This document shows positions 1-64,000 of a DNA stretch of 64,000 bases, in pieces. Under the pieces are notes generated by a model. It saw only the letters and a list, made by a program, of their open reading frames with translations, was not told the origin of the DNA and did not search any database. Numbering within the stretch: the stretch's first letter is position 1; each line of letters starts with the position of its first letter. The DNA is taken from sequence record NC_048077.1; one strand, written 5' to 3'. A program made the position numbers and the translations under genes.

Positions 1-704
1 ATAAAACGAATGTTTGCGCTTTCATCGCGCAGTGCCGTTTCAAAACGATACTGGCGACCCATATCATCAGCGTAATCGTTCAGAGTACATTGAATCTGTT
101 CGATAGGCGCACTGCCTTGCTGATAGTTTTGGAAAACTTCCACGTAGAAAATTTTCGCGTTGTAGAGTTTGCGATCACGGACGGCATCCAAACCTTTTGG
201 AACCGCAGAACGAATTTGAACACTGATTTCGTTGTTCCACTCGCCGGGGTTTTCACAAATGATATAACCAATAACGTTGTCATTGAGAACATCATTAGGA
301 AGGAAACCTAATTGTTTCGGATCGTCAACACCGACAATATTCCCATCAGCATCCACGTAAGGAGTGATACTGATTTTTGGAACTACTGCATCAGCATCAT
401 CAACGGAAACAACCAGCACCGCATATTTTGCGTTTTTTGTCAGACGCACATAATACAGTTGGTTCGTTTGTTTTGATACTTGACGCGCGATGTAAAGACC
501 CAATCCATATTTCGGATCGCGTTTACCGAAAGTATTGCTGAGAACAGAAGGTTCAAGAATCGGAACGCGTTGATTAACGGGGCCGCGTCTTGCACCACCT
601 ACGATCCCAACAATAGACGTTGACAGTGTTACACCTTCACCAGCAGAAAGATCTTTGGTTGCGGTATAAACGCCAGCCGACGTATGCGTACTGTTAGTGG
701 GCAT
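1..704 (-). CDS. Tail sheath protein, N-terminal part (runs off the left edge)
   Basis: Manual translation of the minus strand from ATG 704 (AGGAG RBS upstream): MPTNSTHTSAGVYTATKDLSAGEGVTLSTSIVGIVGGARRGPVNQRVPIL...LYYVRL. This matches the typical contractile sheath N-terminus (GVY..E.DLS...S...VG...GP). Confidence 0.8.
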   Translation of the reverse strand, partial: MPTNSTHTSAGVYTATKDLSAGEGVTLSTSIVGIVGGARRGPVNQRVPILEPSVLSNTFGKRDPKYGLGLYIARQVSKQTNQLYYVRLTKNAKYAVLVVSVDDADAVVPKISITPYVDADGNIVGVDDPKQLGFLPNDVLNDNVIGYIICENPGEWNNEISVQIRSAVPKGLDAVRDRKLYNAKIFYVEVFQNYQQGSAPIEQIQCTLNDYADDMGRQYRFETALRDESANIRF

Positions 705-791
705 CTTCATTTCTCCTTATTAGGACTAATGAAAATTATTGAGATCGCAGTAGAAATGAAAAAGGGCAGCATATTTGCCACCCTTTTAGGA

Positions 792-1838
792 TCATACGTT
801 GATTTGTTTGTAATCCGGATTGATTTCAGGATAAAACGTATCAAAAGTTTTGCGAGACATAACACAACCAGCAGCGTTAACGTGACCATCGCCGCCAAAC
901 GTATTTGCTACAGATTTCGCACTGACCGGGCTATCTGCATCACTGCGCACGCTACAGAAAACTTTTTCAGGTTCCGCATTATCAGGAGCGCAGCGAACAA
1001 TCAGCACCAGCTTAACGCCCGGATTAGTATCGCGAATCCATTGCGCAGCATCGGAGCCAATTGCACGCGATGTACTCATAACTGCATGGCGTTGCGGAAT
1101 TATATCATTGGCTTCAAAAATCTTTCCGTTTGCTTTGAAAAGTTTTTCGATATGCTCATTACGTTCTTTGATGCGCTGTTCACCGAGAGAAATAATCTCT
1201 TCGAGATTCCCGTTCATTACGATATTGCGAGCGTTTGCAATAGTGCTAGGAACCGTGGAATACAGCACGCCAGTTTCTTCTTTGTCGGCGAACATTTCGC
1301 GAGAGTAGCCGTCATAAAAAGCAAAGGCGCGTTTGTTCTGCAACTGCCACGTATCTCGATCACTAACCAACTGAACGATACGCATCAGATTACCAATCAT
1401 CGACATGATACGCGGAGAGCCGTTGCTAAATTGGTTGATAACGCCAAAGTAACTGAGCATCGCGCCGGAGTGCTGAGAAGCAAACACAACGTTAGAGCTA
1501 GGCTGAATACCTAACGCTTCACATTCTGCTTTATACTTATCCATACTACGCGTGTTGTGATGATCAAACACAAACAGATCGTTTTTGTAGAAGGCAGTTA
1601 AATCTGCCAACTGCCTTTCGTTGATAGCGATATCAACGAAGTAGATGCGATCATAGGAGCGAATTTCCGGCAGCAAATGCAGCGGAACATTATCGGAAGT
1701 TACGGCATCAGCCTCATCCGGATGCGCATGATCCAAAGCCAGATAATGAATAACTTCCATCGGAAACGCTAACGATACTGTCGCCGCAGCGAACGATCCG
1801 TCGGAGCAAGCGTTGTGATAAACAATTAAGATTCGCAT
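792..1838 (-). CDS. DHH/DHHA1 family phosphoesterase (NrnB/nanoRNase-like)
   Basis: Motifs YHNACSDG, FVDIA, VFDHH and C-terminal GDGHVNAAG. Confidence 0.85.
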   Translation of the reverse strand: MRILIVYHNACSDGSFAAATVSLAFPMEVIHYLALDHAHPDEADAVTSDNVPLHLLPEIRSYDRIYFVDIAINERQLADLTAFYKNDLFVFDHHNTRSMDKYKAECEALGIQPSSNVVFASQHSGAMLSYFGVINQFSNGSPRIMSMIGNLMRIVQLVSDRDTWQLQNKRAFAFYDGYSREMFADKEETGVLYSTVPSTIANARNIVMNGNLEEIISLGEQRIKERNEHIEKLFKANGKIFEANDIIPQRHAVMSTSRAIGSDAAQWIRDTNPGVKLVLIVRCAPDNAEPEKVFCSVRSDADSPVSAKSVANTFGGDGHVNAAGCVMSRKTFDTFYPEINPDYKQINV

Positions 1839-2680
1839 TGAGAAAAATCGCCTTTTAATAATGCAAGCAGGTGAGAGCGTTTGCGCCTCAACGCAGCTTC
1901 GAATTGTCGGGCAGCAGATTCACGACCTTCTTCAATTTCCAGAAGGTGCAGCACCCAACTCGTCGTCTGTTTGATTTCCAAAATCTCTTCTTGCAGTTCG
2001 CGTTTACGCAAACGCAATGCCATAACACGCTCGAAAAGATTTTGTTTACCGTATGGTTTTCCGAAAACCTTAACATAGATTTTCTCTAACCATTCCAAAT
2101 TAAGACTTTCGACCGCTTGCACTGCCTGACGGAATAAATGAACTTTGCTTGTATTGCCACAACGATCCGGATGAGTGCGAGAGGCGATTGCGAAATAAAT
2201 TTTGCGGCATTTTTTGGATACCGACATTTTCTCTTCTGCTTGCTGGCGAAGTTCGTTGTCATGACTATTAAAGCCATCATCGTCTTCGTCAATATCTGGG
2301 CGATCATCGTCGTCGCGAGAAGAGTTGAATTCTAAATCGGCTTTTGCATCAGGATCATCTTCGTCTTCGTTTTCTAAATCAACATCATCTTCGCCAACAA
2401 CTTCGTTTTCCTTTTCATACTTTTCTTCAACCTGAATGAGAAGTTCTTCAACTTCGTCAACCAGATCTTGAAAGCGATTCTCCATGTACTTGCGAGTGGA
2501 TGTTGCGCGAGATTCTGTCATTTCTTTTTCAAATTCCAGACGCTCAATTTCATGTTCAAGTTCAACATATTCAGACTGCGCATTTGCTTCGCGTTCAGCA
2601 GTTGTTTCTGAATTGTCTTCTTCGATTTCTACAATCGGTGCCGGAAGAGAAACAGGAACAAGGCTAAAAGATTTTTGCAT
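1826..2680 (-). CDS. J-domain (DnaJ-like) protein with coiled coils and acidic linker
   Basis: KKCRKIYFAIASRTHPDRCGN..LFRQAVQA fits J-domain helices II-III with an intact HPD motif; flanks are heptad-rich and D/E-rich. Confidence 0.65.
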   Translation of the reverse strand: MQKSFSLVPVSLPAPIVEIEEDNSETTAEREANAQSEYVELEHEIERLEFEKEMTESRATSTRKYMENRFQDLVDEVEELLIQVEEKYEKENEVVGEDDVDLENEDEDDPDAKADLEFNSSRDDDDRPDIDEDDDGFNSHDNELRQQAEEKMSVSKKCRKIYFAIASRTHPDRCGNTSKVHLFRQAVQAVESLNLEWLEKIYVKVFGKPYGKQNLFERVMALRLRKRELQEEILEIKQTTSWVLHLLEIEEGRESAARQFEAALRRKRSHLLALLKGDFSQCES

Positions 2681-2684
2681 GGCA

Positions 2685-2894
2685 TTAGCTCGCTTCGGAA
2701 GGAGAAGAGATCAACGCCGCCATAGGCATCGCAACAAGTTGTTTGATGCGATCCGGGCAGCTTGGATGACGCTTGAGATTCTTCTCAAGCCATTGTTTGT
2801 TCTGACCGGAACGAGAAACGTTACAGCGGAAAGAAGGCAGATTCAATTCAGAGTTTGCCAACAAAGTATTCAATTCATCAAGCAGTGTTTTCAA
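2685..2894 (-). CDS. Hypothetical protein
   Basis: 69 aa ORF whose TTG start overlaps the upstream TGA stop (translational coupling). Confidence 0.55.
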   Translation of the reverse strand: MKTLLDELNTLLANSELNLPSFRCNVSRSGQNKQWLEKNLKRHPSCPDRIKQLVAMPMAALISSPSEAS

Positions 2895-3529
2895 TTTGCC
2901 CCACCTATAAAAAGTTCAAGTAAATTCGTTACAACGTTTTCTGGCCCGATACTTAAAGCAGAATCGCATTCCAGATAAAGTCGGTTATTAAACATTTCAG
3001 TCGGATCAATCGTGCCGCCAGTTACAACGACGCGAGGAATATCACTAAACATAGAAAGCAAATCGCGAAGACGTTCCATCTTATATTGCGTGCTGTCCAC
3101 CACAACGTTAGTGATAACTAAAAAGTTTGGACGCTGATTTCTAACGCGCTCGTAATCAAGTTTGTCGCCGTACAACGTAACCCAACGAGGCTTACGCGTT
3201 ATGCTTATTGAATCAGTATACGCGTTGCGGAATACGTGAAGTGCAAAAAGTTTCGCCCGTGTATCGTTCGGAAAACTACTCACAACATGAATGCCGTGCG
3301 CATCAAGCGGAGTGTCTAAAAGTTTTGCTGCAAGGTTAAGTTGTTTACGCTTGCTCACAAGTTTGGTTTTGAAATACGGAGAGATTGTTTTGAAATCTTG
3401 CACCGCTTCCATCAAATCATATTCACGTTTTTCACCAAACAAAAGCCCGGCATCCACACCGAGCGTTCTCAATTTATTAGATACTTCTGTTTTGAATGAG
3501 AAATCCAAAAGTTTTCCAGACATAATCAA
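2891..3529 (-). CDS. Hypothetical protein, possibly degenerate DnaC/IstB-like AAA+ (helicase loader-like)
   Basis: FLVITNV...STQYKMERLRDLL...PRVVVTG loosely resembles the DnaC C-terminal half; no canonical Walker A. Confidence 0.4.
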   Translation of the reverse strand: MIMSGKLLDFSFKTEVSNKLRTLGVDAGLLFGEKREYDLMEAVQDFKTISPYFKTKLVSKRKQLNLAAKLLDTPLDAHGIHVVSSFPNDTRAKLFALHVFRNAYTDSISITRKPRWVTLYGDKLDYERVRNQRPNFLVITNVVVDSTQYKMERLRDLLSMFSDIPRVVVTGGTIDPTEMFNNRLYLECDSALSIGPENVVTNLLELFIGGAN

Positions 3530-3559
3530 AATCCAATTTAAAGAGCTTATGCCTATAGT

Positions 3560-3841
3560 TTACAGATTTGGGAATAGACGCACTACTTCCAGAGTAAGAG
3601 TTGCCTCGCCAGAAGATTGACCTAGAAAACTGGAATTAGCATGATAGAAAACATCACTCACATCGTAGGATACCGAGCGGAGTTCGAGAACGTTAGGGAT
3701 ACTAATAATCCCTTCAATTTCGAAAGTTGCAGGTTCAGCAGTACGAGAGAAAACACGCTTAACCGTATCATCATAGATCTGTTTGATAAGGCGAGGTGGA
3801 ATTTCAACAACGACTTTTGAAGTTCTGATATTTTGGGACAT
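3560..3841 (-). CDS. Hypothetical protein
   Basis: In-frame ATG at 3841 (MSQNIRTSK) within the longer ORF-track call. Confidence 0.55.
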   Translation of the reverse strand: MSQNIRTSKVVVEIPPRLIKQIYDDTVKRVFSRTAEPATFEIEGIISIPNVLELRSVSYDVSDVFYHANSSFLGQSSGEATLTLEVVRLFPNL

Positions 3842-3857
3842 GAAGGGAATCTCTCTG

Positions 3858-4241
3858 TTACCAGTAAGGAAGATCGAATTGGATGAAGGAGTAACTAAAT
3901 ACCACACGCCATCCGGAAGTTGATTTTTCAGACGGGAAAATCTGATAATCGTGAATTACCATTCGGCCTTGCTGCCCTTCCTGCAAAGCATCGTTGTACT
4001 CTGTATAATAAGGGCCAGCTTTGATCGCGTCTGCAATTTCTTGTGCGTTCAAACCTTGAACACGCGCCTCTTCCGGAATTTCATACGTCACTTTATGACG
4101 TTCAGGAACGTGCGCGAAATATGCGTCAACGTCTTTTGAAATCCAATCGTAATGATTGTATCCCAACACGCGACAAACTGCGTGATTGAGATCTGGAAAT
4201 TCGCTTTTACTGAACAGGTGTAGAGCTTGATCCTGTCTCAT
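3858..4241 (-). CDS. Hypothetical protein
   Basis: ATG at 4241 (MRQDQALHLF) preceded by GGAGG RBS. Confidence 0.6.
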   Translation of the reverse strand: MRQDQALHLFSKSEFPDLNHAVCRVLGYNHYDWISKDVDAYFAHVPERHKVTYEIPEEARVQGLNAQEIADAIKAGPYYTEYNDALQEGQQGRMVIHDYQIFPSEKSTSGWRVVFSYSFIQFDLPYW

Positions 4242-4545
4242 CAGTTTCCTCCAAATCTTTGCGAATAGTAATACTGTCCGGATCAACGCTGTAGTTAAGA
4301 AACGCATCATACGCTTCGCTATCATCACGTTTGCGAATCTGGATATCGCCAAAGATTGTAACCTTATCACCAGCGTCAAACAGTTCGCTCACAATCGAAC
4401 GAACTACAGATTGCTTGTGGCAATACTGATTGTAGGTTACGGTCACTTGACGATCCCCGTTGAATCCGGGAGTGGACTCAACGGAAATTCGCATACTTTG
4501 ATCACGTCCAGTACGAATAATATCTTCAAGAGTGATATCGTACAT
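4207..4545 (-). CDS. Hypothetical protein
   Basis: 112 aa ORF in operon orientation, tightly packed with neighbours. Confidence 0.6.
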   Translation of the reverse strand: MYDITLEDIIRTGRDQSMRISVESTPGFNGDRQVTVTYNQYCHKQSVVRSIVSELFDAGDKVTIFGDIQIRKRDDSEAYDAFLNYSVDPDSITIRKDLEETDETGSSSTPVQ

Positions 4546-4550
4546 GGTTT

Positions 4551-5444
4551 TTATCCAAATAGATTTTTACGCGATTGCTCGTCGTTCGGAGTAAAGTAAT
4601 CAGGCAATCCATCACCCAACACATCGTTGCGATCAGTTACGCCGAAATACTTCTCCAGTTTCGCCGGAGTGCGTTTAGCTTTTTCATAACCAAACTTCCA
4701 GCACATCTTCAATACAGAACGAGCGCACTGCATTGATTTTTCCATTCGCGGATCAATGAACATTCGAATGACAGGAGTTTTCTTTCCCTCCATCGGCGTT
4801 AGAATACGGCACGATTCCTGTTTCCAGTTCGGTTCGTTATTCATCGGCATGATGTAATAAAGCGTATCCCATTTAGGAATGTTGATGCCGCGCTGCATCA
4901 GTTTACGCATACCAACAATGCAACGAATCTTACCTTCACGCGCTGCATCAATTACTGGTTTACGTTTCTTAGCCTCACGCGCCCCACCTAAGAACACTGC
5001 CGCAACTTCTTCGCAGTAATGCTCATTGATTCGACGCACAAGTTTATGCGCTTGATCCGTGAAGTTAATCGGAATAGCAAGCGAGCGGCCTGCATCCAGA
5101 TCTTTAATAATCCAACGGAAAATTTCTTCATTACGATCCGGATGTGCTGCGAGGAATTTATTGAAATAAACCCAACCAGCTTTGCCGTTATACTTCTGGC
5201 GGTTGTAGACTTTGTTCGACGTTTTATGAATCGTGATCTTCGGAACCATTTCTTCAACAAACGCTTCGGCAACAACTGGGCCAAATGTAGACTCAACGCG
5301 ATAGTGCAAGCAGTTATGAACTAATACCTGTTCGTTATCGTTTTCTCCTGATACAAAAAAGTTGTTATTTTCCAGAACGGATATATCGTATACCGGCCTA
5401 TCGTCTGGTTCCAGAATTTCTATTTGACTGATTTTAGAAAGCAT
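4551..5444 (-). CDS. Split-intein C-fragment (44 aa) fused to C-terminal half of SF2 helicase
   Basis: N-terminus contains intein blocks F/G (VYDISVLENNNFFV...VLVHN/C). This is followed by helicase RecA2 motifs (VAAVFLGG, IVGMRKLMQRGINIPKWDTLYYIMP, QESCRILTP). Confidence 0.92.
   Translation of the reverse strand: MLSKISQIEILEPDDRPVYDISVLENNNFFVSGENDNEQVLVHNCLHYRVESTFGPVVAEAFVEEMVPKITIHKTSNKVYNRQKYNGKAGWVYFNKFLAAHPDRNEEIFRWIIKDLDAGRSLAIPINFTDQAHKLVRRINEHYCEEVAAVFLGGAREAKKRKPVIDAAREGKIRCIVGMRKLMQRGINIPKWDTLYYIMPMNNEPNWKQESCRILTPMEGKKTPVIRMFIDPRMEKSMQCARSVLKMCWKFGYEKAKRTPAKLEKYFGVTDRNDVLGDGLPDYFTPNDEQSRKNLFG
5313..5444 (-). mobile_element. Int-C half of a naturally split intein
   Basis: MLSKISQIEILEPDDRPVYDISVLENNNFFVSGENDNEQVLVHN; terminal His-Asn followed by Cys(+1) at 5312-5310. 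Confidence 0.9.
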
Positions 5445-5485
5445 GATAATTTCACTTAGACGTGGCAGTAAACTTTGGAGAACTC

Positions 5486-6589
5486 ATGCGCAACAATGAT
5501 TGGCGTCACAATTTATTTTACAGTAAGTTGAAAGAACTTCACCCTACCATAAAGAGCTTAACGCCTTATGTTTCCGGACTAGAACCAATGAAGTTTCGTT
5601 GTACGGTCTGCAAACACGAATACACTAACAAGCCTAGTTATGTGATAGGCCAGCGTAAAACAGGATGCCCTGAATGTAAAAAGAATTCAGTAGCATCTAA
5701 ATCAATGGTGACTCGAAGCAACAAGCAAGAAGAAAAAGTTAAATCTCTTCTCGCAGGTTCGACCACGAAACTAATTGGGCGCATGGATAATATGCGTTTC
5801 TTTCTTCAATGCTCTAAGTGCAAAAGTAAATGGGATGCACATATAAATTCCATCAGGCAATATGTTGGTGGTGGATGCAGAGCCTGTACAAGCAAGGCTG
5901 CACAATTGCCGAGAACTTTAGAAAGCATTGAAGAAATAAAGCAAGCTAGAAGCGATCTTAAAATTTTAAATTACTTAGGTTCCTCTAAGGTTGAGTGTGA
6001 ATGCAATGAATGTTCTCACGTATGGAAAACTTCTATTCATGTTTTAAAGCAAGGTAGCGGTTGTCCTATTTGTGGAATGCGTCGTTCACTTTCTGCATCA
6101 CTCAGGCAAGATAAAAAGATTGTCCTGCAAGGAAAAGAATTTAATGTTGTCGGGTACGAAGCGTTTGCGCTTGAGTATCTAATTGAAAAAGGTATTCGTG
6201 CAAAAGATATTTCCGAAAAGACTATCGCCATTCCCTACAAACTCGACGGGAAGAATCGAAAGTACATTCCAGATTTATTTATCAAGAGCACGAACACTTT
6301 CATCGAAGTTAAATCTCAATACACGTTAGGCTTGAATGGATTGATGCACGGAAAGGATGCACTAAAAGAACTAAGAGCGAAGGTACGCGCAACCAAAAAA
6401 GCTGGCTACAACATAACAACGCTCTTAATTTGGCAACGCCACCAAAAAGCAAAACCAATTGTGATAAAGTTACCGGACAGTTGGACAGACTATCCGTTAT
6501 CACAGGTTCGCAAAAAGTTTTCAGTACAACTTCAAAACATCATCAGTAGTAAGGTCGATTGCATTAACGTAGCAACCGCGAGACTCTGA
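5486..6589 (+). CDS. Free-standing putative homing endonuclease: three zinc-ribbon repeats plus PD-(D/E)xK nuclease domain
   Basis: Three C-x2-C...GC-x2-C repeats (CTVCKHEY..GCPEC; CSKCKSKW..GCRAC; CNECSHVW..GCPIC) and YIPDLFIKSTNTFIEVKS. ATG 5486 follows GGAG; the ORF track starts at GTG 5462. Confidence 0.8.
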   Translation: MRNNDWRHNLFYSKLKELHPTIKSLTPYVSGLEPMKFRCTVCKHEYTNKPSYVIGQRKTGCPECKKNSVASKSMVTRSNKQEEKVKSLLAGSTTKLIGRMDNMRFFLQCSKCKSKWDAHINSIRQYVGGGCRACTSKAAQLPRTLESIEEIKQARSDLKILNYLGSSKVECECNECSHVWKTSIHVLKQGSGCPICGMRRSLSASLRQDKKIVLQGKEFNVVGYEAFALEYLIEKGIRAKDISEKTIAIPYKLDGKNRKYIPDLFIKSTNTFIEVKSQYTLGLNGLMHGKDALKELRAKVRATKKAGYNITTLLIWQRHQKAKPIVIKLPDSWTDYPLSQVRKKFSVQLQNIISSKVDCINVATARL

Positions 6590-7657
6590 CCAGATTTGAT
6601 GATCCTCTGTACATTCTAAAACTCCGTGTTCGTGATGAATGCGGAGTTTTCTTTTATCGCTCACAACTTTGTGAACCTGCATAACAGGCTGGATTGTTTT
6701 AAGTCCGGTAACATGGTCGAATGCAACAACCATATCTCCCTCCTTAATATCCTCAATGTTTTTGAGCGAATCATCTGCCATTCTAACTTTGTGTCCTGCC
6801 GTAAAACAATCTTTTCGTTTCGGTGTAGCTGTCAGACCGTAACGATATTTCATCTTCACGCTTGCGAGAATCTTCGTATATGTCGGAGCACCCGCTGCGT
6901 GAATTTCATCGACGATGATCGTACCAAAATGTTTGTTGAGAAGTTTCAATCGCTTCTTCGCAACTTTACTTTTCTCAAGTAACGACTGATACGTTACCAA
7001 AACAATCTGGAAGTTCTCATAGTCTTCGAGTTTCTTCGGAAAACCATAAAGTTTCTTTCCGTGCTTCTCTTCCAGTTCCGGAAGATTAGTCATCTTCTCA
7101 ATGGTTTCATAAAAACCATCAAGGAAATCTTTTTGGTCAGCCATGATTACGGTTTTATATCCGTGCGCACACGCGATGTAAGTTCCGCAAACTGTTTTAC
7201 CTGAACGTGGCGGCGCTTTAAACAAGCCGCACAATTCCTCCATGATATCGTCTACAGGTTTCTTTTGGTACTCGCGCAGACTGCCCGTGAATTTCACTTT
7301 ATAGTCATATGGCACGCGAGTTGTTTTATTCACAAAGCGCACACGATCAAGCGGCAATCCAGTCAGCTTCGGAAAGCGGTGCATTTCCCCATAAGGAATA
7401 GACACAACTTTTTTACCGTCAACCGTATCAAGTTTTCCTAATACCGTAACGCCGACTAGACCGCCAGTTTCGCAAACATTACATTCCGTGCTAGGCCGTT
7501 GAGAACGAAACTCACAATTTTTGCATATCGAATCTTCAAACTGATAGCGAGTGAGTTTCTTGATTATCTTCGGCGCGTCTACAACCTTAACCGGAATATG
7601 TAAGCGACTATCGACAACCACATTAATGCGATCATCGTCTTTACTTTTCTTAGCCAC
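6521..7657 (-). CDS. N-terminal half of SF2 (UvsW/ResIII-like) helicase fused to split-intein N-fragment (95 aa)
   Basis: Walker A APPRSGKT, DEIH box and motif III GLTATP, followed by intein block A CFTAGHKV and block B ECTEDHQIW; the ORF then ends. Confidence 0.92.
   Translation of the reverse strand: MAKKSKDDDRINVVVDSRLHIPVKVVDAPKIIKKLTRYQFEDSICKNCEFRSQRPSTECNVCETGGLVGVTVLGKLDTVDGKKVVSIPYGEMHRFPKLTGLPLDRVRFVNKTTRVPYDYKVKFTGSLREYQKKPVDDIMEELCGLFKAPPRSGKTVCGTYIACAHGYKTVIMADQKDFLDGFYETIEKMTNLPELEEKHGKKLYGFPKKLEDYENFQIVLVTYQSLLEKSKVAKKRLKLLNKHFGTIIVDEIHAAGAPTYTKILASVKMKYRYGLTATPKRKDCFTAGHKVRMADDSLKNIEDIKEGDMVVAFDHVTGLKTIQPVMQVHKVVSDKRKLRIHHEHGVLECTEDHQIWSESRGCYVNAIDLTTDDVLKLY
6524..6808 (-). 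mobile_element. Int-N half of a naturally split intein
   Basis: Cys1 codon at 6808-6806 directly after TATPKRKD; HINT blocks A and B present; no internal endonuclease. Confidence 0.9.
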
Positions 7658-7659
7658 GT

Positions 7660-8244
7660 TTATTTCCTAGTATTTGGGATTCCATATTCACGCTGATTAA
7701 TCAGGCCGAGAGTATCGACTAGAGTTTTGAAAGAGTAACCTGCTTTATCAATGTCTTTGATATACAGTTCAATCTTCGCTATCAACGAACTTAAATTATC
7801 GCAATAGCGGTAATACTCAGCCATAATATTTTTTACAGCACGCTCACGTTCTTTGGCTGCACCAACGGCTTTTAAATCGTTGCCGTATGCCACCGTAACG
7901 TAATCCTGAAAACGGCTCAACAAATCAGAAAGTGTTTTATAGCTTTCGCTAAGTGTCGCCAGAATTTCAGTCATGCGCGAACGGTAACTCTGATCTTGCA
8001 CCACACTTTCAGCAAGTTTATCCAGTGCTTTAGGTGAGTTTACAGAGAGTGATCGTACTTTACGCATCGCAAAAAGATCGTCTACCTCTTGTGCATATTG
8101 CGCGAGAGGCAGTTGGAATAGATCTTCGGTTTTGAACAATGCACGAATCTTTTTATAACGCTTATCATCTTTTACTTTCAGACGAATACGCGTCAGATCA
8201 TCCGTCGGCGTTCTCTTTGACATGTTAATCCTTATCCGTGACAA
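7660..8244 (-). CDS. Helical protein, possibly UvsY-like recombination mediator
   Basis: All-helical; C-terminal YIKDIDKAGYSFKTLVDT resembles T4 UvsY ALDAIKSRGFAIKHIQDM; adjacent to a UvsW-like helicase. Confidence 0.45.
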   Translation of the reverse strand: MSRIRINMSKRTPTDDLTRIRLKVKDDKRYKKIRALFKTEDLFQLPLAQYAQEVDDLFAMRKVRSLSVNSPKALDKLAESVVQDQSYRSRMTEILATLSESYKTLSDLLSRFQDYVTVAYGNDLKAVGAAKERERAVKNIMAEYYRYCDNLSSLIAKIELYIKDIDKAGYSFKTLVDTLGLINQREYGIPNTRK

Positions 8245-8653
8245 GCAGACTGCTTTCCGGAACCTTTGCAGGCATCGCGAAAAAACTTCCGCTGTTGTCG
8301 TGGAATACTAACAGCCCGCCGGATTGTGCTTCCGTAGGGCATGTGTATGTATGCAGCACTTCGTTAGGTGGCGTATATGCAACCGTCAAGCGATTGAACT
8401 TACACCAACGCGCAGTGACTTCTAAAAGCGATCCGACAATCGTATCACTCAATCTTAAATAAGACTGTTTGAAATTATTGCCATGCTGCAAAGGAGCGGC
8501 GCTATCACAATCAATTGTAGTTCCGTACACAGGCTTTGTGATAATGATGAACCTGCGAATGCCACGACTACCTTCGATTTCAAAAAGAATATCGCGGGGA
8601 ACTTCGGAAATGGGGCCAACAATTTGACCCCGACGAAATGAGATATTGCTCAT
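8225..8653 (-). CDS. Hypothetical protein
   Basis: ATG 8653 overlaps the clamp-gene stop (ATGA). Confidence 0.6.
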   Translation of the reverse strand: MSNISFRRGQIVGPISEVPRDILFEIEGSRGIRRFIIITKPVYGTTIDCDSAAPLQHGNNFKQSYLRLSDTIVGSLLEVTARWCKFNRLTVAYTPPNEVLHTYTCPTEAQSGGLLVFHDNSGSFFAMPAKVPESSLLVTDKD

Positions 8654-9825
8654 GCTGGAATGAATCCATAGTAAGTCAACTGACAATCTTTCAGTTGATA
8701 ATACAAACTCATCGCTTTGAACTTTTTAAGCGTGCCGTGGAAGCCTAACAGGTGTTCTTTTTCGCGCCCAATGTTGCGAAGCATTTCTCGTAAGATACGA
8801 ATATCAAACTGAGATTCAAACGGACGCTCAACCGCAGATTCGAGAATAAGACTATCGCGCACGCTACCACTGTCGTTATCAAAACCGATGTGCATAGTTT
8901 TCTTTTCAACGCTCACATTCACACGCGTATTCGCTTTCACGTCAACGAGAGTATAAATGTTTTCAAACGGTGCCGACATATCGCCTTTGATCTTCAAACT
9001 CATCAGCGCTTTGCCCATCGCGTTTTCCATTACGTCGATATACTGATAATCCTGATCGGTACTTTGAATTGGCGGCAATGTCAGAACAAAATCTTCTGCC
9101 TCTGCCGCAAAGCTGTTCGTGTCTGCGAAGAAACTGATTTTGTTTTTGCCGCAGAACTTCATTACCAGATCGAACATTTCAACTGACAAACTGAAACGGA
9201 ACGAATCAACTTTGTCTTCCAGTTTGGTAACGTATTTGGAACTTGCCCAATTCGACACCGATGCGACGCGCATGTTTTTGCCTTCGCATTCGATACGACA
9301 AATAACACTGGCCTGCGTGATTGTATCTTTGATACGGCAAAGACGAACACCTTCAACCATCTTATCAATAACTTCTTGCGACATTTCGTTGCCGCCGGAT
9401 AAGTGGTGACGCAAACCTTCATTCACCATCGGGATCTGTTCCGGAGAAATAGGACGAACTTTAAATTTACTGGAGTAGCGCCCTTTCACTTCCTGCATTT
9501 CAACTTCGCGCCCGGTGTACATCGCAGTCATAGAACTGCGCTTCGCAATCAGACCGTCAATCTGCGCAGGATCGATGTTGAATACTGTATCGCCATCGGC
9601 AATCGCATTCGGAACCAGATGAGCAACAAACGTGTCCGGAGTACGACCGATCACAAACACGTTTGACTTGTAACTACAAATCAAATGAATGTGTGTCAGC
9701 TTATCGTTACTTTGAGAAAATTTAGTTACGCTATCGACCTTCTTTAAGATAGCAGAGAGTTCTTTTGCATCGAACTTAAATCCGACGTTGGTAACAGGAC
9801 GATCCGGTAACTTACACTTTTTCAT
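8650..9825 (-). CDS. dnaN: DNA sliding clamp, bacterial beta-subunit-like
   Basis: About 390 aa; N-terminus FDAKELSAILKKVDSV...LTHIHL matches the beta-clamp pattern with alternating beta/alpha repeats; beside the polymerase, with a DnaX homolog elsewhere in the window. Confidence 0.7.
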   Translation of the reverse strand: MKKCKLPDRPVTNVGFKFDAKELSAILKKVDSVTKFSQSNDKLTHIHLICSYKSNVFVIGRTPDTFVAHLVPNAIADGDTVFNIDPAQIDGLIAKRSSMTAMYTGREVEMQEVKGRYSSKFKVRPISPEQIPMVNEGLRHHLSGGNEMSQEVIDKMVEGVRLCRIKDTITQASVICRIECEGKNMRVASVSNWASSKYVTKLEDKVDSFRFSLSVEMFDLVMKFCGKNKISFFADTNSFAAEAEDFVLTLPPIQSTDQDYQYIDVMENAMGKALMSLKIKGDMSAPFENIYTLVDVKANTRVNVSVEKKTMHIGFDNDSGSVRDSLILESAVERPFESQFDIRILREMLRNIGREKEHLLGFHGTLKKFKAMSLYYQLKDCQLTYYGFIPA

Positions 9826-10081
9826 TCGACTCCACCACAAATTGAATTTGGTTGTTTACTCGCACTGACGCGATTCTCTTTCCTGATTTACAGAAAAGAC
9901 CGTTCAAGATCCCCACAAGATCTGTAACGTGACTACCAGACGTAGCCGCGTAAACTTCAATGTCATCCGGAATATCGTTTGGATTTAGGTGCCACAAAGT
10001 TCGTAGCACCGCATTGAAAGTTTCTGAACGTTCGACGAGGTTTCTGTTTAAAAACGTGCAAACGTCTTCGATACTAATCAT
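9812..10081 (-). CDS. Hypothetical protein
   Basis: 89 aa ORF coupled to the polymerase stop. Confidence 0.55.
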   Translation of the reverse strand: MISIEDVCTFLNRNLVERSETFNAVLRTLWHLNPNDIPDDIEVYAATSGSHVTDLVGILNGLFCKSGKRIASVRVNNQIQFVVESNEKV

Positions 10082-13000
10082 TTCACCGCAAGCCTCTTCA
10101 TCGCACGGCCTAACTTTTTAGAACTGATTTTGATTCTCTCTTTGACTGGAACTTCCGCTTTCGCTTGTGCCTTCTTCCACTCTTCGAGAAGTTTTAGGTT
10201 GCTAGGAATTTCTTTTTTCCACTGTTCAATGTTTTTCTTATCCTCATTGGTCAATGGACACTTCTTAGGCTTACTGCGCAATTCAATATCATTCGCCCAA
10301 ATTTGTTTCTTCATCCATGTAGACATGAGGTGATATTGATCATTCATGATGCTGTCGAGAGTTTTCTTAACATCAAGATCTTTCTCGCCGAGTTCATCAC
10401 GTTTGATTTCCAGACCTTTCTCCAGAATATCAAACAGCGCCTGATAGCTGAAATCCCAACCCTTAACATCTTTTTCCGTTGCACCGATTTCAAAGTCGAT
10501 TTCCGGAATGGATGTGAATTCAAAACCTTCGTGACGTTTCTGAACTACTTCAACTACTGCGCTTGTCATCGCACGTTCAATCATATCCAGTGCAAGGAAG
10601 AACCAATCGTAATGACAGTCAACGGTTAAGGAGTCATGCACCGAAACGTTGAGAACGAAATCAGGATACACGCCGTTCGCTTCCCAATATTCGTACTTCA
10701 TGCGATCAAGAATTCGAATAGCACTCATCATCAAGTCAGAACCAAAACCCTGAACAGGTGAGTTTACTGCGCGACGATCACACGACGCATAAACGTTATC
10801 CGCATCGCTATGCTGTTTAGGCAGCATGAATCCCCACAAGTGACGGCGACGACCGACCGGAGATTCCACGAAAAAGTTTTTGTGCGCGAATCGTTTGATT
10901 GCATCGAACCATTTCAGACCAACCGGGAAACGTTTAAGGAACTTGCCTTTGATTTCCACGATCTCATCAACTTCGCGTCCGGTACTCTTCGCCAGACCTT
11001 TATCCCCTTGCTGATAAATCAGACCAAAGATAACTGTCTTAACTGCGTTACGAATTGATTTCGTAACTTCCATGATATCAATACCAAAGAAGTATGCAGC
11101 GTTGATTTTATGAACGTCACCTTCAACTTCGATTCGGTGTGCAATCCATTTATCCGGAACAGTACGATAACGACGACGCAATATCGCGCCCTGTTCAAAT
11201 ACATCAGCAACACCCTGATCGCCAGATATAATTGACCAGCCGCGAACTTCGTGCGCAGAGTAGTCCACCTTAATGAGCATACGATTTTTACGCGCAATCA
11301 AAATACGCTTAATCAGTTTACCCATTTCAGAACGACTAGGTACTTGCTGCAAGTTTGGATCTTTCGCAGAAGTACGTCCGGTTACAACTCCGAGATAACC
11401 ATATGACGGACGAATTGATCTGTCATGTTTGAAGTCATCGCTTTCGCCCCACAATTTAAGCAGGCTGTTAACGTAAGCGTTTCGGAGTTTGTACGCCTTA
11501 TTAAGTTTCGTGAACAGCGCAACCATCGGATTATCAGCGTATGCTGCTTGGAAATCTTTATCCAGTTTACCAAATGGTTTTCCGTTCGGACGAATCTTGT
11601 CGCTCTCCTTCAACGGCTTGAGTTTCATCACGTCAAAGAAAAGAATCTGCTTGTGCTCTTGCGAACTCAAATCAAATTTTTGAACATGCACTTCGCCCAT
11701 CAATCCAAACTTCGGAATGTTGGAATCCTTCAAAATGATTTTGTTTGCTTTCGCTACTTCCGGACTGTCTAAGAATTCACGCTCAACGTTTTTGATTTCT
11801 TGGTTGATTGGACTGTTCGGAAGATTCAGTTTAAACAGATAATCAATGTCAGCGCCTGCGCCTGTACTTTCCAGAATACTAAACGCATGGATCTGATCGC
11901 TAATCTGTTGACTGACCATCGACTCATATTTGTCGTAGCCGATATCTTTCGCACGTTGAATTTGTTTCTCATGAATCAAGAACGGAATGATAACGTCAGC
12001 GCCTGCGTATTCCTGAACCTGTTCATCAAGATCTACGTCAGCAATTGTTGCACGTTGCGCTTTACCAAACGCAAGATCCAGATACAACTCACAACCGTAT
12101 TGCATCGTGAGGTTAGCTAAGTTGTAATAACCTTTGCCTGTTACCAGTTGAAGAGATTTCGCATTCTCATCGAAAGCAAACTCACCCGCCTGAACATCCC
12201 ACACATCAGATTTAAAACTGCGTACACCGAAGTTACTACGGATAACGTTTAAGTCGAACTTTGCGTTAGCGTAGATCTGATATTTGTTTTCGTTCTTCTC
12301 AAAGTAATCACGGAAGTCGCGCGAAATCTTTTTCAATTCTTTTGGACTGAAAGGACTGTCGCGATGGAACACCGGAATCACATACGCCGTCTTGCCGTCC
12401 ATACAAAACTGAACAGTAAGAACTTTGTTTACAATGCGATTAAGGTTTTCCGTTTCGGTATCCACTGCAACCTTTTCGGCTACAGCCAATTCCTTCATCA
12501 GCTTTTTAAACTTGCTGTACTTCGTGATGTACTTGAGATTCCAGTTACGATCTTTTCCGCTCGTTACTTTACGAATCTTGTACGGCATTTCACAATCGTT
12601 GAACCACGGCAACATCCAACGCGCCATGTAACCCAACGTGTAACTGGTTCCCACAATACTACGTGGATGCAGAACGCTATTATAACTTACGTTCGGCAGA
12701 TGTTTAAATTTGTGCGATACTCCATTCATTTTTATTCGTGAAGGAATGATCACACCGTACCAGTTACTGATATCACCTTTCGCATCATACGCACGCTGAA
12801 TCTTTTCTTTGTTCAAACAATGGAACGGTGCGCTACCAAAAGTCAAAACGATTTCTGGTTTGTACTCAACGATGATTTCTTTGATACGTTTACCAAACGC
12901 TTCTTCGGCGTCTGCTTTATACTGATCTGACTTGTCGTAAGTTTTAAACATGTTGAAACTAACAACAAGGAAGTTCCAATCGTCAAGCGTAGTTTTTAAC

Positions 13001-13242
13001 GGGAACGTATCTTCCAGATACTGAATCTGATTCAAAAATGTTTGACCAGTTACACCGCTAAAAATCTTTCCGTTTTCCAGATCTTCGGAAGGCATATGGT
13101 CAACAACAATCAGGGCTTTGCGTGCAGACTTTTTATCGGCGACACCTTTAAGGACTCGGACGAAATCATACGTCTGTTGATCCTCAAATTCTTTCGGTGC
13201 GTCATAGTCAAGAGTTAAGTGTTTTGTTTTCATATCGCCCAA
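10078..13242 (-). CDS. polA: DNA polymerase family A with N-terminal UDG-like domain and 3'-5' exonuclease
   Basis: Exo motifs VAVDTET, NAKFD, YAGAD; TGRTSAKDPNLQQVP; motif A DYSAHEVR; motif B RNAVKTVIFGLIY; motif C VHDSL. N-terminal GQTFLNQI / PEIVLTFGS / HLPNVS..HP is UDG-like. Likely ATG at 13233. Confidence 0.95.
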   Translation of the reverse strand: MGDMKTKHLTLDYDAPKEFEDQQTYDFVRVLKGVADKKSARKALIVVDHMPSEDLENGKIFSGVTGQTFLNQIQYLEDTFPLKTTLDDWNFLVVSFNMFKTYDKSDQYKADAEEAFGKRIKEIIVEYKPEIVLTFGSAPFHCLNKEKIQRAYDAKGDISNWYGVIIPSRIKMNGVSHKFKHLPNVSYNSVLHPRSIVGTSYTLGYMARWMLPWFNDCEMPYKIRKVTSGKDRNWNLKYITKYSKFKKLMKELAVAEKVAVDTETENLNRIVNKVLTVQFCMDGKTAYVIPVFHRDSPFSPKELKKISRDFRDYFEKNENKYQIYANAKFDLNVIRSNFGVRSFKSDVWDVQAGEFAFDENAKSLQLVTGKGYYNLANLTMQYGCELYLDLAFGKAQRATIADVDLDEQVQEYAGADVIIPFLIHEKQIQRAKDIGYDKYESMVSQQISDQIHAFSILESTGAGADIDYLFKLNLPNSPINQEIKNVEREFLDSPEVAKANKIILKDSNIPKFGLMGEVHVQKFDLSSQEHKQILFFDVMKLKPLKESDKIRPNGKPFGKLDKDFQAAYADNPMVALFTKLNKAYKLRNAYVNSLLKLWGESDDFKHDRSIRPSYGYLGVVTGRTSAKDPNLQQVPSRSEMGKLIKRILIARKNRMLIKVDYSAHEVRGWSIISGDQGVADVFEQGAILRRRYRTVPDKWIAHRIEVEGDVHKINAAYFFGIDIMEVTKSIRNAVKTVIFGLIYQQGDKGLAKSTGREVDEIVEIKGKFLKRFPVGLKWFDAIKRFAHKNFFVESPVGRRRHLWGFMLPKQHSDADNVYASCDRRAVNSPVQGFGSDLMMSAIRILDRMKYEYWEANGVYPDFVLNVSVHDSLTVDCHYDWFFLALDMIERAMTSAVVEVVQKRHEGFEFTSIPEIDFEIGATEKDVKGWDFSYQALFDILEKGLEIKRDELGEKDLDVKKTLDSIMNDQYHLMSTWMKKQIWANDIELRSKPKKCPLTNEDKKNIEQWKKEIPSNLKLLEEWKKAQAKAEVPVKERIKISSKKLGRAMKRLAVK

Positions 13243-13268
13243 TGGTCAAATAGACAATCACCCTAGTT

Positions 13269-13280
13269 ATTTACAGTTTT
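13269..13280 (-). promoter_or_regulatory. CTGTAAA(T) promoter-like motif upstream of the DNA polymerase
   Basis: AAAACTGTAAAT, one of about 12 copies lying 20-60 nt upstream of start codons. Confidence 0.6.
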
Positions 13281-13292
13281 CCAGACCAACTT

Positions 13293-13321
13293 AAAATGAA
13301 AAGGGGCGCAAAATGCACCCC
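13293..13321 (-). terminator. Intrinsic terminator
   Basis: GGGGTGCA-TTT-TGCGCCCC followed by TTTTCATTTT. Confidence 0.7.
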
Positions 13322-13327
13322 AATTTG

Positions 13328-13645
13328 TTAGGCAAAGCCTTTCGGAATTTTCACTTTTGCGACCACTTCCACAGCCTGCAAAAGAGTTTTCGCCTTGAGC
13401 AAAAGTTTCAGTGTTGCCACATTCTTTTTGCCGCCAGCACTAGCGCCATATTTGACAGTAGCTTCTTCGCTTTTTAAAACATCCAGAACGTGCGAAAGTT
13501 TCGAGGTATCAAGCTCTTTAGCTTTAACCAAAGTTTCGATACTGGATAGCAGAGACTCACCACGCGCACCAAAAAGAATTTTGGCATTCGAGGACTGACT
13601 CTTTGTTGCCGAAACTGAATCAACATTTAAGGAAATCGTCGTCAT
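13328..13645 (-). CDS. Hypothetical basic protein (possible virion protein)
   Basis: 105 aa, K/A-rich, followed by a terminator; N-terminus MTTISLNVDSVSA. Confidence 0.65.
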   Translation of the reverse strand: MTTISLNVDSVSATKSQSSNAKILFGARGESLLSSIETLVKAKELDTSKLSHVLDVLKSEEATVKYGASAGGKKNVATLKLLLKAKTLLQAVEVVAKVKIPKGFA

Positions 13646-13647
13646 AC

Positions 13648-14202
13648 TTATTTCCTCTTCTGTTGAGTCCAGTCACGTTTCTGGTTTTGATTCTGAACAG
13701 GTTTTACTTCTTCAACCGGGGAAGAATTTTCTTCCTCTTCTTCCTGTTCGGTTTCAATTTCCGGTTCAGGTTCCGCAGGTTTCTCTTCCGGTTTAACGTC
13801 AATCGGTGCTTCGATGTGAGAAGAAACCACAGGCGCAGGCGCATCAGCAATTTTAGCCATAGGCTTTGCTTGAACTTCCGGAACAGAAAAATGTTCGTCC
13901 AGATGTGCGCGAGTAATCAGATTGCCTTTATCAGCCAGAATTTTTTCTTTCTCTTCTGCCGACATTTTCATGCAGGCGATTTCCAAAGTTTTTCCGCGCA
14001 TATACGTTAAACCTTTCGGCAAACGATCACGACCAGTAAAGGGCAGACCGTTCGACGGAACAGCGGGTTCGAAACTATCATCGAATTCCCACTGACGTTT
14101 TGCCGCGATACACTTTGGCCCCCACACGCCATCACACACGCCATCGTACCAGCCGAGGAATGTCATGATAACCTGAATCTGTTGATAGAAATCACTGAGC
14201 AT
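13648..14202 (-). CDS. Peptidoglycan-binding-domain protein with acidic C-terminal tail
   Basis: IQVIMTFLGWYDGVCDGVWGPKCIAAKRQWE matches the PG_binding_1 consensus (LGYY.G..DG.FGP.T..A...FQ). Confidence 0.65.
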   Translation of the reverse strand: MLSDFYQQIQVIMTFLGWYDGVCDGVWGPKCIAAKRQWEFDDSFEPAVPSNGLPFTGRDRLPKGLTYMRGKTLEIACMKMSAEEKEKILADKGNLITRAHLDEHFSVPEVQAKPMAKIADAPAPVVSSHIEAPIDVKPEEKPAEPEPEIETEQEEEEENSSPVEEVKPVQNQNQKRDWTQQKRK

Positions 14203-14214
14203 AAATTTCTCCTG

Positions 14215-14240
14215 AAAGAAAAGGAGGCCGAAGCCTCCCT
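14215..14240 (-). terminator. Intrinsic terminator
   Basis: GGAGGC-TTCG-GCCTCC followed by TTTTCTTT. Confidence 0.75.
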
Positions 14241-14245
14241 AACTT

Positions 14246-17200
14246 TTACGCGGATTTGGATTTGTCTTTTGTCGCCTTGATTTTATCAAGAGCAGCAACG
14301 CATTTCTTCAAGTTCGAAACAGTGTAACCTGCTTTGATGATCTTGTTGATTTTCGCTTTTGCTTTTGCGACGGACGGTAAGAAACCGATCCACATACCAT
14401 CAGCTTTCTCGAACGTACCAAACTTACGAGTGTTTGGAATTTTCTTGCCAGCAAATTTGGTAGCCATCGGGTTCGTTGCAACGTCGATCATGATGCGCAG
14501 ACGATCTTCCATTACCATCGGATAAGCCTTAACGTGTTTCTTATCGGACGCAGCGCGGTGACGTACAAGGAAGAACTGACGAAGTTCTGATTGCAATTTC
14601 ACTGCCTGTTTCTGATTGAAACTCATGCGGCCTGTCGAAGCGAATACGTCGAGAACATATTCCAAACGTTTTGCTGTCGCGTTGTCGAATTCGTATTTCT
14701 TCTCGATGAAATCCAAGAATTTCTCGAAGTCTTCGTAGTAATAGAAATCCACGTAGACATAAGAACCGAACTCCACAAACTCTTGCTCTTTCAGCATTTT
14801 CGTATCCGGATCGGTAACGTCAGCATACAGAGCAATGAATCCGTTATACACGGTAGGCGTTAAGGTGAAAGCCATATCGGTTTTCGATTCCTTAACAGCT
14901 TCGCGAACAGAAATCGTTGCAGGCTTAACTTTGTTATCCAGCGGTTTCAGCGGTTTCGGTGCAGGACGAACCTTGCCAGCCGCTTCTTTCACGCCTTCAT
15001 TGATCGGCTTATCTGCGCGTTTGTTTTCCGCACGTTTATTCTGGCGAGCAGCTTCACGTTCGATTTTCGGCAGACGCTCACGCGTAGCTTCTTTATCTTG
15101 CGTTTCTTTCTCATCCTGAATCTGATCTTTCGCACGCTTGTTGTTAGACATGCGCTCAACGCGTTTACGATCAGTTTCCGTCGCCCACGGTTTGTTAGTC
15201 TTGAAAAATTCTTCAAGCTGTTTATCCGTTACTTTGGTTGCGACGTGAATTTTCGCAGCGGAAATAGTCATCAACTCATCGGTGCCGTGGATACGAACAC
15301 GCACGGTACTGATTGGATCATCAGCACGCAGGCGAGTTGTTCCCGGTTCATTACGAACCGAAATACCCACGATTTGACCGTTGCCGAATTCTGTTACAAC
15401 TGGCATCAGATACAATGCGCGTTTCAGAATTTCACCGTCGATAAACTCATTCTCTTTCGTCCAGTCACGCAGACGAGTTAAACCATAGCCGTGGCGATCC
15501 GGAATCTTTTGGTTGTTCACAATCGGGCACTGTTCCATGATACCAAAACCACGGAGCGGTTCAGCAGGAGTAAGCGGAATCATCTGCGCAACCGTAGTTT
15601 TACGCATATCAGCAAACTCTTTTTGTTCGATTGAGTTCAACTCTGCTTTCGCAGCGAAGTAATCTTCGAAATCTTCCATTTCGTTATTGGCGATCAGAAG
15701 TTCCGCGTTCATACGAATCGGACGCAAATCATATTTGTCCAGAGGCTCGTAAAGTTCGTTGCCTTTTTCGTCGAACTGAGTTTTCTGCAAAGTCTTCCAC
15801 ATCAAGCGAGCGACTTTACCTACTTCCAAAGTTTTGTTCGTCATGATCCAGTCGATGAACACAACTTCACGCGCCATATCACCCGGCTTGCCGTTTTCGT
15901 CCAGAACAGCAGCAGAAACATCAGGACGGAAAATACGTGCAGTGGATTGATCATAAACACCCGGCGACCACGGAGTATCGCAACGAATGATACGGCTACC
16001 CATCTGCATGTTGTGGCCTTCGGAGATCGCTTGCTCGTTCGCAATCAGAATCTGAATCGTCGGATCAGTTTTGAATGCGTCGAGGTTTGCGCCTTTGTCC
16101 TGACCAAGTTTGCTAACTTCACCGTGATAAAGTACAGCAATCTTTTTGTAGTTAGGAGGCAACGCGTTATAGATTGCGTTTGCAGAACGTGTGTAACGAG
16201 TAAACACGATCAGCTTACCAACTTTCTCTTCTTTCCAGTAGTCCGGATCTTGCGGAGGTGGAACCATTGACGGAGGAAGATCCGCACGCCCATAACCATC
16301 GCTATGTTTACGCGCCAGATATTTTTTGCCATCGTAAACTGCGATATCCAATTCACGCGGCTCTACGCCCGGTTTCCATTCAAAGATCTGGTGAGTACGG
16401 TTCGCAGGATCACGTTGCGCCTGAACTTCGAAGTGTTGTTTGATGCGATCAATAATCGTCACTACTTTCACGGACACAAAGTTTTTCACTCCGGCCTGTT
16501 CGAAAGTTTCGCGAGCGATATCATCACCCATCGGATCGGTAAGCATCATTTCCATGCGCTGAAAATACACGTTCAACTCAACGTTGTTCGCCAGCAAGGA
16601 ACCTAATACATCACCTTCCTCTTCGTTGTTATCTTCCGGATCGATATCTGGATTCGAATCGTTTTCGTCAGCGCTACCGCCTTCGTCATCGTCCGAGTTA
16701 CCGCCTTTCTTCTTCGCGTTTTCCGCAGCTTCGTTAAGCATGTCGAAAAGTTGCTGATACATCGCATCGTAAACTTGTTTGTGCAAGTCTGAATGCGGAA
16801 CAGAAGAATCGTCGATATTTACCGGGAAGAAAGTATCAATCGGCGACGGCAACATAAACGCCCAATGCTTACGTTTATAAGCAATGAATGCGGTGTGGTT
16901 AGACAAACGGGAATGCGCACGACGAATCGCGGCAAGTTCGCCATCACCTTTATCCAGCGTATCGAGATCGCTACCGAAAATTGTCGGAGACATTAACGCA
17001 GCCTGACCAACAACGTCAGTCACGATATCAGTTACCAACGTACCAGTTGCGATACGCGCATAGCGAACGGAAGGAACAGTGAATACAGCTTTCGTATTCA
17101 AGTGAACCGCAGAACCGCCAGCCATGTTTTTCGCTTTGTGACTTTCATCGAGCAGCACGTAACTAAAGTTGAAACGTTTTACGAATTCAACCGCGCCACG

Positions 17201-20080
17201 AATACGAACACGCACGCCGCCGATATCAACGTCAAGCGTACCCGTTGACAGGAAAGAAAGACCAGCAACAAAGATCGTGTTTTTCGGTGCCTGCATGATT
17301 ACGTCATAGAGACGTTCTTGCGTCCACACGCCGACTGTATCGGAAGTGATCGGCACTGCGTTCCAACCATCGGCAATTTTGTGCAGGTCATCGCACCAGT
17401 TGGCAACGAGGTTTGTCGGACACAAAATCAACGGACGAATTTGTTCCTGTCCAAGATCCTCAAGCTCTTTCATCATACAGCCGATATCAGTCAGACCGAT
17501 AATCGTTTTACCACCACCCGGCGCAATAAAGATCGTTGCGTAACGAGGACGGCGACGCAGAGTTTGGTGTGCGCCCAATTGGTGAGGCATTAACGCTGTA
17601 CCCTGTTTCAATCCGGGGAATTGAATATTTTCCGCAGTGATAGAGGTATCAGGTTTCAGTTTTTCAACTTCTTCTTCCGCAGCAGAGAAAATTTCCAATG
17701 CGTTTGGAGCGCAACGTGCGTAGATAGTTGCGAACGGCAGCGTCACATGTTGCAGACGGTTACTGTTAGGCGCGTCGGCAGATTCAGCCAGCAGCGCATA
17801 AAGTTTTTTGCGATCATATTTCAGAATCGCTTCGCACGCTTCACGGAAAATTGCGCCGCCGAGGTAGTTAACCAGACGACCCATATCCGCAAGTTTTGCT
17901 TCGGTTCCGATTTTGAAATAATGCGGATCTTCTTCCATCGCTTCGGCAGCGGCGGCAATCGAACCAGTTTCATTAATCAGAGTTGCGAGCAGGTTACTTC
18001 CTCGCAGGCCAGCAGCATCGTTAAGAGTACGAACCATGATGCGGAACAACGCACGATCAATCAGAATGTTTTCGTTAACGGAAAGATCGTTTTCGACAAT
18101 GCCGTTATACAATCCGCGATCATAGTTGGAATCTGCGAGGTTAGAACCTTCATCATATCCCAAAGAGGCAGCAGCGTTTTTAACGAGCGCAGACAGTTTC
18201 GGCATTTTACCGACGCGTGCCATGTAGCCGTATGTTGCGCAGATATCAGCAACCAATTTCAAAAGCTGTTCGGTGCCGCTATTGCTCGCGCCGTTGATCG
18301 TGATCGAAGTTGAAGACGAACCGCTAATGATTTTTCCGGAAGCGGCTTCCATAGAACCGGAATCCGAGAACAGAATGTTCGCAGCGGTGTGACCTTCTGA
18401 CGCAGACGTTGAAAGCAAACGAACGATTTCCGCAGCGCTACGGAAGTTCGGAGACTCGCCCGGTTCAGCAAAATCAAAACCGAGAATATCCGCAGTGTCG
18501 AGAGCCGTTGGCGCTTTCGCACCGATGATACGCGAACTTGCAATACCGATACTCTGACTCGCAGAGCGAACGATAGTTGCGAAATCCGGATCAACGCCCA
18601 AACAAATGCCGCGATATTTTGCCAGCGAGTTTGCACGGTCTTGCGTTGTGCGGTCGATATCCAGATCATTTTCTTTTACGGAGAAAACATCAGAACGTAA
18701 CGTGTTGTGAGATTCACTGAACGGAATACCTTTTTCATACAGGTCTTCCAATACGCTGTTAAATTCACTTTCGAATTTCGCAACGGTATCCAGATCGATA
18801 TCTTCACGCTTAGGCAGAACCGCAGGCATACCGTTCGGCATCATCGTCAGACCATTTTCATCTGACTGAGTATCAGTTACCTGATAGCCACACTCTTTGC
18901 GCACATCCTGCAAACGAGGAATCGAAGTTGCAGAAGTAACGTAACGAGGAATCTGCGAAATTTTCGTGTAGAGACGAATCGCACCAGTTGTACCTTTTTT
19001 CTTTTTGGTACGTCCTGCCGTCATGTAGTAGCTGGCCCAGCCAGAATACCAACGATAAAGGCAAAGAGTTTTCAGTGCGCTATCGCCTTGTGAAATGTAT
19101 TCCACAAATTCTTTACGCAGAGAAAGAATCAGGCCGGATTCAATTTCAACACTGAGCGCGTGTGCAACCGGGTTAACGTCTACGTCACCCTGATCAGCAC
19201 GCATGTTCTGCAACTGGCGATAAGTGATCTGGCGAGACGGCATCGCACGCAGACCAATCGACATAAAGTTAGTAGCAGCTTTCACCAACTTCATATCAAC
19301 GTCGCGGAAAATTTCAACGCCAACTTGTGCCATCAACGGATGAATTGCATCGAAGATCGCATTCAGTTGTGACCATTTGAAATTCAGCGGAATTGTGTGA
19401 AGATCAGTATCGAACATCGCACGACCGACTGGACGTTTCTTTCCGAAAATCGCTTCATACAATTGTTGAGCAGCACGCAACGCACCCTGCGCAATTTCCG
19501 CAGAATAAATTCGCGTGTTGTTGCTTTCGAATGCTTCGTCCTGTTTGCTGTCAATCAGATTGAGCGGAGGACGGCGCATGATCACAAAATTCCCGCTTTG
19601 AGCGAGTTCACTGTTACCTGACGGAATACCTGAGTTAACGATATCGCTACCGCCAGCAAAACGCTTCGACGGGCGAATTGTCAGACCGGAAGGATACTGT
19701 AAGTTTTGCGCCAGTTTTTCCATCGTTGCAGAAGAAGGACTCGCAACAATAGATTCGATTGTTGAAATACCATCAGCCAACATGCGGCGAACTTCCGCAA
19801 CAAACTGATCCGGTTCAACATCGATCATATCTTCAAAATCAGCGCCGCGTGCAACCAATACTTGAAGAACGTTGAAGGCCAATTGAGTGCGAGCGCAATA
19901 TTCCGACGCCAGCAAACCAAGTTGTGCGAAAACTTTTTTGTTTGCAGCGGAAACGTATAGCTCTTTATATTTCTCTTCGTCGGACGCCGACAATTCGTGA
20001 ATGCTTAACGTCTTATTGACGGCATCAACGAGTTGCGTAGAACCGGACGGTTGTGCAGCAGAAGTGCTAAAAATTTGCAT
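14246..20080 (-). CDS. Very large (1944 aa) SNF2-family helicase-domain protein
   Basis: IAPGGGKT, VLLDESH, IATGT, ILIANEQAISEGHNMQ and WSPGVYDQSTARIFR motifs; about 820 aa of unassigned N-terminal region. Confidence 0.85.
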   Translation of the reverse strand: MQIFSTSAAQPSGSTQLVDAVNKTLSIHELSASDEEKYKELYVSAANKKVFAQLGLLASEYCARTQLAFNVLQVLVARGADFEDMIDVEPDQFVAEVRRMLADGISTIESIVASPSSATMEKLAQNLQYPSGLTIRPSKRFAGGSDIVNSGIPSGNSELAQSGNFVIMRRPPLNLIDSKQDEAFESNNTRIYSAEIAQGALRAAQQLYEAIFGKKRPVGRAMFDTDLHTIPLNFKWSQLNAIFDAIHPLMAQVGVEIFRDVDMKLVKAATNFMSIGLRAMPSRQITYRQLQNMRADQGDVDVNPVAHALSVEIESGLILSLRKEFVEYISQGDSALKTLCLYRWYSGWASYYMTAGRTKKKKGTTGAIRLYTKISQIPRYVTSATSIPRLQDVRKECGYQVTDTQSDENGLTMMPNGMPAVLPKREDIDLDTVAKFESEFNSVLEDLYEKGIPFSESHNTLRSDVFSVKENDLDIDRTTQDRANSLAKYRGICLGVDPDFATIVRSASQSIGIASSRIIGAKAPTALDTADILGFDFAEPGESPNFRSAAEIVRLLSTSASEGHTAANILFSDSGSMEAASGKIISGSSSTSITINGASNSGTEQLLKLVADICATYGYMARVGKMPKLSALVKNAAASLGYDEGSNLADSNYDRGLYNGIVENDLSVNENILIDRALFRIMVRTLNDAAGLRGSNLLATLINETGSIAAAAEAMEEDPHYFKIGTEAKLADMGRLVNYLGGAIFREACEAILKYDRKKLYALLAESADAPNSNRLQHVTLPFATIYARCAPNALEIFSAAEEEVEKLKPDTSITAENIQFPGLKQGTALMPHQLGAHQTLRRRPRYATIFIAPGGGKTIIGLTDIGCMMKELEDLGQEQIRPLILCPTNLVANWCDDLHKIADGWNAVPITSDTVGVWTQERLYDVIMQAPKNTIFVAGLSFLSTGTLDVDIGGVRVRIRGAVEFVKRFNFSYVLLDESHKAKNMAGGSAVHLNTKAVFTVPSVRYARIATGTLVTDIVTDVVGQAALMSPTIFGSDLDTLDKGDGELAAIRRAHSRLSNHTAFIAYKRKHWAFMLPSPIDTFFPVNIDDSSVPHSDLHKQVYDAMYQQLFDMLNEAAENAKKKGGNSDDDEGGSADENDSNPDIDPEDNNEEEGDVLGSLLANNVELNVYFQRMEMMLTDPMGDDIARETFEQAGVKNFVSVKVVTIIDRIKQHFEVQAQRDPANRTHQIFEWKPGVEPRELDIAVYDGKKYLARKHSDGYGRADLPPSMVPPPQDPDYWKEEKVGKLIVFTRYTRSANAIYNALPPNYKKIAVLYHGEVSKLGQDKGANLDAFKTDPTIQILIANEQAISEGHNMQMGSRIIRCDTPWSPGVYDQSTARIFRPDVSAAVLDENGKPGDMAREVVFIDWIMTNKTLEVGKVARLMWKTLQKTQFDEKGNELYEPLDKYDLRPIRMNAELLIANNEMEDFEDYFAAKAELNSIEQKEFADMRKTTVAQMIPLTPAEPLRGFGIMEQCPIVNNQKIPDRHGYGLTRLRDWTKENEFIDGEILKRALYLMPVVTEFGNGQIVGISVRNEPGTTRLRADDPISTVRVRIHGTDELMTISAAKIHVATKVTDKQLEEFFKTNKPWATETDRKRVERMSNNKRAKDQIQDEKETQDKEATRERLPKIEREAARQNKRAENKRADKPINEGVKEAAGKVRPAPKPLKPLDNKVKPATISVREAVKESKTDMAFTLTPTVYNGFIALYADVTDPDTKMLKEQEFVEFGSYVYVDFYYYEDFEKFLDFIEKKYEFDNATAKRLEYVLDVFASTGRMSFNQKQAVKLQSELRQFFLVRHRAASDKKHVKAYPMVMEDRLRIMIDVATNPMATKFAGKKIPNTRKFGTFEKADGMWIGFLPSVAKAKAKINKIIKAGYTVSNLKKCVAALDKIKATKDKSKSA

Positions 20081-20090
20081 CTTTTATTCC

Positions 20091-20591
20091 CTACAGTTTC
20101 CCGCTATTGTTGAGAATGGTGCGCCAGATATACGGCTTATTTACAATTTTGCGATCCGTTGCCAAATCGTCAAGCACCATCGCTAAAGCCAAACGTTCTG
20201 CATCAGAGCCGCAGGCAACAAACGGATCTTTCAAATCATAGGAAAGCAGATCTGCATTCGTTTTGAGAGAAAGAGTTTCCTGATAGTGAGCGATATGATC
20301 TGCAAGAGACAGATCAGGATCACCCTCAACTTCGGAAGCAGATTTAATTGCCACCAAAATTCGTGAAGTGCTGGAGAGAATTGCCAGCAAATCTTCTTGC
20401 GTGAATGCCACTTTGCTGTCAATCACACCCATTTCCATGAGTTGAATAACAGCATCAGGAAGAACAATCGGAGGAAGATCTGCCGAAACAGATTCCTGAA
20501 TGTTCCCGGCAATCACACTATAACTTCTGTTCGAGCGAGCCAACTCGCCTAACAGATTGCGCAGTGTGGATTGAAAGTCTTTATGAGACAC
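20091..20591 (-). CDS. Hypothetical protein
   Basis: 166 aa ORF in operon, with GGAG RBS. Confidence 0.65.
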   Translation of the reverse strand: MSHKDFQSTLRNLLGELARSNRSYSVIAGNIQESVSADLPPIVLPDAVIQLMEMGVIDSKVAFTQEDLLAILSSTSRILVAIKSASEVEGDPDLSLADHIAHYQETLSLKTNADLLSYDLKDPFVACGSDAERLALAMVLDDLATDRKIVNKPYIWRTILNNSGKL

Positions 20592-20603
20592 AGTGAAATT
20601 CTC

Positions 20604-21371
20604 CTAAATGAAGACTTGTTTAATGCTCCGATTTATCAGGCGTTCCATTTCAGACTTTTTGTGTTTGCCTAAAAAGAAAATCTGACGCTCCAAGCGAATT
20701 CTTACGGTGAATGAATTTCCTTTCGTGCGGCAACAATGAATGCCTAACGATTGGTTCCATTCAGCCATGTATTTGCGTTTGCCAATAACTGAAACTAAAC
20801 TCGGATAAGTATCAGGAACATTTTGCAAAGCCGATTTAGCTAATAACTTTGTTAAATTATCAGTTTTGAATACAGACGGAGGCATTTTTCCGGAAAACCA
20901 CAACTGTTTGTTGAGATTTAGCACTTCACCCACTTTCTGTTTTGCAGAAATAGGGATGAACGTCATGTAAACTTCGGCCTGAACAATAATGCAATTGGCT
21001 ACTTGATTGTAGTTGGATTGAATACGAGTTCGCACATCAGCAACGCGCATGTATTTTCTGAGAAGCATTCGATTGAAAAATTCGTTTACTTCTCTATAGC
21101 GCGTGCGAAGGAATTTTAAATAGCGATCTCGCGATGTAACTGCAACACCGGGAATACTTCTGATTTGAGGTTTCGCAATAGTCTTGTTAAGGCCACTAAC
21201 GAAACCTTGCACCGCGAGAAGCATTCCATCCTTCCCGCTATTGAAAAGATCTTCCGCAGTTTGCGTATCAACATAAGCCGCCCACGCTTCGAAATATTCC
21301 GGCGCAATTGCATCCGGAAAAGAATTTACGTGAAGCGTATCGCCTGCGCCATAATCACTAGGCTTAATCAT
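20604..21371 (-). CDS. Hypothetical protein
   Basis: 255 aa ORF coupled to the upstream gene (TAATG). Confidence 0.7.
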   Translation of the reverse strand: MIKPSDYGAGDTLHVNSFPDAIAPEYFEAWAAYVDTQTAEDLFNSGKDGMLLAVQGFVSGLNKTIAKPQIRSIPGVAVTSRDRYLKFLRTRYREVNEFFNRMLLRKYMRVADVRTRIQSNYNQVANCIIVQAEVYMTFIPISAKQKVGEVLNLNKQLWFSGKMPPSVFKTDNLTKLLAKSALQNVPDTYPSLVSVIGKRKYMAEWNQSLGIHCCRTKGNSFTVRIRLERQIFFLGKHKKSEMERLINRSIKQVFI

Positions 21372-21730
21372 TAACGTCTCCCATGAAGCAAACGAGAACC
21401 GCGACGGTTAGCGCTTCCGATTGAATTGTTGTCGCAACGTTCGCAAAGCAATTTTAAATTACGCGGGTTAATGCTACCGCCTTTTGCATGAGCAATCGTG
21501 TGAGCAAGAATTAAAGTTGAAGTTGCTTTGCCGCAGTTCTGACAGTACGCCCCGCGTTCTTCAATCAAACGCAGTTTCAACGAATACCAATCAGAACGTT
21601 CCGGACGTGCATTTGTTCCGGCACGCAGACGATCCAGATTTGAAACGCCTGCAATTCGTTGCGCTGTAGAGCGCTTTCCGAAGCCGCCATTTTGACGAGC
21701 AGCAATACCGCCGCGAGGTTTATAGGTCAT
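21371..21730 (-). CDS. Small HNH-family (McrA-like) endonuclease
   Basis: YCQNCG...LAHTIAHAKGGSINPRNLKLLCERCDN fits the zinc-binding HNH fold; the final His is replaced by Asp. Confidence 0.75.
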   Translation of the reverse strand: MTYKPRGGIAARQNGGFGKRSTAQRIAGVSNLDRLRAGTNARPERSDWYSLKLRLIEERGAYCQNCGKATSTLILAHTIAHAKGGSINPRNLKLLCERCDNNSIGSANRRGSRLLHGRR

Positions 21731-21736
21731 AAGAGA

Positions 21737-22495
21737 TTACCCGAATACTTCTACAGTTTTATTCAGTGCCGCCTCGTAAGAGATTTGGAAATCTTTAGCA
21801 GCACGCCGCAAAATTCCATCTATAGCTTCTTTACTGTTTTCGATCAGGGAAAGATCATCACAGTTAGATTTAATCCACGCATTAATTTCCTGCGCCATTT
21901 TAACCATAGAGTTACCGCCCAACTGAGCAAAAGGAGTAACCACTTCACTACTAATTACTTCGCCCAATTGACCAACATCGCGCAGCGCACGGAGATCTGC
22001 AATCAGTTCCCGCATTTGATTGTACACCTGCATAAGCGGATACAAATCACGGCCTTGACCGCTTTCAAGATAACGATTCTCTGCTTTGCGAACAATCAGC
22101 TTCAACTGATCGAACATTCGAATGTATTCGTCAATCTGTTCATTTTCCTGACGCACAATATCAGGAATAGCTTCAATAAGAACCTGCGCTTGATCTTCCA
22201 TTTCCGCAGTGTTAAGCAAAGCAGGAAGTTTTTTCTTTTTCTTTTCCTTCTTCGCTTTCTTCTCGTTAGCTTTTTTACCCGCAGCAGCCGCTTCGGAATA
22301 AAGCACTTCCGGATCGAGTGCGACTTTTAAATCTTCGAGACGCTCGCTCTTACCCGTTTTCTTTTTCTTCTTTGTCTTTACTGCCGAAACAACCTTAGCT
22401 TTTTTCGCAGTAGATTTCGCTTTGATTTTTATTCCAGATTTTTTCTTCTTAGCGGTATGCTCCGCACCGAAATCATCCAAAGAAATTGCAGGCAT
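21737..22495 (-). CDS. Hypothetical protein with lysine-rich N-terminus and helical C-terminus
   Basis: 252 aa; poly-K tracts followed by a helical region. Confidence 0.7.
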   Translation of the reverse strand: MPAISLDDFGAEHTAKKKKSGIKIKAKSTAKKAKVVSAVKTKKKKKTGKSERLEDLKVALDPEVLYSEAAAAGKKANEKKAKKEKKKKKLPALLNTAEMEDQAQVLIEAIPDIVRQENEQIDEYIRMFDQLKLIVRKAENRYLESGQGRDLYPLMQVYNQMRELIADLRALRDVGQLGEVISSEVVTPFAQLGGNSMVKMAQEINAWIKSNCDDLSLIENSKEAIDGILRRAAKDFQISYEAALNKTVEVFG

Positions 22496-22515
22496 ATAAA
22501 TTTACCCCTAAATGC

Positions 22516-22541
22516 AAAAAGGGGAACCAGTTTGGCTCCCC
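22516..22541 (-). terminator. Intrinsic terminator
   Basis: GGGGAGCC-AAACT-GGTTCCCC followed by TTTTT. Confidence 0.7.
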
Positions 22542-22555
22542 TATTTCGAACAGGC

Positions 22556-23359
22556 TTAGAAGCCGTGATTGCGGATAATGGTTTCCAGACGCTGCATGTA
22601 TTCCGGCGAGTAGCTGAACACCTGACGATAATAGTTCACCAGTTTTTCAACGGTGGCATTACCAGCAGCAGAAACAGAATCCATTTCCGGGAAGTGACGA
22701 TCTTCGATGTTGTCGCCATCAAACACGGCAACCATCGACATAGAAGAAATAACTTCTGCGTTACCTTCTTTGTCAACAACCTGATAACCGATCTCGTCGT
22801 TGTCCTGAATCTGAGCAACAACGAAACCAACGCGCAGAGCACCGGATTCAGAAACGTAACTGATCATATCGCCGCCCTGAGTGCCTGCGATATCCAGATT
22901 GAATTTGTCCAGTGCTTTTGCAACGTCCGGATTAACGCTACGAAGACCAGCAGCATTCACGTTAGAAACTGAACGGATCATATCCATCAGTTCTTCGGTG
23001 TCGTTCATATCGCTAGTGCGAACCAGAATATCCTGACCGCTTTCGCTATGACGAACCGCCCACATGCGTTTGGATTTATCCATGTACATGTTAGCAGACA
23101 GCGCCTGCATTTCGCGAGCGTCTTCCATCGGAAGAATATCTTTCGCACGCTGCATGATAGTGCGCACGTAACTCTGAGTACGACCGCCGTGAATTACGAC
23201 AGAAGATCCGGCAACCGGAATAAATTCGCGCTGCGCAGATTCAGAAAGAACGGCACCGTAATTATCAGCAATGTTTTCGCCATCTGCGTGAACAACATGA
23301 GCGAGAACAACACACTGATTCTGATTGATCGAATCAATCTGTTTAATAGAAGTTTGCAT
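22556..23359 (-). CDS. Hypothetical, probable virion structural protein
   Basis: ATG 23359 (MQTSIKQID) after a GGAGAG RBS; the longer upstream extension overlaps the previous gene. Confidence 0.65.
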   Translation of the reverse strand: MQTSIKQIDSINQNQCVVLAHVVHADGENIADNYGAVLSESAQREFIPVAGSSVVIHGGRTQSYVRTIMQRAKDILPMEDAREMQALSANMYMDKSKRMWAVRHSESGQDILVRTSDMNDTEELMDMIRSVSNVNAAGLRSVNPDVAKALDKFNLDIAGTQGGDMISYVSESGALRVGFVVAQIQDNDEIGYQVVDKEGNAEVISSMSMVAVFDGDNIEDRHFPEMDSVSAAGNATVEKLVNYYRQVFSYSPEYMQRLETIIRNHGF

Positions 23360-23411
23360 CTTTAAAACTCTCCCAATTGGATTCGTATTCAAAATTAGTA
23401 TTTGCGTTCGC

Positions 23412-24572
23412 TTAGTTAATACGATAGCGAGTGTTGACCCAAATACTACGGTTCCCAACAGTCGCCCATTTCGTTGTCGGACTGTTTGTAACACCGAGTT
23501 TACCGAGACTGCGAGCACCATCAATAGCGCTACCGCCTTGAGATCCGTCGCCGTCATTAATACCTGCTTTCGAAAGCAAACGTTTTAAGTTTGTGATTGG
23601 CCCTTGAATCTGAGTTTCGATTCTTCCTAATGCAGCTTCAATACTAGGAGTTCGATCCATATTCAAGTTAACAACCTGACCAGTAAAATCGAAAGCCATC
23701 TGTCCTTCTGCCTGCAACTGAGCGGATAGCGCATAATAACAAGCGCACGTAACCCAACCATCTAAAATCGTGCCTTGCATATTGGTTCCCCAAAAACCTG
23801 TAACGCGAGGGCCAATCTGATTAAACAAAGCAAGACCACGAAAAAGATAAGTTAGAATATCTGCCGTTGTGTATTCCAATTCAGGAATAACATTCTTTGC
23901 GCGTGCCTTATCAATATGATCTTCGACGAGGCTTGCAGCAATAAGAATTTGCGGAGTGACAGCCCACAACTTAAACGTATACAAACGCTCGCGCTTGCGT
24001 TTATCGTTGTAGTGTTTCGCAATGAACGACATAGGTTCCAGACGATAACTTGCAGCCCACAAAGGAATTCGAAACGCACAAGTTTTAGCACGGTTCGCCG
24101 TCATTTGAATTCCAGCAGTTTTGTGATTAACGTTATCAATAAGAATTTCGTTGTTCACAGAAATCTGAAACTTCAACGTGTCTTTTTGCACGTTCAAATG
24201 GAAAGGCAACGTAACGTCAAACATTGTGTCTTCGCCGAGCAAACAAATAATATCTGTAGCACGGTTTTCCTGAGCAGGTTCAACGATGAGTTCTGATTTA
24301 GAACGAACCGGGCCTTCTTCGGAATCATAACGCCAGTTGATGACAAGTTTTTTATCATCAACCAATCCGAGATCCGGAATCGCTAAATCCGCAGTCCATC
24401 CACCGGGCGTTTCGGAAGTGGTAGCAACTACTTCCGCAAGAACGTATCCATCAGACGGATCAACGAGAGTTACAATTGGCCCCATGCCATCAGCAAGGGG
24501 ATAAAGTGGTTCGTTGAAATCATCGAGAAAGACTTCATCGACAGAGACAACGTTACCTTCAACAACGCGCAT
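23412..24572 (-). CDS. Probable virion structural protein (possible head-tail adaptor/neck)
   Basis: Beta-rich N-terminus plus helical C-terminal domain (YTTADILTYLFRGLALFN...YYALSAQ) reminiscent of adaptor proteins; the functional call is inference. Confidence 0.45.
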   Translation of the reverse strand: MRVVEGNVVSVDEVFLDDFNEPLYPLADGMGPIVTLVDPSDGYVLAEVVATTSETPGGWTADLAIPDLGLVDDKKLVINWRYDSEEGPVRSKSELIVEPAQENRATDIICLLGEDTMFDVTLPFHLNVQKDTLKFQISVNNEILIDNVNHKTAGIQMTANRAKTCAFRIPLWAASYRLEPMSFIAKHYNDKRKRERLYTFKLWAVTPQILIAASLVEDHIDKARAKNVIPELEYTTADILTYLFRGLALFNQIGPRVTGFWGTNMQGTILDGWVTCACYYALSAQLQAEGQMAFDFTGQVVNLNMDRTPSIEAALGRIETQIQGPITNLKRLLSKAGINDGDGSQGGSAIDGARSLGKLGVTNSPTTKWATVGNRSIWVNTRYRIN

Positions 24573-24574
24573 TG

Positions 24575-25672
24575 TTATACCTCTGTCAGATTAATATAAG
24601 CAATCAAGTTTTTTAATTGCTCATTATACGAACCGGTAACGAACGCTTTCGCCATCGCGTTATGATTCGAAGAAAGATATTGCACGATCTTCGATTGATA
24701 CTCCGGAAGGTTTTGGAAGTTCTGCATCAGTTTGTAGAAGAATGCGCGAGTAAAGTTTACACGGCCTACCTGATTCGCTTCCATTTCCGAAGCATCTTGC
24801 GCTTCACCTACAAGCGCATAAAGCGCGGCGTAAAGTTCTGCGCTGTCTTCCGGATATCCAGTTGCGAGAGTTGCGCTCATTTTCATGAAGCCTCGCGAGA
24901 GGAAATCAACAACTTTCGTTTCCACATATTCAGTTGCAGTCTTACCGAGATCCGGCAAGTACAAACTATTGCTCAAATACATGAGATAGTAGAGCGGAAA
25001 GTTTTTATCCAGAAGATCAGGCGAAAGGCAAACAGAGTGGCGTTTCCAAATTTCCAAACTGTATTGCCATTCGTTGTAAGGAATATTTCGCACGACATGT
25101 TGAGCAGTTTGATCGCGGAGCATATCTGCCATCGTACTGATATCATGCGAGACGTAAGCAGGAGTGAAAGCAGGAGACGTAACTGTTTGCACATAGTTGC
25201 GCGTTACCATTCCGATTGTGTTGTACAACACATTCAGAAATTCAATCCCGTTTCCATTCAAAGCAAACGCGTAGGAACGAGGAACGCAAATAGTTAAATA
25301 TTCATTCGCATTTTTCTCGCCCCACAATCTCCAGTACCGAGCCATTCCGATTGACTGTACTGGCGCAGGCAACGTTCTGTTCTGCCGTGCTTTCAAGCAG
25401 AACGTAAACACCAGACCGCTATCAATCATTATGAGAGAAGGATCTGGAATGCCTGAATATCCCATAGACATTTCATTGTCGGGTGAATAGACGTTCACTA
25501 AACAGAAGTTTTGTTGCAAACGAAAAGGCGCTTTCGCCTCAATCATTTCTTCGATAACTTTTTTCAGAATCGGAGCAACAATATAAGGCGACGCGTTTTT
25601 CATTTGGTTCGGTCTGTACTGACCAACATAAGCACCTTCTTTGAACGTCCGATCTACTTTTTGGTAGAGCAT
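24575..25672 (-). CDS. Hypothetical protein
   Basis: 365 aa ORF coupled to neighbours. Confidence 0.75.
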   Translation of the reverse strand: MLYQKVDRTFKEGAYVGQYRPNQMKNASPYIVAPILKKVIEEMIEAKAPFRLQQNFCLVNVYSPDNEMSMGYSGIPDPSLIMIDSGLVFTFCLKARQNRTLPAPVQSIGMARYWRLWGEKNANEYLTICVPRSYAFALNGNGIEFLNVLYNTIGMVTRNYVQTVTSPAFTPAYVSHDISTMADMLRDQTAQHVVRNIPYNEWQYSLEIWKRHSVCLSPDLLDKNFPLYYLMYLSNSLYLPDLGKTATEYVETKVVDFLSRGFMKMSATLATGYPEDSAELYAALYALVGEAQDASEMEANQVGRVNFTRAFFYKLMQNFQNLPEYQSKIVQYLSSNHNAMAKAFVTGSYNEQLKNLIAYINLTEV

Positions 25673-26949
25673 TATTTCACGGACTGACGCAGGAGACGTT
25701 TCTGATCGTTAGTAAGACCTAACGATTCCGCAAGTTGATCAATTTTCGCAAGAGTCAGCGCACCTTTTGCAGCGCCACCGCTCGCAGTCAAAGCGATTTC
25801 CATAAATTCACGACCGCCACGACCTTTAACGAAACGATGAATCAAACTGTTTTTGCTGGACATGCCAGTACGCAGAACCGTACTTGCTTGCGCCAAAATT
25901 TCTTCCGCAGCAATCTGACGTTCAGCTTTCGATAAGCCCGGAACCAGACGCACATAAAGTTTGTCGTTTTGCACACGGATGTTATCGAAGATTTCCATCG
26001 GCTTACCTTTCACCATTACGGTGCCGCCGCCCAACATCGTTGTGTTGCGCAGAGTTGAAGTGCCTTTAGTAATCGGTTTACGTTCGCTGAAATTCAGGAA
26101 GCCATCAATCGACAGAAGTGTGTTGATTGCTTTCTTCATTTGCGATGCGGTGTCAACAGAACGACCTAACGGGAAACTGCCCGGAACTTTATCATCAACC
26201 AGAGTGGTGATGTAATTGGCAGAAATACCAGAAGCAACTGCAACGCTAGTTGAAAGCACAACCGCGTAATTCTGATAATGAATGCCGTCACTGTTAACGA
26301 AGTTATCTACAAACACATAGGTCTGGAAGATAATAGGATCGGTCGCAGACGCAATGAAAGTACGAATGCGAATATTGCTGTATTGCTCTTTGCTCAAAAT
26401 TGTTTTGAGGTAGTTAGCAATACTGCCAGCGAGTTTGGTGTGTTCTGGCGGCGCATCTTTCTTAACGTCAATGCTCATCACACGAACGAGATTGGTGCGC
26501 AGATCAGTAGCCTCTTTAACGACCGACAGTAAACTTTTCGCTGCGTTGGTTTGATCTTTAAACGCCGAGAATGCTTTACTGTTCAGAATAGTGTAAGCGA
26601 TATTCAGTTCGGCAATCGCCTGAGAAAGCTGATTAACCTGACGATTATATTTCGCTTTATCTTTAACGTTGTTGAGATCGATTTTCGAAATATCAATAAC
26701 GTTGTTCAGGTCGAGAGTTTTGGTCTGAGACTTTTTAACTGTACCTGTTTTGATATCCGACAGTTCGATTGCTTTGGCAGAAAGCGAAAGCAAATTGCGA
26801 GGAACTTTAACGGACGAAACAGAATCAACAACATCTTCCAGAATCTTTTTAAACTCCGTCGCAGTACGCGCATTACGGAGTGCGTTCATATTCTTGGAGT
26901 TATAATCTACAGAAGCACTGAGTTGCGCCTCATTGGTAGAAGTTTTCAT
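25672..26949 (-). CDS. Hypothetical, probable virion protein
   Basis: 425 aa ORF with GAGG RBS; first gene of the operon downstream of a terminator. Confidence 0.7.
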   Translation of the reverse strand: MKTSTNEAQLSASVDYNSKNMNALRNARTATEFKKILEDVVDSVSSVKVPRNLLSLSAKAIELSDIKTGTVKKSQTKTLDLNNVIDISKIDLNNVKDKAKYNRQVNQLSQAIAELNIAYTILNSKAFSAFKDQTNAAKSLLSVVKEATDLRTNLVRVMSIDVKKDAPPEHTKLAGSIANYLKTILSKEQYSNIRIRTFIASATDPIIFQTYVFVDNFVNSDGIHYQNYAVVLSTSVAVASGISANYITTLVDDKVPGSFPLGRSVDTASQMKKAINTLLSIDGFLNFSERKPITKGTSTLRNTTMLGGGTVMVKGKPMEIFDNIRVQNDKLYVRLVPGLSKAERQIAAEEILAQASTVLRTGMSSKNSLIHRFVKGRGGREFMEIALTASGGAAKGALTLAKIDQLAESLGLTNDQKRLLRQSVK

Positions 26950-27040
26950 ATTTTTCCTCTACGAATGGAATACGGTATGTACCCAATCAAATTACTGTCT
27001 AAATAGACTTTACAGAAAATAAAAAATTCGCAGCAGAAAT

Positions 27041-27068
27041 GAAAAAGGGCAGGCCGAAGCCTACCCTT
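27041..27068 (-). terminator. Intrinsic terminator after the histone-like gene
   Basis: GGGTAGGC-TTCG-GCCTGCCC followed by TTTTT. Confidence 0.75.
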
Positions 27069-27089
27069 TAGGAGAAGTCACGTTGAAGA

Positions 27090-27752
27090 TTAAACTTCTA
27101 CGGTGCCTTTTTTCTTGGTTTTAGCAGCCTGCTTAGAACCGGTTTTCTGAGCGGCGGTGCCTTTTTTGTGCTTCGTTTTGGAAGTCACAATTTTACCATC
27201 TTTCAGGTGCGGCATCGGTTTCAGATTCGGTTTGACCAGACGTACTTTGGTCGCTTTCGCTTTCGGCGTAACCAGTTTGTTACCCTTGATCATCGGCTTA
27301 CGTGCCAGACGCTGTTCCATACGTGCCTTCTGTTTTGCAGCAAGGTTGGTACGAGCAGCGGCCTGTTTAGCAGCGAGGTTGCCACGAGCAACTTTCTGGC
27401 GAGCAACCAGCAGTTTACGAACGGTAGCCTGAGATTTTTTCGCTTTTTTCAGACCAGCGGTGTAAACAGACAGGCGTTTTTTCAGACGACTTTCCAGAGA
27501 AGAAGTTTTATCTTTCTTCTTCTGATCGCGCAGGTGTTTAGCGCGTTTGTTGTCGAACTCTTTATCCGCTTTGTCTTTTTTGGTAGAAGCCTTTTTATTG
27601 GTCTTCGTGGTTGCCGGTTTGGTAGAAGCCTTTTTGGTGGAGGCTTTTTTGGTTGCCGGTTTGGTGGTCGCAGGCTTGGTGCTTGCTTTTTTCTTGCTAC
27701 CGCCTTTCTTCGGGTCTTCCGGAGAAGTCAGTTTACGATTTACTTTAGCCAT
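27090..27752 (-). CDS. Histone H1-like lysine/alanine-rich basic protein
   Basis: Very K-rich with KKASTK/PATTK tandem repeats; GAGG RBS, AT-rich upstream region and its own terminator. Confidence 0.75.
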   Translation of the reverse strand: MAKVNRKLTSPEDPKKGGSKKKASTKPATTKPATKKASTKKASTKPATTKTNKKASTKKDKADKEFDNKRAKHLRDQKKKDKTSSLESRLKKRLSVYTAGLKKAKKSQATVRKLLVARQKVARGNLAAKQAAARTNLAAKQKARMEQRLARKPMIKGNKLVTPKAKATKVRLVKPNLKPMPHLKDGKIVTSKTKHKKGTAAQKTGSKQAAKTKKKGTVEV

Positions 27753-27887
27753 TGTTAAATCCTCATTTCAAGTAAAAACATTTTTCTCTATGCACAAAGA
27801 AATTATTATTTCAAATTCAAAATTGAAAAATAAATCTCTTACCAATAAATTAGTATTCGAATTCAGATTTCTCTTAGAATTTTTTCT

Positions 27888-29018
27888 CTATGCAGTATAT
27901 CCGATCTCCGACAGTATCGTATCGACTTCATTCATTGCTTCGATACGCAGAGATTTTTTTATCCCCGACGCTTTGAGAAACTTCTTCAAACCATCTTTAG
28001 GATGTATGTCGGAAAGAACTTTTTCCGAAATATCTACTTCCATTATATTATTGAGATCTGCGTTTTTATTTGCAGATAACAAAAGAGAAATGTTAGGTAC
28101 TCGAACACGGATATCAGAGGGAATTTGAACTCCGTCTGCCACAACAACACGATAACGAATCGCTGGATTCACTTCTAGCTTAGACCATTCTTTCTGATCT
28201 TCAATTGCAACAGTCTGTAAACGGAAGCCCGGCTTACTGTCAACGAACTTGTGTTTGACAATAAGTTTCTTCCCTTTGTATCCGGCCTTGATGTGAATGA
28301 ATCCTTTCGGTAACGCTTCACCAAATGTTTTCTGATAAGGTGAACCGCAGTACAGGAAACGTTTTGATTCTAAGTCCTGATACAAATGAATGTGACCACT
28401 GATTGTATAATCGCGTGGATCAACTTTGATATCCTTTTTAGTTTTGAGTGGACGACCGTTATCGCCCAACGCGCCGATAGCTTCGACGTGACAGAAATTC
28501 AAACATGGTTTTTTATGTTTGATACTTTCTTCTGCCGGATGTGGAAGGAAGTTAACAACCACACCATCGAGAATCATTTGTTCAGGACGCAAAATGATCT
28601 TGAGAGTCTTTAAGAAATTCCATTCACAAAAACTCTTAATCAGATCCATACTGGTCTGAGTCTTGTCGCCCCAATCGTGGTTGCCGCCGCAGTAGTACGT
28701 CCAGATAATTCCATCGTACTTCATAAAGAATTTCATCAGCAGATATTTTGTGTCGTCGGTCATGCGATACTTATCCGTGATATCGCCCGGAACAATCACA
28801 ATGCTGATTCCATTTTCAATCGCGTATTGATAAACACGATCAAGCGTTTCAAGTTGTCGCTCTACGCTATCCGTAGGAAAGTGTTTATCCAATCCTTCCA
28901 GATGCCAGTCAGAACATACAATCGCCTCCAACATTTTCTTGTCAGAGTCTACAGGGTTATAAACAGATTCAGTGGAGTAAGCCGACTCAATCGAATCAGC
29001 GATGCGTTTCTTTTTCAT
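27888..29018 (-). CDS. sbcD: SbcD/Mre11-like nuclease (metallophosphoesterase)
   Basis: SDWHL, PGDITD, GGNHD, SGHIH and YCGSP motifs. Confidence 0.9.
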   Translation of the reverse strand: MKKKRIADSIESAYSTESVYNPVDSDKKMLEAIVCSDWHLEGLDKHFPTDSVERQLETLDRVYQYAIENGISIVIVPGDITDKYRMTDDTKYLLMKFFMKYDGIIWTYYCGGNHDWGDKTQTSMDLIKSFCEWNFLKTLKIILRPEQMILDGVVVNFLPHPAEESIKHKKPCLNFCHVEAIGALGDNGRPLKTKKDIKVDPRDYTISGHIHLYQDLESKRFLYCGSPYQKTFGEALPKGFIHIKAGYKGKKLIVKHKFVDSKPGFRLQTVAIEDQKEWSKLEVNPAIRYRVVVADGVQIPSDIRVRVPNISLLLSANKNADLNNIMEVDISEKVLSDIHPKDGLKKFLKASGIKKSLRIEAMNEVDTILSEIGYTA

Positions 29019-29106
29019 AATGCGTCCGGAAGTTTCTTTTGTTTTTCTTTACAGATTTGCGTGTTAGATTCTTTCGATTTGAGCAAATTAATTCAGAAAT
29101 GAAAAT

Positions 29107-29125
29107 GGGCAGCACAAAGGCCACC
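29107..29125 (-). terminator. Intrinsic terminator, conserved family copy 1
   Basis: GGGTGGC-CTTGT-GCTGCCC followed by ATTTTCATTT. Confidence 0.7.
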
Positions 29126-29132
29126 CATTTAT

Positions 29133-29657
29133 TTATTTACGATTTGTAGCAAACTTTCCGGTTTCTTTAAACGACAACCAATCACGCCATAAATACACAA
29201 CACGTTTGTTTTGCCTTAAAGCATAATCCACGCAGTTCTGAGTTCCAGACGGCGCACCGCAAGCAAGAGCAAACAGCGTATCAGCTTCATCAACTATTTT
29301 CTCATTTCGAAAATTAAGTGCGAAAGCAGGGTTGTCGATCAACTCAAAAGTTTCTTTGTCGATGCACACACGAACTTCACTACTACGATTTAAGATACCG
29401 TCGAGTTCGAAAACACTTTCAACAGGCCATCGCGCATTAAAACCCAAATACGGAATCATGCTGATTACCTTGTGTCCTTGCTCAATCGCAGCGGTCGCTA
29501 TCGCCTGATCGAATCCAAGAGCGCATCCTTGCACTATCGTTACATCGGTATCCAATTTCAATAAAATTCTATGCGCGAACCGATACAGCTTTTTCTTAGC
29601 GCATGGAGTAAACCCTCCAAGTCTGTTTGGTCGGTGTCCAGTAAATCCGAGAATCAT
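29133..29657 (-). CDS. SLOG superfamily YspA/DUF1273-like protein
   Basis: MILGFTGHRP...QGCALGFDQAIA...RNEKIVD...SGTQNCVDYA. Confidence 0.85.
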   Translation of the reverse strand: MILGFTGHRPNRLGGFTPCAKKKLYRFAHRILLKLDTDVTIVQGCALGFDQAIATAAIEQGHKVISMIPYLGFNARWPVESVFELDGILNRSSEVRVCIDKETFELIDNPAFALNFRNEKIVDEADTLFALACGAPSGTQNCVDYALRQNKRVVYLWRDWLSFKETGKFATNRK

Positions 29658-29703
29658 TTCTAAATCCTCTTAATAAGCACTAACCATTTACAGATTTGGA
29701 AAA

Positions 29704-31668
29704 TTACAGGTAGCGTTTCAGCATTTTAATCGTAAAGTCTACGTCGCCCTCTTCACCAATGAAAGTTGCAATCGGCACATTGGTTTTCGGATCTTCTGAA
29801 ACCTCTGCGCGAACGTCATAATCGCGAGCGAATTCATAGACACTATACCATTCACCATCTTCTTCAAATTCAATGTCGTCACGTTTGCTTGTGAAGCGCC
29901 CATTAGGAATTTCAATTGATTTGGTGGTAGGCGGTGCGGGTTCCGCTTTCTTTTTCAAATACTGAATAAATGAATCTGCCGATGTGGTTTTATCAAAGCA
30001 AACAAACATAGGAGTGTTGCCGCCTGCCTCAAGAGAGGAAACCAAAAGAACAGGTTTCGGATTATATTCATCCATCCAATCGAAAAGATCTGACTGCATC
30101 GAACGACGCTCGCTATAAGTATCAGCGCCTAGATCGTAGAACGTGAATTCCGCAATTGTTTTATCCGTAGGTTTAACTAAGAATTCCCAAATGGCATAAA
30201 ACGTTTTAGGAACAAATTTCTTCGCCTTCTTGAGAGAAGCCAGAGTTGCATACTTGCCATGCAATTTCGACATTGCATAGTATATTTTGAAATAATAAAC
30301 ACTGGTTTCATCAGCAGACTCTAAAACTTCACTCCTGCTATCTTCGCTACAAGTGCGAGCAAGAATCATCCAGAAAGTTACTTCCGGATCATTTGAAAAA
30401 TCTGCCAACTCTGTAGCGATGTTCAAAACCTTCGCCGCATTCTTCTCTTTATCCAGAAGACGTTCGATAAGATAATCTGTTTCGCCTGACTGCAAAAACT
30501 CTTCAACGGGAATCGCTTCATGCGCTGTCCGGATGGATTTAAAATCCTGACGTGCTGCAAGAGTTTTCATAATCTCATAGGCAAGATACTTATACTTTTG
30601 TTTTTTGAATTTAGAGAAAGCGTCACGCAACAAAGAATCTTTTTGCGGATTCTCTTCTATCGCCCTGACCCAAAACTCATAGGCTCTAGGAACCAGCTTA
30701 GAGATATTCTTATATGAAATTGCCGCAGGAATCTTTTTAAAGAGTTCCATTGCAGAATCATCAGTTGCGTGCATACCTCCAACGCGAGAGTTACGCGCTT
30801 TAGCCGCTTTCTCTTTCGCATCATAAAGTTTATCCAGCGCCGCATCCAGTTTGTCCATTCCAAGCAAGGCGAGTTTTGCGATACCTGTAATTGCAAAATC
30901 CCCATCGCCGTCATGATACAAATCTTTCTTGCGTGTGATGATTGAAGGAGAAGACGATTTATCGGTAATAACGTTGATGTTTTCGTCTACCCACTCCTGA
31001 ACTTTTCGCACAAACAGAGTATCTTTCGCGTCCGGATACGCAACTTCGGCAACGTAGCGGAACGAAGATCCGTTTGAGTTCACGAATTTTTTCATCAGCA
31101 AACGCATGATAGGTTTGTTGATGTTCTTATCGTCGGCGTTTACCAGATAAGCAATCAGCGTGTTGGCTTTAACGTCCTTAACGATATACTTCTTATTGCT
31201 TCCATCAACAAGGTTCATGCAGCTTGTCCAGCCGCGATCCGTACTCATACCAGCCACATCATAGGGGTGCATGGAAAGGCAAACGAGTTTATCACCTTTC
31301 GCAGCCGTAACAATCTGACGGCGATTCGCATCGTTATCAAAAAGTTTTTTCAGTTCAGGCTGTTTAGATAAAACTTTGCCGAGACGTTGCACACGATCAT
31401 GGCGATCTTTTACCGTACCTGCCGCATAGTCCAGAAGTTCGAAATTGTTTTCACGAAGGAAAGCGGCAATAGGTGACGGCACATGAGAATCAGGAACGCG
31501 AATATTACGCTCAACCGCATAGTCAAAATAAATGCGGTACGCTTTCTTGCCGCGCTTATGAGATTGCTGTTCGAATATCTCCAGCAATCTCTGATCAGGT
31601 TTCCAGCCACGCATATAGTTTCGATACTGCGAAGGCTGCAAGGCACTAATGCTGACTACTGTTTTCAT
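29704..31668 (-). CDS. Hypothetical protein, paralog A (possible internal head protein)
   Basis: Shares an N-terminal domain of about 220 aa (LSMHPYDVAGMST.RGWTSCMNL) with 31665..33452; begins MKTVVSISA. Confidence 0.75.
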   Translation of the reverse strand: MKTVVSISALQPSQYRNYMRGWKPDQRLLEIFEQQSHKRGKKAYRIYFDYAVERNIRVPDSHVPSPIAAFLRENNFELLDYAAGTVKDRHDRVQRLGKVLSKQPELKKLFDNDANRRQIVTAAKGDKLVCLSMHPYDVAGMSTDRGWTSCMNLVDGSNKKYIVKDVKANTLIAYLVNADDKNINKPIMRLLMKKFVNSNGSSFRYVAEVAYPDAKDTLFVRKVQEWVDENINVITDKSSSPSIITRKKDLYHDGDGDFAITGIAKLALLGMDKLDAALDKLYDAKEKAAKARNSRVGGMHATDDSAMELFKKIPAAISYKNISKLVPRAYEFWVRAIEENPQKDSLLRDAFSKFKKQKYKYLAYEIMKTLAARQDFKSIRTAHEAIPVEEFLQSGETDYLIERLLDKEKNAAKVLNIATELADFSNDPEVTFWMILARTCSEDSRSEVLESADETSVYYFKIYYAMSKLHGKYATLASLKKAKKFVPKTFYAIWEFLVKPTDKTIAEFTFYDLGADTYSERRSMQSDLFDWMDEYNPKPVLLVSSLEAGGNTPMFVCFDKTTSADSFIQYLKKKAEPAPPTTKSIEIPNGRFTSKRDDIEFEEDGEWYSVYEFARDYDVRAEVSEDPKTNVPIATFIGEEGDVDFTIKMLKRYL

Positions 31669-33452
31669 TGTTCATCATCCATCATAACTAATGCAGCATC
31701 AAGAATACTTTCTTCCACTCCGAATCTCAGATCTTTTTCGGTTTGAGGAATCGTAGGGTAGAAAATCATTTTGCCGTGTCCGTCTTCGGTATAACCAAAG
31801 TTGAACACATCTGCGCCCTCTTTGAGAAGTGAAGGGAAACGCGGATCATCGGCAACACGACTGCCTGCATTGAATTCGTTATCCACTTCAAAGTAAGCCG
31901 CGAGTTTCTTACGCGACTCTTCCGACATTTTGCGCATGATTACCGTAATAACATACGAGCCGATACTAACCTCGTAGTTGGAATCAGGTGACTTAGATAA
32001 GTACAGCGCTTTTAATTGGTACTCACTGCGACGGAAACTAACGGCATGATCGATAACATATGCCATAGGGATCACGTCTTCGAATTCTTTCATTGCTTCC
32101 ATGAAAGATTGATCGGTCTTCGCGCTATAACCTTCACCAGCCATATCTGCAATTGCTTCTAAAGCAACTTCGGGATCGCGAATGTAGTTTTTGCGAATAA
32201 ACAAATCAACAAACATTTTCACAATGCGATAGCGAGAAGAAAGTTTCTCGCGAGCAAAAGGTGCCCACACGCCAAGCGAACGAGACAGACGGCGAACCAT
32301 ACTGCCGATAGATTTATTCATGCCGAATACTTTCGCGCCCATTTCAGATTGCTGCAAAATAACTTGCTGCAATACGATGGATGCAAATACTTCACGCTCA
32401 CTGCGAATAGCAAAAGCGGCAATGCGTGCCATCATAAGTTCAAAATCACGCGCACTGAAAACTTCTTTAAATGCTTCGAGGATGGTAGCCAGAACTTCTG
32501 AATTAAGTTCGTGAGGGCTTTCCATTCTTTCTTGCGTGAAGATCATTCCAAACAGTTCATCTTTAAAGCGACGCGCCAGAAGTGACCACTGCATATCGCT
32601 AACGACAGAAAGAGGATGCGTAGAAAGAATATTTTTAACCTCAACCGGATTGCTTTCTGCGTAGCTCAACTGAGGGAAAATACTTTCGCGAGTATCGGAA
32701 TAAAGATCTTCGTGGATACGATAACGATACTCCAGCGACTCGCCTCCGAGAAGTTCTTTATTGATTTTCTCGTCAACGAAACTCTGAACACTCTCGATGA
32801 ACGGAAGGTTAGGTGCCGGATAAACACGCTCAACGTGATAAATGAATTTGGATTTTGTTTGTTCAGAATAGAAACGTTTAATCAGAACACGACTCAACGG
32901 ACGTTTGATATCACGGTCGGTTGTGTCAACGAGATATGCAATCAGCGTATGCTGTTTTACATCGTCACGCACAAACGCTTTGTTGATGCCATCGACTAGA
33001 TTCATGCAGCTAGTCCAACCGCGCCCGGTACTCATTCCCGCAACGTCATACGGGTGCATACTCAAGCAGATAGATTTCTTTCCGCGAGTAACTTCAACCA
33101 GAGCTTTACGTGATGGATCAGTTTCGAAAATCTTTTTCAGTTCCGGATCTTTTAAAACTTTACCCAAGCGCATGATGCGATTGTGTTTGTCCTTCACCGT
33201 GCCTGAAAGATAGTCCTCAAGCACAAAACCCTTCTCAATCAAATAATCTTTGATTTCAGAAGGGCATTCAGGCGCGAAAGTTTTAATCAATTTGTCAGAC
33301 TGAAAATCGAAGTACAGTCGCATAGCTTTTCTGCCAGTACGACCGCTGATTTTCTGAAAGAGTTGCAGCATTTTAGGATCAGGCCGCCACATCTGCATGA
33401 ACGGTCGATACTGCGAAGGAGTCAATGCACTTAAACTGACTTCGATTTCCAT
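31665..33452 (-). CDS. Hypothetical protein, paralog B (possible internal head protein)
   Basis: Paralog of the downstream gene; begins MEIEVSLSA. Confidence 0.75.
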   Translation of the reverse strand: MEIEVSLSALTPSQYRPFMQMWRPDPKMLQLFQKISGRTGRKAMRLYFDFQSDKLIKTFAPECPSEIKDYLIEKGFVLEDYLSGTVKDKHNRIMRLGKVLKDPELKKIFETDPSRKALVEVTRGKKSICLSMHPYDVAGMSTGRGWTSCMNLVDGINKAFVRDDVKQHTLIAYLVDTTDRDIKRPLSRVLIKRFYSEQTKSKFIYHVERVYPAPNLPFIESVQSFVDEKINKELLGGESLEYRYRIHEDLYSDTRESIFPQLSYAESNPVEVKNILSTHPLSVVSDMQWSLLARRFKDELFGMIFTQERMESPHELNSEVLATILEAFKEVFSARDFELMMARIAAFAIRSEREVFASIVLQQVILQQSEMGAKVFGMNKSIGSMVRRLSRSLGVWAPFAREKLSSRYRIVKMFVDLFIRKNYIRDPEVALEAIADMAGEGYSAKTDQSFMEAMKEFEDVIPMAYVIDHAVSFRRSEYQLKALYLSKSPDSNYEVSIGSYVITVIMRKMSEESRKKLAAYFEVDNEFNAGSRVADDPRFPSLLKEGADVFNFGYTEDGHGKMIFYPTIPQTEKDLRFGVEESILDAALVMMDDEQ

Positions 33453-33462
33453 GATTAACCTC

Positions 33463-33834
33463 TTACGCTTTCACTTCCAGTTCGTGATCGCCGCTGTTCC
33501 AAATAAGTTCGCGAATATTGCGCGGCATAATAATGCAACCGCTCGAAGCGGTTCCGGGATTCTTGACGCTATCGCCGTGAATCTGGAAAGCACTACGACC
33601 GAACATTTGATTTTCTTTCGCCGGAGAAAGATCCATCGCATACGGGCCAGTTTTCTGACTTGTGCGCGGAGCGTTAATTGTGTAGTGACCAATCGGAAGT
33701 GGCCCTTCACCAACAACAGCAGTATCGGCAACAACATTTTTGTGTTTACCTTTTCCGCTATAACCAGTCGCAACGCGCTTCCCGTTTTTATCCAGCATTT
33801 CACCGGACGTAATATGATAAGTCCACATCAACAT
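33463..33834 (-). CDS. Tlde1/DUF2778 family L,D-transpeptidase-fold enzyme
   Basis: GYSG..GEGPLPIGHYTI...FGRSAFQIHGDS...ASSGCII carries the H-x(n)-SxGC catalytic signature. Confidence 0.8.
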   Translation of the reverse strand: MLMWTYHITSGEMLDKNGKRVATGYSGKGKHKNVVADTAVVGEGPLPIGHYTINAPRTSQKTGPYAMDLSPAKENQMFGRSAFQIHGDSVKNPGTASSGCIIMPRNIRELIWNSGDHELEVKA

Positions 33835-34397
33835 TTACCTCTATAGCGAAGATAGTTTTGCAGACAGCAAAAAACTGTCTCTTTAAGTTTATGTTCCATC
33901 TGCGCATCTTTTTGGGAAGGATCTCGCAAGCAAACTTCTACTGTTTCACGCGCCCAATCTACCGAAGCCCAATCCACATCAAACATCCAACCGAATCTTT
34001 CATGCCAATCGCGAAGAATGTCATCCAGATCTGGAGTACGATCAACGCCTAAATCAGAAAGAGGATAAATCAGAGAATAAAGTGGAGGGGGTGCAGATAG
34101 GCTAGTGCCTGCGCCGTCGAATTTATCGAAAGCCTTTTGCACATGCCAGAGAGTTTCTTCGGTGGAGAGTGGTTCAACTTTTCGCAGCACATATTTATTT
34201 GCCGACAAACCAGCTTGCGCAAGAGTAGCACGGCAAACAACATTGTCGCCTTCATCATTTATGTACGCGAAAAGATATTGCGTGTTGCTGATCTTTCGAG
34301 AAGCAACAACACGCACATCCAGCTTTCCACGATTCAAAACTTCTTGCAAGGCACGGTTGCTTAATGCCGCCGAGATAGAAACTAAAATCTCCATCAT
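33828..34397 (-). CDS. Hypothetical protein with the N-terminal ISLS-type motif
   Basis: Begins MMEILVSISAA. Confidence 0.7.
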   Translation of the reverse strand: MMEILVSISAALSNRALQEVLNRGKLDVRVVASRKISNTQYLFAYINDEGDNVVCRATLAQAGLSANKYVLRKVEPLSTEETLWHVQKAFDKFDGAGTSLSAPPPLYSLIYPLSDLGVDRTPDLDDILRDWHERFGWMFDVDWASVDWARETVEVCLRDPSQKDAQMEHKLKETVFCCLQNYLRYRGKC

Positions 34398-34412
34398 TGC
34401 CTCGCAATAGTT

Positions 34413-35405
34413 TTATTTACCTGCGTTGGCTGTGATGCCTTTCGCCGCTTTCAGGTAGTTGCCTGTAGAGAGTTTGGAACCTTTGACAGCTTCGATGGAT
34501 TTAACTGCTTTCGCAAGTTTCGCCGCCAGAGATTTCAGAGTTCCGCGAATGGTTCCGCGACCAGCACCAGTGGCGCTATGCGTCAGTTTATATTCTTCGC
34601 CCTCGCGTTTGATCGTCGCTTTGAATCCTTTAGATTCAAACTGGATTTTATCGCCAGACGCTTTCAGCGTGGAATTTTTACCAGTGACGTTTTTGGCAAT
34701 CTCATTAATTGCTTTCATATGAGATTCCGGTACAGATTTAGAAATCTTCACATTCTTCTGAACAGTTTTACTCTTAGGTTCGCCTGTAGAACCGGTGCCT
34801 CCTTTTGGGAGAAGGTGTCCATACAGTCCTTTTCTACCCCCTTCCAATTTTTTCTTATCTGCGGCGGCGCGTGCTTGCTGGATCGTACCGCCAGTGGAAT
34901 TTTTGGCTTTTTTGGTTTTGGTTTTGCTGGCAAGCTGATCAAAAACAGACTGGCTTGGAGCACGAACCAAAGTAACAGGTTTCGCAACGCCTTTAACTTT
35001 CAGAGTTGAGCCAACAGAAATTTTTGCAAATTTCTTCGCATCAAAAAGATCCGGAGCGCTGAAACCAAACGTAGCTTTGATGCCGAAAACTTTACGCAGA
35101 GCTTTGGATGCAGCAGACATTGCCTGAGTAGCCGCAGTTTTGCAACGGCGCACTTCTGGCTGCATTGTGGCAATGCGAGTTTTGCGTGCATCAGAAGGTT
35201 TCGCTTTCTGAGCTTCGCGCAGTTTTTCGAGATTGGCTTTGGTTTTGTGATACTTGCTCGCTTCTTTATAAGCGGTTTTAGCCAGCTTAAAAGCAGCAGC
35301 AATATCAGGGCGCACTTTGGGCAAAAACATGATCTTCGTGTTAGCGCCTTTACCGATAACTTGCCACGACGGGGCGACAGCAGACAGGCTGAGAATCACT
35401 TTCAT
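34413..35405 (-). CDS. Lysine/alanine-rich basic protein (possible internal head or DNA-binding protein)
   Basis: 330 aa, very basic; begins MKVILSLSAV. Confidence 0.7.
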   Translation of the reverse strand: MKVILSLSAVAPSWQVIGKGANTKIMFLPKVRPDIAAAFKLAKTAYKEASKYHKTKANLEKLREAQKAKPSDARKTRIATMQPEVRRCKTAATQAMSAASKALRKVFGIKATFGFSAPDLFDAKKFAKISVGSTLKVKGVAKPVTLVRAPSQSVFDQLASKTKTKKAKNSTGGTIQQARAAADKKKLEGGRKGLYGHLLPKGGTGSTGEPKSKTVQKNVKISKSVPESHMKAINEIAKNVTGKNSTLKASGDKIQFESKGFKATIKREGEEYKLTHSATGAGRGTIRGTLKSLAAKLAKAVKSIEAVKGSKLSTGNYLKAAKGITANAGK

Positions 35406-35407
35406 TT

Positions 35408-35875
35408 TTATTTTACCTTAACAGCTTTTGCTGCATCGAATTTTTCCTGAGAGACAAACTTGAACGCAACCAGTTTGCCCAATTTCCCAACGCGTGCCGT
35501 AGGTTTACCCGGCTTGTTGATAACCGAATAGGAAAGACCAGCAACTTTGCGTGCAGCGGAAACTTCGGACTTCAAATGCGCAAGTTTTTTATTGTCTTCC
35601 TGAATTTCTGCTTTCAGTTTAGCGCGGCGGGTTTTCAAACTCTGCTTACCGTCCGGAGTTTTAGCGGCTTTGATTTGTGCCGCCATTTTAGCATAGCGCT
35701 CTTTTTTAGTTTTCAGGGCGTTGAATGCTTTGTTACTTTCGGTACGCGCTTTCAGATAGGCTTCAAACATTGTTTTAACCAAAGGGCTTACCAGAATGCT
35801 TTTGCCGTCGAATTTGTATTTCGAACTAGCGGAAGTCGATTGCTGTTCAACCGACAGATCAATTTCTACAATCAT
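35408..35875 (-). CDS. Lysine-rich protein
   Basis: Begins MIVEIDLSVEQQSTSAS; helical K-rich body. Confidence 0.7.
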   Translation of the reverse strand: MIVEIDLSVEQQSTSASSKYKFDGKSILVSPLVKTMFEAYLKARTESNKAFNALKTKKERYAKMAAQIKAAKTPDGKQSLKTRRAKLKAEIQEDNKKLAHLKSEVSAARKVAGLSYSVINKPGKPTARVGKLGKLVAFKFVSQEKFDAAKAVKVK

Positions 35876-36447
35876 TTTGTTACTCCAACATTAGCAGTGA
35901 TATTAACAACACGGTTGAACCAACCATAAATATTAGATTCTTGCGACTCATCTTTAACAGCGATGTTGTACAGGAAAGCAAGACGCAATCCATTATACAC
36001 ACGCGCAAGGATTTTAACGTCACGCACTTTGCAATACGATTCCAAAGCGGCAAGAGTCTTTGGCCCGATGTTAGCGGCAGGTGCAAAATCCGGATAAAGT
36101 TTCTGGCGGTCATTCAGAACGTTCAGCAAACCTTGAAGCGGTTCGATTGCATTTGCGGGAGACGAGTTAACAGCGAAATCGAAAACCCATACAGCAAGTT
36201 CTTCGCTGAACTTAGCAAGCTGATCGCATTTGCACATATCCCAAAAGTTTTTACGATAGATTGCTACCGCTGTCTCTTTCGGTAAAGTTTCCATGCTTCC
36301 AGTGTAGCCAAAATCACGCGCAGTTTTCTCGATGATTCCCCACCGAGTTGCTTTGCCCCGATCCGTGGCACGGTTCGTAAACTTACTGCCGCCTTCACGT
36401 CCAATAACTTCTTCAATTGCCTTTTCAGCAAGATTTGCAGTAGCCAT
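35872..36447 (-). CDS. Glycoside hydrolase family 108 muramidase with C-terminal PG-binding domain (endolysin-like)
   Basis: REGG...DRGKATRWGI, YRKNFWD, VFDFAVNS, IGPKTL and YGWFNRV motifs. Confidence 0.9.
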   Translation of the reverse strand: MATANLAEKAIEEVIGREGGSKFTNRATDRGKATRWGIIEKTARDFGYTGSMETLPKETAVAIYRKNFWDMCKCDQLAKFSEELAVWVFDFAVNSSPANAIEPLQGLLNVLNDRQKLYPDFAPAANIGPKTLAALESYCKVRDVKILARVYNGLRLAFLYNIAVKDESQESNIYGWFNRVVNITANVGVTK

Positions 36448-36500
36448 AATATTTTCCTCTCCTTGCAGGATAGAAGAAAATTAGCATTAGAATAGAAAAA

Positions 36501-36519
36501 GGGCAGCACAAGGCCACCC
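36501..36519 (-). terminator. Intrinsic terminator, conserved family copy 2
   Basis: Identical GGGTGGCCTTGTGCTGCCC followed by TTTTT. Confidence 0.75.
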
Positions 36520-36526
36520 TTTTAAA

Positions 36527-36850
36527 CTAAATGAACTTATAGATTGCCAGTGCTGTAGCGCCTTGAAATAAACCGATATCCAACACATAAAACTTTTTAT
36601 AGTGCGAAGGCATGTCGTCACACAAATACGCGTACAGATAGAATAGCCCAATATTCAACAGCGCAGACACAACGTAAAAAATCATTTCCTGCGATTGTGT
36701 GTTGAATGCCGGAACATAACTCAACGACAGCAGAAAACTTATTGCGAGCGCAATTGAAATTTTTGGATTGTTGCGAAAGTCAGACAACTCACATCCGATA
36801 ACCACAACAATGACAGCCATCCAAATAAAATACTCTGTTTCGAGAGTCAT
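36527..36850 (-). CDS. Small multi-pass membrane protein
   Basis: Three to four hydrophobic segments in 107 aa. Confidence 0.65.
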   Translation of the reverse strand: MTLETEYFIWMAVIVVVIGCELSDFRNNPKISIALAISFLLSLSYVPAFNTQSQEMIFYVVSALLNIGLFYLYAYLCDDMPSHYKKFYVLDIGLFQGATALAIYKFI

Positions 36851-37563
36851 TAGATTCCCTGATTGGCGACCAACTCATCAGTGACGTTAGCAATTTTCTC
36901 AACGTTACCTTTGATGTATCCAAGTTCAAAAATCTGAACACGATGTTTGATAACCGCCTGCCCCATCGTCATACACGTTCCATTATTCAAATCAATAAAG
37001 GCATCGCGCAGACGATATGTAACAGGTTTTTCCAGAATAGAAATTAGCTTCGCCATTGTGCTATTGCTGATTCTCAATTCAAGAGCTTCAATCTCTTCCC
37101 GAATGTCAGTAACGCAGCCGCTGTAAATCCATTTGCAAATCGTGTTAGTGATAGGCTTTTGGTGAGTTTTACTTGGCATAGTATAAATGAAAGTCATCAG
37201 GCTATAGAACAAACTTCCTTCTATCGCACGCTGTTTTAAATCTTTCAGATACGATCCAACGGGAACAACTCTAGGCCGAGTAGGTTCGATTTCCTGAACA
37301 GGCTTATCGACTTCCAGACCGTATTTTTCCAGCAGCGTGCTATGACCAAACACAAAGAAAATGTGTTGAGGCATTTGACGAATACTCACCGCGTTACGGT
37401 CAAATTCTTTTGTCCCGACAACAAAAATATGTTTGCGGTATTGCTTATCAGGATCGAGTGCAATTCCTTGAGGGCAATATGTCACGCGAACTTTAGGATC
37501 TTGCGAACGCAACCACGCAAACACCTGTTCCGGACTTTGCTGAGTTACAGCAATCACTGGCAT
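36850..37563 (-). CDS. Hypothetical protein
   Basis: 237 aa ORF in operon with the SbcC-like gene. Confidence 0.7.
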   Translation of the reverse strand: MPVIAVTQQSPEQVFAWLRSQDPKVRVTYCPQGIALDPDKQYRKHIFVVGTKEFDRNAVSIRQMPQHIFFVFGHSTLLEKYGLEVDKPVQEIEPTRPRVVPVGSYLKDLKQRAIEGSLFYSLMTFIYTMPSKTHQKPITNTICKWIYSGCVTDIREEIEALELRISNSTMAKLISILEKPVTYRLRDAFIDLNNGTCMTMGQAVIKHRVQIFELGYIKGNVEKIANVTDELVANQGI

Positions 37564-37565
37564 TT

Positions 37566-37817
37566 TTATTTCCCCAACGCATTCTTGATTTTAACAACCA
37601 TTTCCGGATGAGCGATAATAACGTCATGCACCATATAAACTTTATCCGATGGAACACTGACAGTATTAGAAGTTTTCAGCCGGAATATTTTCGCAACGAT
37701 TTGCATAAAGCGATTGCGCTGTACAGGAACAACTTTGCTTTCAGTGAGCAAGGGATCAGAAATGATCCGATAACCCTTAAACAGAACAGGATTATCAAGA
37801 ATGCTTTGAACGCTCAT
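37566..37817 (-). CDS. Hypothetical protein
   Basis: 83 aa ORF, translationally coupled. Confidence 0.6.
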   Translation of the reverse strand: MSVQSILDNPVLFKGYRIISDPLLTESKVVPVQRNRFMQIVAKIFRLKTSNTVSVPSDKVYMVHDVIIAHPEMVVKIKNALGK

Positions 37818-40117
37818 CAGATTTCCTTCTTAGTAAGGACTGAAATGCCTTTGGTCTTTTCGACTGTCCACTGCTTGTCAGAAAATTCTTCAACAGGCTG
37901 CGGAGTAAGCCAATAGATGTTAGGCACTACACGTTTCAAAATTGGTAAGAAGTTTTCGATCAAGTGATCGCGAACAGCAGGACTACAGTTTGATTCCGGC
38001 TCATCCAGCACAATGAAATCAGGTCGGCGGTTTTCCGGAACAAACGGAAGAATACTTATCGCCCACAACAAACGGAAGCAGTTTGTTTCTGCGCCGCTCA
38101 TGATACTGAAATCAGTTGTGGTTCCATTACTCAAACGAGTTACTTCCGCACCGATACCTTGAGGACAAGTGAACAAGCGCCACTGCATAGGTTCCGGATA
38201 AACAAGGTGGCTGTTCTCGTTTAGTTTATCACTGATCAATTGGAGACGACCTTCCATCGCTTCAAGTTTCAACGCGGTGCCACTGTATGCTTTATAAAGC
38301 GTTTCGTACAGCACGCGTTTATCGATCAACGGTTGGAGTTTTGAAAGTTTGGTACGCAGATCAACAAGCGTATCTTCGTAGTGATCGTATTCCTGAACTT
38401 TTGAAATAACTTTCTGCGCACTGCGCTCAAGTTCGCCGATCTGCGAAGTGAGTTCTTTAATCTGCGCATCAACGCTATTGTATTCCTTTTCAATTTCCTT
38501 CGCGCTTTTCGAAGGTTTCTTGAATGCTTTCAACGACTGATTAAGATCGCGGAATTCTTCGAGTCGGGCAATACGCTTCTCGATATTCTTGCACGGTCTT
38601 TTCGGTTCGTGAACTTGTTCCGGCTTCTCCAGAGATTCCAGCTTAACAAGAATAGCGTCGCGCTTCTTGATAGTCTCAAACTCTTCGGCGATAGCATCAA
38701 TCTTCGCACTGACTTTCTTCAAGCGCTTTTTCAATTCGTCTTTGTCGTGTTCGGGTTTAGAAACTTTGTTCTTTTCCAGATCGCGCAATTCAGATTTGAT
38801 TTCGTAATACTCTTGCTGAGAGCGAATATCTTTAATCAGAGTTTCCGCTTTATCGGCAGCGCGTTTCATTGCACGCAGGTCAACGTCCTGTCCACACGTA
38901 GGGCAAGTTTTGCCGTCAACCTTATGAGAAAGTTTTTCGTAAGCACGAATGATACTCTGCGCTTCTGCCAATTCCTCATCCAGTTCTTCGGATTTTTTCT
39001 TTGGCTTTTTCAGTTTGGAAAGTGATTTGGTTAGACGCTTAACGTCGTCCTTCCATTCCTGATACGCTTCGAGTTCTTCTTCAATGGTGCCTAGAAGTTC
39101 TTCAATCTCTTCCTCTTCATCAACCAGTTTCGAATGCTTTTTAGAAAGTGCTTTCGGATCGGCTTCTGATTCTGGAAGTTCTTTTAGTTCTTCTTTCAGT
39201 GCTGCATGACGCTTGCGATATTTTTTGAGTTCAGCTTGATAGTCTTCAAACTTCTCAATCTTACGCAAGATACCTTCGAGATTTTTCAATTCCTTTTTCG
39301 GGTTATCAGAAACAACACCGAGCTTTTCAATCTCAGAAAGAATGTCGTAATAACGACGAGCATCTTTTCGTTCGGACGTAAGTTCTGCGAAACGTTCGTA
39401 CAGTTCGTTTCGCTTCTCTTTCAGTTCGTCGCTTTTCTTCACAAACTTCTTCGCTTTCTTGCGCGTGTCGTCTGTTACTTTCAATGCTTCTTGTTTTCGC
39501 GCAGTCACATCATAGATATCTGCTACGCCTTTGCTTTCCTTCTCCGCATCTTTGGCAGCGTCCAGTTTCAATTTGACTGCGGCACGAATACGATCATAAA
39601 CATCCAGACCAAACAACTCTGTCAGATATTTAAGACGTTCAGCAGGCTTCGCACGCTGGAAGGGATGAGGCACTTGCGTTTGAATATAGCAGTAACTATA
39701 AAACTCATCCGGAGAAAGAGGAAAGTGTTTTTTGATCCACGTCTTCGCAACGTCCTGACGATCAACTTTCTGGTCTTCGCCGTTCAGATAAACTTTATAT
39801 TTGCTTGCCGTCTGTTCAACACGCACCAGACCACCGAGCGGAGATTGCCACTCAAGAGTTATCGAACTTCCTTTCTTGAGCATGTTTGTTTTGCTGCGCT
39901 TTGTAAGAGCAAGTGGATCTGCTTCGTACAATAAATTCGGCAGCGTACCGAACATCAAACTTTTACCGACGCCGTTTTTATTATCTCTTACGTTCGGGCT
40001 ATCGTTGTTGATTCCTGAAACAGTTACGAAACCTTGTTTGTCCAGATTTTTGAGTTCCAGTTCCTGATACACAACAACGTTTTTTAACTCAATACTCTTT
40101 AGCGAGATACCGGGCAT
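37817..40117 (-). CDS. sbcC: SbcC/Rad50-like SMC ATPase
   Basis: Walker A NGVGKS, long coiled coil with zinc hook CPTCGQ, signature MSGAE and Walker B IVLDEPE. Confidence 0.92.
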   Translation of the reverse strand: MPGISLKSIELKNVVVYQELELKNLDKQGFVTVSGINNDSPNVRDNKNGVGKSLMFGTLPNLLYEADPLALTKRSKTNMLKKGSSITLEWQSPLGGLVRVEQTASKYKVYLNGEDQKVDRQDVAKTWIKKHFPLSPDEFYSYCYIQTQVPHPFQRAKPAERLKYLTELFGLDVYDRIRAAVKLKLDAAKDAEKESKGVADIYDVTARKQEALKVTDDTRKKAKKFVKKSDELKEKRNELYERFAELTSERKDARRYYDILSEIEKLGVVSDNPKKELKNLEGILRKIEKFEDYQAELKKYRKRHAALKEELKELPESEADPKALSKKHSKLVDEEEEIEELLGTIEEELEAYQEWKDDVKRLTKSLSKLKKPKKKSEELDEELAEAQSIIRAYEKLSHKVDGKTCPTCGQDVDLRAMKRAADKAETLIKDIRSQQEYYEIKSELRDLEKNKVSKPEHDKDELKKRLKKVSAKIDAIAEEFETIKKRDAILVKLESLEKPEQVHEPKRPCKNIEKRIARLEEFRDLNQSLKAFKKPSKSAKEIEKEYNSVDAQIKELTSQIGELERSAQKVISKVQEYDHYEDTLVDLRTKLSKLQPLIDKRVLYETLYKAYSGTALKLEAMEGRLQLISDKLNENSHLVYPEPMQWRLFTCPQGIGAEVTRLSNGTTTDFSIMSGAETNCFRLLWAISILPFVPENRRPDFIVLDEPESNCSPAVRDHLIENFLPILKRVVPNIYWLTPQPVEEFSDKQWTVEKTKGISVLTKKEI

Positions 40118-40119
40118 AG

Positions 40120-40320
40120 TTACATCCAGACGTGAGCAGGTTCGTACCAGAGATTATCATTCGGATAATCCTTCGCAAGTTTTTCCAATTCCTTTTCCGG
40201 ATCGGCAAACACCTGACTTACGATTTCTTTTTCGTGTTCAGGTTCATGCGTGTAAGGATTGATATCAATCGCATGGCGGCAGATGTGAAAGCATGGGATT
40301 TGTCGTGTAAGTGAAAACAT
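40120..40320 (-). CDS. Hypothetical protein
   Basis: 66 aa ORF downstream of a CTGTAAA motif. Confidence 0.55.
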   Translation of the reverse strand: MFSLTRQIPCFHICRHAIDINPYTHEPEHEKEIVSQVFADPEKELEKLAKDYPNDNLWYEPAHVWM

Positions 40321-40380
40321 AATGAATACCAGAGTTAATTAAACCTATATCCATATTTTTACAGTTTTAAACGTGAAAAA

Positions 40381-40398
40381 GGGCAGCAAGTGCCACCC
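40381..40398 (-). terminator. Intrinsic terminator, conserved family copy 3 (variant loop)
   Basis: GGGTGGC-ACTT-GCTGCCC followed by TTTTT. Confidence 0.7.
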
Positions 40399-40400
40399 TT

Positions 40401-40640
40401 TTATTTCGGAAGTTCCGTGAAAAATTCATCGCCGTTATAATAGCCATCAAAAAGAAATGGCCCGGTTACTGCTTCGAGTTTAAGTTTCTCTTTTAAAAGT
40501 TTCATATAGCGTTCGCCATATGCACCTAAGTCAGCAGGCCATTTACGTGCCGTATCATCGACGTAACAGAGGAATGTATAATCCCAATTTTGTTGTGCGA
40601 GATTAGGCGCGTTGGAAAGCGAAACAAGAATTTGCATCAT
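40401..40640 (-). CDS. Hypothetical protein with the N-terminal ISLS-type motif
   Basis: Begins MMQILVSLSN. Confidence 0.65.
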   Translation of the reverse strand: MMQILVSLSNAPNLAQQNWDYTFLCYVDDTARKWPADLGAYGERYMKLLKEKLKLEAVTGPFLFDGYYNGDEFFTELPK

Positions 40641-40653
40641 TCACCTTCATAGT

Positions 40654-41088
40654 TTATCGACGACGCTTTTTCCGCTTGATGGTGGATTTAGGCAATTTGA
40701 TTTTCTTCATTGCCTCGCGTGCATCGGAGATTTGTTTACGCAAACTAGCTCGACGTTCTTCGATAGCTTTTTTGTTTGCATCGGTGACTTCCGTTTTCTC
40801 CAGTCGCTCAAGTTCATTGATCAAACGATCAACTACTCCAGCGCGTCCGACTTTTTGTTGCTGGATGCGTGCAATATCAGTAGCGCGACGGCGAACCTTT
40901 CCGCGCTCTGCCAATTCCTTTCTAGCGCCTTGCACATTACGCTGATTTTCAGTGGCGTCCTGTAGATTATCACGCGCCAACTTTTCACTGCGCTGCGCCT
41001 TCTTCACGTTGTCCTTAGCATTTTCCAAAACCACTTTCTGTTCTTCGAGAGGGCTTTTCATTTTGCTGAGACTAATGAGAACTTGCAT
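40654..41088 (-). CDS. Coiled-coil basic protein with the N-terminal ISLS-type motif
   Basis: Begins MQVLISLSK. Confidence 0.7.
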   Translation of the reverse strand: MQVLISLSKMKSPLEEQKVVLENAKDNVKKAQRSEKLARDNLQDATENQRNVQGARKELAERGKVRRRATDIARIQQQKVGRAGVVDRLINELERLEKTEVTDANKKAIEERRASLRKQISDAREAMKKIKLPKSTIKRKKRRR

Positions 41089-41090
41089 AG

Positions 41091-41768
41091 TTACTCCAGA
41101 ATATTTTCGGTGCGCGGTTTAAACGTTCCTTTATTTCCGATTGCCGATTTGATTTGCGTAGGCGAGAACACAACATAGAAAAAGTGCTCACCACGTTTAG
41201 CAATAATCCCATCACGTCCAGTTGCGGCTGCAAACACTTCCGGAAAGCGCCATGATTCTGGCTCACCTGCGTAGATATCCTGAAACAGATTATGGCCAGC
41301 AGTTATAACATCCATGCCAACAAAGTCTTCAAGATATTCTTTCTTCGCACTTGCCAGACCTTGATATTCAATATCATAGTTTTGTGCGAGAAACTCATTA
41401 AAATGAGGGCGCGTTAAACCGTTAGCAATTTTAGTTGCTTGCGTAAGAGTCATACGCGGAGGCTTTTCAAAAATGATAGGCTTAGTGATTTTCAAATAGA
41501 CGGGCATAGTGCTGCCACTGCCTTTTGTGTAGTAGCGAGCGAATTCGGCAGAATCAGTGAAATAAAATCCAATACCGTATTCGTCGTTGCCTCCACCCAA
41601 ACGCTTTTTATCGAAGGTGTCGAAATTTCCCGGCGTGCCATGATAGACAACGAGCGGATTACCTTGCGGATCTTTGACAACTGATTTTCCAAACCACTTG
41701 TCGAAGGCTGCTTGATCTTTTGAAGTGAAGGCCGAAATAGGCTTCGACAAACTTATTAGAAGTTCCAT
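41091..41768 (-). CDS. ADP-ribosyltransferase-like protein (ART-PolyVal-type domain)
   Basis: FDKWFGKSVVKDPQGNPLVVYHGT, GIGFYFTDS, PVYL, RDGII and VVFSPTQIKSA fit the ART domain found in phage polyvalent proteins. Start at ATG 41768 (MELLISLSK). Confidence 0.75.
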   Translation of the reverse strand: MELLISLSKPISAFTSKDQAAFDKWFGKSVVKDPQGNPLVVYHGTPGNFDTFDKKRLGGGNDEYGIGFYFTDSAEFARYYTKGSGSTMPVYLKITKPIIFEKPPRMTLTQATKIANGLTRPHFNEFLAQNYDIEYQGLASAKKEYLEDFVGMDVITAGHNLFQDIYAGEPESWRFPEVFAAATGRDGIIAKRGEHFFYVVFSPTQIKSAIGNKGTFKPRTENILE

Positions 41769-41788
41769 CGCTAAATCCTTAAAAGAGA

Positions 41789-41810
41789 AAAGCGGGAGCA
41801 ATCCCGCTTT
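41789..41810 (-). terminator. Intrinsic terminator
   Basis: AAAGCGGGA-TTGC-TCCCGCTTT followed by TCTCTTTT. Confidence 0.7.
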
Positions 41811-41888
41811 GGAATAAAGTTTCGGTAGCTCGTACCTACCGCCGAAGTTTTACTTCTTGGCGGTAAAGAAGAGATAAGGATCACCTCC

Positions 41889-42368
41889 TTACTGACCGTA
41901 GATCCTACGGCTTGGATACGACTTCATGCGATCAACGCCGGGAGTAACTGCCAGCGTTTGATAATAATCTTCCAACGCATCAACGTTAGGAAAGAACACC
42001 AGTTGATCTTTCATCTTACTCCAAACAAGATACGAAAGTTTTCGGTTATCACCTTCAATCGCCAGATAGAAATCACCTGCGCCGAAAGGCGTTTTAACAG
42101 GCATAGGCTTCATGAAGTTTACGAAATCGCTCGCTTGTTTGAGGACACGATCATTGTAGATACAGATTACCCCATCCTCGCCGGAAGGAACAAAATGCAA
42201 CTCACCAGTGCGCGATTTAAGCATTCCAATTGGAGATTTTGACGTGTCAACATCTGCACCGAAAATCTTCTTACACATATGCTTGATTTCAAGCGGATTC
42301 AGGTGCTCAGAATAACGCGTCCACAATAAGTCTTCCGAGACTTTTGAAAGGGAAAAGACGATTTGCAT
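41889..42368 (-). CDS. Hypothetical protein with the N-terminal ISLS-type motif
   Basis: Begins MQIVFSLSK. Confidence 0.7.
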   Translation of the reverse strand: MQIVFSLSKVSEDLLWTRYSEHLNPLEIKHMCKKIFGADVDTSKSPIGMLKSRTGELHFVPSGEDGVICIYNDRVLKQASDFVNFMKPMPVKTPFGAGDFYLAIEGDNRKLSYLVWSKMKDQLVFFPNVDALEDYYQTLAVTPGVDRMKSYPSRRIYGQ

Positions 42369-42421
42369 TGCAGATTTCCTATAGTGGTCTGTGGTACAAA
42401 ATTAGCGTCAAAATGAAAAAT

Positions 42422-42440
42422 GGGCAGCACAAGGCCACCC
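42422..42440 (-). terminator. Intrinsic terminator, conserved family copy 4
   Basis: GGGTGGCCTTGTGCTGCCC followed by ATTTTTC. Confidence 0.7.
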
Positions 42441-42447
42441 ATTAAAA

Positions 42448-43668
42448 TTACTTCAACTTGATTGAAAGTTTCCCGGAATAGATATCCGACATTAAACCAG
42501 TGATCGTACTTTCAAACATCACCTCAACCGGAATACTGGAAGAGTTGATCGCCAATTCGATATCACACAACGCTTTCTGCAAATAGATGATTGCGATTGG
42601 TTCGATATTGAATTTTGCTTTCTTGCGGTTATCGTTGAACTTACGCAGTTCCGCAGTTTGGAACTTGTTAGTCTTCGCGATATCGCCGAGAATGTAATGC
42701 AAAAGCCAACGCGACTTATGAAGCAGGCCGCGAATATCGGCAGCGTTACGCACGGTACGAATGATTTCGATGAGATCCATTTTGAGATAACCAGTAATGA
42801 AATCTACCGCCATATCTCCTAAGTTGATTTCCGGATCGCTTGCCGCCATATCCAGAACCAAATCAGTATTGAATTCTTCACCGCCTTTAACCGCAGAATA
42901 AACGGTCTGGAATAAACCGATTGCACCGCGCAACTGACCGCCAGAATATTCAGCGATGGTGCGAATCGCAGCACGCGCTTCTTTGAGTTCCTTTTTGTCC
43001 TTCGGCAGAATCTTTTCTGCTTTGGCAATAAACTCAATGCGCTCTGCAATCACGTCCGGATCAATCGGATTGATTGGCAACTTAACGCAACGAGAAAGAA
43101 TCGTGCTCTTAATCTTTTGCGGATCAGTTGAGATTAAAACCCAAATGGTATGCGGTGCTGGATTCTCAAGAGGAATAAGGAATTTACTTTCCGCTTGTGA
43201 AGTCATCAAGTGCGCTTCATCGAGAATGTATACGCGACGGCGATACATCGGGCTTAACGTGCTGCTTTCGATGATGCGTTGCGAGCCTTCAACTTTACCG
43301 CTATCGTTGCCCATATCGTAGGTAAGAATATCCGGATGGAAACCGCTATCAAACGCTTTGCACGATGGACATTCACCGCACGCGTTTAGCGTATCGCAGT
43401 TCACCGTTTTACCGATGATGTTACCGAACGTTGTTTTACCGGAACCCAAATGCCCGCTAATCAAAACAACACTGGGGAAAGTTTTAGTTTTCAACCAACC
43501 GCGATATTGTTTGTGGATGTGTTCTTGCCCGATGAAATCTTCGATGTTCTTCGGACGATATTTGTTTGCGAAGTTAATCGTGTTGAGATCGAGCAACTCA
43601 CTTGTTTTCTTTTTCTTCTTTTTCTTTGTGTCTTTGTCTTCAATGATACGGCGCTTTGCTTTGGTCAT
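42448..43668 (-). CDS. dnaX: Clamp loader ATPase, DnaX (gamma/tau)-like
   Basis: KYRPKNIEDFIGQEH, GHLGSGKTT, zinc motif CGECPSC, ILDEAH and SRC motif. Confidence 0.92.
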   Translation of the reverse strand: MTKAKRRIIEDKDTKKKKKKKTSELLDLNTINFANKYRPKNIEDFIGQEHIHKQYRGWLKTKTFPSVVLISGHLGSGKTTFGNIIGKTVNCDTLNACGECPSCKAFDSGFHPDILTYDMGNDSGKVEGSQRIIESSTLSPMYRRRVYILDEAHLMTSQAESKFLIPLENPAPHTIWVLISTDPQKIKSTILSRCVKLPINPIDPDVIAERIEFIAKAEKILPKDKKELKEARAAIRTIAEYSGGQLRGAIGLFQTVYSAVKGGEEFNTDLVLDMAASDPEINLGDMAVDFITGYLKMDLIEIIRTVRNAADIRGLLHKSRWLLHYILGDIAKTNKFQTAELRKFNDNRKKAKFNIEPIAIIYLQKALCDIELAINSSSIPVEVMFESTITGLMSDIYSGKLSIKLK

Positions 43669-43703
43669 TTCTGAATTCCAGTTTGAGGGATCGTATACAG
43701 GGA

Positions 43704-43715
43704 ATTTACAGATTT
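43704..43715 (-). promoter_or_regulatory. CTGTAAA(T) promoter-like motif upstream of dnaX
   Basis: AAATCTGTAAAT about 36 nt before the ATG, immediately after a terminator. Confidence 0.6.
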
Positions 43716-43720
43716 GATCA

Positions 43721-44010
43721 AAAAAAAAGGAAGAACCGCCGTAGCCTTCGGTTCCTCCTTACAGGGTAATAATGAATCGCTCTTTTTAGTTATGGGTAAA
43801 CTCCAAAGAAACCTTTTCGAGTCTCTTTGGAGTTTACCCGCCGGGCTGTCGGAACCCATTAGATAAACTCCCCCGCAGATTAAAGTGCGATAGCGGGATA
43901 CGCACCGGGCGAGTCTTACTGTCAGTGACCTGCCCGTGTCATTCACAAGGCCAATGCACGCTCGCCGCTCCACAACGAACCTTCCTGCGAAAAGTTCTTG
44001 TAGCGTGAGT
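43721..44010 (-). ncRNA. Candidate structured non-coding RNA ending in a strong terminator
   Basis: About 290 nt intergenic region with a perfect 16-bp hairpin (43794-43839), an H-type pseudoknot (43872-43905), further helices, and a 12-bp terminator followed by a U-run. Confidence 0.55.
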
Positions 44011-44586
44011 TTATAAATTAGAAAAAATTTCCAGTTTCTTATCCAAAGTCTGAATAAAGTTTTCGTCAAAATCAAACACACGGTCGAACGGAAGATTCTT
44101 GTTCCACGGCTGATCGAAAAGAATAATGTGTTCTGCATCTTCTTCGCTGTTCTGACAAGAGAAGTGTGGACGGTCATCGAAAAGAATAAAATCGTCGCCA
44201 TCGAAAACTTCTTGCAGAAACTCAACCTTGTTTGGCGTAGTCATCGGATCAAGGAAGTAGTGATCGGAAAACAAATTCCATTCTTCTTCGGTGAAAAGTT
44301 TGCGAGTAAGAACCGCACCGAGTTTGTGATAACCACGATGAGAGCACGAATAAATATCGTGTCCTTCCGCAATCAGACGGCGCACTATCGGAATGAAGCC
44401 TTCACGGATTTCAACTTTATCCATGAAGTGCGCAGATTCCATCAGGCCGAGGAAACCGCTACCGCCGTTATCTTCTGTGCAATACTCATCAAGCGGAATA
44501 TCGTCGCCGTGATTTTCTTTCAGATACTTGACGTAGAAAGGATGCGTGCGTAATGCAGTATCATCCCAATCAAAAACGATTTTCAT
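44011..44586 (-). CDS. HAD-family 5'(3')-deoxyribonucleotidase (NT5C-like)
   Basis: IVFDWDDT motif I, ILFDDRP and ILFDQPWN. Confidence 0.85.
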   Translation of the reverse strand: MKIVFDWDDTALRTHPFYVKYLKENHGDDIPLDEYCTEDNGGSGFLGLMESAHFMDKVEIREGFIPIVRRLIAEGHDIYSCSHRGYHKLGAVLTRKLFTEEEWNLFSDHYFLDPMTTPNKVEFLQEVFDGDDFILFDDRPHFSCQNSEEDAEHIILFDQPWNKNLPFDRVFDFDENFIQTLDKKLEIFSNL

Positions 44587-44918
44587 TAATGAATCCTTGT
44601 AGGGAAAACAAACGGAATGCCAGAAATCATTCCGAGATTAAAATTGGCAGTCTTCGCATGGTGACGAATCGTATCCGAGTTTGTAACTTTGTGAATATCT
44701 TCACCGTTAGTAAACTTGAACGAGATTTTTACCGGAGAGTAAGTATCGGTTTCCGTGTTGTATAGATGAGGATCTAAAATCCAGATTCCATCACCATAAT
44801 CAGCAAGGCAACCAACGAAAATCATTCCCTCCGCTTCGTACATTGCGAGAGGACTATCCAACGTAATAGGGAAGACTTGATTATCTTCCCCTTTCCGATT
44901 CAGTTCGTCAATCAACAT
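44586..44918 (-). CDS. Hypothetical protein
   Basis: ATG 44918 follows an AGGAG RBS. Confidence 0.6.
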   Translation of the reverse strand: MLIDELNRKGEDNQVFPITLDSPLAMYEAEGMIFVGCLADYGDGIWILDPHLYNTETDTYSPVKISFKFTNGEDIHKVTNSDTIRHHAKTANFNLGMISGIPFVFPTRIH

Positions 44919-45885
44919 CCCCGCGAAACTCCTTGACTGTAAGGCGAACCGCTTTGTTGAGAGTTTTACCCAAATCAATTCCTTGAGCGAATCGACTGAA
45001 ACTATAGGCGAATAACGCACGCGCACTTTTCATCGCCGACTTATCAATGTCCGGACGCGCATCACTCACTTCAAGTTCCGCAGGCCAGAATTTTGCAATT
45101 GCTTCGCTATCGTTCTGCGCAAGCAATTCCAGTTCTTTTACGCTCATTACTCGCTGGCGTGCAATGCTACGCAAAATGATATCAGTGAATGGAAGAAGAT
45201 CTTCCGACACTAAATTTTTCACGTCCTTTGCATCGCCTGCTTTCAGGAAGTCATCGAGAAAACCGATAAGCGTTTCTTGATCCAGTTTCTGAACGTTACG
45301 CAATTTGTTCAGCAAAAGAATCCATTTGATTTTGCGCTTGGTGGGAACCAAATGCTGATAAATACTTTCGCCCAATGCCAGCAACATATTGTTGGTAACG
45401 TCTTGCGAAAGACTATCTTTGTTCACGCAAATGTTGAATGAGTCGTGCCATTCTTCTTTTGCGAATTTGGTTTTGAAGTCATGTGTTTTACTGCCGCCGG
45501 AAACCTGATTGAAATTGATTTCTTTGCAGCGACGCAGCGCTTCACCAACTCCATACTTCTCAACGTAGGAAGGAAACTTTTTGCAGGCAATACGAATAGC
45601 CTTGCCTACTTGTTCTTCACGTCCGTAAAGATTTAAAGCAGGCATACCAGAAATTTGTTTCAATGCGACGTAAGGAGTAATGCCTACGCCGAAAACTTTT
45701 TGCCCCGGTTCCGGATCTTTGCCGAGAATCGCGAGTATGTCATACTTGGCGCTGAATTTAATTGTTGTTGGTTCCTCTGACGAAAGTGTATTCACCAGAT
45801 AGCCAACAGTTTTTCCAGTCGCCAGAACAAGAACATTTTTGTTGCCGCTGCGAACAACAATATATTCACCTGCACGATGTTTCAT
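44908..45885 (-). CDS. Hypothetical protein
   Basis: 325 aa ORF. Confidence 0.7.
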   Translation of the reverse strand: MKHRAGEYIVVRSGNKNVLVLATGKTVGYLVNTLSSEEPTTIKFSAKYDILAILGKDPEPGQKVFGVGITPYVALKQISGMPALNLYGREEQVGKAIRIACKKFPSYVEKYGVGEALRRCKEINFNQVSGGSKTHDFKTKFAKEEWHDSFNICVNKDSLSQDVTNNMLLALGESIYQHLVPTKRKIKWILLLNKLRNVQKLDQETLIGFLDDFLKAGDAKDVKNLVSEDLLPFTDIILRSIARQRVMSVKELELLAQNDSEAIAKFWPAELEVSDARPDIDKSAMKSARALFAYSFSRFAQGIDLGKTLNKAVRLTVKEFRGDVD

Positions 45886-45927
45886 AACTCAGTCCATTAG
45901 AATGCGCGAGTTTCCCCGCGCAGAATT

Positions 45928-46395
45928 TTAATCAGAGCCGCCACCGCCGCAATCGGAAGATCCAGAATCAGACGAAGGAGAGCACGTATCAGGAACGTGA
46001 TGCGATTCAACTCGACCTTCATAGGTGGAGTGCGAAAGCATACCATCGTAAACAATTTGATTCGGAACATCAGAGCGAGGCGGTGCGCTGAAAGTTTTAT
46101 GCGTACCGCGAGTGCGTCCAGTAGTCACGCCTGTTTTGAGGAAAGCAGTTCTACGATGTTTGAAATCTGATACAACCATTTCCAAACAACGAAGAGAATC
46201 AGGAGACGGAACAACGTTGCGCACTTTATTTAAAAACGCGCTGTCTTCTTTCGGCATCAGGTGAACTTTCATGTCCTGATACAGCGATTCTACTTTGTAG
46301 CTTACAACATTAAAGCGAGACTTGCGTTCATCGAAAGACTGAACTTGAAACACACGATCCAGATCTTCGAGAATCTCTTCGATAGTTACGCTCAT
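45928..46395 (-). CDS. Hypothetical protein with S/G/D-rich C-terminal tail
   Basis: Ends DTCSPSSDSGSSDCGGGGSD. Confidence 0.65.
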   Translation of the reverse strand: MSVTIEEILEDLDRVFQVQSFDERKSRFNVVSYKVESLYQDMKVHLMPKEDSAFLNKVRNVVPSPDSLRCLEMVVSDFKHRRTAFLKTGVTTGRTRGTHKTFSAPPRSDVPNQIVYDGMLSHSTYEGRVESHHVPDTCSPSSDSGSSDCGGGGSD

Positions 46396-46401
46396 AGTGC
46401 C

Positions 46402-46896
46402 TCACGTTGACAGGTTAATCAGATATTGATCATCAACACCGACGCGGAACATATCTTCCGAAAGTTTTTCGAAGCGGTTGTCTTGACCGCAAATCCATTC
46501 GGACTGATCGACGATAACGAAAGAATATTTCTTTTCGCTTTCACGAATGCGTTGACGAGCGCGACCGTAATCGGCTGGAGTTTCAACGCGAATAAAATCA
46601 ATACGCGGTTCGATGGAGTCACCGTAAACGCGTTCTTCTTTTCCCAAACGGATAATGTTCGCGTCCGGGAATTTTTCTAACAGGTACTCTGCCAGAAATT
46701 GTGACAGCACACTTACGCCAGCGCGTTGCGGAACAGTAACAGCAATGCGGCAGTAGTCGCTGATAACGCGCCAGTCAGTGAAGCCTTTCGGCGCAGTGAT
46801 TTGGCGAATTGATTTCGAGTAGTTCATACTCGTTTCGATCACATTCAAAATAGAACGTTGAACGGGATTTAACTGCTCAATGGTAAGATCAGACAT
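46402..46896 (-). CDS. Hypothetical protein, degenerate P-loop-like
   Basis: AVTVPQRAGVS and FVIVDQ occupy Walker A/B-like positions. Confidence 0.55.
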   Translation of the reverse strand: MSDLTIEQLNPVQRSILNVIETSMNYSKSIRQITAPKGFTDWRVISDYCRIAVTVPQRAGVSVLSQFLAEYLLEKFPDANIIRLGKEERVYGDSIEPRIDFIRVETPADYGRARQRIRESEKKYSFVIVDQSEWICGQDNRFEKLSEDMFRVGVDDQYLINLST

Positions 46897-46907
46897 TGAA
46901 TGTCTCC

Positions 46908-47372
46908 TTAGTTTAGAAGCACAAAGCGAAGCTGCTGAATGTACGCCTCACCTAAAACGTCGCGGAACTTAATGAGTCTGTGTTGGAGAGATTCGATCCG
47001 TCCACCAAACTGATAAGCATCGTCAATAACGAAAAGGGTAGGCTTATCACCAGATTCAAAAACTTTGTGGTATAACTCACGCAGACGATTATGAGTGAAA
47101 CAAAATTCACCATCAACCGCCTCGTGATCCATAGTTAAAAGAAAGGCATTGTATTTCGCTGCCAACTCTTTTGCGAACGTTGAGTGACCGGTTCCCTTTC
47201 CCACGCGTATAGAGATAGTGCGCTGATAATAAAGCCAGTCAGCATTAGGGAAGAAAGGATCATTAAGAATAACGAAAGACTTTTCGAAAGCATTAAATAT
47301 ATCCCAAAAAGTTTTGTTCATAAGCGCATAGCGCTCTTGCTGCAACGCTGCCAGACGTTCGTTGCTACTCAT
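46908..47372 (-). CDS. Hypothetical protein, degenerate P-loop-like
   Basis: IRVGKGTGHST and LFVIDDA are Walker A/B-like. Confidence 0.55.
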   Translation of the reverse strand: MSSNERLAALQQERYALMNKTFWDIFNAFEKSFVILNDPFFPNADWLYYQRTISIRVGKGTGHSTFAKELAAKYNAFLLTMDHEAVDGEFCFTHNRLRELYHKVFESGDKPTLFVIDDAYQFGGRIESLQHRLIKFRDVLGEAYIQQLRFVLLN

Positions 47373-47400
47373 AATTATCTTTCCCGAAAAGTGAAGAGAA

Positions 47401-47422
47401 GAAAAAGCCTCCGAAGAGGCTT
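47401..47422 (-). terminator. Intrinsic terminator
   Basis: AAGCCTC-TTCG-GAGGCTT followed by TTTC. Confidence 0.7.
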
Positions 47423-48509
47423 AATCCGTGCCGAAAGATTCTGCATACTTCTGTTCATAGAAATCTGCTTTGTCGTACTGAACCGTAACGCAGTAGCGCA
47501 ACGGACTAATACGTTCGAAAGAAATTCCGTGAACTTTCAGATCGTGACGCTCGCCACCAACAATTTTTGTGATGGCGATTTCTTTGGCTTTACCGACAGT
47601 CAATGTGGAGTCAGAGAGTTTGAAACAGTCGCGAAGATAAAAACGTTCTTTCTCTCGCGAAAACTCCCCATCAGAGTTGAACTTCAATTTTTGCGTATAG
47701 CCATTTAACGCACTGACAATCAGACTGCGCGGAACATCTTCGAAGCCATGCTCTTTGCGAATCTTTGTAGCGAGTTTGCTACTGATTAGATCAATACGCT
47801 TCGGCGCTTTGTTGCCGAAAGACTTGAGATAGTCGCGACACGCGATTAAGGTTTCATGGGATGCGGCGCAATAACGTTCCAGTACAAGCGCTTGTTCCAT
47901 GCTACACTCTACCTCAACGCAAAAATCGCCTTCCGCTACAGTAGCCGGATTGCGCGTTGGAGCTTTGCCTTGTTTCTTGCGTCTATCGATCATAGTGCGA
48001 ACGTGAGCCGCCCACGCATACAAAAAAGTTGCAATGATCGGATCATCTTCTTTCACTTTGAAAAATTCAATGAATAGAGGAATACTCATTCCAATGAAAA
48101 TTTCTTTTTCGATGAGTGCGTTTTTAAACTCTCGCAATTCTTCAAATTTCAGACCGCTATCATTGCGATACAACGATGCAACCTGCTGCGCAGATTCGAA
48201 AGAAATTGGTTCCTGCAATTTCTCAGCAACAAGTTTCTGCGCTTCGGCGATTGTGATATCAGGCCACGTCCGGAAACTATCGGTTACTGTGTTGCGGTGA
48301 TACAACTCATACAGCGCAGCAAGTTCGTAGATCCTTAGCGGTGTTTCAATTTCGGACTTCTTCTTTGCTTTGGGTTTTGGTTTCGGCTTCAAGAGAACGC
48401 CGTTAATCTTTTTCGGAAGTTTAACTTTCGCCTCTTCCGGACGGCCTATCTCCAATAACTCACCTAAACCCGGCGGCAGTTTTTCCGTCCGTGCTTTTTT
48501 CTTCGGCAC
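47421..48509 (-). CDS. Hypothetical protein
   Basis: 362 aa ORF with GTG start after a GGAG RBS and a CTGTAAAT motif. Confidence 0.7.
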   Translation of the reverse strand: MPKKKARTEKLPPGLGELLEIGRPEEAKVKLPKKINGVLLKPKPKPKAKKKSEIETPLRIYELAALYELYHRNTVTDSFRTWPDITIAEAQKLVAEKLQEPISFESAQQVASLYRNDSGLKFEELREFKNALIEKEIFIGMSIPLFIEFFKVKEDDPIIATFLYAWAAHVRTMIDRRKKQGKAPTRNPATVAEGDFCVEVECSMEQALVLERYCAASHETLIACRDYLKSFGNKAPKRIDLISSKLATKIRKEHGFEDVPRSLIVSALNGYTQKLKFNSDGEFSREKERFYLRDCFKLSDSTLTVGKAKEIAITKIVGGERHDLKVHGISFERISPLRYCVTVQYDKADFYEQKYAESFGTD

Positions 48510-48546
48510 GATAGAATCTCCAACACTTCGGTTTACTGATCAATAT

Positions 48547-50208
48547 TTACAGATTTTTGAAATACTGATACGAGTTTTCATCAAAAGGTTTTCGAACAAA
48601 TTCGATATCCTCAGACAATACGCTCGCTTTACTAATCAATGCTCCGTCATGTTCAAAAGAAAAAACTTTAACGCCGTTCGATAGAATCATATCGAACAGA
48701 AATTTAGTTTCGATTCCTGTGATCATATGACTCAAAATCTGTTTCCGGATTTTATAGTCAAGACTATCAGTGCGCCAAGAAAATCTAACGCCTACTGCAT
48801 TGGTGAGAACAGAATTTTCTTTGGCCTTACGAGCTTTAGAAATATATGCGTCACACAATGACTCAAGCGCCACTGTTAGAGATTCGTTTTCCTTATTCCA
48901 GACTTCACGAACCCGGTTCGTTTCCTTCACCATTAACTTGCGAGCAAGTTTGATTACAGGTTCAAGCATGGATAGATCGCGATACTTCTTCCCTAACTGT
49001 TTTGCTGCACGTTGAATACACTCTGTACGTTTTGACTTTGCGATAACGCGAAGAGGTTCGCTATGCCAGCAAGATTTTGCATTAAGCGCCTGCCCAATAC
49101 TAAACACCGTTGCATAGAAGCAAACTTTTGTATCGTCTTTCGACAAACCAAAAGGTGCTCCAAAATCCGCAACACTTTGATGATCTTTTATCGAAGCGCA
49201 TCGTATGTTGTTGCGCTCAAATTCAAGTTTCAAAATGTTTAGTTGACTGCTTCGCATATCGTGGTTGTAGCCTTTAATATGACAGCGCTCTTTGATGCTG
49301 CGCGGCATGTTTTGAAAACCGCCACCGCATTCATACAAGCGACCGCCGATAGGACTCACGCGATAGGTCGGCAGATAAGAAATTTTCATTTCATCCAGAC
49401 TATGACAAGTGAAACGTCCGGATAAAATATTCATAGTGTTTGAAAACACAAGTCGATATCGAGATCGTGCTTGCAAACTTTGAAACCTACTTAACCGACT
49501 CAACTCTTCCGCAATTGGAAGTAGTGTTAGAGTTAGTGGTTCTTGATTTGCCAAAACATCCTTGTATAGCTTTCGAGTCAATCTGTCTCGATTGCGATCA
49601 AGTGAATCAAAATCATGAGAGGGCATTCCCAACGCTTCAACGGATTTCTTAGCTAAGATTTCCAGAAGCGTTTTTCCTACTGGAGTATTACGCAAAAAAT
49701 TCGGACTACAGTATCTAACTTTTCCAAAAATTTCTTCTGGAGTTCGAGGATTGTAAGGATACATGCTATCAAAAACAGCCTGCTTAATCCTAAATCTTCT
49801 ACACTCAGATCCTGCTGCGCCAAATTTATAACCTGACACATCCAGAACATTTTCCCTAAGCCATTCTAGTGCGCGTGAAAATGATGTTTTCGATTTTTCC
49901 GAGTATTTCGATTTTGCTCCATAGGCGCTAGAACTACCAAAAACCATTGGAAGTTTTTGCATTCCGAATCTGGCAGCAAATGGAATAGAGGGAAGTCGTC
50001 TAACATTTTTAAACTTGCTGTTATATAGCGTGCAATGAACGATGTGCCAAAAGAAAATAGAGATTTGTTCACGAAATTCCCACTCTCTATCGTCTGGCCC
50101 ATCATAAGGGCACGCAAAGATAACGTTCTTTCGAACCCAATCGACTGTGAAATGTTCCTGATACGCCGGATTCTTAACAATAAAAGTATCCATAACATAC
50201 CTAAACAT
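48547..50208 (-). CDS. Hypothetical protein with a diverged family-A polymerase-like C-terminal domain
   Basis: GGRLY...FQNMP, HDMRSSQLNIL (motif A-like), TKVCFY (motif B-like), MITGIE and FEHDGAL (motif C-like). Confidence 0.55.
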   Translation of the reverse strand: MFRYVMDTFIVKNPAYQEHFTVDWVRKNVIFACPYDGPDDREWEFREQISIFFWHIVHCTLYNSKFKNVRRLPSIPFAARFGMQKLPMVFGSSSAYGAKSKYSEKSKTSFSRALEWLRENVLDVSGYKFGAAGSECRRFRIKQAVFDSMYPYNPRTPEEIFGKVRYCSPNFLRNTPVGKTLLEILAKKSVEALGMPSHDFDSLDRNRDRLTRKLYKDVLANQEPLTLTLLPIAEELSRLSRFQSLQARSRYRLVFSNTMNILSGRFTCHSLDEMKISYLPTYRVSPIGGRLYECGGGFQNMPRSIKERCHIKGYNHDMRSSQLNILKLEFERNNIRCASIKDHQSVADFGAPFGLSKDDTKVCFYATVFSIGQALNAKSCWHSEPLRVIAKSKRTECIQRAAKQLGKKYRDLSMLEPVIKLARKLMVKETNRVREVWNKENESLTVALESLCDAYISKARKAKENSVLTNAVGVRFSWRTDSLDYKIRKQILSHMITGIETKFLFDMILSNGVKVFSFEHDGALISKASVLSEDIEFVRKPFDENSYQYFKNL

Positions 50209-50626
50209 GATTTACTGAAAAACCAATAGATCTTTACAGAATTTTTCCCGATCCCGATCCCCCGCCGCCCTTTTTCTTCTTTCAGAAAATTCCTAGCCAG
50301 ATTTAAAACAAATCAAATACAACACATAGGCTTAAAGGATTAACTACGTGGGGCCCGGCTGGGCCTGGCATCCCGCTGGTTGGCATTGCGCTCCGCTGTA
50401 AGATCTAATGATACATATAGCTATACCATACCTAGCATAGTCCAATACAGTGAAGATCCATACCAATACGCAAAAGAATGCCAAGTCCTTGAAATCGAAA
50501 CTCGTGTAAAATTTTTCAAGGATTCTGTAAGTCATTGATTTATGAGAGAAAAACATCGCTCAATAAAAAACGCGATTTTTCAGATTGAGTAGAATCGCGT
50601 TTTAACGGCTTAGAATGCAATTCTAC
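50209..50626. other. Long non-coding region (possible replication origin or regulatory hub)
   Basis: About 420 nt with no convincing ORF; contains a G-tract array, CATAC/AATAC-type short repeats and overlapping inverted repeats. Confidence 0.4.
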
Positions 50627-51178
50627 TCACTTTCTGTTTTTCATGTTTAGGCGTTTCTGCAATTTCTTGCCGATCTGCGTCATAATGGCTGCTACGGCGT
50701 CTCCATCGTTCTTTCCGACCGCTTCTGCCAATCTGTCGCCCTGTTCTCGACTCAGTTCCGGCATAATCATTTTCAACATTTTACTGCGAGCATTTGCGCT
50801 TTTTGATCTTGAAACGCTAACACCGCCATTCAAATTGAATTTGCGATCAACACTTTGCTGTGTGATAGCTTGAAGATCCCGCGCAAGTCCAGCGAATAAT
50901 CTCTGGATAGGAGAAATTTCGCCGCCTTCTGGAATTTTATACAGCGTGCGAAGTTCCTGATCTTCTTTTTCACACGCAACTGCACGCACGCTTGTTTCGC
51001 GCACATCAACGGCGTCTGCCTGTTTAACATGCGGAGTTTCGCGCAATACAATTGTTGAAGATCCTTCATTCGAATCATCTGCAATTGGTGCCTCGTTAGT
51101 TGTTTCTTTACGAGCTTCCCAACCGAGCGGAATATCTTGTGAAGGATCTGCGCTTCCGAAAATGATTTCAGTTTGCAT
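50627..51178 (-). CDS. Hypothetical protein (possible virion protein)
   Basis: 183 aa with GAGG RBS; begins MQTEIIFGSA. Confidence 0.65.
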   Translation of the reverse strand: MQTEIIFGSADPSQDIPLGWEARKETTNEAPIADDSNEGSSTIVLRETPHVKQADAVDVRETSVRAVACEKEDQELRTLYKIPEGGEISPIQRLFAGLARDLQAITQQSVDRKFNLNGGVSVSRSKSANARSKMLKMIMPELSREQGDRLAEAVGKNDGDAVAAIMTQIGKKLQKRLNMKNRK

Positions 51179-51180
51179 GA

Positions 51181-52299
51181 TTACCTCAGTTCATACCCTT
51201 TGTTAATATTGTACTGCAATTCCTTTCGCTGTACCGGACGTGTTGTGACAACCCATTCCCACGACTGATTTTTTGCCGTGCGTTTTTTCGGTGCCTCTGT
51301 TACTTTCAAAACATACCGCTTGAATGGAAGAACAAGAATATCTTCCGGCTCAATCATTCCACTTCGCGCCGGAAGAACTACAGTGATATTACCAACTGTG
51401 AGTTCTTGATCGTAGTTCAAAATGTTTTGTTCTTCGCTGATATTGCCGTTAATGTCATCCACGCCCAAATCAAAAATCAAAAGTGCATGAGTGAACGCGT
51501 CAATATTTTTTACGCGAACCGTTATATGCTGGCCTTTGTACTTGGACAACAAAGCCAGATTCAATTCTGTTTCCGTTCCGTTGATAACAGCAAAGAGTTT
51601 ATTTCGCGGTTCCAGCACTCGATCATTTACGCGAATGCTATACTTCGCCGTTTTGAAATATTTGGGAATAAGCGTATCGAAATCCACATATCCCTTTTTT
51701 CTTTCCAGACGGAAAGTTGTCGGCGCAGTTGATTGATCTTTCGTGTACCCTGAAAGTTTTTGAACGTGGTGATGCGTCATTACGTTATAGATATATCCGG
51801 TCGCTTGAAAGCCCGGTTGAAAACCTTGACGATAACAAATGCCACAATTCACTACGTTGCCTGCATTCCAGCGATCATCCGTATCGCCTCCATCGCTCAA
51901 CATATCCGCTGCATCAATAACAGCGTGCGCATTTCCAACATCAAACATATCGTCTAATGCAATCGCGCCTTTCCCTTTCCCGCCGAACATCGTGTTGCCC
52001 ATCGGCTTGATATCAATTCCGTTTCCGCGTGCCTCTCCATCGCTTTCACCCATCACGCTTTTCAAACCGCCTTCGAGAAAATCGTCGGCATCATTTTCTA
52101 CTTTGTTGCAACTGCACACCAAACCAAACTTAGCCTTTTTGAAAATGATCACTTTGGTGCTGTCTACCGACAACGCCTGCTCAACTTTCGATTGGACAAC
52201 TTCAATGACACTATCCAATCTTTTTTGAACGCGCTCATGCTCATAAGTTTTATGTCGTTTGTATGTGTTTCGAGTTTTACCTCCGGTCAACCAACTCAT
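51181..52299 (-). CDS. Probable virion structural protein (possible neck/head-closure)
   Basis: CSC...CGICYRQG Cys motif and beta-rich body; the functional call is inference. Confidence 0.45.
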   Translation of the reverse strand: MSWLTGGKTRNTYKRHKTYEHERVQKRLDSVIEVVQSKVEQALSVDSTKVIIFKKAKFGLVCSCNKVENDADDFLEGGLKSVMGESDGEARGNGIDIKPMGNTMFGGKGKGAIALDDMFDVGNAHAVIDAADMLSDGGDTDDRWNAGNVVNCGICYRQGFQPGFQATGYIYNVMTHHHVQKLSGYTKDQSTAPTTFRLERKKGYVDFDTLIPKYFKTAKYSIRVNDRVLEPRNKLFAVINGTETELNLALLSKYKGQHITVRVKNIDAFTHALLIFDLGVDDINGNISEEQNILNYDQELTVGNITVVLPARSGMIEPEDILVLPFKRYVLKVTEAPKKRTAKNQSWEWVVTTRPVQRKELQYNINKGYELR

Positions 52300-52442
52300 A
52301 AAATTTCTCCGGTTAGTTTTACTCTAATAGCACGCTATAGACACACTCTATCTCCAACAAGGCAAAATTACTGATAATACTTTTATTCTACCTTTTGCGA
52401 TACGAATGATTATTTATATAGACAAAATAAAAGGAGTTTCAT

Positions 52443-52991
52443 ATGCGCATTTTATCGGGCGATCCCGGTAAAGTGAACTTTGCGCTTACTGTTCTCGATG
52501 TGCAAGGCAAGAGACTTGATATCATGGGAACCAGAATGTTTGGTAGCCCGATTCAGAATCTTACTGGTGATCTTGGAAACGTGACGAAAAAGTTCATTGA
52601 TGAGATCGCAAAAATTGATAAGCAATATGGCCCGTTCGACGCAATGTGTTTTGAACGGTTCCAGTCGCGAGGCTTGGGCGGTAATACCATTGAAGCAATC
52701 AGTATCATGATTGGAGTCATGGCGTTTTACTGCCACAAGAAAAAAATTCCCTTCTTTGCAATCACTGCATCGCAATGGAAAAATGCGTTTAACCGCCACG
52801 CCGATCTCAAAGGATTGTATAAGGAATTTAATCTTACTTCCAAAAAGAGTAAGAAAGCGATTCACGAATTCGATTCAATGTTGATTGGCATTTATACGTT
52901 CTACAAACTAAATGAACTCACACCCTTTGCCGGAATTCAGAAGATGATCTATCCAATAATTGATCGCTTCCTCAATTCCCCCAAACTATAA
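52443..52991 (+). CDS. ruvC: RuvC-like Holliday junction resolvase
   Basis: ILSGDPGKVNFAL, CFERFQ, ITASQWK and IHEFDS acidic catalytic pattern. Confidence 0.85.
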   Translation: MRILSGDPGKVNFALTVLDVQGKRLDIMGTRMFGSPIQNLTGDLGNVTKKFIDEIAKIDKQYGPFDAMCFERFQSRGLGGNTIEAISIMIGVMAFYCHKKKIPFFAITASQWKNAFNRHADLKGLYKEFNLTSKKSKKAIHEFDSMLIGIYTFYKLNELTPFAGIQKMIYPIIDRFLNSPKL

Positions 52992-53003
52992 GCGAGAGAA
53001 AAA

Positions 53004-53645
53004 ATGACCAACGTTCCAGAAATCCAGACTCAAACTGCCATCATTGCATTTCTTGAAGCAGTCTTTAAAGCGGAGATTAGTTATACTCCGCAAGGACATA
53101 TTCCGACTAACGCTAAAGGTGAAGTTCTGAGGGAGTTTGAATTTAAATCCGACTGGATTACTTTCAATAAACTGCTTAAAGATCTGCACGAACAAATTGG
53201 CGCAAAAGTTTACCACAATACTGATCCGAATGGATGCCGTATTTGTATCCGTCCTTTCGACACGCAAAACTTAGGTGATAGGAATTACACTTCGTTTATT
53301 TTTGCAGTTGATCCTCTCGGATATGTACCGTCTGATTGTGACGCAACTCCGATTCGCAAACACCGTCTTCCAATTTTTTCGGAACACGAAATTTTTGAAT
53401 CACTTGCGGAATTTCATGGCATCCATGTAAAACGCGGAGCGCTTGAAAAAGAATTGCTTGTTTCGGAATTCACTGTTCGCTGGTACGGCCTGACAGAATT
53501 TTTAACGCAATGCCGTTTGTTTTTGGATGGAACGTTGGTTGGAAAACAAGGCACGATCTATTTGATTGAGCATAACACTGTGCTTCATGATCAGCCTGCA
53601 CGAAACGAAACTTGTTTCAAAATCGCACACGAACTTTCGTACTAA
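53004..53645 (+). CDS. Hypothetical protein
   Basis: 213 aa ORF. Confidence 0.7.
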   Translation: MTNVPEIQTQTAIIAFLEAVFKAEISYTPQGHIPTNAKGEVLREFEFKSDWITFNKLLKDLHEQIGAKVYHNTDPNGCRICIRPFDTQNLGDRNYTSFIFAVDPLGYVPSDCDATPIRKHRLPIFSEHEIFESLAEFHGIHVKRGALEKELLVSEFTVRWYGLTEFLTQCRLFLDGTLVGKQGTIYLIEHNTVLHDQPARNETCFKIAHELSY

Positions 53646-53685
53646 TTCTCTTTCAACACTGTAAATAGTTAGAAATGAAATCTGT

Positions 53686-54342
53686 ATGCAGGGTAAGAGA
53701 AAAATGGCGAAAGGTACAAGTGCGCAGGTAAAAATGCCTGCAAAGAAACGCAAAAAAGATCTGCAAATCCAAATCGATACGCGACCAATTAATTTGTGTC
53801 CTGAACTTGAAGAGTCTGCTACGCCATTCCGTTTTCGCGGTATGTGTCCAATGACTCGCTGCCAATATTGCACGACTGCAACTGAAACAGGTTGCCTTGC
53901 ATTGGACAGAAAGGAAAGTTCGGATCGCCCAATCAGTAGCAAAGAGATTGCTTATTATAAGCGCGGTTTATTTCCGGAACTCGGCGAGTTTGATCAGAAG
54001 CAACTTGAAGCAACGGTTCGCAGATCAATCACGCGTGTTCGTCTCACGATTTGTTTGAGCACCTACATTAACGCTTTGGATATTTCCTGCAAAGAAAGAG
54101 ATTTCTCTTACAACGTTGGGACTGTTCCATCTGTTGATTTCGTCCATGCTTTCTTGGAACAAACATTTCCTGAGTATCAGATCTGGATGCTCCAACACAT
54201 GAGCGACGAACAGCGTTTCGCGGAGTTAAGTTCTTCGCTGGCACAAACAGAGTATTCGCTTGGCGCTGCGTTGGGCTTAACGCCGAAGAAATTTAAAATT
54301 TTCTGTTTCGCCTTAAACTCTCTTCTGGAGAAAAATAAATGA
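53686..54342 (+). CDS. Hypothetical Cys-containing protein
   Basis: CP..CP..RCQYC..GC cluster; lies downstream of a CTGTAAAT motif. Confidence 0.65.
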   Translation: MQGKRKMAKGTSAQVKMPAKKRKKDLQIQIDTRPINLCPELEESATPFRFRGMCPMTRCQYCTTATETGCLALDRKESSDRPISSKEIAYYKRGLFPELGEFDQKQLEATVRRSITRVRLTICLSTYINALDISCKERDFSYNVGTVPSVDFVHAFLEQTFPEYQIWMLQHMSDEQRFAELSSSLAQTEYSLGAALGLTPKKFKIFCFALNSLLEKNK

Positions 54343-56324
54343 GTACACTGACACTCGAACAGTTTGAACAGTTGCTTGAAACCAACGTTCTTACTGATCC
54401 GCCGATGTATGTGCGTAACACGTCTTTTCCAAAAGGGCAGGTTTCGTTTAACGTACTCGGAAGTGATTTCCGTATGCGTAACGTGATTATTCCGGTAAGC
54501 GGAAGCGCAATCGATCTTACGCAATACGCGCCGCTGAAAAATCTTCTGGCAAGTGCTGAACTGCGTGAAGTTTTCGCGTCGCGTCATTTAGTTCTGGTTA
54601 ATCAGGACGACATGCCTGAACCGAACAATCAAAAATTCCCGGACTACACCAACGTAACAACTCCGGTTACGGAAGGTGATGCAAACATTGATGGCCTTGC
54701 TCCGGCAGGTACTCAGGTGCAAGCGGTTCATTCCGGAAACATCGCGGCAGTGTTTGCCGAAAGCAATAACACTTTCGAACTGCCTGTACCTAATATGGTT
54801 GCTGGCGATCAGATCGAAGTTTCTTTCATCAAAGATAAATTCGAAACGAAGAAAGTTTCTGTTGTCGTTGCAGAAAAACCTGCGCAGCCTTATCCGCAAC
54901 CGACTGTTAATGACTACACGAATTTCGATTCTGAAATTTCAGGAACCACAATTCAGGGCGCAACTGTTGTTCTGAAAAATGATGGCGCGGTTGTTGATAC
55001 TCAAACTGTCGGTTCCGATGGAACATTTTCTCTGACTGTTCCGTATCCGCACGGTGTTCTGGAAGTGTCTTTCAGTGCTGATGGTTACACGCCTACTACT
55101 GTAACTCCAGCTCCGAAAGATCGCGAAGTGAATGTGACGGTGAACACTCCGAAATATTTGGATGAAGAGATCACCCTGAACATTAATCCTGCGCAGCCTG
55201 TTCCTGTTCACGTTGAAATTGAAATCGACGGACAGGCGCTGATCACTGACACCATTCCGGAAAACGTTCAATCGTTTGATGTGATTTGTGGCCCGATTAA
55301 AGGTGATGTTAAAGTTACCGTTAAATCTACTGGCTACAAAGAAACTTCTTTCACACGCACGCCGACTAAAAATGCTTTCGGTGATGTGACAGTGAATGCT
55401 GTTCACGCAGAAGAGAGTGTAGTGGCTGGTAGTGTTGTGATGCGCAGCGCCGATGATGTGAAAGTCGAACTCGTAACGCTGGAGAAAACTTACAACGCTA
55501 ACGTGAATGCTGATGGTACTTTCAGCATTAATACAGATGCGTTGAATGCTGGCGATGCTTCTGTTCACTTCACCAGTAACTACTTCGATCCGAAAACTCA
55601 GGACTTCGATATTCTGGCGAAAGAAATTTCTACAGCAACTGTCGATGAAGTTTACGCAGGCGATACGGTTATCACTGGTACAACTCTCGCAGGCGTTAAA
55701 GTTGTTTCCGGCACACACCAGACAACTGCTGGTACTGATGGCAAATTCAGTCTGACTGTTGATGCTCTGGAAGCCGGTAATTCCACTCTGGAATTCAGCA
55801 AAACGAATTACACAACAAAAACTGTTCCGTTTACGATTATGCCTCTGCGTATGCAGGCTACTCCAACGGCGCAAACAGTTTACGTTGGTGAAACCGATAT
55901 TAACGGTACTGCTGAACCAGATTCGCAGATCTTTATCGACGGCAACAAAGTCGGTGATGTTGAACCGGATGGAAACTTTACTCTGTCTGGCCCTGCGATG
56001 AGCGCGGCTGAAACTCTGACGTTTAAGAAACTGCATTATCGCGATGAAACTCTTGTAGTTACTCCGCAAGCACTTTCTAACTTCACGAAACCTGCGCTGA
56101 CAGTTACCGAAGGTGACACAACAATTTCTGGAACAACCACTGCTGGAACTCTGGTTACTTCCACAAGCGCAACTGATTCTGTAACTGCTAATGGTTCCGG
56201 CGCATTTACTCTGACGCTGAAATCTGCTGCTGTTGCGAATGATACAATCGAAATCGGTCTGGCAAAACGTGGTTATGCTAACGCAAGTTTCGACTATACT
56301 GTTGCGGCAAATCCGGCTCCTTAA
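54339..56324 (+). CDS. Ig-like repeat virion surface protein with a conserved N-terminal domain
   Basis: Multiple T/V/G-rich beta-sandwich repeats of about 75-80 aa (ITGTT.AG..V; DG.FSL.V); N-terminal 90 aa shared with 56446..57123. Confidence 0.8.
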   Translation: MSTLTLEQFEQLLETNVLTDPPMYVRNTSFPKGQVSFNVLGSDFRMRNVIIPVSGSAIDLTQYAPLKNLLASAELREVFASRHLVLVNQDDMPEPNNQKFPDYTNVTTPVTEGDANIDGLAPAGTQVQAVHSGNIAAVFAESNNTFELPVPNMVAGDQIEVSFIKDKFETKKVSVVVAEKPAQPYPQPTVNDYTNFDSEISGTTIQGATVVLKNDGAVVDTQTVGSDGTFSLTVPYPHGVLEVSFSADGYTPTTVTPAPKDREVNVTVNTPKYLDEEITLNINPAQPVPVHVEIEIDGQALITDTIPENVQSFDVICGPIKGDVKVTVKSTGYKETSFTRTPTKNAFGDVTVNAVHAEESVVAGSVVMRSADDVKVELVTLEKTYNANVNADGTFSINTDALNAGDASVHFTSNYFDPKTQDFDILAKEISTATVDEVYAGDTVITGTTLAGVKVVSGTHQTTAGTDGKFSLTVDALEAGNSTLEFSKTNYTTKTVPFTIMPLRMQATPTAQTVYVGETDINGTAEPDSQIFIDGNKVGDVEPDGNFTLSGPAMSAAETLTFKKLHYRDETLVVTPQALSNFTKPALTVTEGDTTISGTTTAGTLVTSTSATDSVTANGSGAFTLTLKSAAVANDTIEIGLAKRGYANASFDYTVAANPAP

Positions 56325-56445
56325 TCCAATCTAATATTTTTCAGATCTCACTCTGAATATACTAATGTTAGCTTGTGTTTAAAAACCCTCGGCACACGGA
56401 CGTGCCCCACTGAAAAAATCCTTTGCCTATATTGGAGTAACCCAA

Positions 56446-57123
56446 ATGAAAATCCGTCCCATCACTTTGACGCAGTTTAATCAGGAATACGGAAAAGATC
56501 CCGTTGCATCCCTGTATGTGTTGAACCGTTCTAATCCTAATGGTCAGATCGCTTTCAACTGCATTAACGAACTCAACGTCACTATTCCGGTACTGGTCCC
56601 CTCGACATTTATTCCTGTGGATCTTACTACGATGGCACCGCTGGAAAACCTGCTGAAAAGTTCGGTCTTCCGTCAGATCCTCGCAAAAGGCCAACTGGTT
56701 ATTGTTCGCAAAGAAGAAGCTGAACAGTATCTCGATTCGCCGCGTGCAAAATCTGAATACCAACGTATCAACAAAATCGTTGGTACTGTTGTTGAAAATG
56801 ATCACTCCGAAGAGATCGAACTGGACACCGGAAACGGCGGCGTGGAAACTCGTTCTAAAAAGAACAAGAAAAAAGCTCCGGGTTCCTCGAAATCTTCTGC
56901 TCATGAAGATTTCATTAGCGCTATGATCGACCGCGCCAACGACAACGAAGAGACTGATGATGTTTTGCAGCGTGAATTCCTGACGCACCAAAACAACCTG
57001 ACTCTGGCTGATCTGGAACGTATGCGCAAAGAAGTTAAGCGTGCTGCTCTGGTAGATTTGATTCTCGATGAACTCGAAGAACGTCGTGGTGAAGAGGAAG
57101 ATGATGAGGAAGAAGAAGAGTAA
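56446..57123 (+). CDS. Hypothetical protein: shared N-terminal domain plus acidic tail
   Basis: LYVLNRSNPNGQIAFN...PVDLTTMAPLENLL aligns with MYVRNTSFPKGQVSFN...AIDLTQYAPLKNLL of the upstream gene. Confidence 0.75.
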   Translation: MKIRPITLTQFNQEYGKDPVASLYVLNRSNPNGQIAFNCINELNVTIPVLVPSTFIPVDLTTMAPLENLLKSSVFRQILAKGQLVIVRKEEAEQYLDSPRAKSEYQRINKIVGTVVENDHSEEIELDTGNGGVETRSKKNKKKAPGSSKSSAHEDFISAMIDRANDNEETDDVLQREFLTHQNNLTLADLERMRKEVKRAALVDLILDELEERRGEEEDDEEEEE

Positions 57124-57140
57124 TCTCTTCTGAAATGATA

Positions 57141-57166
57141 AAGGGGGCTTTCGCCCCCTTATTTTT
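57141..57166 (+). terminator. Terminator at convergent genes (possibly bidirectional)
   Basis: AAGGGGGC-TTTC-GCCCCCTT followed by ATTTTTT. Confidence 0.75.
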
Positions 57167-58214
57167 TGCCTTTAACTTTTTTAATCTCGCGTTTCCATCC
57201 CAACTTCTTAGCCGGAATAAAACATTTATCTCCGTGCGTCTCTTTCAGAAATCCTTTCACCTCTTTGATGATACTCAACGGCGCATTATCCGGATCGAGT
57301 TTAATCAACTTTCCTTTCTCGTCTTTCTCTCGCGGCAATTTAAAATGCTTGATGCGGATTAAAGATGACTTGCCAAACTCTGCTGCAATTTTATCGCGCA
57401 ACAACTTACCGCCGCCGTCATTATCCGTCATTGTGTATACGGTACTGACTCCCATCATTTCAACGATGCGTCGTTTCTCTTTGCCAAACTGTTCTGCACC
57501 TAAAACAGCTAACGCAGGAATTCCGTAACTCAATAACGCAAGCGCGTCGCGTGGCCCTTCAACCAACACAACATACTTCAATTTATATTTCTTCAACATA
57601 TCACGCACAAGTTGAATCGGGAATAAACCTTTTGATTTAGCCCAATCGCCTTGCGAGTTAACATAGCTTGTTCCGTTGATTTGTTTCGTTAGATACGCAG
57701 CAACACCGCCGATGTATTTCGTTCCGACCTTACATGGAAAGAAACAAACGTTTGTTCCTGTTCGTTGTGCATTCAACAACCCACCTGCTGCACGTACAAG
57801 CGATCCCGGATACGTGCGCCACTCAACATCTTCGGGCCATTCCATGTAACTATCACGACGCAGCGCTTTCATTAGCATTGCTACCGTTGAATATGTGCCG
57901 ACCTTGTTCGCCATTTTATCGTAAGTCTGACGCAACGCACTGAGAGAGTTTTCTCCTGCGTCTTTCATGCGCCATTCTTTTATTTCCTGCAATCCTGCCT
58001 TGCGTGCAAGATCATTCCACGAACCTTTTTCACCGCAACCGAAGCAATGAAAAAATCCCAAAGGAATTTCCATGCCAACGGAAGTATAGATTCCGCAGCT
58101 TGGAGATTTATCGTCGTGGAATGGGCAACATACAATGATAGATTCTGCCGCAAACTTTTTATCTCCGGGAAGTTTTGCGATTTCTTCCATTACTGTTTGA
58201 TGCACGTCACTCAT
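57159..58214 (-). CDS. dnaG: DNA primase, DnaG-like (CHC2 zinc finger plus TOPRIM)
   Basis: CCPFHDDKSPSC...FHCFGC; VLVEGPRDALAL; MTDNDGGG. Likely start ATG 58214. Confidence 0.88.
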   Translation of the reverse strand: MSDVHQTVMEEIAKLPGDKKFAAESIIVCCPFHDDKSPSCGIYTSVGMEIPLGFFHCFGCGEKGSWNDLARKAGLQEIKEWRMKDAGENSLSALRQTYDKMANKVGTYSTVAMLMKALRRDSYMEWPEDVEWRTYPGSLVRAAGGLLNAQRTGTNVCFFPCKVGTKYIGGVAAYLTKQINGTSYVNSQGDWAKSKGLFPIQLVRDMLKKYKLKYVVLVEGPRDALALLSYGIPALAVLGAEQFGKEKRRIVEMMGVSTVYTMTDNDGGGKLLRDKIAAEFGKSSLIRIKHFKLPREKDEKGKLIKLDPDNAPLSIIKEVKGFLKETHGDKCFIPAKKLGWKREIKKVKGKK

Positions 58215-58279
58215 ACAATAACCCCTGTTTGAAATACTAATTTTCACTATCGAATAACCTGAATTTACAGATTACGCTT

Positions 58280-58615
58280 ATGAACACAACGAACTATGCT
58301 TCCAATATTGTGCATCGAATTTATCCGGCTTTTTGGGTTCGATTCTGTAAATTGCTGGATATAGACGTGCGCGATTATGCTGTCTTCAAAGACGGATCAC
58401 TTATCGGCCTGTCCATCCCAATTCCGGAAGAGAAAACAAAAGAATTCCATGCGGAATTTGAAGAGAAGTTTTTCAATCTGGAACGCATTAGCATTGAAAC
58501 AGAACCAGTGCGTCACTATGTTGTTAAACAAGGATCATTCTTTTTCGATGTTTATTTCTTCGAGAAGAACATTTCAATTGAGGTGAACAGTGCGACAAAT
58601 CCGAAACTTGTATGA
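58280..58615 (+). CDS. Hypothetical protein
   Basis: 111 aa ORF. Confidence 0.6.
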   Translation: MNTTNYASNIVHRIYPAFWVRFCKLLDIDVRDYAVFKDGSLIGLSIPIPEEKTKEFHAEFEEKFFNLERISIETEPVRHYVVKQGSFFFDVYFFEKNISIEVNSATNPKLV

Positions 58616-59669
58616 CACTCGCCAGCTTTCGCGTGTCGGGCGATTAATTGACATGGCGCTTGATGTTACTGTTCCGGAAAAACGCTACCCAAAGAAGCGC
58701 GTTAGTCCTAGTATGTTTCCAATTTGCAGCATTCAGGAATATGCTGCACGACTCTACGAAAAGCATAACAAACATCTTTCCGGTGAGTCTGGAACCATGC
58801 TAAATATTTTTGCCAAAGCGGGAACAGGAATGCACGAAAGCATTCAGAACGCATTAGGCAATACCGGGCAAATGGTTGGTCACTGGAAATGCAGTAACCC
58901 CGATTGCGAAGAACATCCGAAAACAAAAAGTGTTTACGAAAACGGCAAGCGTATTAAAAAAGGAAAACATACGCGCACGCACTCATGCGACAATATTTGT
59001 CCGAAGTGCAAAAAACCAATGGCGTATAGTGAGCTAAAAGTTCTCTACAAAAGTTTGAAAGGATATGTAGATGGACTGATCGACAACCTTGATGGAACTT
59101 ACAGTCTCATTGACTTGAAGAGTACCACTGTCACGAAAGCGGCAGACGGAACTTTCTTTGTTAAGTATCATCGTTATCAGATCGCAACTTACGCATACAT
59201 TCTGAAAAAACGTTACGGCTACAACATCGTTGATTATACGCTGGTGTACGTTCCTCGCGACAACCCGAAAAAATTCGTTGAGAAGAGTTTTGTATTCGAC
59301 GAAGCTGAATCTAAAATCGCATACAAGTTTATGATGAAACAGATTCGCGCATGGGATGCCGTGATGAAATCCGTTCGTAAAAAAGATCCTTCATACGCAA
59401 TCGAAAAGAAACCGTGCAAATCTCCTGAATACTATTGGGAAGAGTTTCATAAATATGATACTTGCCCATTTGTGGATCACTGTTTCATTACGTCTCGCAT
59501 GGTTGCGTTTCTGGAGGAAATGGAAAAACGAATTATGGCAAACCCTTCTCTGTCTTTCGCCGAAGTGGTGAAAACAAATCCATCTGCTGTTAAGAAAATG
59601 GAAGGTGGCCTTTTGCCTAAGAAGCAAAAGAAAACAGAGAAGCGTATCGTAAAACAATTTGAACTTTGA
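58590..59669 (+). CDS. Cas4-like PD-(D/E)xK exonuclease with an inserted zinc ribbon
   Basis: GTGMHE, GYVDGL, LIDLKS, YQIATY; N-terminal Cys plus C-terminal C...CPF..HC cluster; no CRISPR nearby. Confidence 0.8.
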   Translation: MRQIRNLYDTRQLSRVGRLIDMALDVTVPEKRYPKKRVSPSMFPICSIQEYAARLYEKHNKHLSGESGTMLNIFAKAGTGMHESIQNALGNTGQMVGHWKCSNPDCEEHPKTKSVYENGKRIKKGKHTRTHSCDNICPKCKKPMAYSELKVLYKSLKGYVDGLIDNLDGTYSLIDLKSTTVTKAADGTFFVKYHRYQIATYAYILKKRYGYNIVDYTLVYVPRDNPKKFVEKSFVFDEAESKIAYKFMMKQIRAWDAVMKSVRKKDPSYAIEKKPCKSPEYYWEEFHKYDTCPFVDHCFITSRMVAFLEEMEKRIMANPSLSFAEVVKTNPSAVKKMEGGLLPKKQKKTEKRIVKQFEL

Positions 59670-59676
59670 GGTAACT

Positions 59677-60078
59677 ATGCACGTACTTATTTCGTTGGGT
59701 GCTACCACTCAAGACAAAGGGCGCACTGCTCTGGACTCCCCTGAGTCAACCACAACCCACGCGGATCTTTCTGAATATTCTTCTCTGGAAAAACGTTTAC
59801 GCCAGCACGAAGAAGAAAAACAGAAAACCAAAGTGGCAGAAAAAGCCGCACCTAAGAAAACTGTAAAAAGTAAGAAAGGTGACGGCGAAGAATCTAAAGA
59901 AGATGATTCTGAGGGCTTCGGCGATGATACAAATGATTTTGGATCTGACGGTGGAGACGAAAGCGATGATTCAGGTGGAGGCAAAGGAAAGTCGAAAGAT
60001 TCAGAGGATGAGGAATCCGGAGATTCGGATGACGAGTCTGGAGATTCTGACGAAGACTTTGCAGACGACGAAGAGTGA
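59677..60078 (+). CDS. Acidic low-complexity protein with the N-terminal ISLS-type motif
   Basis: Begins MHVLISLGA after a GAGGT RBS; D/E/S/G-rich tail. Confidence 0.7.
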   Translation: MHVLISLGATTQDKGRTALDSPESTTTHADLSEYSSLEKRLRQHEEEKQKTKVAEKAAPKKTVKSKKGDGEESKEDDSEGFGDDTNDFGSDGGDESDDSGGGKGKSKDSEDEESGDSDDESGDSDEDFADDEE

Positions 60079-60100
60079 TCTTAATCCGTTTCATACTGGA

Positions 60101-60616
60101 ATGGGTGACTACGAAAGTTTAAGAGCGTGTTTGATTGCGATTGATACGATCATGAAAAGCTCGCAGGTTTACCCGCGCATTGATTACGGCATGGTACGCA
60201 AGAATAACTTTCTTGTTATCAATCGCCTTTGGATGCAAGGTAAGCCTGACGCGCAGCATCGCTTGCGTGCGGAGATTGGCGCAGAAATAAATTGCGCTTG
60301 GTTACTTCGCGCCATTGAAGCCGTGGCAATCGAACACGATCTCATTCCTATTATTGTGGATAGCGGAAGCAACTACGAATTAATTTCCCGCGCCACAAAA
60401 AGAAACTTAATGCAGGGTGTTGGCATATTCGATTACGTCCGTGTGCGGCATCCTGATTCTTTTGATGCGCTGAAATTTCTTTCTGATAAACCTCAAATGA
60501 AAATCATTGCGCCGAAGGAGATTATCTTCGAATGGCTAAATATAAATCATCAATTGCAAAGGCAGCCAAAAAGAGTCCTGCTGCTAAACAGGCCGAACAG
60601 CGCCAGAAAGCATTGA
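60101..60616 (+). CDS. Hypothetical protein
   Basis: Likely ATG 60101; the upstream extension overlaps the previous gene. Confidence 0.6.
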   Translation: MGDYESLRACLIAIDTIMKSSQVYPRIDYGMVRKNNFLVINRLWMQGKPDAQHRLRAEIGAEINCAWLLRAIEAVAIEHDLIPIIVDSGSNYELISRATKRNLMQGVGIFDYVRVRHPDSFDALKFLSDKPQMKIIAPKEIIFEWLNINHQLQRQPKRVLLLNRPNSARKH

Positions 60617-61194
60617 AGCAAATTCGCAACGGCAACTACAGCAAAGGAGTGAAAACTCTTAGCGCTGCAAAAGATAAATCTCGCCGTATGACGAGTGGAG
60701 AAAAACGAATTGCTACGGCAACTCCTTTCACTCCAAAAATTGTTCCGCAACCTCCGCGCACTGCGAAGATGGACAAAGGTGTAAACCTAACAACGTTACT
60801 TCGAAACACTCCGCGCTTGATGCGTGAGAATGCCGAAGAATGTTTAGTTCGCGGTTACAAGAAAACTAAAACCGGGAAAGCACTTCCTGTAGTAATGGCT
60901 AAAGTGCGTCACAAAGATCCTTTGCGTCCTTCAAAAGAAGTTCGTGATTACGAAGTTATGTTTGTGGGTCTGGACGATCCTAATAAACCGATTTCAAAAC
61001 AAAAGCGCGTCATGGTTAGCTGTCCTTGTGCGAACTACGTTTTCATGTGGGAGTATGCTAACGCTGAACACGGCGCTGGTCGAATTATTTACGGTAACGG
61101 TGAACCACCCGATTACACAAACCCGGCTCACATTCCGGCTCTGTGTAAGCACGCTGCGGCGCTGGCTACTCGTATTAAAAACAACGGTGATTAA
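60532..61194 (+). CDS. Basic protein with SWIM-like zinc finger
   Basis: VSCPCANYVF...LCKH fits the CxC...CxH pattern. Confidence 0.65.
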   Translation: MAKYKSSIAKAAKKSPAAKQAEQRQKALKQIRNGNYSKGVKTLSAAKDKSRRMTSGEKRIATATPFTPKIVPQPPRTAKMDKGVNLTTLLRNTPRLMRENAEECLVRGYKKTKTGKALPVVMAKVRHKDPLRPSKEVRDYEVMFVGLDDPNKPISKQKRVMVSCPCANYVFMWEYANAEHGAGRIIYGNGEPPDYTNPAHIPALCKHAAALATRIKNNGD

Positions 61195-61196
61195 AA

Positions 61197-61361
61197 ATGC
61201 GTTTTGCTGTCTCTCCGGCATTTGATTTGAACAGGGAAGAAGAGAAGCAACTTAAAGAAGTTGTGAATGAAGTTTTCCTAAATAAACCGCGTGGGCGCAG
61301 TCGTGGTCAAACACGCAGTCGCGCAACCAAACGGCAAAAAGCAATTACCACTTTGTTCTAA
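61197..61361 (+). CDS. Small basic hypothetical protein (54 aa)
   Basis: Manual translation MRFAVSPAFDLNREEEKQ...KAITTLF fills the gap between genes. Confidence 0.45.
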   Translation: MRFAVSPAFDLNREEEKQLKEVVNEVFLNKPRGRSRGQTRSRATKRQKAITTLF

Positions 61362-61372
61362 CAGGTGAAGCT

Positions 61373-61645
61373 ATGTCCGAAACTCAGGTGCATTCCGCTG
61401 TCAGACTTCTCGAAATTTGGCAGGTGCTGGAACATAAAAATAAATGTTTCCATTCAGATATTCGCGTTGACGAAGAAGCAATTCAATTGTTGTCTCCGTT
61501 CTTTGATAAGATCGGTCAGTACAAAGGAATGTATCTTTCCGGTTTCAACTTACACGTAACGTCTTCTGATAAGACAGACGTTGCATTCACTATTAGTTCA
61601 ATGCCGCGTACTATCACACATACGCTAAGGGAAAATTTAGCATGA
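61373..61645 (+). CDS. Hypothetical protein
   Basis: 90 aa ORF. Confidence 0.55.
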   Translation: MSETQVHSAVRLLEIWQVLEHKNKCFHSDIRVDEEAIQLLSPFFDKIGQYKGMYLSGFNLHVTSSDKTDVAFTISSMPRTITHTLRENLA

Positions 61646-61959
61646 CTTGCTCTCACATTCCGATCCCGCTCTCTGTTTCTCCTTTGGATTCATTTATGCG
61701 TAAGCACATCATCGAACGCATTCATCAACATCTTGAGGAAATCAAAGAATACGATTCGATCCGGGATTGTGGTTTCTCGCCGGAACCTGTCAAGTTCGCG
61801 GAGAATGTTTTGATTGATGATGACTTTCTTTCTCTGCTTCCGTCTGATGCAATCAAACAGTTGACAGCCGAACAGATCGAAAACATTCGCGGTCGCATCG
61901 CGAAACGAATTGTTGTTTCCAGCAATGGAAAAGAATTCGAGATCTCTATGGAGTTCTAA
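61642..61959 (+). CDS. Hypothetical protein
   Basis: 105 aa ORF with ATGA coupling. Confidence 0.6.
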   Translation: MTCSHIPIPLSVSPLDSFMRKHIIERIHQHLEEIKEYDSIRDCGFSPEPVKFAENVLIDDDFLSLLPSDAIKQLTAEQIENIRGRIAKRIVVSSNGKEFEISMEF

Positions 61960-62178
61960 ATGGCATGTGCAACGTGCGGGAATCGGCGGCGCAGATTAAC
62001 GATGGGTAAAACTGTCGCGTTGCCTGATCCGACTCCCATTTCAAATACAATGAGCGCTGCCCGACTTACACCTCACGGTTGGGTGCGCACTTGTACAAAA
62101 TGCGGAAAAGTTTCTGAACCTTCCGCTTTCGCTGATACGGTTGTTCAACCGTGTGAGTGCGAAAACAATCCGGAATAA
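61960..62178 (+). CDS. Small Cys-rich (zinc-binding) protein
   Basis: CATC, CTKC and CEC motifs; GGAG RBS. Confidence 0.6.
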   Translation: MACATCGNRRRRLTMGKTVALPDPTPISNTMSAARLTPHGWVRTCTKCGKVSEPSAFADTVVQPCECENNPE

Positions 62179-62180
62179 AT

Positions 62181-62702
62181 ATGGACACTAATAAACTACA
62201 CTCTCTCGGCATGTATGACTTTGTGAAAAATCACGCAAGTAAATATGGCCGATGGTGCAACTTTATAGACCGTTCTTCTGTCGTGATGCCATTCGAATTG
62301 TTGCGTGACCGAAAGGTTATTCATTACAAGTGGCGGCAAAATGTTCCTGAAATTTTCATTCATCCTGTTGTGGATATTATTTTTAGTGCATTACCAGAAC
62401 AGAACATTGAGAACTTCGGGAAAGAAGCCTCCGCTCTTTTCGAATGGCTTCGCCTCAATATCAAAGATCATGGTTTTCATTTCCGCTCTTTCGTCTTTAA
62501 TAACGAAGAAGGCGAGCGTGTCGGTATTGTTTATCGTATCTTTGCGAACGAGGATTTTCCGTGCTACATCCATCCCGAATACATCACACACGCAGAAGGC
62601 CGCGCACCGTGTCCGGCTTGTTATACTGCGGTGACTTTCGGAGAATTTCATCCACTGGAAATCAAACCTGTTGATTCCCGTCTCATGGAGAAAACAAAGT
62701 GA
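62181..62702 (+). CDS. Hypothetical protein
   Basis: Likely ATG 62181 (MDTNKLH). Confidence 0.65.
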   Translation: MDTNKLHSLGMYDFVKNHASKYGRWCNFIDRSSVVMPFELLRDRKVIHYKWRQNVPEIFIHPVVDIIFSALPEQNIENFGKEASALFEWLRLNIKDHGFHFRSFVFNNEEGERVGIVYRIFANEDFPCYIHPEYITHAEGRAPCPACYTAVTFGEFHPLEIKPVDSRLMEKTK

Positions 62703-63148
62703 CTCCCGGCTACTGGAAAGTTGTTCCTAACGAACGTTCCACAACAATCATTCAGGCAATTTGTAGTGCAATAGTTTCTCCGGAAGATCTGGATGACCTG
62801 CACGTAACTCTCGCCTACGATAAAAACAATCCGGATAACGATATTCCGTTGAGCAATGCGGAATTCAAAGCAACTATTTCCGGTGTTGAATTGTTTGGCG
62901 CGAATAACGATATTCTGGTTCTTACTTTGGAGTCAGAAGATCTACAGCTTGAGCACGCACGCATTCACGAAAACCCAAACGTGAAATTCGATTTCATTCC
63001 GTATCGACCGCATATCACTATCGCGAAAAATTCTACGGAAGCGGAACTCGAATGCCTGCATAATATCATTATGTCTCCGAACATTCCGGCACTGTCGATT
63101 GTGCTCGGCGACGAATCGCGAGAAGACATTGATGAAAGTAGAGATTGA
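62699..63148 (+). CDS. acb1: 2H phosphoesterase, Acb1 (T4 57B)-like anti-CBASS nuclease
   Basis: Two HxT motifs (LHVTLAY, PHITIA) and ILVLTLESEDL...H...DFIPYRPHIT, which parallels T4 Acb1 TLVLVLDSEYL..H..DFDDYTPHIT. Confidence 0.72.
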   Translation: MTPGYWKVVPNERSTTIIQAICSAIVSPEDLDDLHVTLAYDKNNPDNDIPLSNAEFKATISGVELFGANNDILVLTLESEDLQLEHARIHENPNVKFDFIPYRPHITIAKNSTEAELECLHNIIMSPNIPALSIVLGDESREDIDESRD

Positions 63149-63413
63149 TCTCGGCAAAGATGCCGAACTAACTCCAAATGCGCAGCGTGCCGAAGACCGC
63201 GCTAAAGAACGTCGCCGTCTTAAAGAGTATGGCGATACTCCGGAAGATGAGATCGAACAGAAGGAAAAGGAAAAGGAAGATCAGGCGGAAGAAAAACGCA
63301 AAACTGATAATCCACCGCCTCCTGAAAATCTCGGTCAATATAAACCGGAAACTTACGAAAGTCTGGATCAACAACTTTCCCATATGGACAGACAAACTTC
63401 AAAAAATCTGTAA
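63132..63413 (+). CDS. Charged low-complexity protein with the N-terminal motif variant
   Basis: Begins MKVEIDLGK. Confidence 0.6.
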   Translation: MKVEIDLGKDAELTPNAQRAEDRAKERRRLKEYGDTPEDEIEQKEKEKEDQAEEKRKTDNPPPPENLGQYKPETYESLDQQLSHMDRQTSKNL

Positions 63414-63416
63414 ATA
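63404..63416 (+). promoter_or_regulatory. CTGTAAA(T) promoter-like motif upstream of the putative sigma gene
   Basis: AAATCTGTAAATA about 33 nt before ATG 63449; strand matches the downstream gene. Confidence 0.55.
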
Positions 63417-63448
63417 ATGGGTAGGTTCATTTTTCTTTGGGTGCGATA

Positions 63449-64000
63449 ATGTCGGACAAGTCCAATCTTACGGGCGGTCAGACTGAGGAAGTTTTAGATA
63501 CTCTGCTTTATGATTCATTACGCGAGATTGTAGAAAATACAGACTTGTTTGATGTTCAGCTTGTCTATCTCCTTAGCTTGATCACTTCGAATAAAAAACG
63601 TAAGCCGTACAATGCTGAAACTCGCGAGCGTGCTATTAGTCTTGTGATTAAAACTCTGACTACTCCACGCGAAATGCGAATGCAGTATCTGGTTGAGGTG
63701 AAGATGGAGCGCAACTTCATCTACATCTTTTTGGAAAATGTTCTGAACAAGTATTATCGCACCTACGTTGATTTGTATCGCATGTTCATTTCAACAACGG
63801 ATAGCGATAAGCGTCAGATATATGCAAAACGTTTGGATGTGATTGTTCGAGCTACTGGCGCAAGTTCGCGTTCAAAACTTTTTGTAGCGCTTGTTCGTTT
63901 GAATGATATGTTGCCTTTGTTTAAAGACTACTTTCATTCTGTCGTTGCTGATTTTTATCGCCTGTGTCAAAAGCACGCGAAGTTTTATATCGACACGAAC
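63449..64000 (+). CDS. Possible phage sigma-70-family factor, N-terminal part (runs off the right edge)
   Basis: Open frame from ATG 63449 (MSDKSNLTGG) to the window end. Its last residues, VVADFYRLCQKHAKFY, resemble sigma region 2.1 (VEANLRLVISIAKKY). Confidence 0.45.
   Translation, partial: MSDKSNLTGGQTEEVLDTLLYDSLREIVENTDLFDVQLVYLLSLITSNKKRKPYNAETRERAISLVIKTLTTPREMRMQYLVEVKMERNFIYIFLENVLNKYYRTYVDLYRMFISTTDSDKRQIYAKRLDVIVRATGASSRSKLFVALVRLNDMLPLFKDYFHSVVADFYRLCQKHAKFYIDTN

Follow-up and report, generated by a model that had tools for sequence, protein, structure and literature searches.

Genes that a split intein has broken in two, with a nuclease gene lodged between the pieces, were described as 'fractured genes' by Dassa et al., who reported the gp41-1, gp41-8, NrdJ-1, IMPDH-1 and NrdA-2 split inteins with a GIY-YIG or Vsr-like gene between the halves and, at all 26 loci, three open reading frames (ORFs) that share a strand, a short non-coding spacer of 27-51 nt setting Int-N apart from the endonuclease ORF (Dassa et al., 2009; PMC2677866). 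A Pseudomonas jumbo phage, MIJ3, carries a split PolB intein together with an HNH endonuclease gene (PMC6892783). In this article, I will discuss a locus within a window of 64,000 nt from NC_048077.1 (the whole stretch of DNA that was analysed), whose source is the Dickeya jumbo phage vB_DsoM_JA11/JA33. Similar to the loci of Dassa et al., a phage DNA-metabolism gene is broken here at a conserved motif by a predicted split intein, the break lies at the canonical intein endonuclease-insertion point (Int-N of ~90-105 aa and Int-C of ~40 aa), and the halves keep their locus and order with a free-standing nuclease gene between them; similar to MIJ3, a replication gene of a cultured jumbo phage is fractured by a split intein with a homing-endonuclease gene lying between its halves, the differences being that in MIJ3 the host gene is PolB, the nuclease is HNH and the intein is Ser1/Ser+1. 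The kind of locus is known, and what is new, extending the 'fractured gene' concept, is the host protein (an XPB-like SF2 helicase, outside the eight hosts of Dassa et al.), the insertion sites, the nuclease family (a new PD-(D/E)xK family) and the inverted layout (antisense and end-overlapping). An earlier sequence-only reading of this DNA had matched the locus to the 'fractured gene' architecture, and this stands for the split intein and the free-standing gene between the halves, but not for the nuclease gene, which is inverted, overlaps and belongs to a different family.

The sister phages JA13 and JA29 possess an uninterrupted helicase gene of 536 aa, and JA13 and JA11, members of the same species, are 99% identical in the flanks of the insert. 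In JA11 the gene is present as two minus-strand ORFs, as the sequence-only reading had it, and both the ORF coordinates and the JA13 alignment agree with its 283-aa N-extein and 253-aa C-extein. The N-half ORF (6521-7657, minus strand, 378 aa) carries Walker A (APPRSGKT), motif II (VDEIH) and motif III with RKD (TATPKRKD), then CFTAG...CTEDH...KLY and a stop, while the C-half ORF (4551-5444, minus strand, 297 aa) begins MLSK...VLVHN|C LHYRVESTFGP. These three helicase motifs lie in the N-extein (6809-7657, minus strand), which consists of an N-terminal CxxC...CxxC zinc ribbon and a RecA1/ResIII domain (Pfam ResIII, 2e-19, residues 126-281), and the C-extein (4551-5312 with the stop codon included, minus strand) provides the RecA2/Helicase_C domain (Pfam Helicase_C) and opens with the Cys+1 codon at 5310-5312. 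The proposed comparison with intact homologues shows the JA13/JA29 gene to be collinear end to end with the JA11 exteins: residues 1-283 are 100% identical to JA13, the C-extein aligns with JA13 residues 284-536 with its first residue changed from Ala to Cys, and 283 + 253 gives the intact length of 536 aa that had been predicted for the helicase, such that the predicted spliced junction is the JA13 sequence apart from Ala284 to Cys. Archaeal and eukaryotic XPB are the best PDB matches (6.8e-11), with TATPKRKD aligned to TATFERED of A. fulgidus XPB, and because the scores against the NCBIfam XPB and rad25 models are far under the curated cut-offs, the protein is best regarded as a distant XPB-like (XPB/Rad25-like SF2) helicase rather than an orthologue.

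The original description of these plaque-forming isolates left it undecided whether JA11 and JA33 have two functional helicase ORFs (Day et al., 2018), and judging from the sequence a split intein very likely re-joins the halves. The same authors used the word 'duplication', and beyond this wording nothing speaks for a gene duplication or an assembly artefact, an explanation that I would hardly entertain given that each of the two ORFs matches its own half of the JA13 gene with no overlap, that JA11 and JA33, which are independent isolates, carry the identical sequence and that the same architecture is present in unrelated assemblies. No paper describing the JA11 helicase split-intein element was found in the literature, which fits the earlier suggestion of a new allele at this SF2 helicase site; however, the allele is not a one-off, but belongs to a large metagenomic family with two insertion sites.

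The mobile insert occupies 5313-6808, exactly 1,496 bp made up of Int-N, the opposite-strand nuclease gene and Int-C, and it is carried by JA11/JA33 and missing in JA13/JA29 (a flank offset difference of 1,496 bp and the megablast coverage pattern). Int-N (6524-6808, minus strand, stop codon 6521-6523) comprises 95 aa, CFTAGHKV...CTEDH...DVLKLY, in agreement with the earlier description of a CFTAG start and a TEDH block B, and it contains the block A nucleophile Cys1 and the block B T-x-x-H. As had been recommended, both halves were searched against intein/HINT profiles, and both match. With the single Int-N sequence, the Pfam Hint-family models (Hint, Hom_end_hint and Vint) match N-half residues 280-358, all under the curated cut-offs (Hint, 27.5 against 29.7 bits), and phmmer against the PDB finds 8w20 (6.5e-6) as well as the NrdJ-1 intein (1.3e-3); with a family profile of 30 sequences, NrdJ-1, one of the inteins of Dassa et al., becomes the top solved match at 7.6e-14, and BIL, DnaX, gp41-1, RecA, DnaE and hedgehog Hint domains are also matched. 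Int-C (5313-5444, minus strand, own ATG at 5444) is the 44-aa segment MLSKISQIEILEPDDRPVYDISVLENNNFFVSGENDNEQVLVHN, in which blocks F and G read VYDISV..NNNFF..VLVHN|C, with His in the penultimate position, Asn at the end and then Cys+1, as previously noted. This single sequence has no match in the PDB, and it scores 18.4 bits against the curated cut-off of 15.6 for TIGR01443 intein_Cterm (C-half residues 17-45) and matches the end of the Pfam Intein_splicing profile, while its family profile of 20 sequences finds the C-terminal ends of several inteins, among them the DnaX mini-intein (1.9e-8), the DnaE Int-C chain and gp41-1 (92-128). The Int-N and Int-C profiles match complementary ends of the same solved inteins, with overall E-values of 1e-8 to 1e-14, and together with the in-frame insertion that is absent from the collinear JA13/JA29 host gene, this supports assignment of the JA11 halves to a naturally split class-1 intein of the HINT superfamily. 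The split itself is seen in that Int-N ends at a stop, Int-C has its own Met on a separate ORF and the break lies between blocks B/N4 and F, a 95/44 aa division common to the relatives.

Would the two halves splice, or do they merely hold a two-subunit enzyme together? There is precedent for the latter in the NrdA of an Aeromonas phage, whose gene is interrupted by a mobile nuclease gene and whose pieces reportedly assemble non-covalently (PMC3045599), and the block-B His is missing in a few relatives split at the JA11 position. A helicase that is assembled through Int-N/Int-C docking alone, with splicing-dead or merely docking intein halves, is nevertheless improbable: JA11 has lost none of the splicing residues (Cys1, T-x-x-H, penultimate His, terminal Asn and Cys+1), insertion switched the +1 codon from Ala to Cys, which docking alone would not need, and L-x-H-N-C is invariant among 20 Int-C homologues. 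Cys1 and the block-B Cys and Thr are likewise invariant across 30 Int-N homologues. Cyanobacterial DnaE (Npu, Ssp) shares with JA11 the class-1 Cys1/Cys+1 chemistry and the split position, and the profiles match DnaE chains, but the sequences are only distantly similar, DnaE has its two halves encoded far from each other without a nuclease gene and the polarity of charge is opposite, with N negative and C positive. The interacting strands of JA11, similar to those of gp41-1 and gp41-8, have complementary local charge with N positive and C negative (5 K/R and 4 H against 2 D/E in the Int-N interface segment and 5 D/E against 2 K/R in that of Int-C, the strands being assigned by analogy).

The nuclease ORF lies on the plus strand, open from GTG 5462 to 6589 (375 aa), and since ATG 5486 is preceded by a GGAG Shine-Dalgarno and homologues begin there, the likely true gene is 5486-6589 (367 aa). 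It has no CDS annotated in the JA11 GenBank record, so this analysis adds a missing gene, and ORF, strand and domain matches are all in line with the endonuclease gene that had been placed between the halves on the opposite strand. The protein possesses three treble-clef zinc-finger modules (DUF4379) followed by a C-terminal PD-(D/E)xK domain (DUF7487; GYE...IPD...IEVKS), with Pfam matches to DUF7487 (5.8e-18), DUF4379 (1.5e-14) and TnsA-like N (8e-5), and it also matches PHROG endonuclease families. Its catalytic tetrad, E225, D263, E274 and K276 (E...D...ExK), is invariant among 9 homologues, and in contrast to the GIY-YIG and Vsr-like (EDxHD) genes of Dassa et al. it is a canonical E-D-ExK enzyme with zinc fingers. 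An AF2 model (pLDDT 80.6 overall, ~90 in the nuclease domain) gave PD-(D/E)xK nucleases as its higher-probability Foldseek matches, all weak, with no close solved structure, and the nuclease profile matched no Vsr or I-Bth0305I chain in the PDB. JA11 resembles I-Ssp6803I and the EDxHD/Vsr-like I-Bth0305I (PMC3239194), in which a restriction-enzyme-fold nuclease serves as the mobility enzyme of an intervening sequence, a role that is predicted for the JA11 protein, but the JA11 enzyme has E...PD...ExK and three treble-clef zinc fingers, and a sequence relationship was undetected. The intact motif under purifying selection, the insert polymorphism and the homing scar discussed below make the protein a predicted homing endonuclease.

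Where the loci of Dassa et al. have their genes on the same strand with 27-51 nt between them, the JA11 Int-N and nuclease ORFs converge and overlap at their 3' ends by 69 nt (6521-6589), and overlaps of 24-69 nt are present in 10 other inverted elements. Within the overlap it is the Int-N frame that is conserved, the nuclease tail being near-neutral (omega 0.88), and nuclease residues 351-367 in this tail are modelled as disordered (pLDDT < 50). At the other end, the nuclease start and the Int-C start diverge across a 41-nt spacer (5445-5485; 29-47 nt in most related loci), which contains the GGAG of the nuclease gene on the plus strand and, on the minus strand, a weak AAGTGA Shine-Dalgarno-like element 8 nt ahead of the Int-C ATG; neither the C-half nor the nuclease gene was found to have a recognisable promoter. 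On the plus strand, 29 nt past the nuclease stop and antisense within Int-N, a hairpin with a T-run (6618-6650) may act as terminator of the nuclease transcript; it is kept in the close relatives L009 and L010, but not in distant ones. Relatives of the zinc-finger region are encoded in Staphylococcus phage group I introns, and one could imagine that a group I or II intron carrying the nuclease ORF rejoins the halves at the RNA level. This should be given next to no credence, because a search of 4300-7900 at E<=1 gives no match to any Rfam family, the group I and group II intron models included (and no family reaches gathering in the whole window), the insert ends coincide exactly, and in frame, with intein blocks A and G, and the nuclease ORF runs antisense to what would be the intron RNA.

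The junctions probably record how the element arrived. On the 3' side, 10 substitutions relative to JA13 fall within 23 bp of the C-extein (5290-5312, minus strand), all synonymous except GCA to TGC, the codon change that turns Ala into Cys+1; on the 5' side, the last three codons of the N-extein (R, K and D; 6809-6815, minus strand) carry 3 synonymous third-position changes. Because 13 of 33 bp are changed, silently except for the +1 codon, as compared with 0.64% divergence elsewhere (P ~1e-20), the 33-bp tract appears to be a fresh homing scar and the element a recent acquisition. Intein-bearing alleles have AAA/TTG/GTT at the junction and empty alleles have AAG/CTT/GTC or GTA. One might argue that the insertion killed a dispensable helicase gene and left decaying remnants, with the nuclease gene as the sole functional part, and the uncertainty of Day et al. 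about the ORFs could be taken in its favor; I regard this as very improbable, since dN/dS is 0.05-0.11 across the exteins, both intein halves and the nuclease (relatives at dS 0.4-2), which for fractured-allele exteins is strong purifying selection as expected of intact ones, frameshifts and internal stops are absent from the fractured-allele ORFs, and the fractured state persists in relatives from 92% down to ~30% identity. Individually, the values are 0.06 for Int-N, 0.08-0.10 for Int-C and 0.085-0.10 for the nuclease (0.04 for the nuclease domain against L009).

Now considering these observations together, I find it very likely that a selfish element homed into the helicase gene as a split intein plus an antisense PD-(D/E)xK gene, and that the two products are trans-spliced to 536 aa; the core of the earlier interpretation, a split intein with an opposite-strand free-standing endonuclease gene, holds in every available computational test. 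The 1,496-bp element sits right after motif III and RKD (the 'RED' equivalent), and because the nuclease gene faces backwards, the intein cannot be read through and the host gene would be expressed as two proteins, N-extein-IntN of 43 kDa and IntC-C-extein of 35 kDa. The basic Int-N strand HKVVSDKRKLRIHHEHG would then pair with the acidic Int-C strand KISQIEILEPDDRPVYD to form the HINT fold, and splicing would take the standard four-step course, in which an N-S acyl shift at Cys1 is followed by trans-thioesterification to Cys+1, then the terminal Asn of Int-C cyclises and lastly an S-N shift takes place, releasing a 536-aa, ~62-kDa protein equal to the JA13 enzyme except for Ala284Cys. In a mixed infection, an allele that lacks the intein would be cut by the nuclease near ...CGT AAG GAC|GCA CTT CAC TAT CGA GTC..., and repair templated by the intein-bearing genome would bring in the element together with ~10 bp of flank on the 5' side and ~24 bp on the 3' side, the silent flank changes and the insert itself providing immunity to the carrier. 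If so, homing has been caught almost in the act, and because JA11 and JA13 are cultured, of the same species, share 99% identical flanks and differ by the element and the 33-bp scar, they form a ready laboratory pair in which to measure, for a jumbo phage, intein/endonuclease homing, the length of the co-conversion tract and the immunity of the target.

Furthermore, dozens of metagenomic relatives split the same helicase, and they do so at two sites: site b, the JA11 position after the RKD (XPB 'RED') motif, and site a, inside motif II and 32 residues upstream of the JA11 intein. Yersinia phage fHe-Yen9-02 shares the three-gene architecture, as do 10 further elements, which lie on 9 metagenomic contigs, and of the 12 elements examined, 11 have their nuclease gene in inverted orientation with 3' ends that overlap. 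At least three lineages (L008, P0167, P0185, P0187) carry both split inteins, and therefore a three-piece helicase, in which the 32-residue middle extein is flanked by Int-C(a) and Int-N(b) and would need joining at both of its ends. I would give even chances to the idea that the site-a/site-b pair are homologous sibling inteins that are mutually orthogonal and perform natural three-piece trans-splicing, with invasion by the antisense nuclease gene as the route to splitting. If phages with both sites make a working helicase, the siblings must be orthogonal despite having the same charge polarity, and if the three-piece reading is true, they would offer dozens of orthogonal ligation pairs that come pre-tested, and the near-universal antisense gene would mark a general route from mini-intein to split intein by way of a backwards free-standing endonuclease gene. 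The sequence-only reading had taken the acidic Int-C as a hint of orthogonality, and a recount agrees on the acidity (9 D/E against 2 K/R over the whole segment), but not on its novelty, as gp41-1 and gp41-8 share the polarity; the site-a sibling shares it too, and charge would therefore fail to tell the JA11 intein from that sibling. More than 40 natural Cys1/Cys+1 split-intein variants were gathered from the two sites, a large untapped family of natural protein-ligation parts in which the co-resident pairs are candidates for orthogonal multi-fragment protein ligation. Vibrio phages K459 and CP-T1 also have inteins at the site-a point, contiguous ones in motif II (DE|CH) of their SF2 helicases; these begin CF(P/T)xG, end VVHN|CH and are 35-43% identical to JA11 Int-N, but each is encoded within a single ORF (as a mini-intein or with an internal insert), and they are found in a different helicase.

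The region at window positions 4400-7800 is 100% identical to the Dickeya phages vB_DsoM_JA11 and JA33, 255-kb jumbo myoviruses of the species Salmondvirus JA11, and it holds the two minus-strand helicase ORFs that the sequence-only reading had described, one for the N-half (6521..7657, 378 aa) and one for the C-half (4551..5444, 297 aa), with an ORF of 375 aa on the opposite strand between them (5462..6589). GenBank names both minus-strand products "putative DNA repair helicase", and Day et al. (2018) saw both ORFs and left unanswered whether they function or were inactivated by "duplication". In the sister phages JA13 and JA29, whose flanks are 99.3% and 92% identical, respectively, a single, collinear and uninterrupted 536-aa helicase gene occupies this place, providing the comparison with intact homologues that the earlier reading had proposed: residues 1-283 of the JA13 helicase are identical to the JA11 N-half, residues 284-536 align with the C-half from its residue 45 on, and the excess of JA11 over JA13 DNA is exactly 1,496 bases (5313-6808). 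Joining the JA11 exteins gives the JA13 protein except for Ala284Cys, at a position that is Gly in JA29 and Ser in another intact relative, and the predicted spliced helicase of about 536 aa agrees with the intact length (283 + 253 = 536 aa). It is well supported that the JA11/JA33 locus holds a real split intein, unrecognised until now, together with a homing-endonuclease gene in antisense orientation, and the fuller account, in which the split intein and its backwards-facing nuclease gene homed into an XPB-like helicase gene whose two products would be re-joined by trans-splicing, with cleavage by the nuclease as part of it, is in my opinion very probably correct. This answers the explicit question posed about these ORFs by Day et al. 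(2018), although it is not paradigm-changing.

All of the motifs claimed from the sequence are present, namely Walker A, DEIH, TATPKRKD, CFTAG, TEDH, HN and the +1 Cys, and the intein is broken at the canonical position into an Int-N of 95 aa (6524..6808, minus strand) and an Int-C of 44 aa (5313..5444, minus strand). When both halves were compared, each by itself, with intein and HINT profiles, as had been suggested, the C-half scored above the cut-off of NCBIfam TIGR01443 (intein C-terminal splicing region). N-half residues 280-358 drew the Pfam models Hint, Hom_end_hint, Vint and related ones, and C-half residues 3-44 matched the end of Intein_splicing, all of them below the gathering thresholds. 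Against the PDB, the single Int-N sequence found the HINT domain in 8w20 (6.5e-6) and the naturally split NrdJ-1 intein (1.3e-3); the single Int-C sequence had zero matches there, but a 20-sequence profile did find them. Family profiles built from metagenomic relatives (about 30 Int-N and 20 Int-C homologous pieces) matched solved inteins of the same kinds from both sides, the Int-N profile covering N-terminal parts of the NrdJ-1 intein (7.6e-14, the best figure), a bacterial intein-like domain, the DnaX mini-intein, gp41-1, RecA, DnaE and hedgehog Hint structures, and the Int-C profile covering C-terminal ends in the DnaX mini-intein (residues 105-137, 1.9e-8), the separate DnaE Int-C chain and gp41-1 (92-128). 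Cys1 and the block-B Cys-Thr, like the terminal L-x-H-N-C, do not vary within the family. RNA-level splicing, in which an intron rather than an intein would rejoin the halves, was named from the outset as a finding that would speak against a split intein; no Rfam family, including the group I and group II intron models, matched 4300-7900 at E<=1, and a gathering-threshold scan gave no match anywhere in the window, so this rival was dropped. HMM searches of all six-frame ORFs found no further copies of the intein or nuclease in the window. Four related site-b Int-N pieces (P0040, P0070, P0074 and P0083) have Glu or Gln in place of the block-B His (CTADEE, CTPDEE, CTPDQQ and CTEDEL), and these may be non-canonical or degenerate splicers.

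The gene between the halves has no CDS in the JA11 GenBank record MH389777, an annotation gap at 5462-6589 on the plus strand, and its likely start is the ATG at 5486, which follows a GGAG Shine-Dalgarno sequence at a distance of 5 nt and is also where the homologues begin, giving a product of 367 aa. Pfam recognizes three DUF4379 treble-clef zinc fingers followed by a C-terminal DUF7487/TnsA-like nuclease domain, PHROGs places the protein among phage endonucleases, and E225, D263, E274 and K276 (GYE...PD...EVK) are invariant in nine homologues. The AlphaFold model has a mean pLDDT of 80.6, with about 90 in the nuclease domain and the last 17 residues disordered; Foldseek with the full-length model found no PDB match at E<=1e-3, and the weak matches with higher probability were PD-(D/E)xK nucleases (Cas4, lambda exonuclease, RecE, BsaXI and Hjc), so that no more than the fold class is supported. 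In the PDB, the single sequence and the family profile both picked up zinc-ribbon noise and no nuclease structure, and since Vsr and I-Bth0305I were not among the profile matches, I keep this nuclease out of the "Vsr-like/EDxHD" family described by Dassa et al. (2009). The middle gene reads as a homing-endonuclease-like PD-(D/E)xK nuclease that would cleave the empty site. Its zinc-finger part has relatives in group-I-intron ORFs of Staphylococcus phages, and a free-standing homologue in Pseudomonas phage PaBG (L011:2890-3714), also inverted, lies between the sbcD and DHH-phosphodiesterase genes; members of this family are evidently mobile as stand-alone homing genes, too. In another locus, the nuclease (L007:5652-6815) keeps the PD-ExK domain and has N-terminal "KxHGVxNP" repeats in place of the zinc fingers, so that the DNA-binding module appears to have been swapped, and a second, free-standing DUF7487 gene (L007:2223-3467) lies 1 kb upstream of the helicase.

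The junction itself carries a scar. Outside it JA11 and JA13 differ at 31 of 4,875 positions (0.64%), while within the 33 bp at the insertion point they differ at 13 (P about 1e-20); twelve of these changes are synonymous, in the codons for R, K, D / L, R, V, E, S (the slash marking the insertion point), and the remaining one converts the +1 codon from GCA (Ala) to TGC (Cys). The codons AAA, TTG and GTT are common to the intein-bearing JA11 and to L009 and L010, two metagenomic relatives with this element; the corresponding codons of the two empty alleles are AAG, CTT and GTC or GTA. Immediately outside the patch JA11 equals JA13, unlike L009 or L010. This looks like a short co-conversion tract from a diverged donor, reaching no further than about 10 bp into the 5' flank and about 24 bp into the 3' flank, and the same tract would at once abolish the recognition site of the nuclease. 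Recent homing, with the element freshly acquired by JA11/JA33, is well supported by these alignments, and JA11 and JA13 provide a clean laboratory pair for homing experiments.

Among solved structures, the intact helicase is best matched by archaeal and eukaryotic XPB/Rad25 (6.8e-11), and TATFERED of A. fulgidus XPB aligns with the phage TATPKRKD; since the scores of the NCBIfam XPB models lie far under the cut-offs, I go no further than calling it "XPB-like". The R-E-D that follows motif III is reportedly a signature motif of the XPB family for DNA unwinding, and given this alignment I place the JA11 intein directly behind the equivalent of RED, where the ResIII/RecA1 domain ends. For JA11 against L009 and L010, whose N-half proteins are 92% and 83% identical to its own, dN/dS was 0.05 and 0.07, respectively, for the N-extein, 0.06 and 0.06 for Int-N, 0.085 and 0.10 for the nuclease, 0.10 and 0.08 for Int-C, and 0.11 and 0.10 for the C-extein. 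To judge from these ratios, the constraint on the intein halves and nuclease equals that on the helicase, and the helicase remains constrained while fractured.

The locus belongs with the "fractured genes" of Dassa et al. (2009; PMC2677866), whose hosts were gp41, IMPDH, DnaE, NrdA, NrdJ, ligase and terminase and whose nucleases were GIY-YIG or Vsr-like; the likeness drawn by the sequence-only reading stands for the kind of locus and fails for the strand layout, since all 26 of those loci have three ORFs on one strand with a 27-51 nt spacer, whereas the JA11 nuclease gene is antisense with an overlapping 3' end. The Yersinia jumbo phage fHe-Yen9-02 has its three genes arranged as in JA11, with the inverted nuclease gene overlapping the Int-N 3' end by 64 nt, and its GenBank annotation gives only "DNA helicase" and "hypothetical protein". 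Among the 12 elements examined (JA11, Yen9-02 and 10 on nine metagenomic contigs), the DUF7487 gene is inverted in 11, with a convergent overlap of 24-69 nt, and co-oriented in one; the spacer from nuclease start to Int-C start is 29-47 nt in most loci, and by these comparisons the three-gene architecture is a conserved, widespread element. Within the overlap the Int-N frame is conserved while the nuclease tail drifts (omega 0.88) and is predicted to be disordered, so the overlap looks like compaction rather than dual-coding constraint. The sole co-oriented locus (L014:3501-7275) has the classic fractured-gene layout, and its nuclease gene encodes 531 aa with extra N-terminal repeats. A split PolB intein with an HNH gene has been reported from another cultured jumbo phage, Pseudomonas phage MIJ3 (PMC6892783); my literature search found no mention of the JA11 helicase intein, in keeping with the original supposition that it may be a new allele.

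Split inteins occupy two sites in this helicase family, site b of JA11, T(A/G)TPxRKD/C...HN/C, and site a inside motif II, ...DE/CFTxxHRV...LVHN/CH..., the latter also found in a cultured phage, fHe-Yen9-02 (L004:1730-4827, OR620964; FVDE/C...HN/CHSAN). Int-N sequences group according to insertion site, a single clade holding 10 of the 11 from site a, and each site has a separate nuclease lineage. A third site, in Walker A (GK/C...HN/T), holds contiguous mini or LAGLIDADG inteins, and among the longer homologues (713-914 aa) in the best 120 matches listed contiguous inteins occur only there, with none at sites a or b; P0315, P0318, P0319 and P0321 show both the GK/C and the HN/T end, and P0322 only the HN/T end. 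The 797-aa P0201 likewise has a contiguous Walker-A intein, and its Int-N begins three residues downstream of site b (RKDGLF/CFPAG), which suggests a shifted insertion point. Beyond this family, contiguous inteins 35-43% identical to Int-N lie at the motif-II DE/CH of unrelated Vibrio phage helicases, and those of K459 (L012:2093-4174) and CP-T1 (L013:1883-4864), in a different SF2 helicase, lie under GenBank product names of only "DNA helicase" and "putative helicase", with the intein unmentioned.

All three sites are filled in an orthologous helicase in three pieces on a 172.5-kb Logan contig from ERR7528887 (L008:2613-8520), which has a contiguous LAGLIDADG intein in Walker A and split inteins at motif II and after RKD, each split intein with its own inverted DUF7487 nuclease gene. 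The first piece, of 783 aa, includes the contiguous intein and has Int-N(a) at its end; it is followed by one of the inverted nuclease genes and then by a middle ORF of 176 aa, in which an extein of 32 aa lies between Int-C(a) and Int-N(b). The other inverted nuclease gene comes next, and the last piece comprises Int-C(b) and the C-extein. With the middle ORF as query, an exhaustive HMMER search brought up two more such pieces, P0185 (168 aa) and P0187 (147 aa), each Int-C(a), an extein of about 32 aa and Int-N(b), and because each is under 50% identical to the L008 ORF, the three-piece arrangement recurs in divergent lineages. The acidic Int-C of JA11, counted correctly from the sequence (9 D/E versus 2 K/R), had been offered as a novelty hinting at orthogonality, but gp41-1 and gp41-8 have the same polarity (Dassa et al., 2009; PMC2677866) and that novelty is rejected. 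The sibling inteins at sites a and b both have a basic Int-N strand and an acidic Int-C, so charge cannot keep them apart. The locus exposes a large natural split-intein family, with the co-resident sibling pairs as candidates for orthogonality.

A sigma-70 promoter scan gave fewer sites than shuffled sequence and none usefully placed, so the pattern of transcription remains inferred. The closest metagenomic relative has, at L009:21-2077, a DNA_pol_A ORF of 415 aa with a NUMOD4-containing ORF directly upstream of it, so the polymerase may be fractured there; the JA11 polymerase is intact (1,054 aa, 10078-13242). A hairpin of 15 pairs at 6618-6650 on the plus strand, flanked by A4 and T4 and 29 nt past the nuclease stop, is embedded antisense in Int-N; its conservation is limited to the two closest relatives, and it could be either a terminator or a coincidence.

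Follow-up and report, generated by a model that had tools for sequence, protein, structure and literature searches.

Do unrelated proteins encoded in one stretch of a jumbo phage genome carry a common signal at their extreme N-terminus, and if so, where would such a signal send them? We analysed a window of 64,000 nucleotides (NC_048077.1) whose source is the Dickeya jumbo phage JA11/JA33. The region of interest is a 100% match to vB_DsoM_JA33/JA11; compared with JA33, the first 49.3 kb of the window are identical and the remainder differs by one SNP and one indel. A preliminary description of the sequence had pointed out a shared start on many proteins and had read it, by analogy with phage T4, as a possible packaging tag or prohead-protease site. 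We found that the shared start is real, and conclude that it is probably a new capsid-targeting leader.

An N-terminal octapeptide on unrelated proteins

All 14 of the starts quoted in the preliminary description translate as quoted, each at its given position, and the octapeptide M-x-φ-x-φ-[S/D]-[L/I]-[S/G] (φ, hydrophobic), hereafter the tag, is present on 11 proteins where about 0.04 are expected (Table 1). As a test set we used the 321 deposited JA33 CDS, an annotation made without knowledge of the motif. The strict pattern M-x-[IVLT]-x-[IVLF]-S-[LI]-S matched eight N-termini and the originally proposed pattern nine, compared to a chance expectation of 0.03-0.06 obtained both from composition and from shuffling residues 2-15, for which the maximum was one N-terminal match in 1000 shuffles. 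The strict core occurs only four times inside proteins (79,750 residue positions). With a PSSM built from the tags, the 11 proteins score 13.4-21.7 and match at residue 2 every time; the top match at internal positions of the proteome reaches 14.0 and the second 11.4.

Table 1. Tagged and loosely tagged genes of the window
Feature	Position	Strand	Length (aa)	N-terminus	PSSM	Remarks
JA33_176 homolog	29704..31668	-	654	MKTVVSISA	15.6	paralog of JA33_177
JA33_177 homolog	31665..33452	-	595	MEIEVSLSA	21.0	JA33_176 domain family
JA33_177 tag	33426-33452					modelled as low-confidence coil
JA33_179 homolog	33828..34394	-	188	MEILVSISA	19.2	
JA33_180 homolog	34413..35405	-	330	MKVILSLSAVAPS	16.6	
JA33_181 homolog	35408..35875	-	155	MIVEIDLSV	13.4	D-L-S variant
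JA33_188 homolog	40401..40637	-	78	MQILVSLSN	20.4	
JA33_189 homolog	40654..41088	-	144	MQVLISLSK	21.7	phrog_28362
JA33_190 homolog	41091..41768	-	225	MELLISLSK		ART-PolyVal ADP-ribosyltransferase domain
JA33_191 homolog	41889..42368	-	159	MQIVFSLSK	18.8	
JA33_212 homolog	59677..60078	+	133	MHVLISLGA	18.8	S-L-G variant
JA33_220 homolog	63132..63413	+	93	MKVEIDLGK	15.4	D-L-G variant
JA33_164 homolog	14246..20080	-	1944	MQIFSTSAA		SNF2-family helicase, shortened loose tag
JA33_201 homolog	50627..51178	-	183	MQTEIIFGSADPS		degenerate tag

Eight bearers fall inside 16 consecutive genes (JA33_176-191), and JA33_212 lies outside this main cluster on the strand opposite to it. The deposited starts of JA33_179 and JA33_188 are in each case the second of two ATGs (the first are at 34397 and 40640), and this second ATG puts the tag in register, with better Shine-Dalgarno spacing. 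The tag serines use AGY as well as TCN codons and its leucines TTA, TTG and CTN, and no conserved DNA was found upstream of the tagged genes; the conservation is therefore at the peptide level, as had been proposed. BLASTP with the first 12 residues trimmed linked only the 176/177 pair within the genome, in agreement with the earlier view that the bearers are unrelated apart from one paralog pair. An extended version, S-L-S-A-x-x-P-S, is common to JA33_176, JA33_177 and JA33_180 and is found loosely in JA33_164 and JA33_201. For these last two, the suggestion of looser variants is supported by the Erwinia phage Y3 orthologs, which begin MINISTSAT and, more clearly than in JA33, MRVMISLNS (Y3_220); for JA33_162 (13645) it was unsupported.

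Among the cargo behind the tag are ART-PolyVal (at least four cases), topoisomerase IB, KMPT-N, SprT-like and SNF2 helicase domains, the types known from T4 Alt and from the “polyvalent proteins”, for which injection is predicted. Other peptidase-like proteins and a new domain of 260 residues, whose repeat tails vary, are also tagged. Complete domains follow the tag, ART-PolyVal from residue 33 and KMPT-N from residue 20; in JA33_190, for which the GenBank label “SAM-dependent methyltransferase” was unsupported, the ART-PolyVal match at residues 33-216 covers the whole profile. In the AlphaFold models the tag is a low-confidence appendage ahead of complete domains and two otherwise confident models have their weakest stretch there: JA33_177 has a pLDDT of 89.7 overall, with residues 1-6 below 50 and residues 1-11 modelled as coil, and JA33_190 has a pLDDT of 91.4, with a mean of 54 for residues 1-10.

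Lineage flavours and T4-type leaders in relatives

The tag is kept in Y3 orthologs at only 25-46% identity, as in Y3_195 (ortholog of JA33_179, 25.6% identity, MKIFVSLAA), Y3_205 (JA33_189, MKILISLSA) and Y3_208 (JA33_191, 33% identity, MEIFVSLSK). Among the 120 JA33_176/177 homologs encoded on metagenomic contigs of jumbo phages, at least 69 also retain it. In JA29 the ortholog of JA33_180 begins MKVTLDLSA, a change from S to D. The flavour differs between lineages, with M-[KQE]-I-F-[VI]-S-L-S in Y3 and MKI[RM][IV]SLS on seven consecutive genes of contig L014. In Pseudomonas phage Lu11, MKIQLAVA takes the place of the tag: 13 genes in a run of 17 begin with it, and their codon choice is free. 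There is one flavour per genome, every bearer changing together between lineages, which is what co-evolution with a single common partner would produce. The earlier statement that replication enzymes lack the motif fails in these relatives, as Lu11 has a tagged topoisomerase IB and the giant SNF2 helicase bears a loose tag. Beyond Y3, the helicase orthologs of JA33_164 begin MGSLFTLNSLSAA in PaBG (gp202) and MKRANWNETPLAAAV in Lu11, and PaBG gp202 has been reported from virions as a 221-kDa band (PMC7412058 Table 1).

On comparison of homologous N-termini, the likeness to T4 turned out to go beyond analogy. Two cargo families, ART-PolyVal and the JA33_176/177 domain, have homologs in T4-like phages, and at the aligned position of the tag these carry a leader of 8-13 residues that ends in L/I-x-E and is followed by Ala or Ser. 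An example of an aligned junction (slash) is MRAYEFITE/ALKPSQYR versus MKIMISLS/ALRPSQYR, and ART proteins with a T4-type leader begin MRINEIIRE/S. L/I-x-E is the cleavage motif of gp21, the T4 prohead protease, and in T4 a 10-residue N-terminal capsid targeting sequence (CTS) suffices for encapsidation (PMC9026906). The phages with such homologs encode Portal_T4, Peptidase_S77 and Gp23, and in one genome several unrelated neighbouring genes bear an identical T4-type leader. The genes are often found within the head module or next to it: in L017 they sit between those for the portal and the protease, and in L018 and L024 gp23 is three to four genes away; in L025, one ART gene with a T4-type leader is distant from the head genes. 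Furthermore, RsoM2USA_132, a homolog of JA33_177 (E = 4e-30) with the N-terminus MKTFKQFLNTLME/ALPLS, has a calculated mass of 76.62 kDa that matches ORF132 (76.64 kDa), and LC-MS/MS identified RsoM2USA ORF132 as one of the ten virion bands of highest abundance. The reading as a packaging tag is supported in part; against it, the JA11 cluster is located outside the head module, with ssDNA-binding, SbcC and Pol III genes on its flanks and lysis-type genes interleaved.

Probable virion targeting, possible cleavage and the alternatives

We estimate a probability of about 60% that the octapeptide is a lineage-specific capsid- or virion-targeting leader, the counterpart of the T4 CTS of internal proteins and Alt. 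The leader heads a changing range of effector-type proteins that are not otherwise related to one another. Under this reading, as a free, flexible N-terminal peptide it would be recognised inside the prohead during assembly, either by the scaffold/core or by the inner surface of the shell, trapping the cargo inside the head. It would probably then be clipped behind the second small residue by the group's own head maturation protease (S-L-S in JA11/JA33, A-V-A in Lu11), and on infection the proteins would exit along with the DNA and affect the host ahead of any phage gene expression. For the JA11 proteins themselves, we infer targeting, cleavage and ejection alike. If true, the injected proteins of a phage could be read from its genome.

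Head gene neighbourhoods are consistent with this reading. Lu11-like phages encode a tagged 120-aa protein (Lu11_068 family) directly upstream of the scaffold gene, and in PaBG, genes gp83-89 adjoin the head module and are only tag-like, as is the helicase; gp83 is a published virion protein. Cleavage after S-L-S by the group's unclassified head protease may occur, as suggested by similar motifs at conserved positions of the major capsid protein and scaffold, φ-S-x-S in S-type phages and φ-A-x-A in Lu11-like phages. The capsid-protein site at about residue 66 fits the approximately 20% mass loss reported for the PaBG capsid protein. Counts of the core motif inside head proteins show no statistical enrichment. 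The S-to-A switch between the clades is essentially one phylogenetic contrast; the scaffold and capsid protein of the Pseudomonas phages are visibly more Ala-rich in parallel to it, and L079 and L083 have S-type tags but A-rich capsid-protein sites. The protease, JA33_131, matched no curated protease family and Peptidase_S77 was not detectable in it; its cleavage specificity is therefore not predictable.

Alternatively, the tag may be retained and dock the cargo to another part of the particle, such as the tail lumen, the baseplate or the “hairs” of these hairy myoviruses, possibly by strand addition like the N-terminal loading signals of contractile injection systems. We consider this unlikely. 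It would account for tagged genes in tail modules, namely JA33_121 (MLFFVSVSA, KMPT-N) between two tail-tube paralogs and two tagged genes adjoining the sheath and tube genes in contig L015, and it is in line with the duplicated sheath and tube genes and the VgrG-like spike of JA11-type phages, with the lack of a consistent Glu-type site after the tag, and with the missing enrichment of the core motif in head proteins. However, T4 itself uses leaders of the aligned type as head propeptides, homologs of the cargo are located in head modules, the tagged Lu11_068 family adjoins the scaffold gene, and ART and topoisomerase IB enzymes are improbable fibre components.

A handle independent of the particle, either a degron or a chaperone/adaptor signal that gives host-takeover proteins a common lifetime or localisation, seems to us quite improbable. 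Short terminal peptides are typical handles of AAA+ proteases, replication and recombination genes surround the JA11 cluster, and the second residue of the tag is always large (K/E/Q/H/I/R), so that Met1 is retained and the terminus is uniform. Such a handle nevertheless leaves unexplained the gp21-type propeptides and head-module positions of the T4-like homologs, the abundance of a family member in virions, and the core motif common to the capsid-protein and scaffold sites.

It is very doubtful that the similarity is historical, an N-terminal segment of the abundant 176/177 family having spread to neighbours by recombination or duplication and persisting without a common present function. 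The bearers are indeed clustered, the extended motif is shared by some of them, and in the 176/177 family the residues directly after the tag are part of the conserved domain (“SRHPYD..GRGWTSCMN”, residues ~10-260 of JA33_176), but the DNA at or upstream of the tags is dissimilar with free codon choice, the tag outlasts the divergence from Y3, flavour switches hit all bearers of a genome together, and the motif is strictly specific to residue 2. A selection on the first codons for initiation, early elongation or the nascent chain, with the peptide itself irrelevant, is hardly credible: synonymous differences between JA33 and JA29 are also lower in the tag codons (8% versus 22%), but paralogs and genera keep the amino acids while their codons vary, including AGY/TCN serine switches, and the tag is borne by only about 4% of genes, the highly expressed structural genes lacking it. 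Least probable of all is that the bearers are divergent paralogs with one fold, of which the tag would form the first strand. The alternating hydrophobic pattern of the tag resembles a β-strand, but both confident models place it outside the fold as low-confidence coil or short helix, the Pfam domains are complete and start 20-33 residues in, and the trimmed sequences have no similarity.

Comparison with known systems

The polyvalent proteins of phages and conjugative elements have the same domain repertoire as the cargo of the JA11 group (ART-PolyVal, SprT/zincin-like, KMPT-N, SNF2 helicase), and PHROG profiles place the ART domain of JA33_190 inside polypeptides of 1664-2900 residues. For the polyvalent proteins, delivery along with the DNA has been predicted (Iyer et al. 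2017, cited in PMC7824862). They are, however, one giant fusion, whereas here each domain has a separate gene and its own leader, and no MuF-type packaging domain was seen. In phiKZ, 201phi2-1 and SPN3US, many head-loaded proteins have propeptides trimmed at a minimal three-residue motif with a small P3 (PMC9026906). Unlike the JA11 tag, these sites are S/A-x-E, all Glu-ended and cut by diverged gp21 homologs, and a common octapeptide at the extreme N-terminus is not described for these phages.

In the PVC/Afp extracellular contractile injection systems, disordered N-terminal leaders also send unrelated payloads into a phage-tail-like particle, but these run to tens of residues and, assisted by an ATPase, fill the tube of a headless particle. 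The cargo-loading peptides of encapsulins, which are short, terminal and alternate hydrophobic and small residues, dock unrelated cargo inside an HK97-fold shell; they are usually C-terminal and belong to non-viral compartments, whereas the JA11 tag is N-terminal and viral, and we see a resemblance only. The S-x-S, A-x-A and S-x-G of the tag obey the small-x-small (-3/-1) rule of Sec signal peptidase. Unlike in Sec signal peptides, only five residues precede the site, there is neither a hydrophobic core of 7-15 residues nor a consistent basic n-region, and the tagged cargo are cytoplasm-acting enzymes, the peptidoglycan enzymes of the cluster (Tlde1-like and GH108) being both untagged.

The closest comparison is with the T4 CTS of IPI-III and Alt, which is processed by gp21. 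The sequences are unrelated, the JA11 tag ending in S-[LI]-S (A-V-A in Lu11) and the T4 leader in L/I-x-E; the JA11 protease is not detectably Peptidase_S77, the JA11 genes lie outside the head module and the function of the JA11 tag is putative. Both are nevertheless very short leaders at the extreme N-terminus of unrelated proteins of one phage, about 10 residues being sufficient in T4, where an ADP-ribosyltransferase is among the cargo ejected together with the DNA (PMC9026906), and the homologs of two JA11 cargo families bear T4-type leaders at the aligned position.

A short N-terminal tag on unrelated JA33 proteins

Over the region carrying the motif, the sequence agrees at 100% identity with Dickeya phage vB_DsoM_JA33/JA11, which is a Salmondvirus, a 'hairy' jumbo myovirus with a genome of 255 kb, and the window equals JA33 over its first 49.3 kb, the differences further on being limited to one SNP and one indel. 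The preliminary description had proposed that many unrelated proteins start with the octapeptide M-x-φ-x-φ-[S/D]-[L/I]-[S/G] (φ, hydrophobic; hereafter the tag), and all 14 starts that it quoted agree with our translation. As a test set we used the 321 deposited JA33 proteins, rebuilt from the full record, a gene set defined blind to the motif. We found 8 N-terminal matches with a strict pattern and 9 with the pattern of that description, compared with 0.03-0.06 expected from composition or after shuffling of residues 2-15. The strict core matches internally at 4 of 79,750 positions of the proteome. Furthermore, when a position-specific scoring matrix (PSSM) built from the tags was scanned over the proteome, 11 proteins scored 13.4-21.7, invariably with the tag at residue 2, and every score of at least 13 fell at that residue barring one internal site at 14.0 (second-best internal site, 11.4). 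A short leader at the extreme N-terminus of unrelated proteins of one phage, as in the T4 capsid targeting sequence (CTS), is thus found on 11 bearers against about 0.04 expected. Counts, PSSM and shuffles confirm that the N-terminal motif is shared.

Each tagged gene is an ORF of its own, 78-654 aa long, and eight of the bearers lie inside the 16-gene run JA33_176-191. After trimming of the first 12 residues, the paralogs JA33_176 and JA33_177 give the sole within-genome similarity, so the bearers are, as had been stated, unrelated save for one pair. The codons of the tag vary freely, with serine encoded by AGY or TCN and leucine by five codons, and the DNA upstream is not conserved. Conservation at the peptide level is upheld by these observations, which rule out a DNA repeat, promoter or other regulatory element at the gene starts; as far as the sequences can tell, the signal is one that acts on the peptide. 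Between JA33 and JA29, a dN/dS-like comparison gave non-synonymous changes in 3 of 72 tag codons versus 10.3% elsewhere (p = 0.11), with too little divergence between the two phages.

Next, we examined how the tag relates to the domains that follow it. By Pfam, the ART-PolyVal domain of JA33_190 is complete and spans residues 33-216, and so is the KMPT-N domain of JA33_121, which spans residues 20-83. In the AlphaFold model of JA33_177 residues 1-280 (64-sequence alignment, pLDDT 89.7), residues 1-11 are coil and residues 1-6 fall below pLDDT 50, and in that of JA33_190 (pLDDT 91.4) the least confident part is residues 1-10 (mean 54). As modelled, the tag is an appendage outside any fold, and its low confidence in both models, together with the lack of similarity beyond the tag, rules out a shared N-terminal fold or paralog family. 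A Sec-type signal peptide can be dismissed: ahead of its small-x-small site it calls for an n-region and 7 or more residues of hydrophobic core, and only M-x-φ-x-φ stands ahead of S-x-S.

Surroundings of the tag cluster

The JA11 cluster is flanked by genes for ssDNA-binding protein, SbcC and Pol III, a location that counts against a capsid-targeting role, and it is interleaved with an untagged Tlde1-like gene and a GH108 lysin gene. These two, with the gene after the lysin, which encodes a hydrophobic stretch at its start, may form a lysis cassette. Three nearly identical terminator-like hairpins, GGGTGGCCTTGTGCTGCCC plus a T-run, and a fourth terminator divide the tag cluster into [191], [190-183] and [182-175]; two of the hairpin copies are exact, and each of these is followed by ...GCTAATTTT..., about 70 nt ahead of the next start codon.

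The core of a motif annotated in Lu11, a relative infecting Pseudomonas, as 'middle/late promoter' (ACTGTAAATA) has 8 copies in JA33, at least 6 of them 44-160 nt upstream of co-oriented gene starts. None of the 8 lies in the tag cluster, so the motif tells nothing about the timing of its expression, and a sigma-70 scan gave matches below the shuffle expectation. Elsewhere in the window, the 'DNA repair helicase' consists of two CDS, JA33_155 and JA33_156, about 1.07 kb apart, with no annotated gene in the gap; the split was noted in the Dickeya phage paper as well, and a mobile element between the two is possible.

Coordinates of the features discussed (window positions unless another record is named)
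Feature	Coordinates	Strand	Remark
'DNA repair helicase', JA33_155 and JA33_156	4551-7657		
375-aa ORF in the helicase gap	5462-6589	opposite	
ACTGTAAATA copy	13267-13276	minus	upstream of DNA polymerase gene
Terminator-like hairpins, three copies	29103-29130, 36497-36523, 42419-42443	minus	
JA33_176/177 shared domain	29704-33452		N-terminal ~260 aa
Tlde1/YkuD-type L,D-transpeptidase-like gene and GH108/PG_binding_3 lysin	33463-33828 and 35872-36447		untagged
Gene after lysin	36527-36850		
JA33_190	41091-41768		GenBank 'putative SAM-dependent methyltransferase'; Pfam full-length ART-PolyVal, E = 2e-27
Fourth terminator	41789-41810		
553-aa ORF	48547-50208		in place of JA33_200, shorter or split as annotated in JA33
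372-aa ORF	51181-52299		in place of JA33_202/203, shorter or split as annotated in JA33
SNP and indel sites relative to JA33	~49336 and ~51397		
JA33_129	JA33 record 98637-100595 (pieces L004/L005)		outside window
JA33_131	JA33 record 100679-102600 (piece L005, 679-2600)		outside window
MRINEI[IV] leader, three genes	contig L017, 8481-12315		T4-like metagenomic phage
MRY[HK]EI[LI] leader, two genes	contig L025, 10001 and 17865		T4-like metagenomic phage

Leaders and candidate cleavage sites in related phages

In Erwinia phage Y3 (Sasquatchvirus), whose orthologs of the JA33 bearers are only 25-46% identical, the cluster tags read MQIFVSLSS, MKIFVSLAA, MKILISLSA, MKIFISLSA, MEIFVSLSK and MRVMISLNS. 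In Lu11, MKIQLAVA and close variants open 13 of 17 consecutive genes (Lu11_197-213) with free third codon positions, and a scan of IMG/VR with the exact MKIQLAVA coding pattern gave no match besides Lu11 itself. On a 264-kb metagenomic contig (L014), seven consecutive genes start with MKI[RM][IV]SLS, MKILVSLSA, MNRVLVSLAA or MHILISMAA. More broadly, of 120 homologs found for the N-terminal domain of JA33_176/177, 69 begin with a leader of 8 residues whose end fits [S/A/D]-x-[S/A/G], and ART-PolyVal homologs on jumbo-phage contigs come in the flavours S-L-S, A-L-A-T/A-V-A-T and S-R-S. Within any one genome the local flavour is common to all bearers, which is the pattern that co-evolution with a single shared partner would give.

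More distant homologs of the JA33_176/177 and ART families are not leaderless, and have a different leader at the position of the tag; those bearing φ-x-E leaders come from T4-like phages. At least 22 members of the 176/177 family start M...φ-x-E with a conserved A-L directly after (about 13 more were missed by the anchor pattern), and the alignments set MRAYEFITE/ALKPSQYR and MRIQELVE/ALKPSQYR against the tagged MKIMISLS/ALRPSQYR, the slash marking the end of the leader. Starts of ART homologs are MRINEIIRE/SILDNPSF, MRYHEILYE/NILDNPSF and similar. The leaders of the T4-like homologs end φ-x-E, with Ala or Ser next. A metagenomic contig encoding Portal_T4, Peptidase_S77 and Gp23 (L017) has, between portal and protease, two ART-PolyVal and two other genes with starts MRINEI[IV] or MKIKELLRE. 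On two further contigs (L018, L024) a 176/177-family gene lies 3-4 genes away from gp23 and the S77 protease, and the L018 protease has matches to gp21-type proteases in 2576 phage records.

Previous studies have described that the T4 prohead protease gp21 cuts after L/I-x-E, a Glu-Ala bond having been seen first, that the first 10 residues of IPIII suffice to bring proteins into the head, that the leader is common to several unrelated internal proteins, and that Alt, an ADP-ribosyltransferase, is packaged, undergoes processing and is ejected (PMC9026906). Taken with the homologous cargo bearing φ-x-E leaders, these published facts put the JA11 tag at the place that a T4-type targeting propeptide holds in the alignment. 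T4-like metagenomic phages also put the same leader on unrelated neighbouring genes, which suggests that CTS-marked cargo sets could be enumerated from sequence in those phages too.

Two small-residue sites are conserved among the group's capsid proteins, the arrow here and below standing at the putative cut: L-A-L-S-[E/S]-S↓T-G-E near residue 32, and a site at about residues 63-75 that reads V-S-E-S in JA11, H-S-Q-S in Y3 and, in the Lu11-like phages, φ-A-T-A-S. A cut after S66 would by computation remove 18% of the mass of the JA11 capsid protein, and a loss of about 20% is reported for that of the Pseudomonas phage PaBG. In JA11 and Y3, the scaffold-like protein (JA33_129) contains L-V-S-[IL]-S↓R and F-D-S-L-S↓A, aligned in PaBG with M-V-A-V-A↓A; in the scaffold of Lu11, φ-A-x-A occurs 17 times and φ-S-x-S is absent. 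At conserved positions of capsid protein and scaffold, φ-S-x-S and φ-A-x-A covary with tag flavour in the two clades compared, a contrast that amounts to about one clade against another, parallels the visibly more Ala-rich proteins of Pseudomonas phages and is mixed in some lineages for tag flavour versus capsid site type. Within the head proteins, φ-[SD]-x-[SG] was not significantly enriched, the motif being too short. The capsid and scaffold sites, as read from the alignments, fit a protease cutting after small-x-small.

JA33_131 has as its sole match phrog_18299, 'head maturation protease'. It has no Pfam or NCBIfam match even at E = 1-10 and no match among PDB sequences, and hhalign against S77 gave a probability of 0.2% from shallow alignments. 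With no similarity detected to S77 or any other curated protease family, a specificity different from that of gp21 is possible but unproven. The protein has a conserved Cys-rich, zinc-ribbon-like insert, and the neighbouring JA33_130 combines a KMPT-N domain with a weak SpvD-like C-terminus. JA33_129, encoded between the capsid-protein and protease genes, is extremely acidic, Asp/Glu-rich and has CxxC pairs; it looks like a scaffold or core protein wrongly labelled 'putative ATPase', a label repeated for its counterpart in Lu11, PaBG and Y3.

Virion proteins, cargo and comparison with known systems

All virion data come from relatives and bear on the tagged JA11 proteins indirectly. RsoM2USA_132, a 674-residue protein of calculated 76.62 kDa, matches JA33_177 at E = 4e-30 and starts with MKTFKQFLNTLME followed by ALPLS. 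LC-MS/MS identified ORF132 of RsoM2USA (76.64 kDa) in one of the ten most abundant bands of the virion (PMC8504454), and it is a virion protein of the 176/177 family. In PaBG, the head module comprises capsid protein gp80, gp81 and the acidic scaffold gp82, and adjoining genes have tag-like starts: gp83 (MLIKINLLEAVAAK), the topoisomerase IB gp84 (MHTSLSAV), gp86 (MKVSFSLK) and the SprT-like gp89 (MELAIAS). Two of the 14 published PaBG virion proteins are gp83 and gp202 (PMC7412058). The latter is the ortholog of JA33_164, and this virion helicase is weakened as proof for the tag, since the helicase orthologs are loosely tagged and that of Lu11 is untagged. A loose tag regex run over six-frame ORFs of 80 capsid-protein loci gave 33 matches versus 17 on reversed sequence, a high background, and we retained from it the coherent Lu11_068 family alone: on nine viral contigs from Lu11-like phages, the gene directly upstream of the scaffold gene encodes a tagged protein of 120 residues (M..[IL]A[LI]AASPLT).

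Among tagged proteins, ART-PolyVal occurs in JA33_190, Lu11_205 (weakly) and two proteins of L014, which also has a tagged SprT-like domain and a weak match to an ATLF-like peptidase; KMPT-N occurs on JA33_121 and topoisomerase IB on Lu11_197, and the 1944-residue SNF2 helicase has only a loose tag. PHROG profiles embed the JA33_190 ART in polypeptides of 1664-2900 residues, and Pfam finds no methyltransferase domain in this protein. JA33_176/177 share a well-conserved 260-residue domain, for which 150 homologs were found at E<=1e-3. Among its invariant residues are R45, R115, S131, D136, R144, W146 and C149; the motif SRHPYD-x-AGMST-x-RGWTSCMN is nearly invariant, and the C-terminal tails vary, with HEAT, LRR or DUF4116 repeats. 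Searches of Pfam, PHROGs and, by Foldseek of the confident model, the PDB gave no significant match (best E 0.14, weakly GNAT-like only), making this a widespread, uncharacterised phage domain.

We consider capsid targeting the best-supported explanation of the tag, with a probability of roughly 0.6. Of the capsid-targeting or maturation signal earlier proposed, the targeting part now stands on homology of cargo and position beyond analogy, and cleavage of the tag is plausible but unproven. Only tentatively do we extend this to a general picture, in which several large-phage lineages would mark co-injected effectors with an 8-13 residue N-terminal leader that co-evolves with the prohead protease: ...L/I-x-E in T4-like phages, M-x-φ-x-φ-S-L-S in Salmondvirus and Sasquatchvirus and MKIQLAVA in Lu11-like phages, of which the latter two would imply a hitherto unclassified head maturation protease that cuts after small residues, not Glu. 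Were this so, one could read straight from the genome of an uncultured jumbo phage which proteins it injects, and the 260-residue SRHPYD..GRGWTSCMN domain would represent a widespread injected effector, as yet uncharacterised.

Co-injected proteins are the first to act against host defences, and virion proteomics is otherwise the sole way to find them; as a packaging signal, the tag would allow the proteins that a jumbo phage injects with its DNA to be listed from sequence, and its 8 residues would offer a handle by which foreign proteins could be loaded into the heads of jumbo phages, the use that the T4 CTS has in T4. It flags about 12 function-unknown proteins in JA11; in relatives, the flagged ART, SprT-like, topoisomerase IB and newly described conserved domains become candidates for effectors of early takeover or anti-defence. 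It also points to a head maturation protease beyond the curated families, possibly of non-Glu specificity.

No description of the motif was found within the literature searched, and within those limits we treat it as undescribed; the tag is a new sequence class of an already known kind of signal. It resembles the T4 CTS in length, aligned position and homologous cargo. Unlike the CTS, JA11 tags end S-[LI]-S, D-L-S or S-L-G with no consistent Glu after, instead of L/I-x-E, and JA33 shows no gp21-family (Peptidase_S77) protease. The second comparison is with polyvalent proteins, for which injection together with the DNA is predicted (PMC7824862): the tagged cargo has the same repertoire of ART-PolyVal, zincin/SprT-like, KMPT-N and SNF2 helicase domains, but whereas polyvalent proteins are single giant multi-effector polypeptides, here the domains are split over separate genes.
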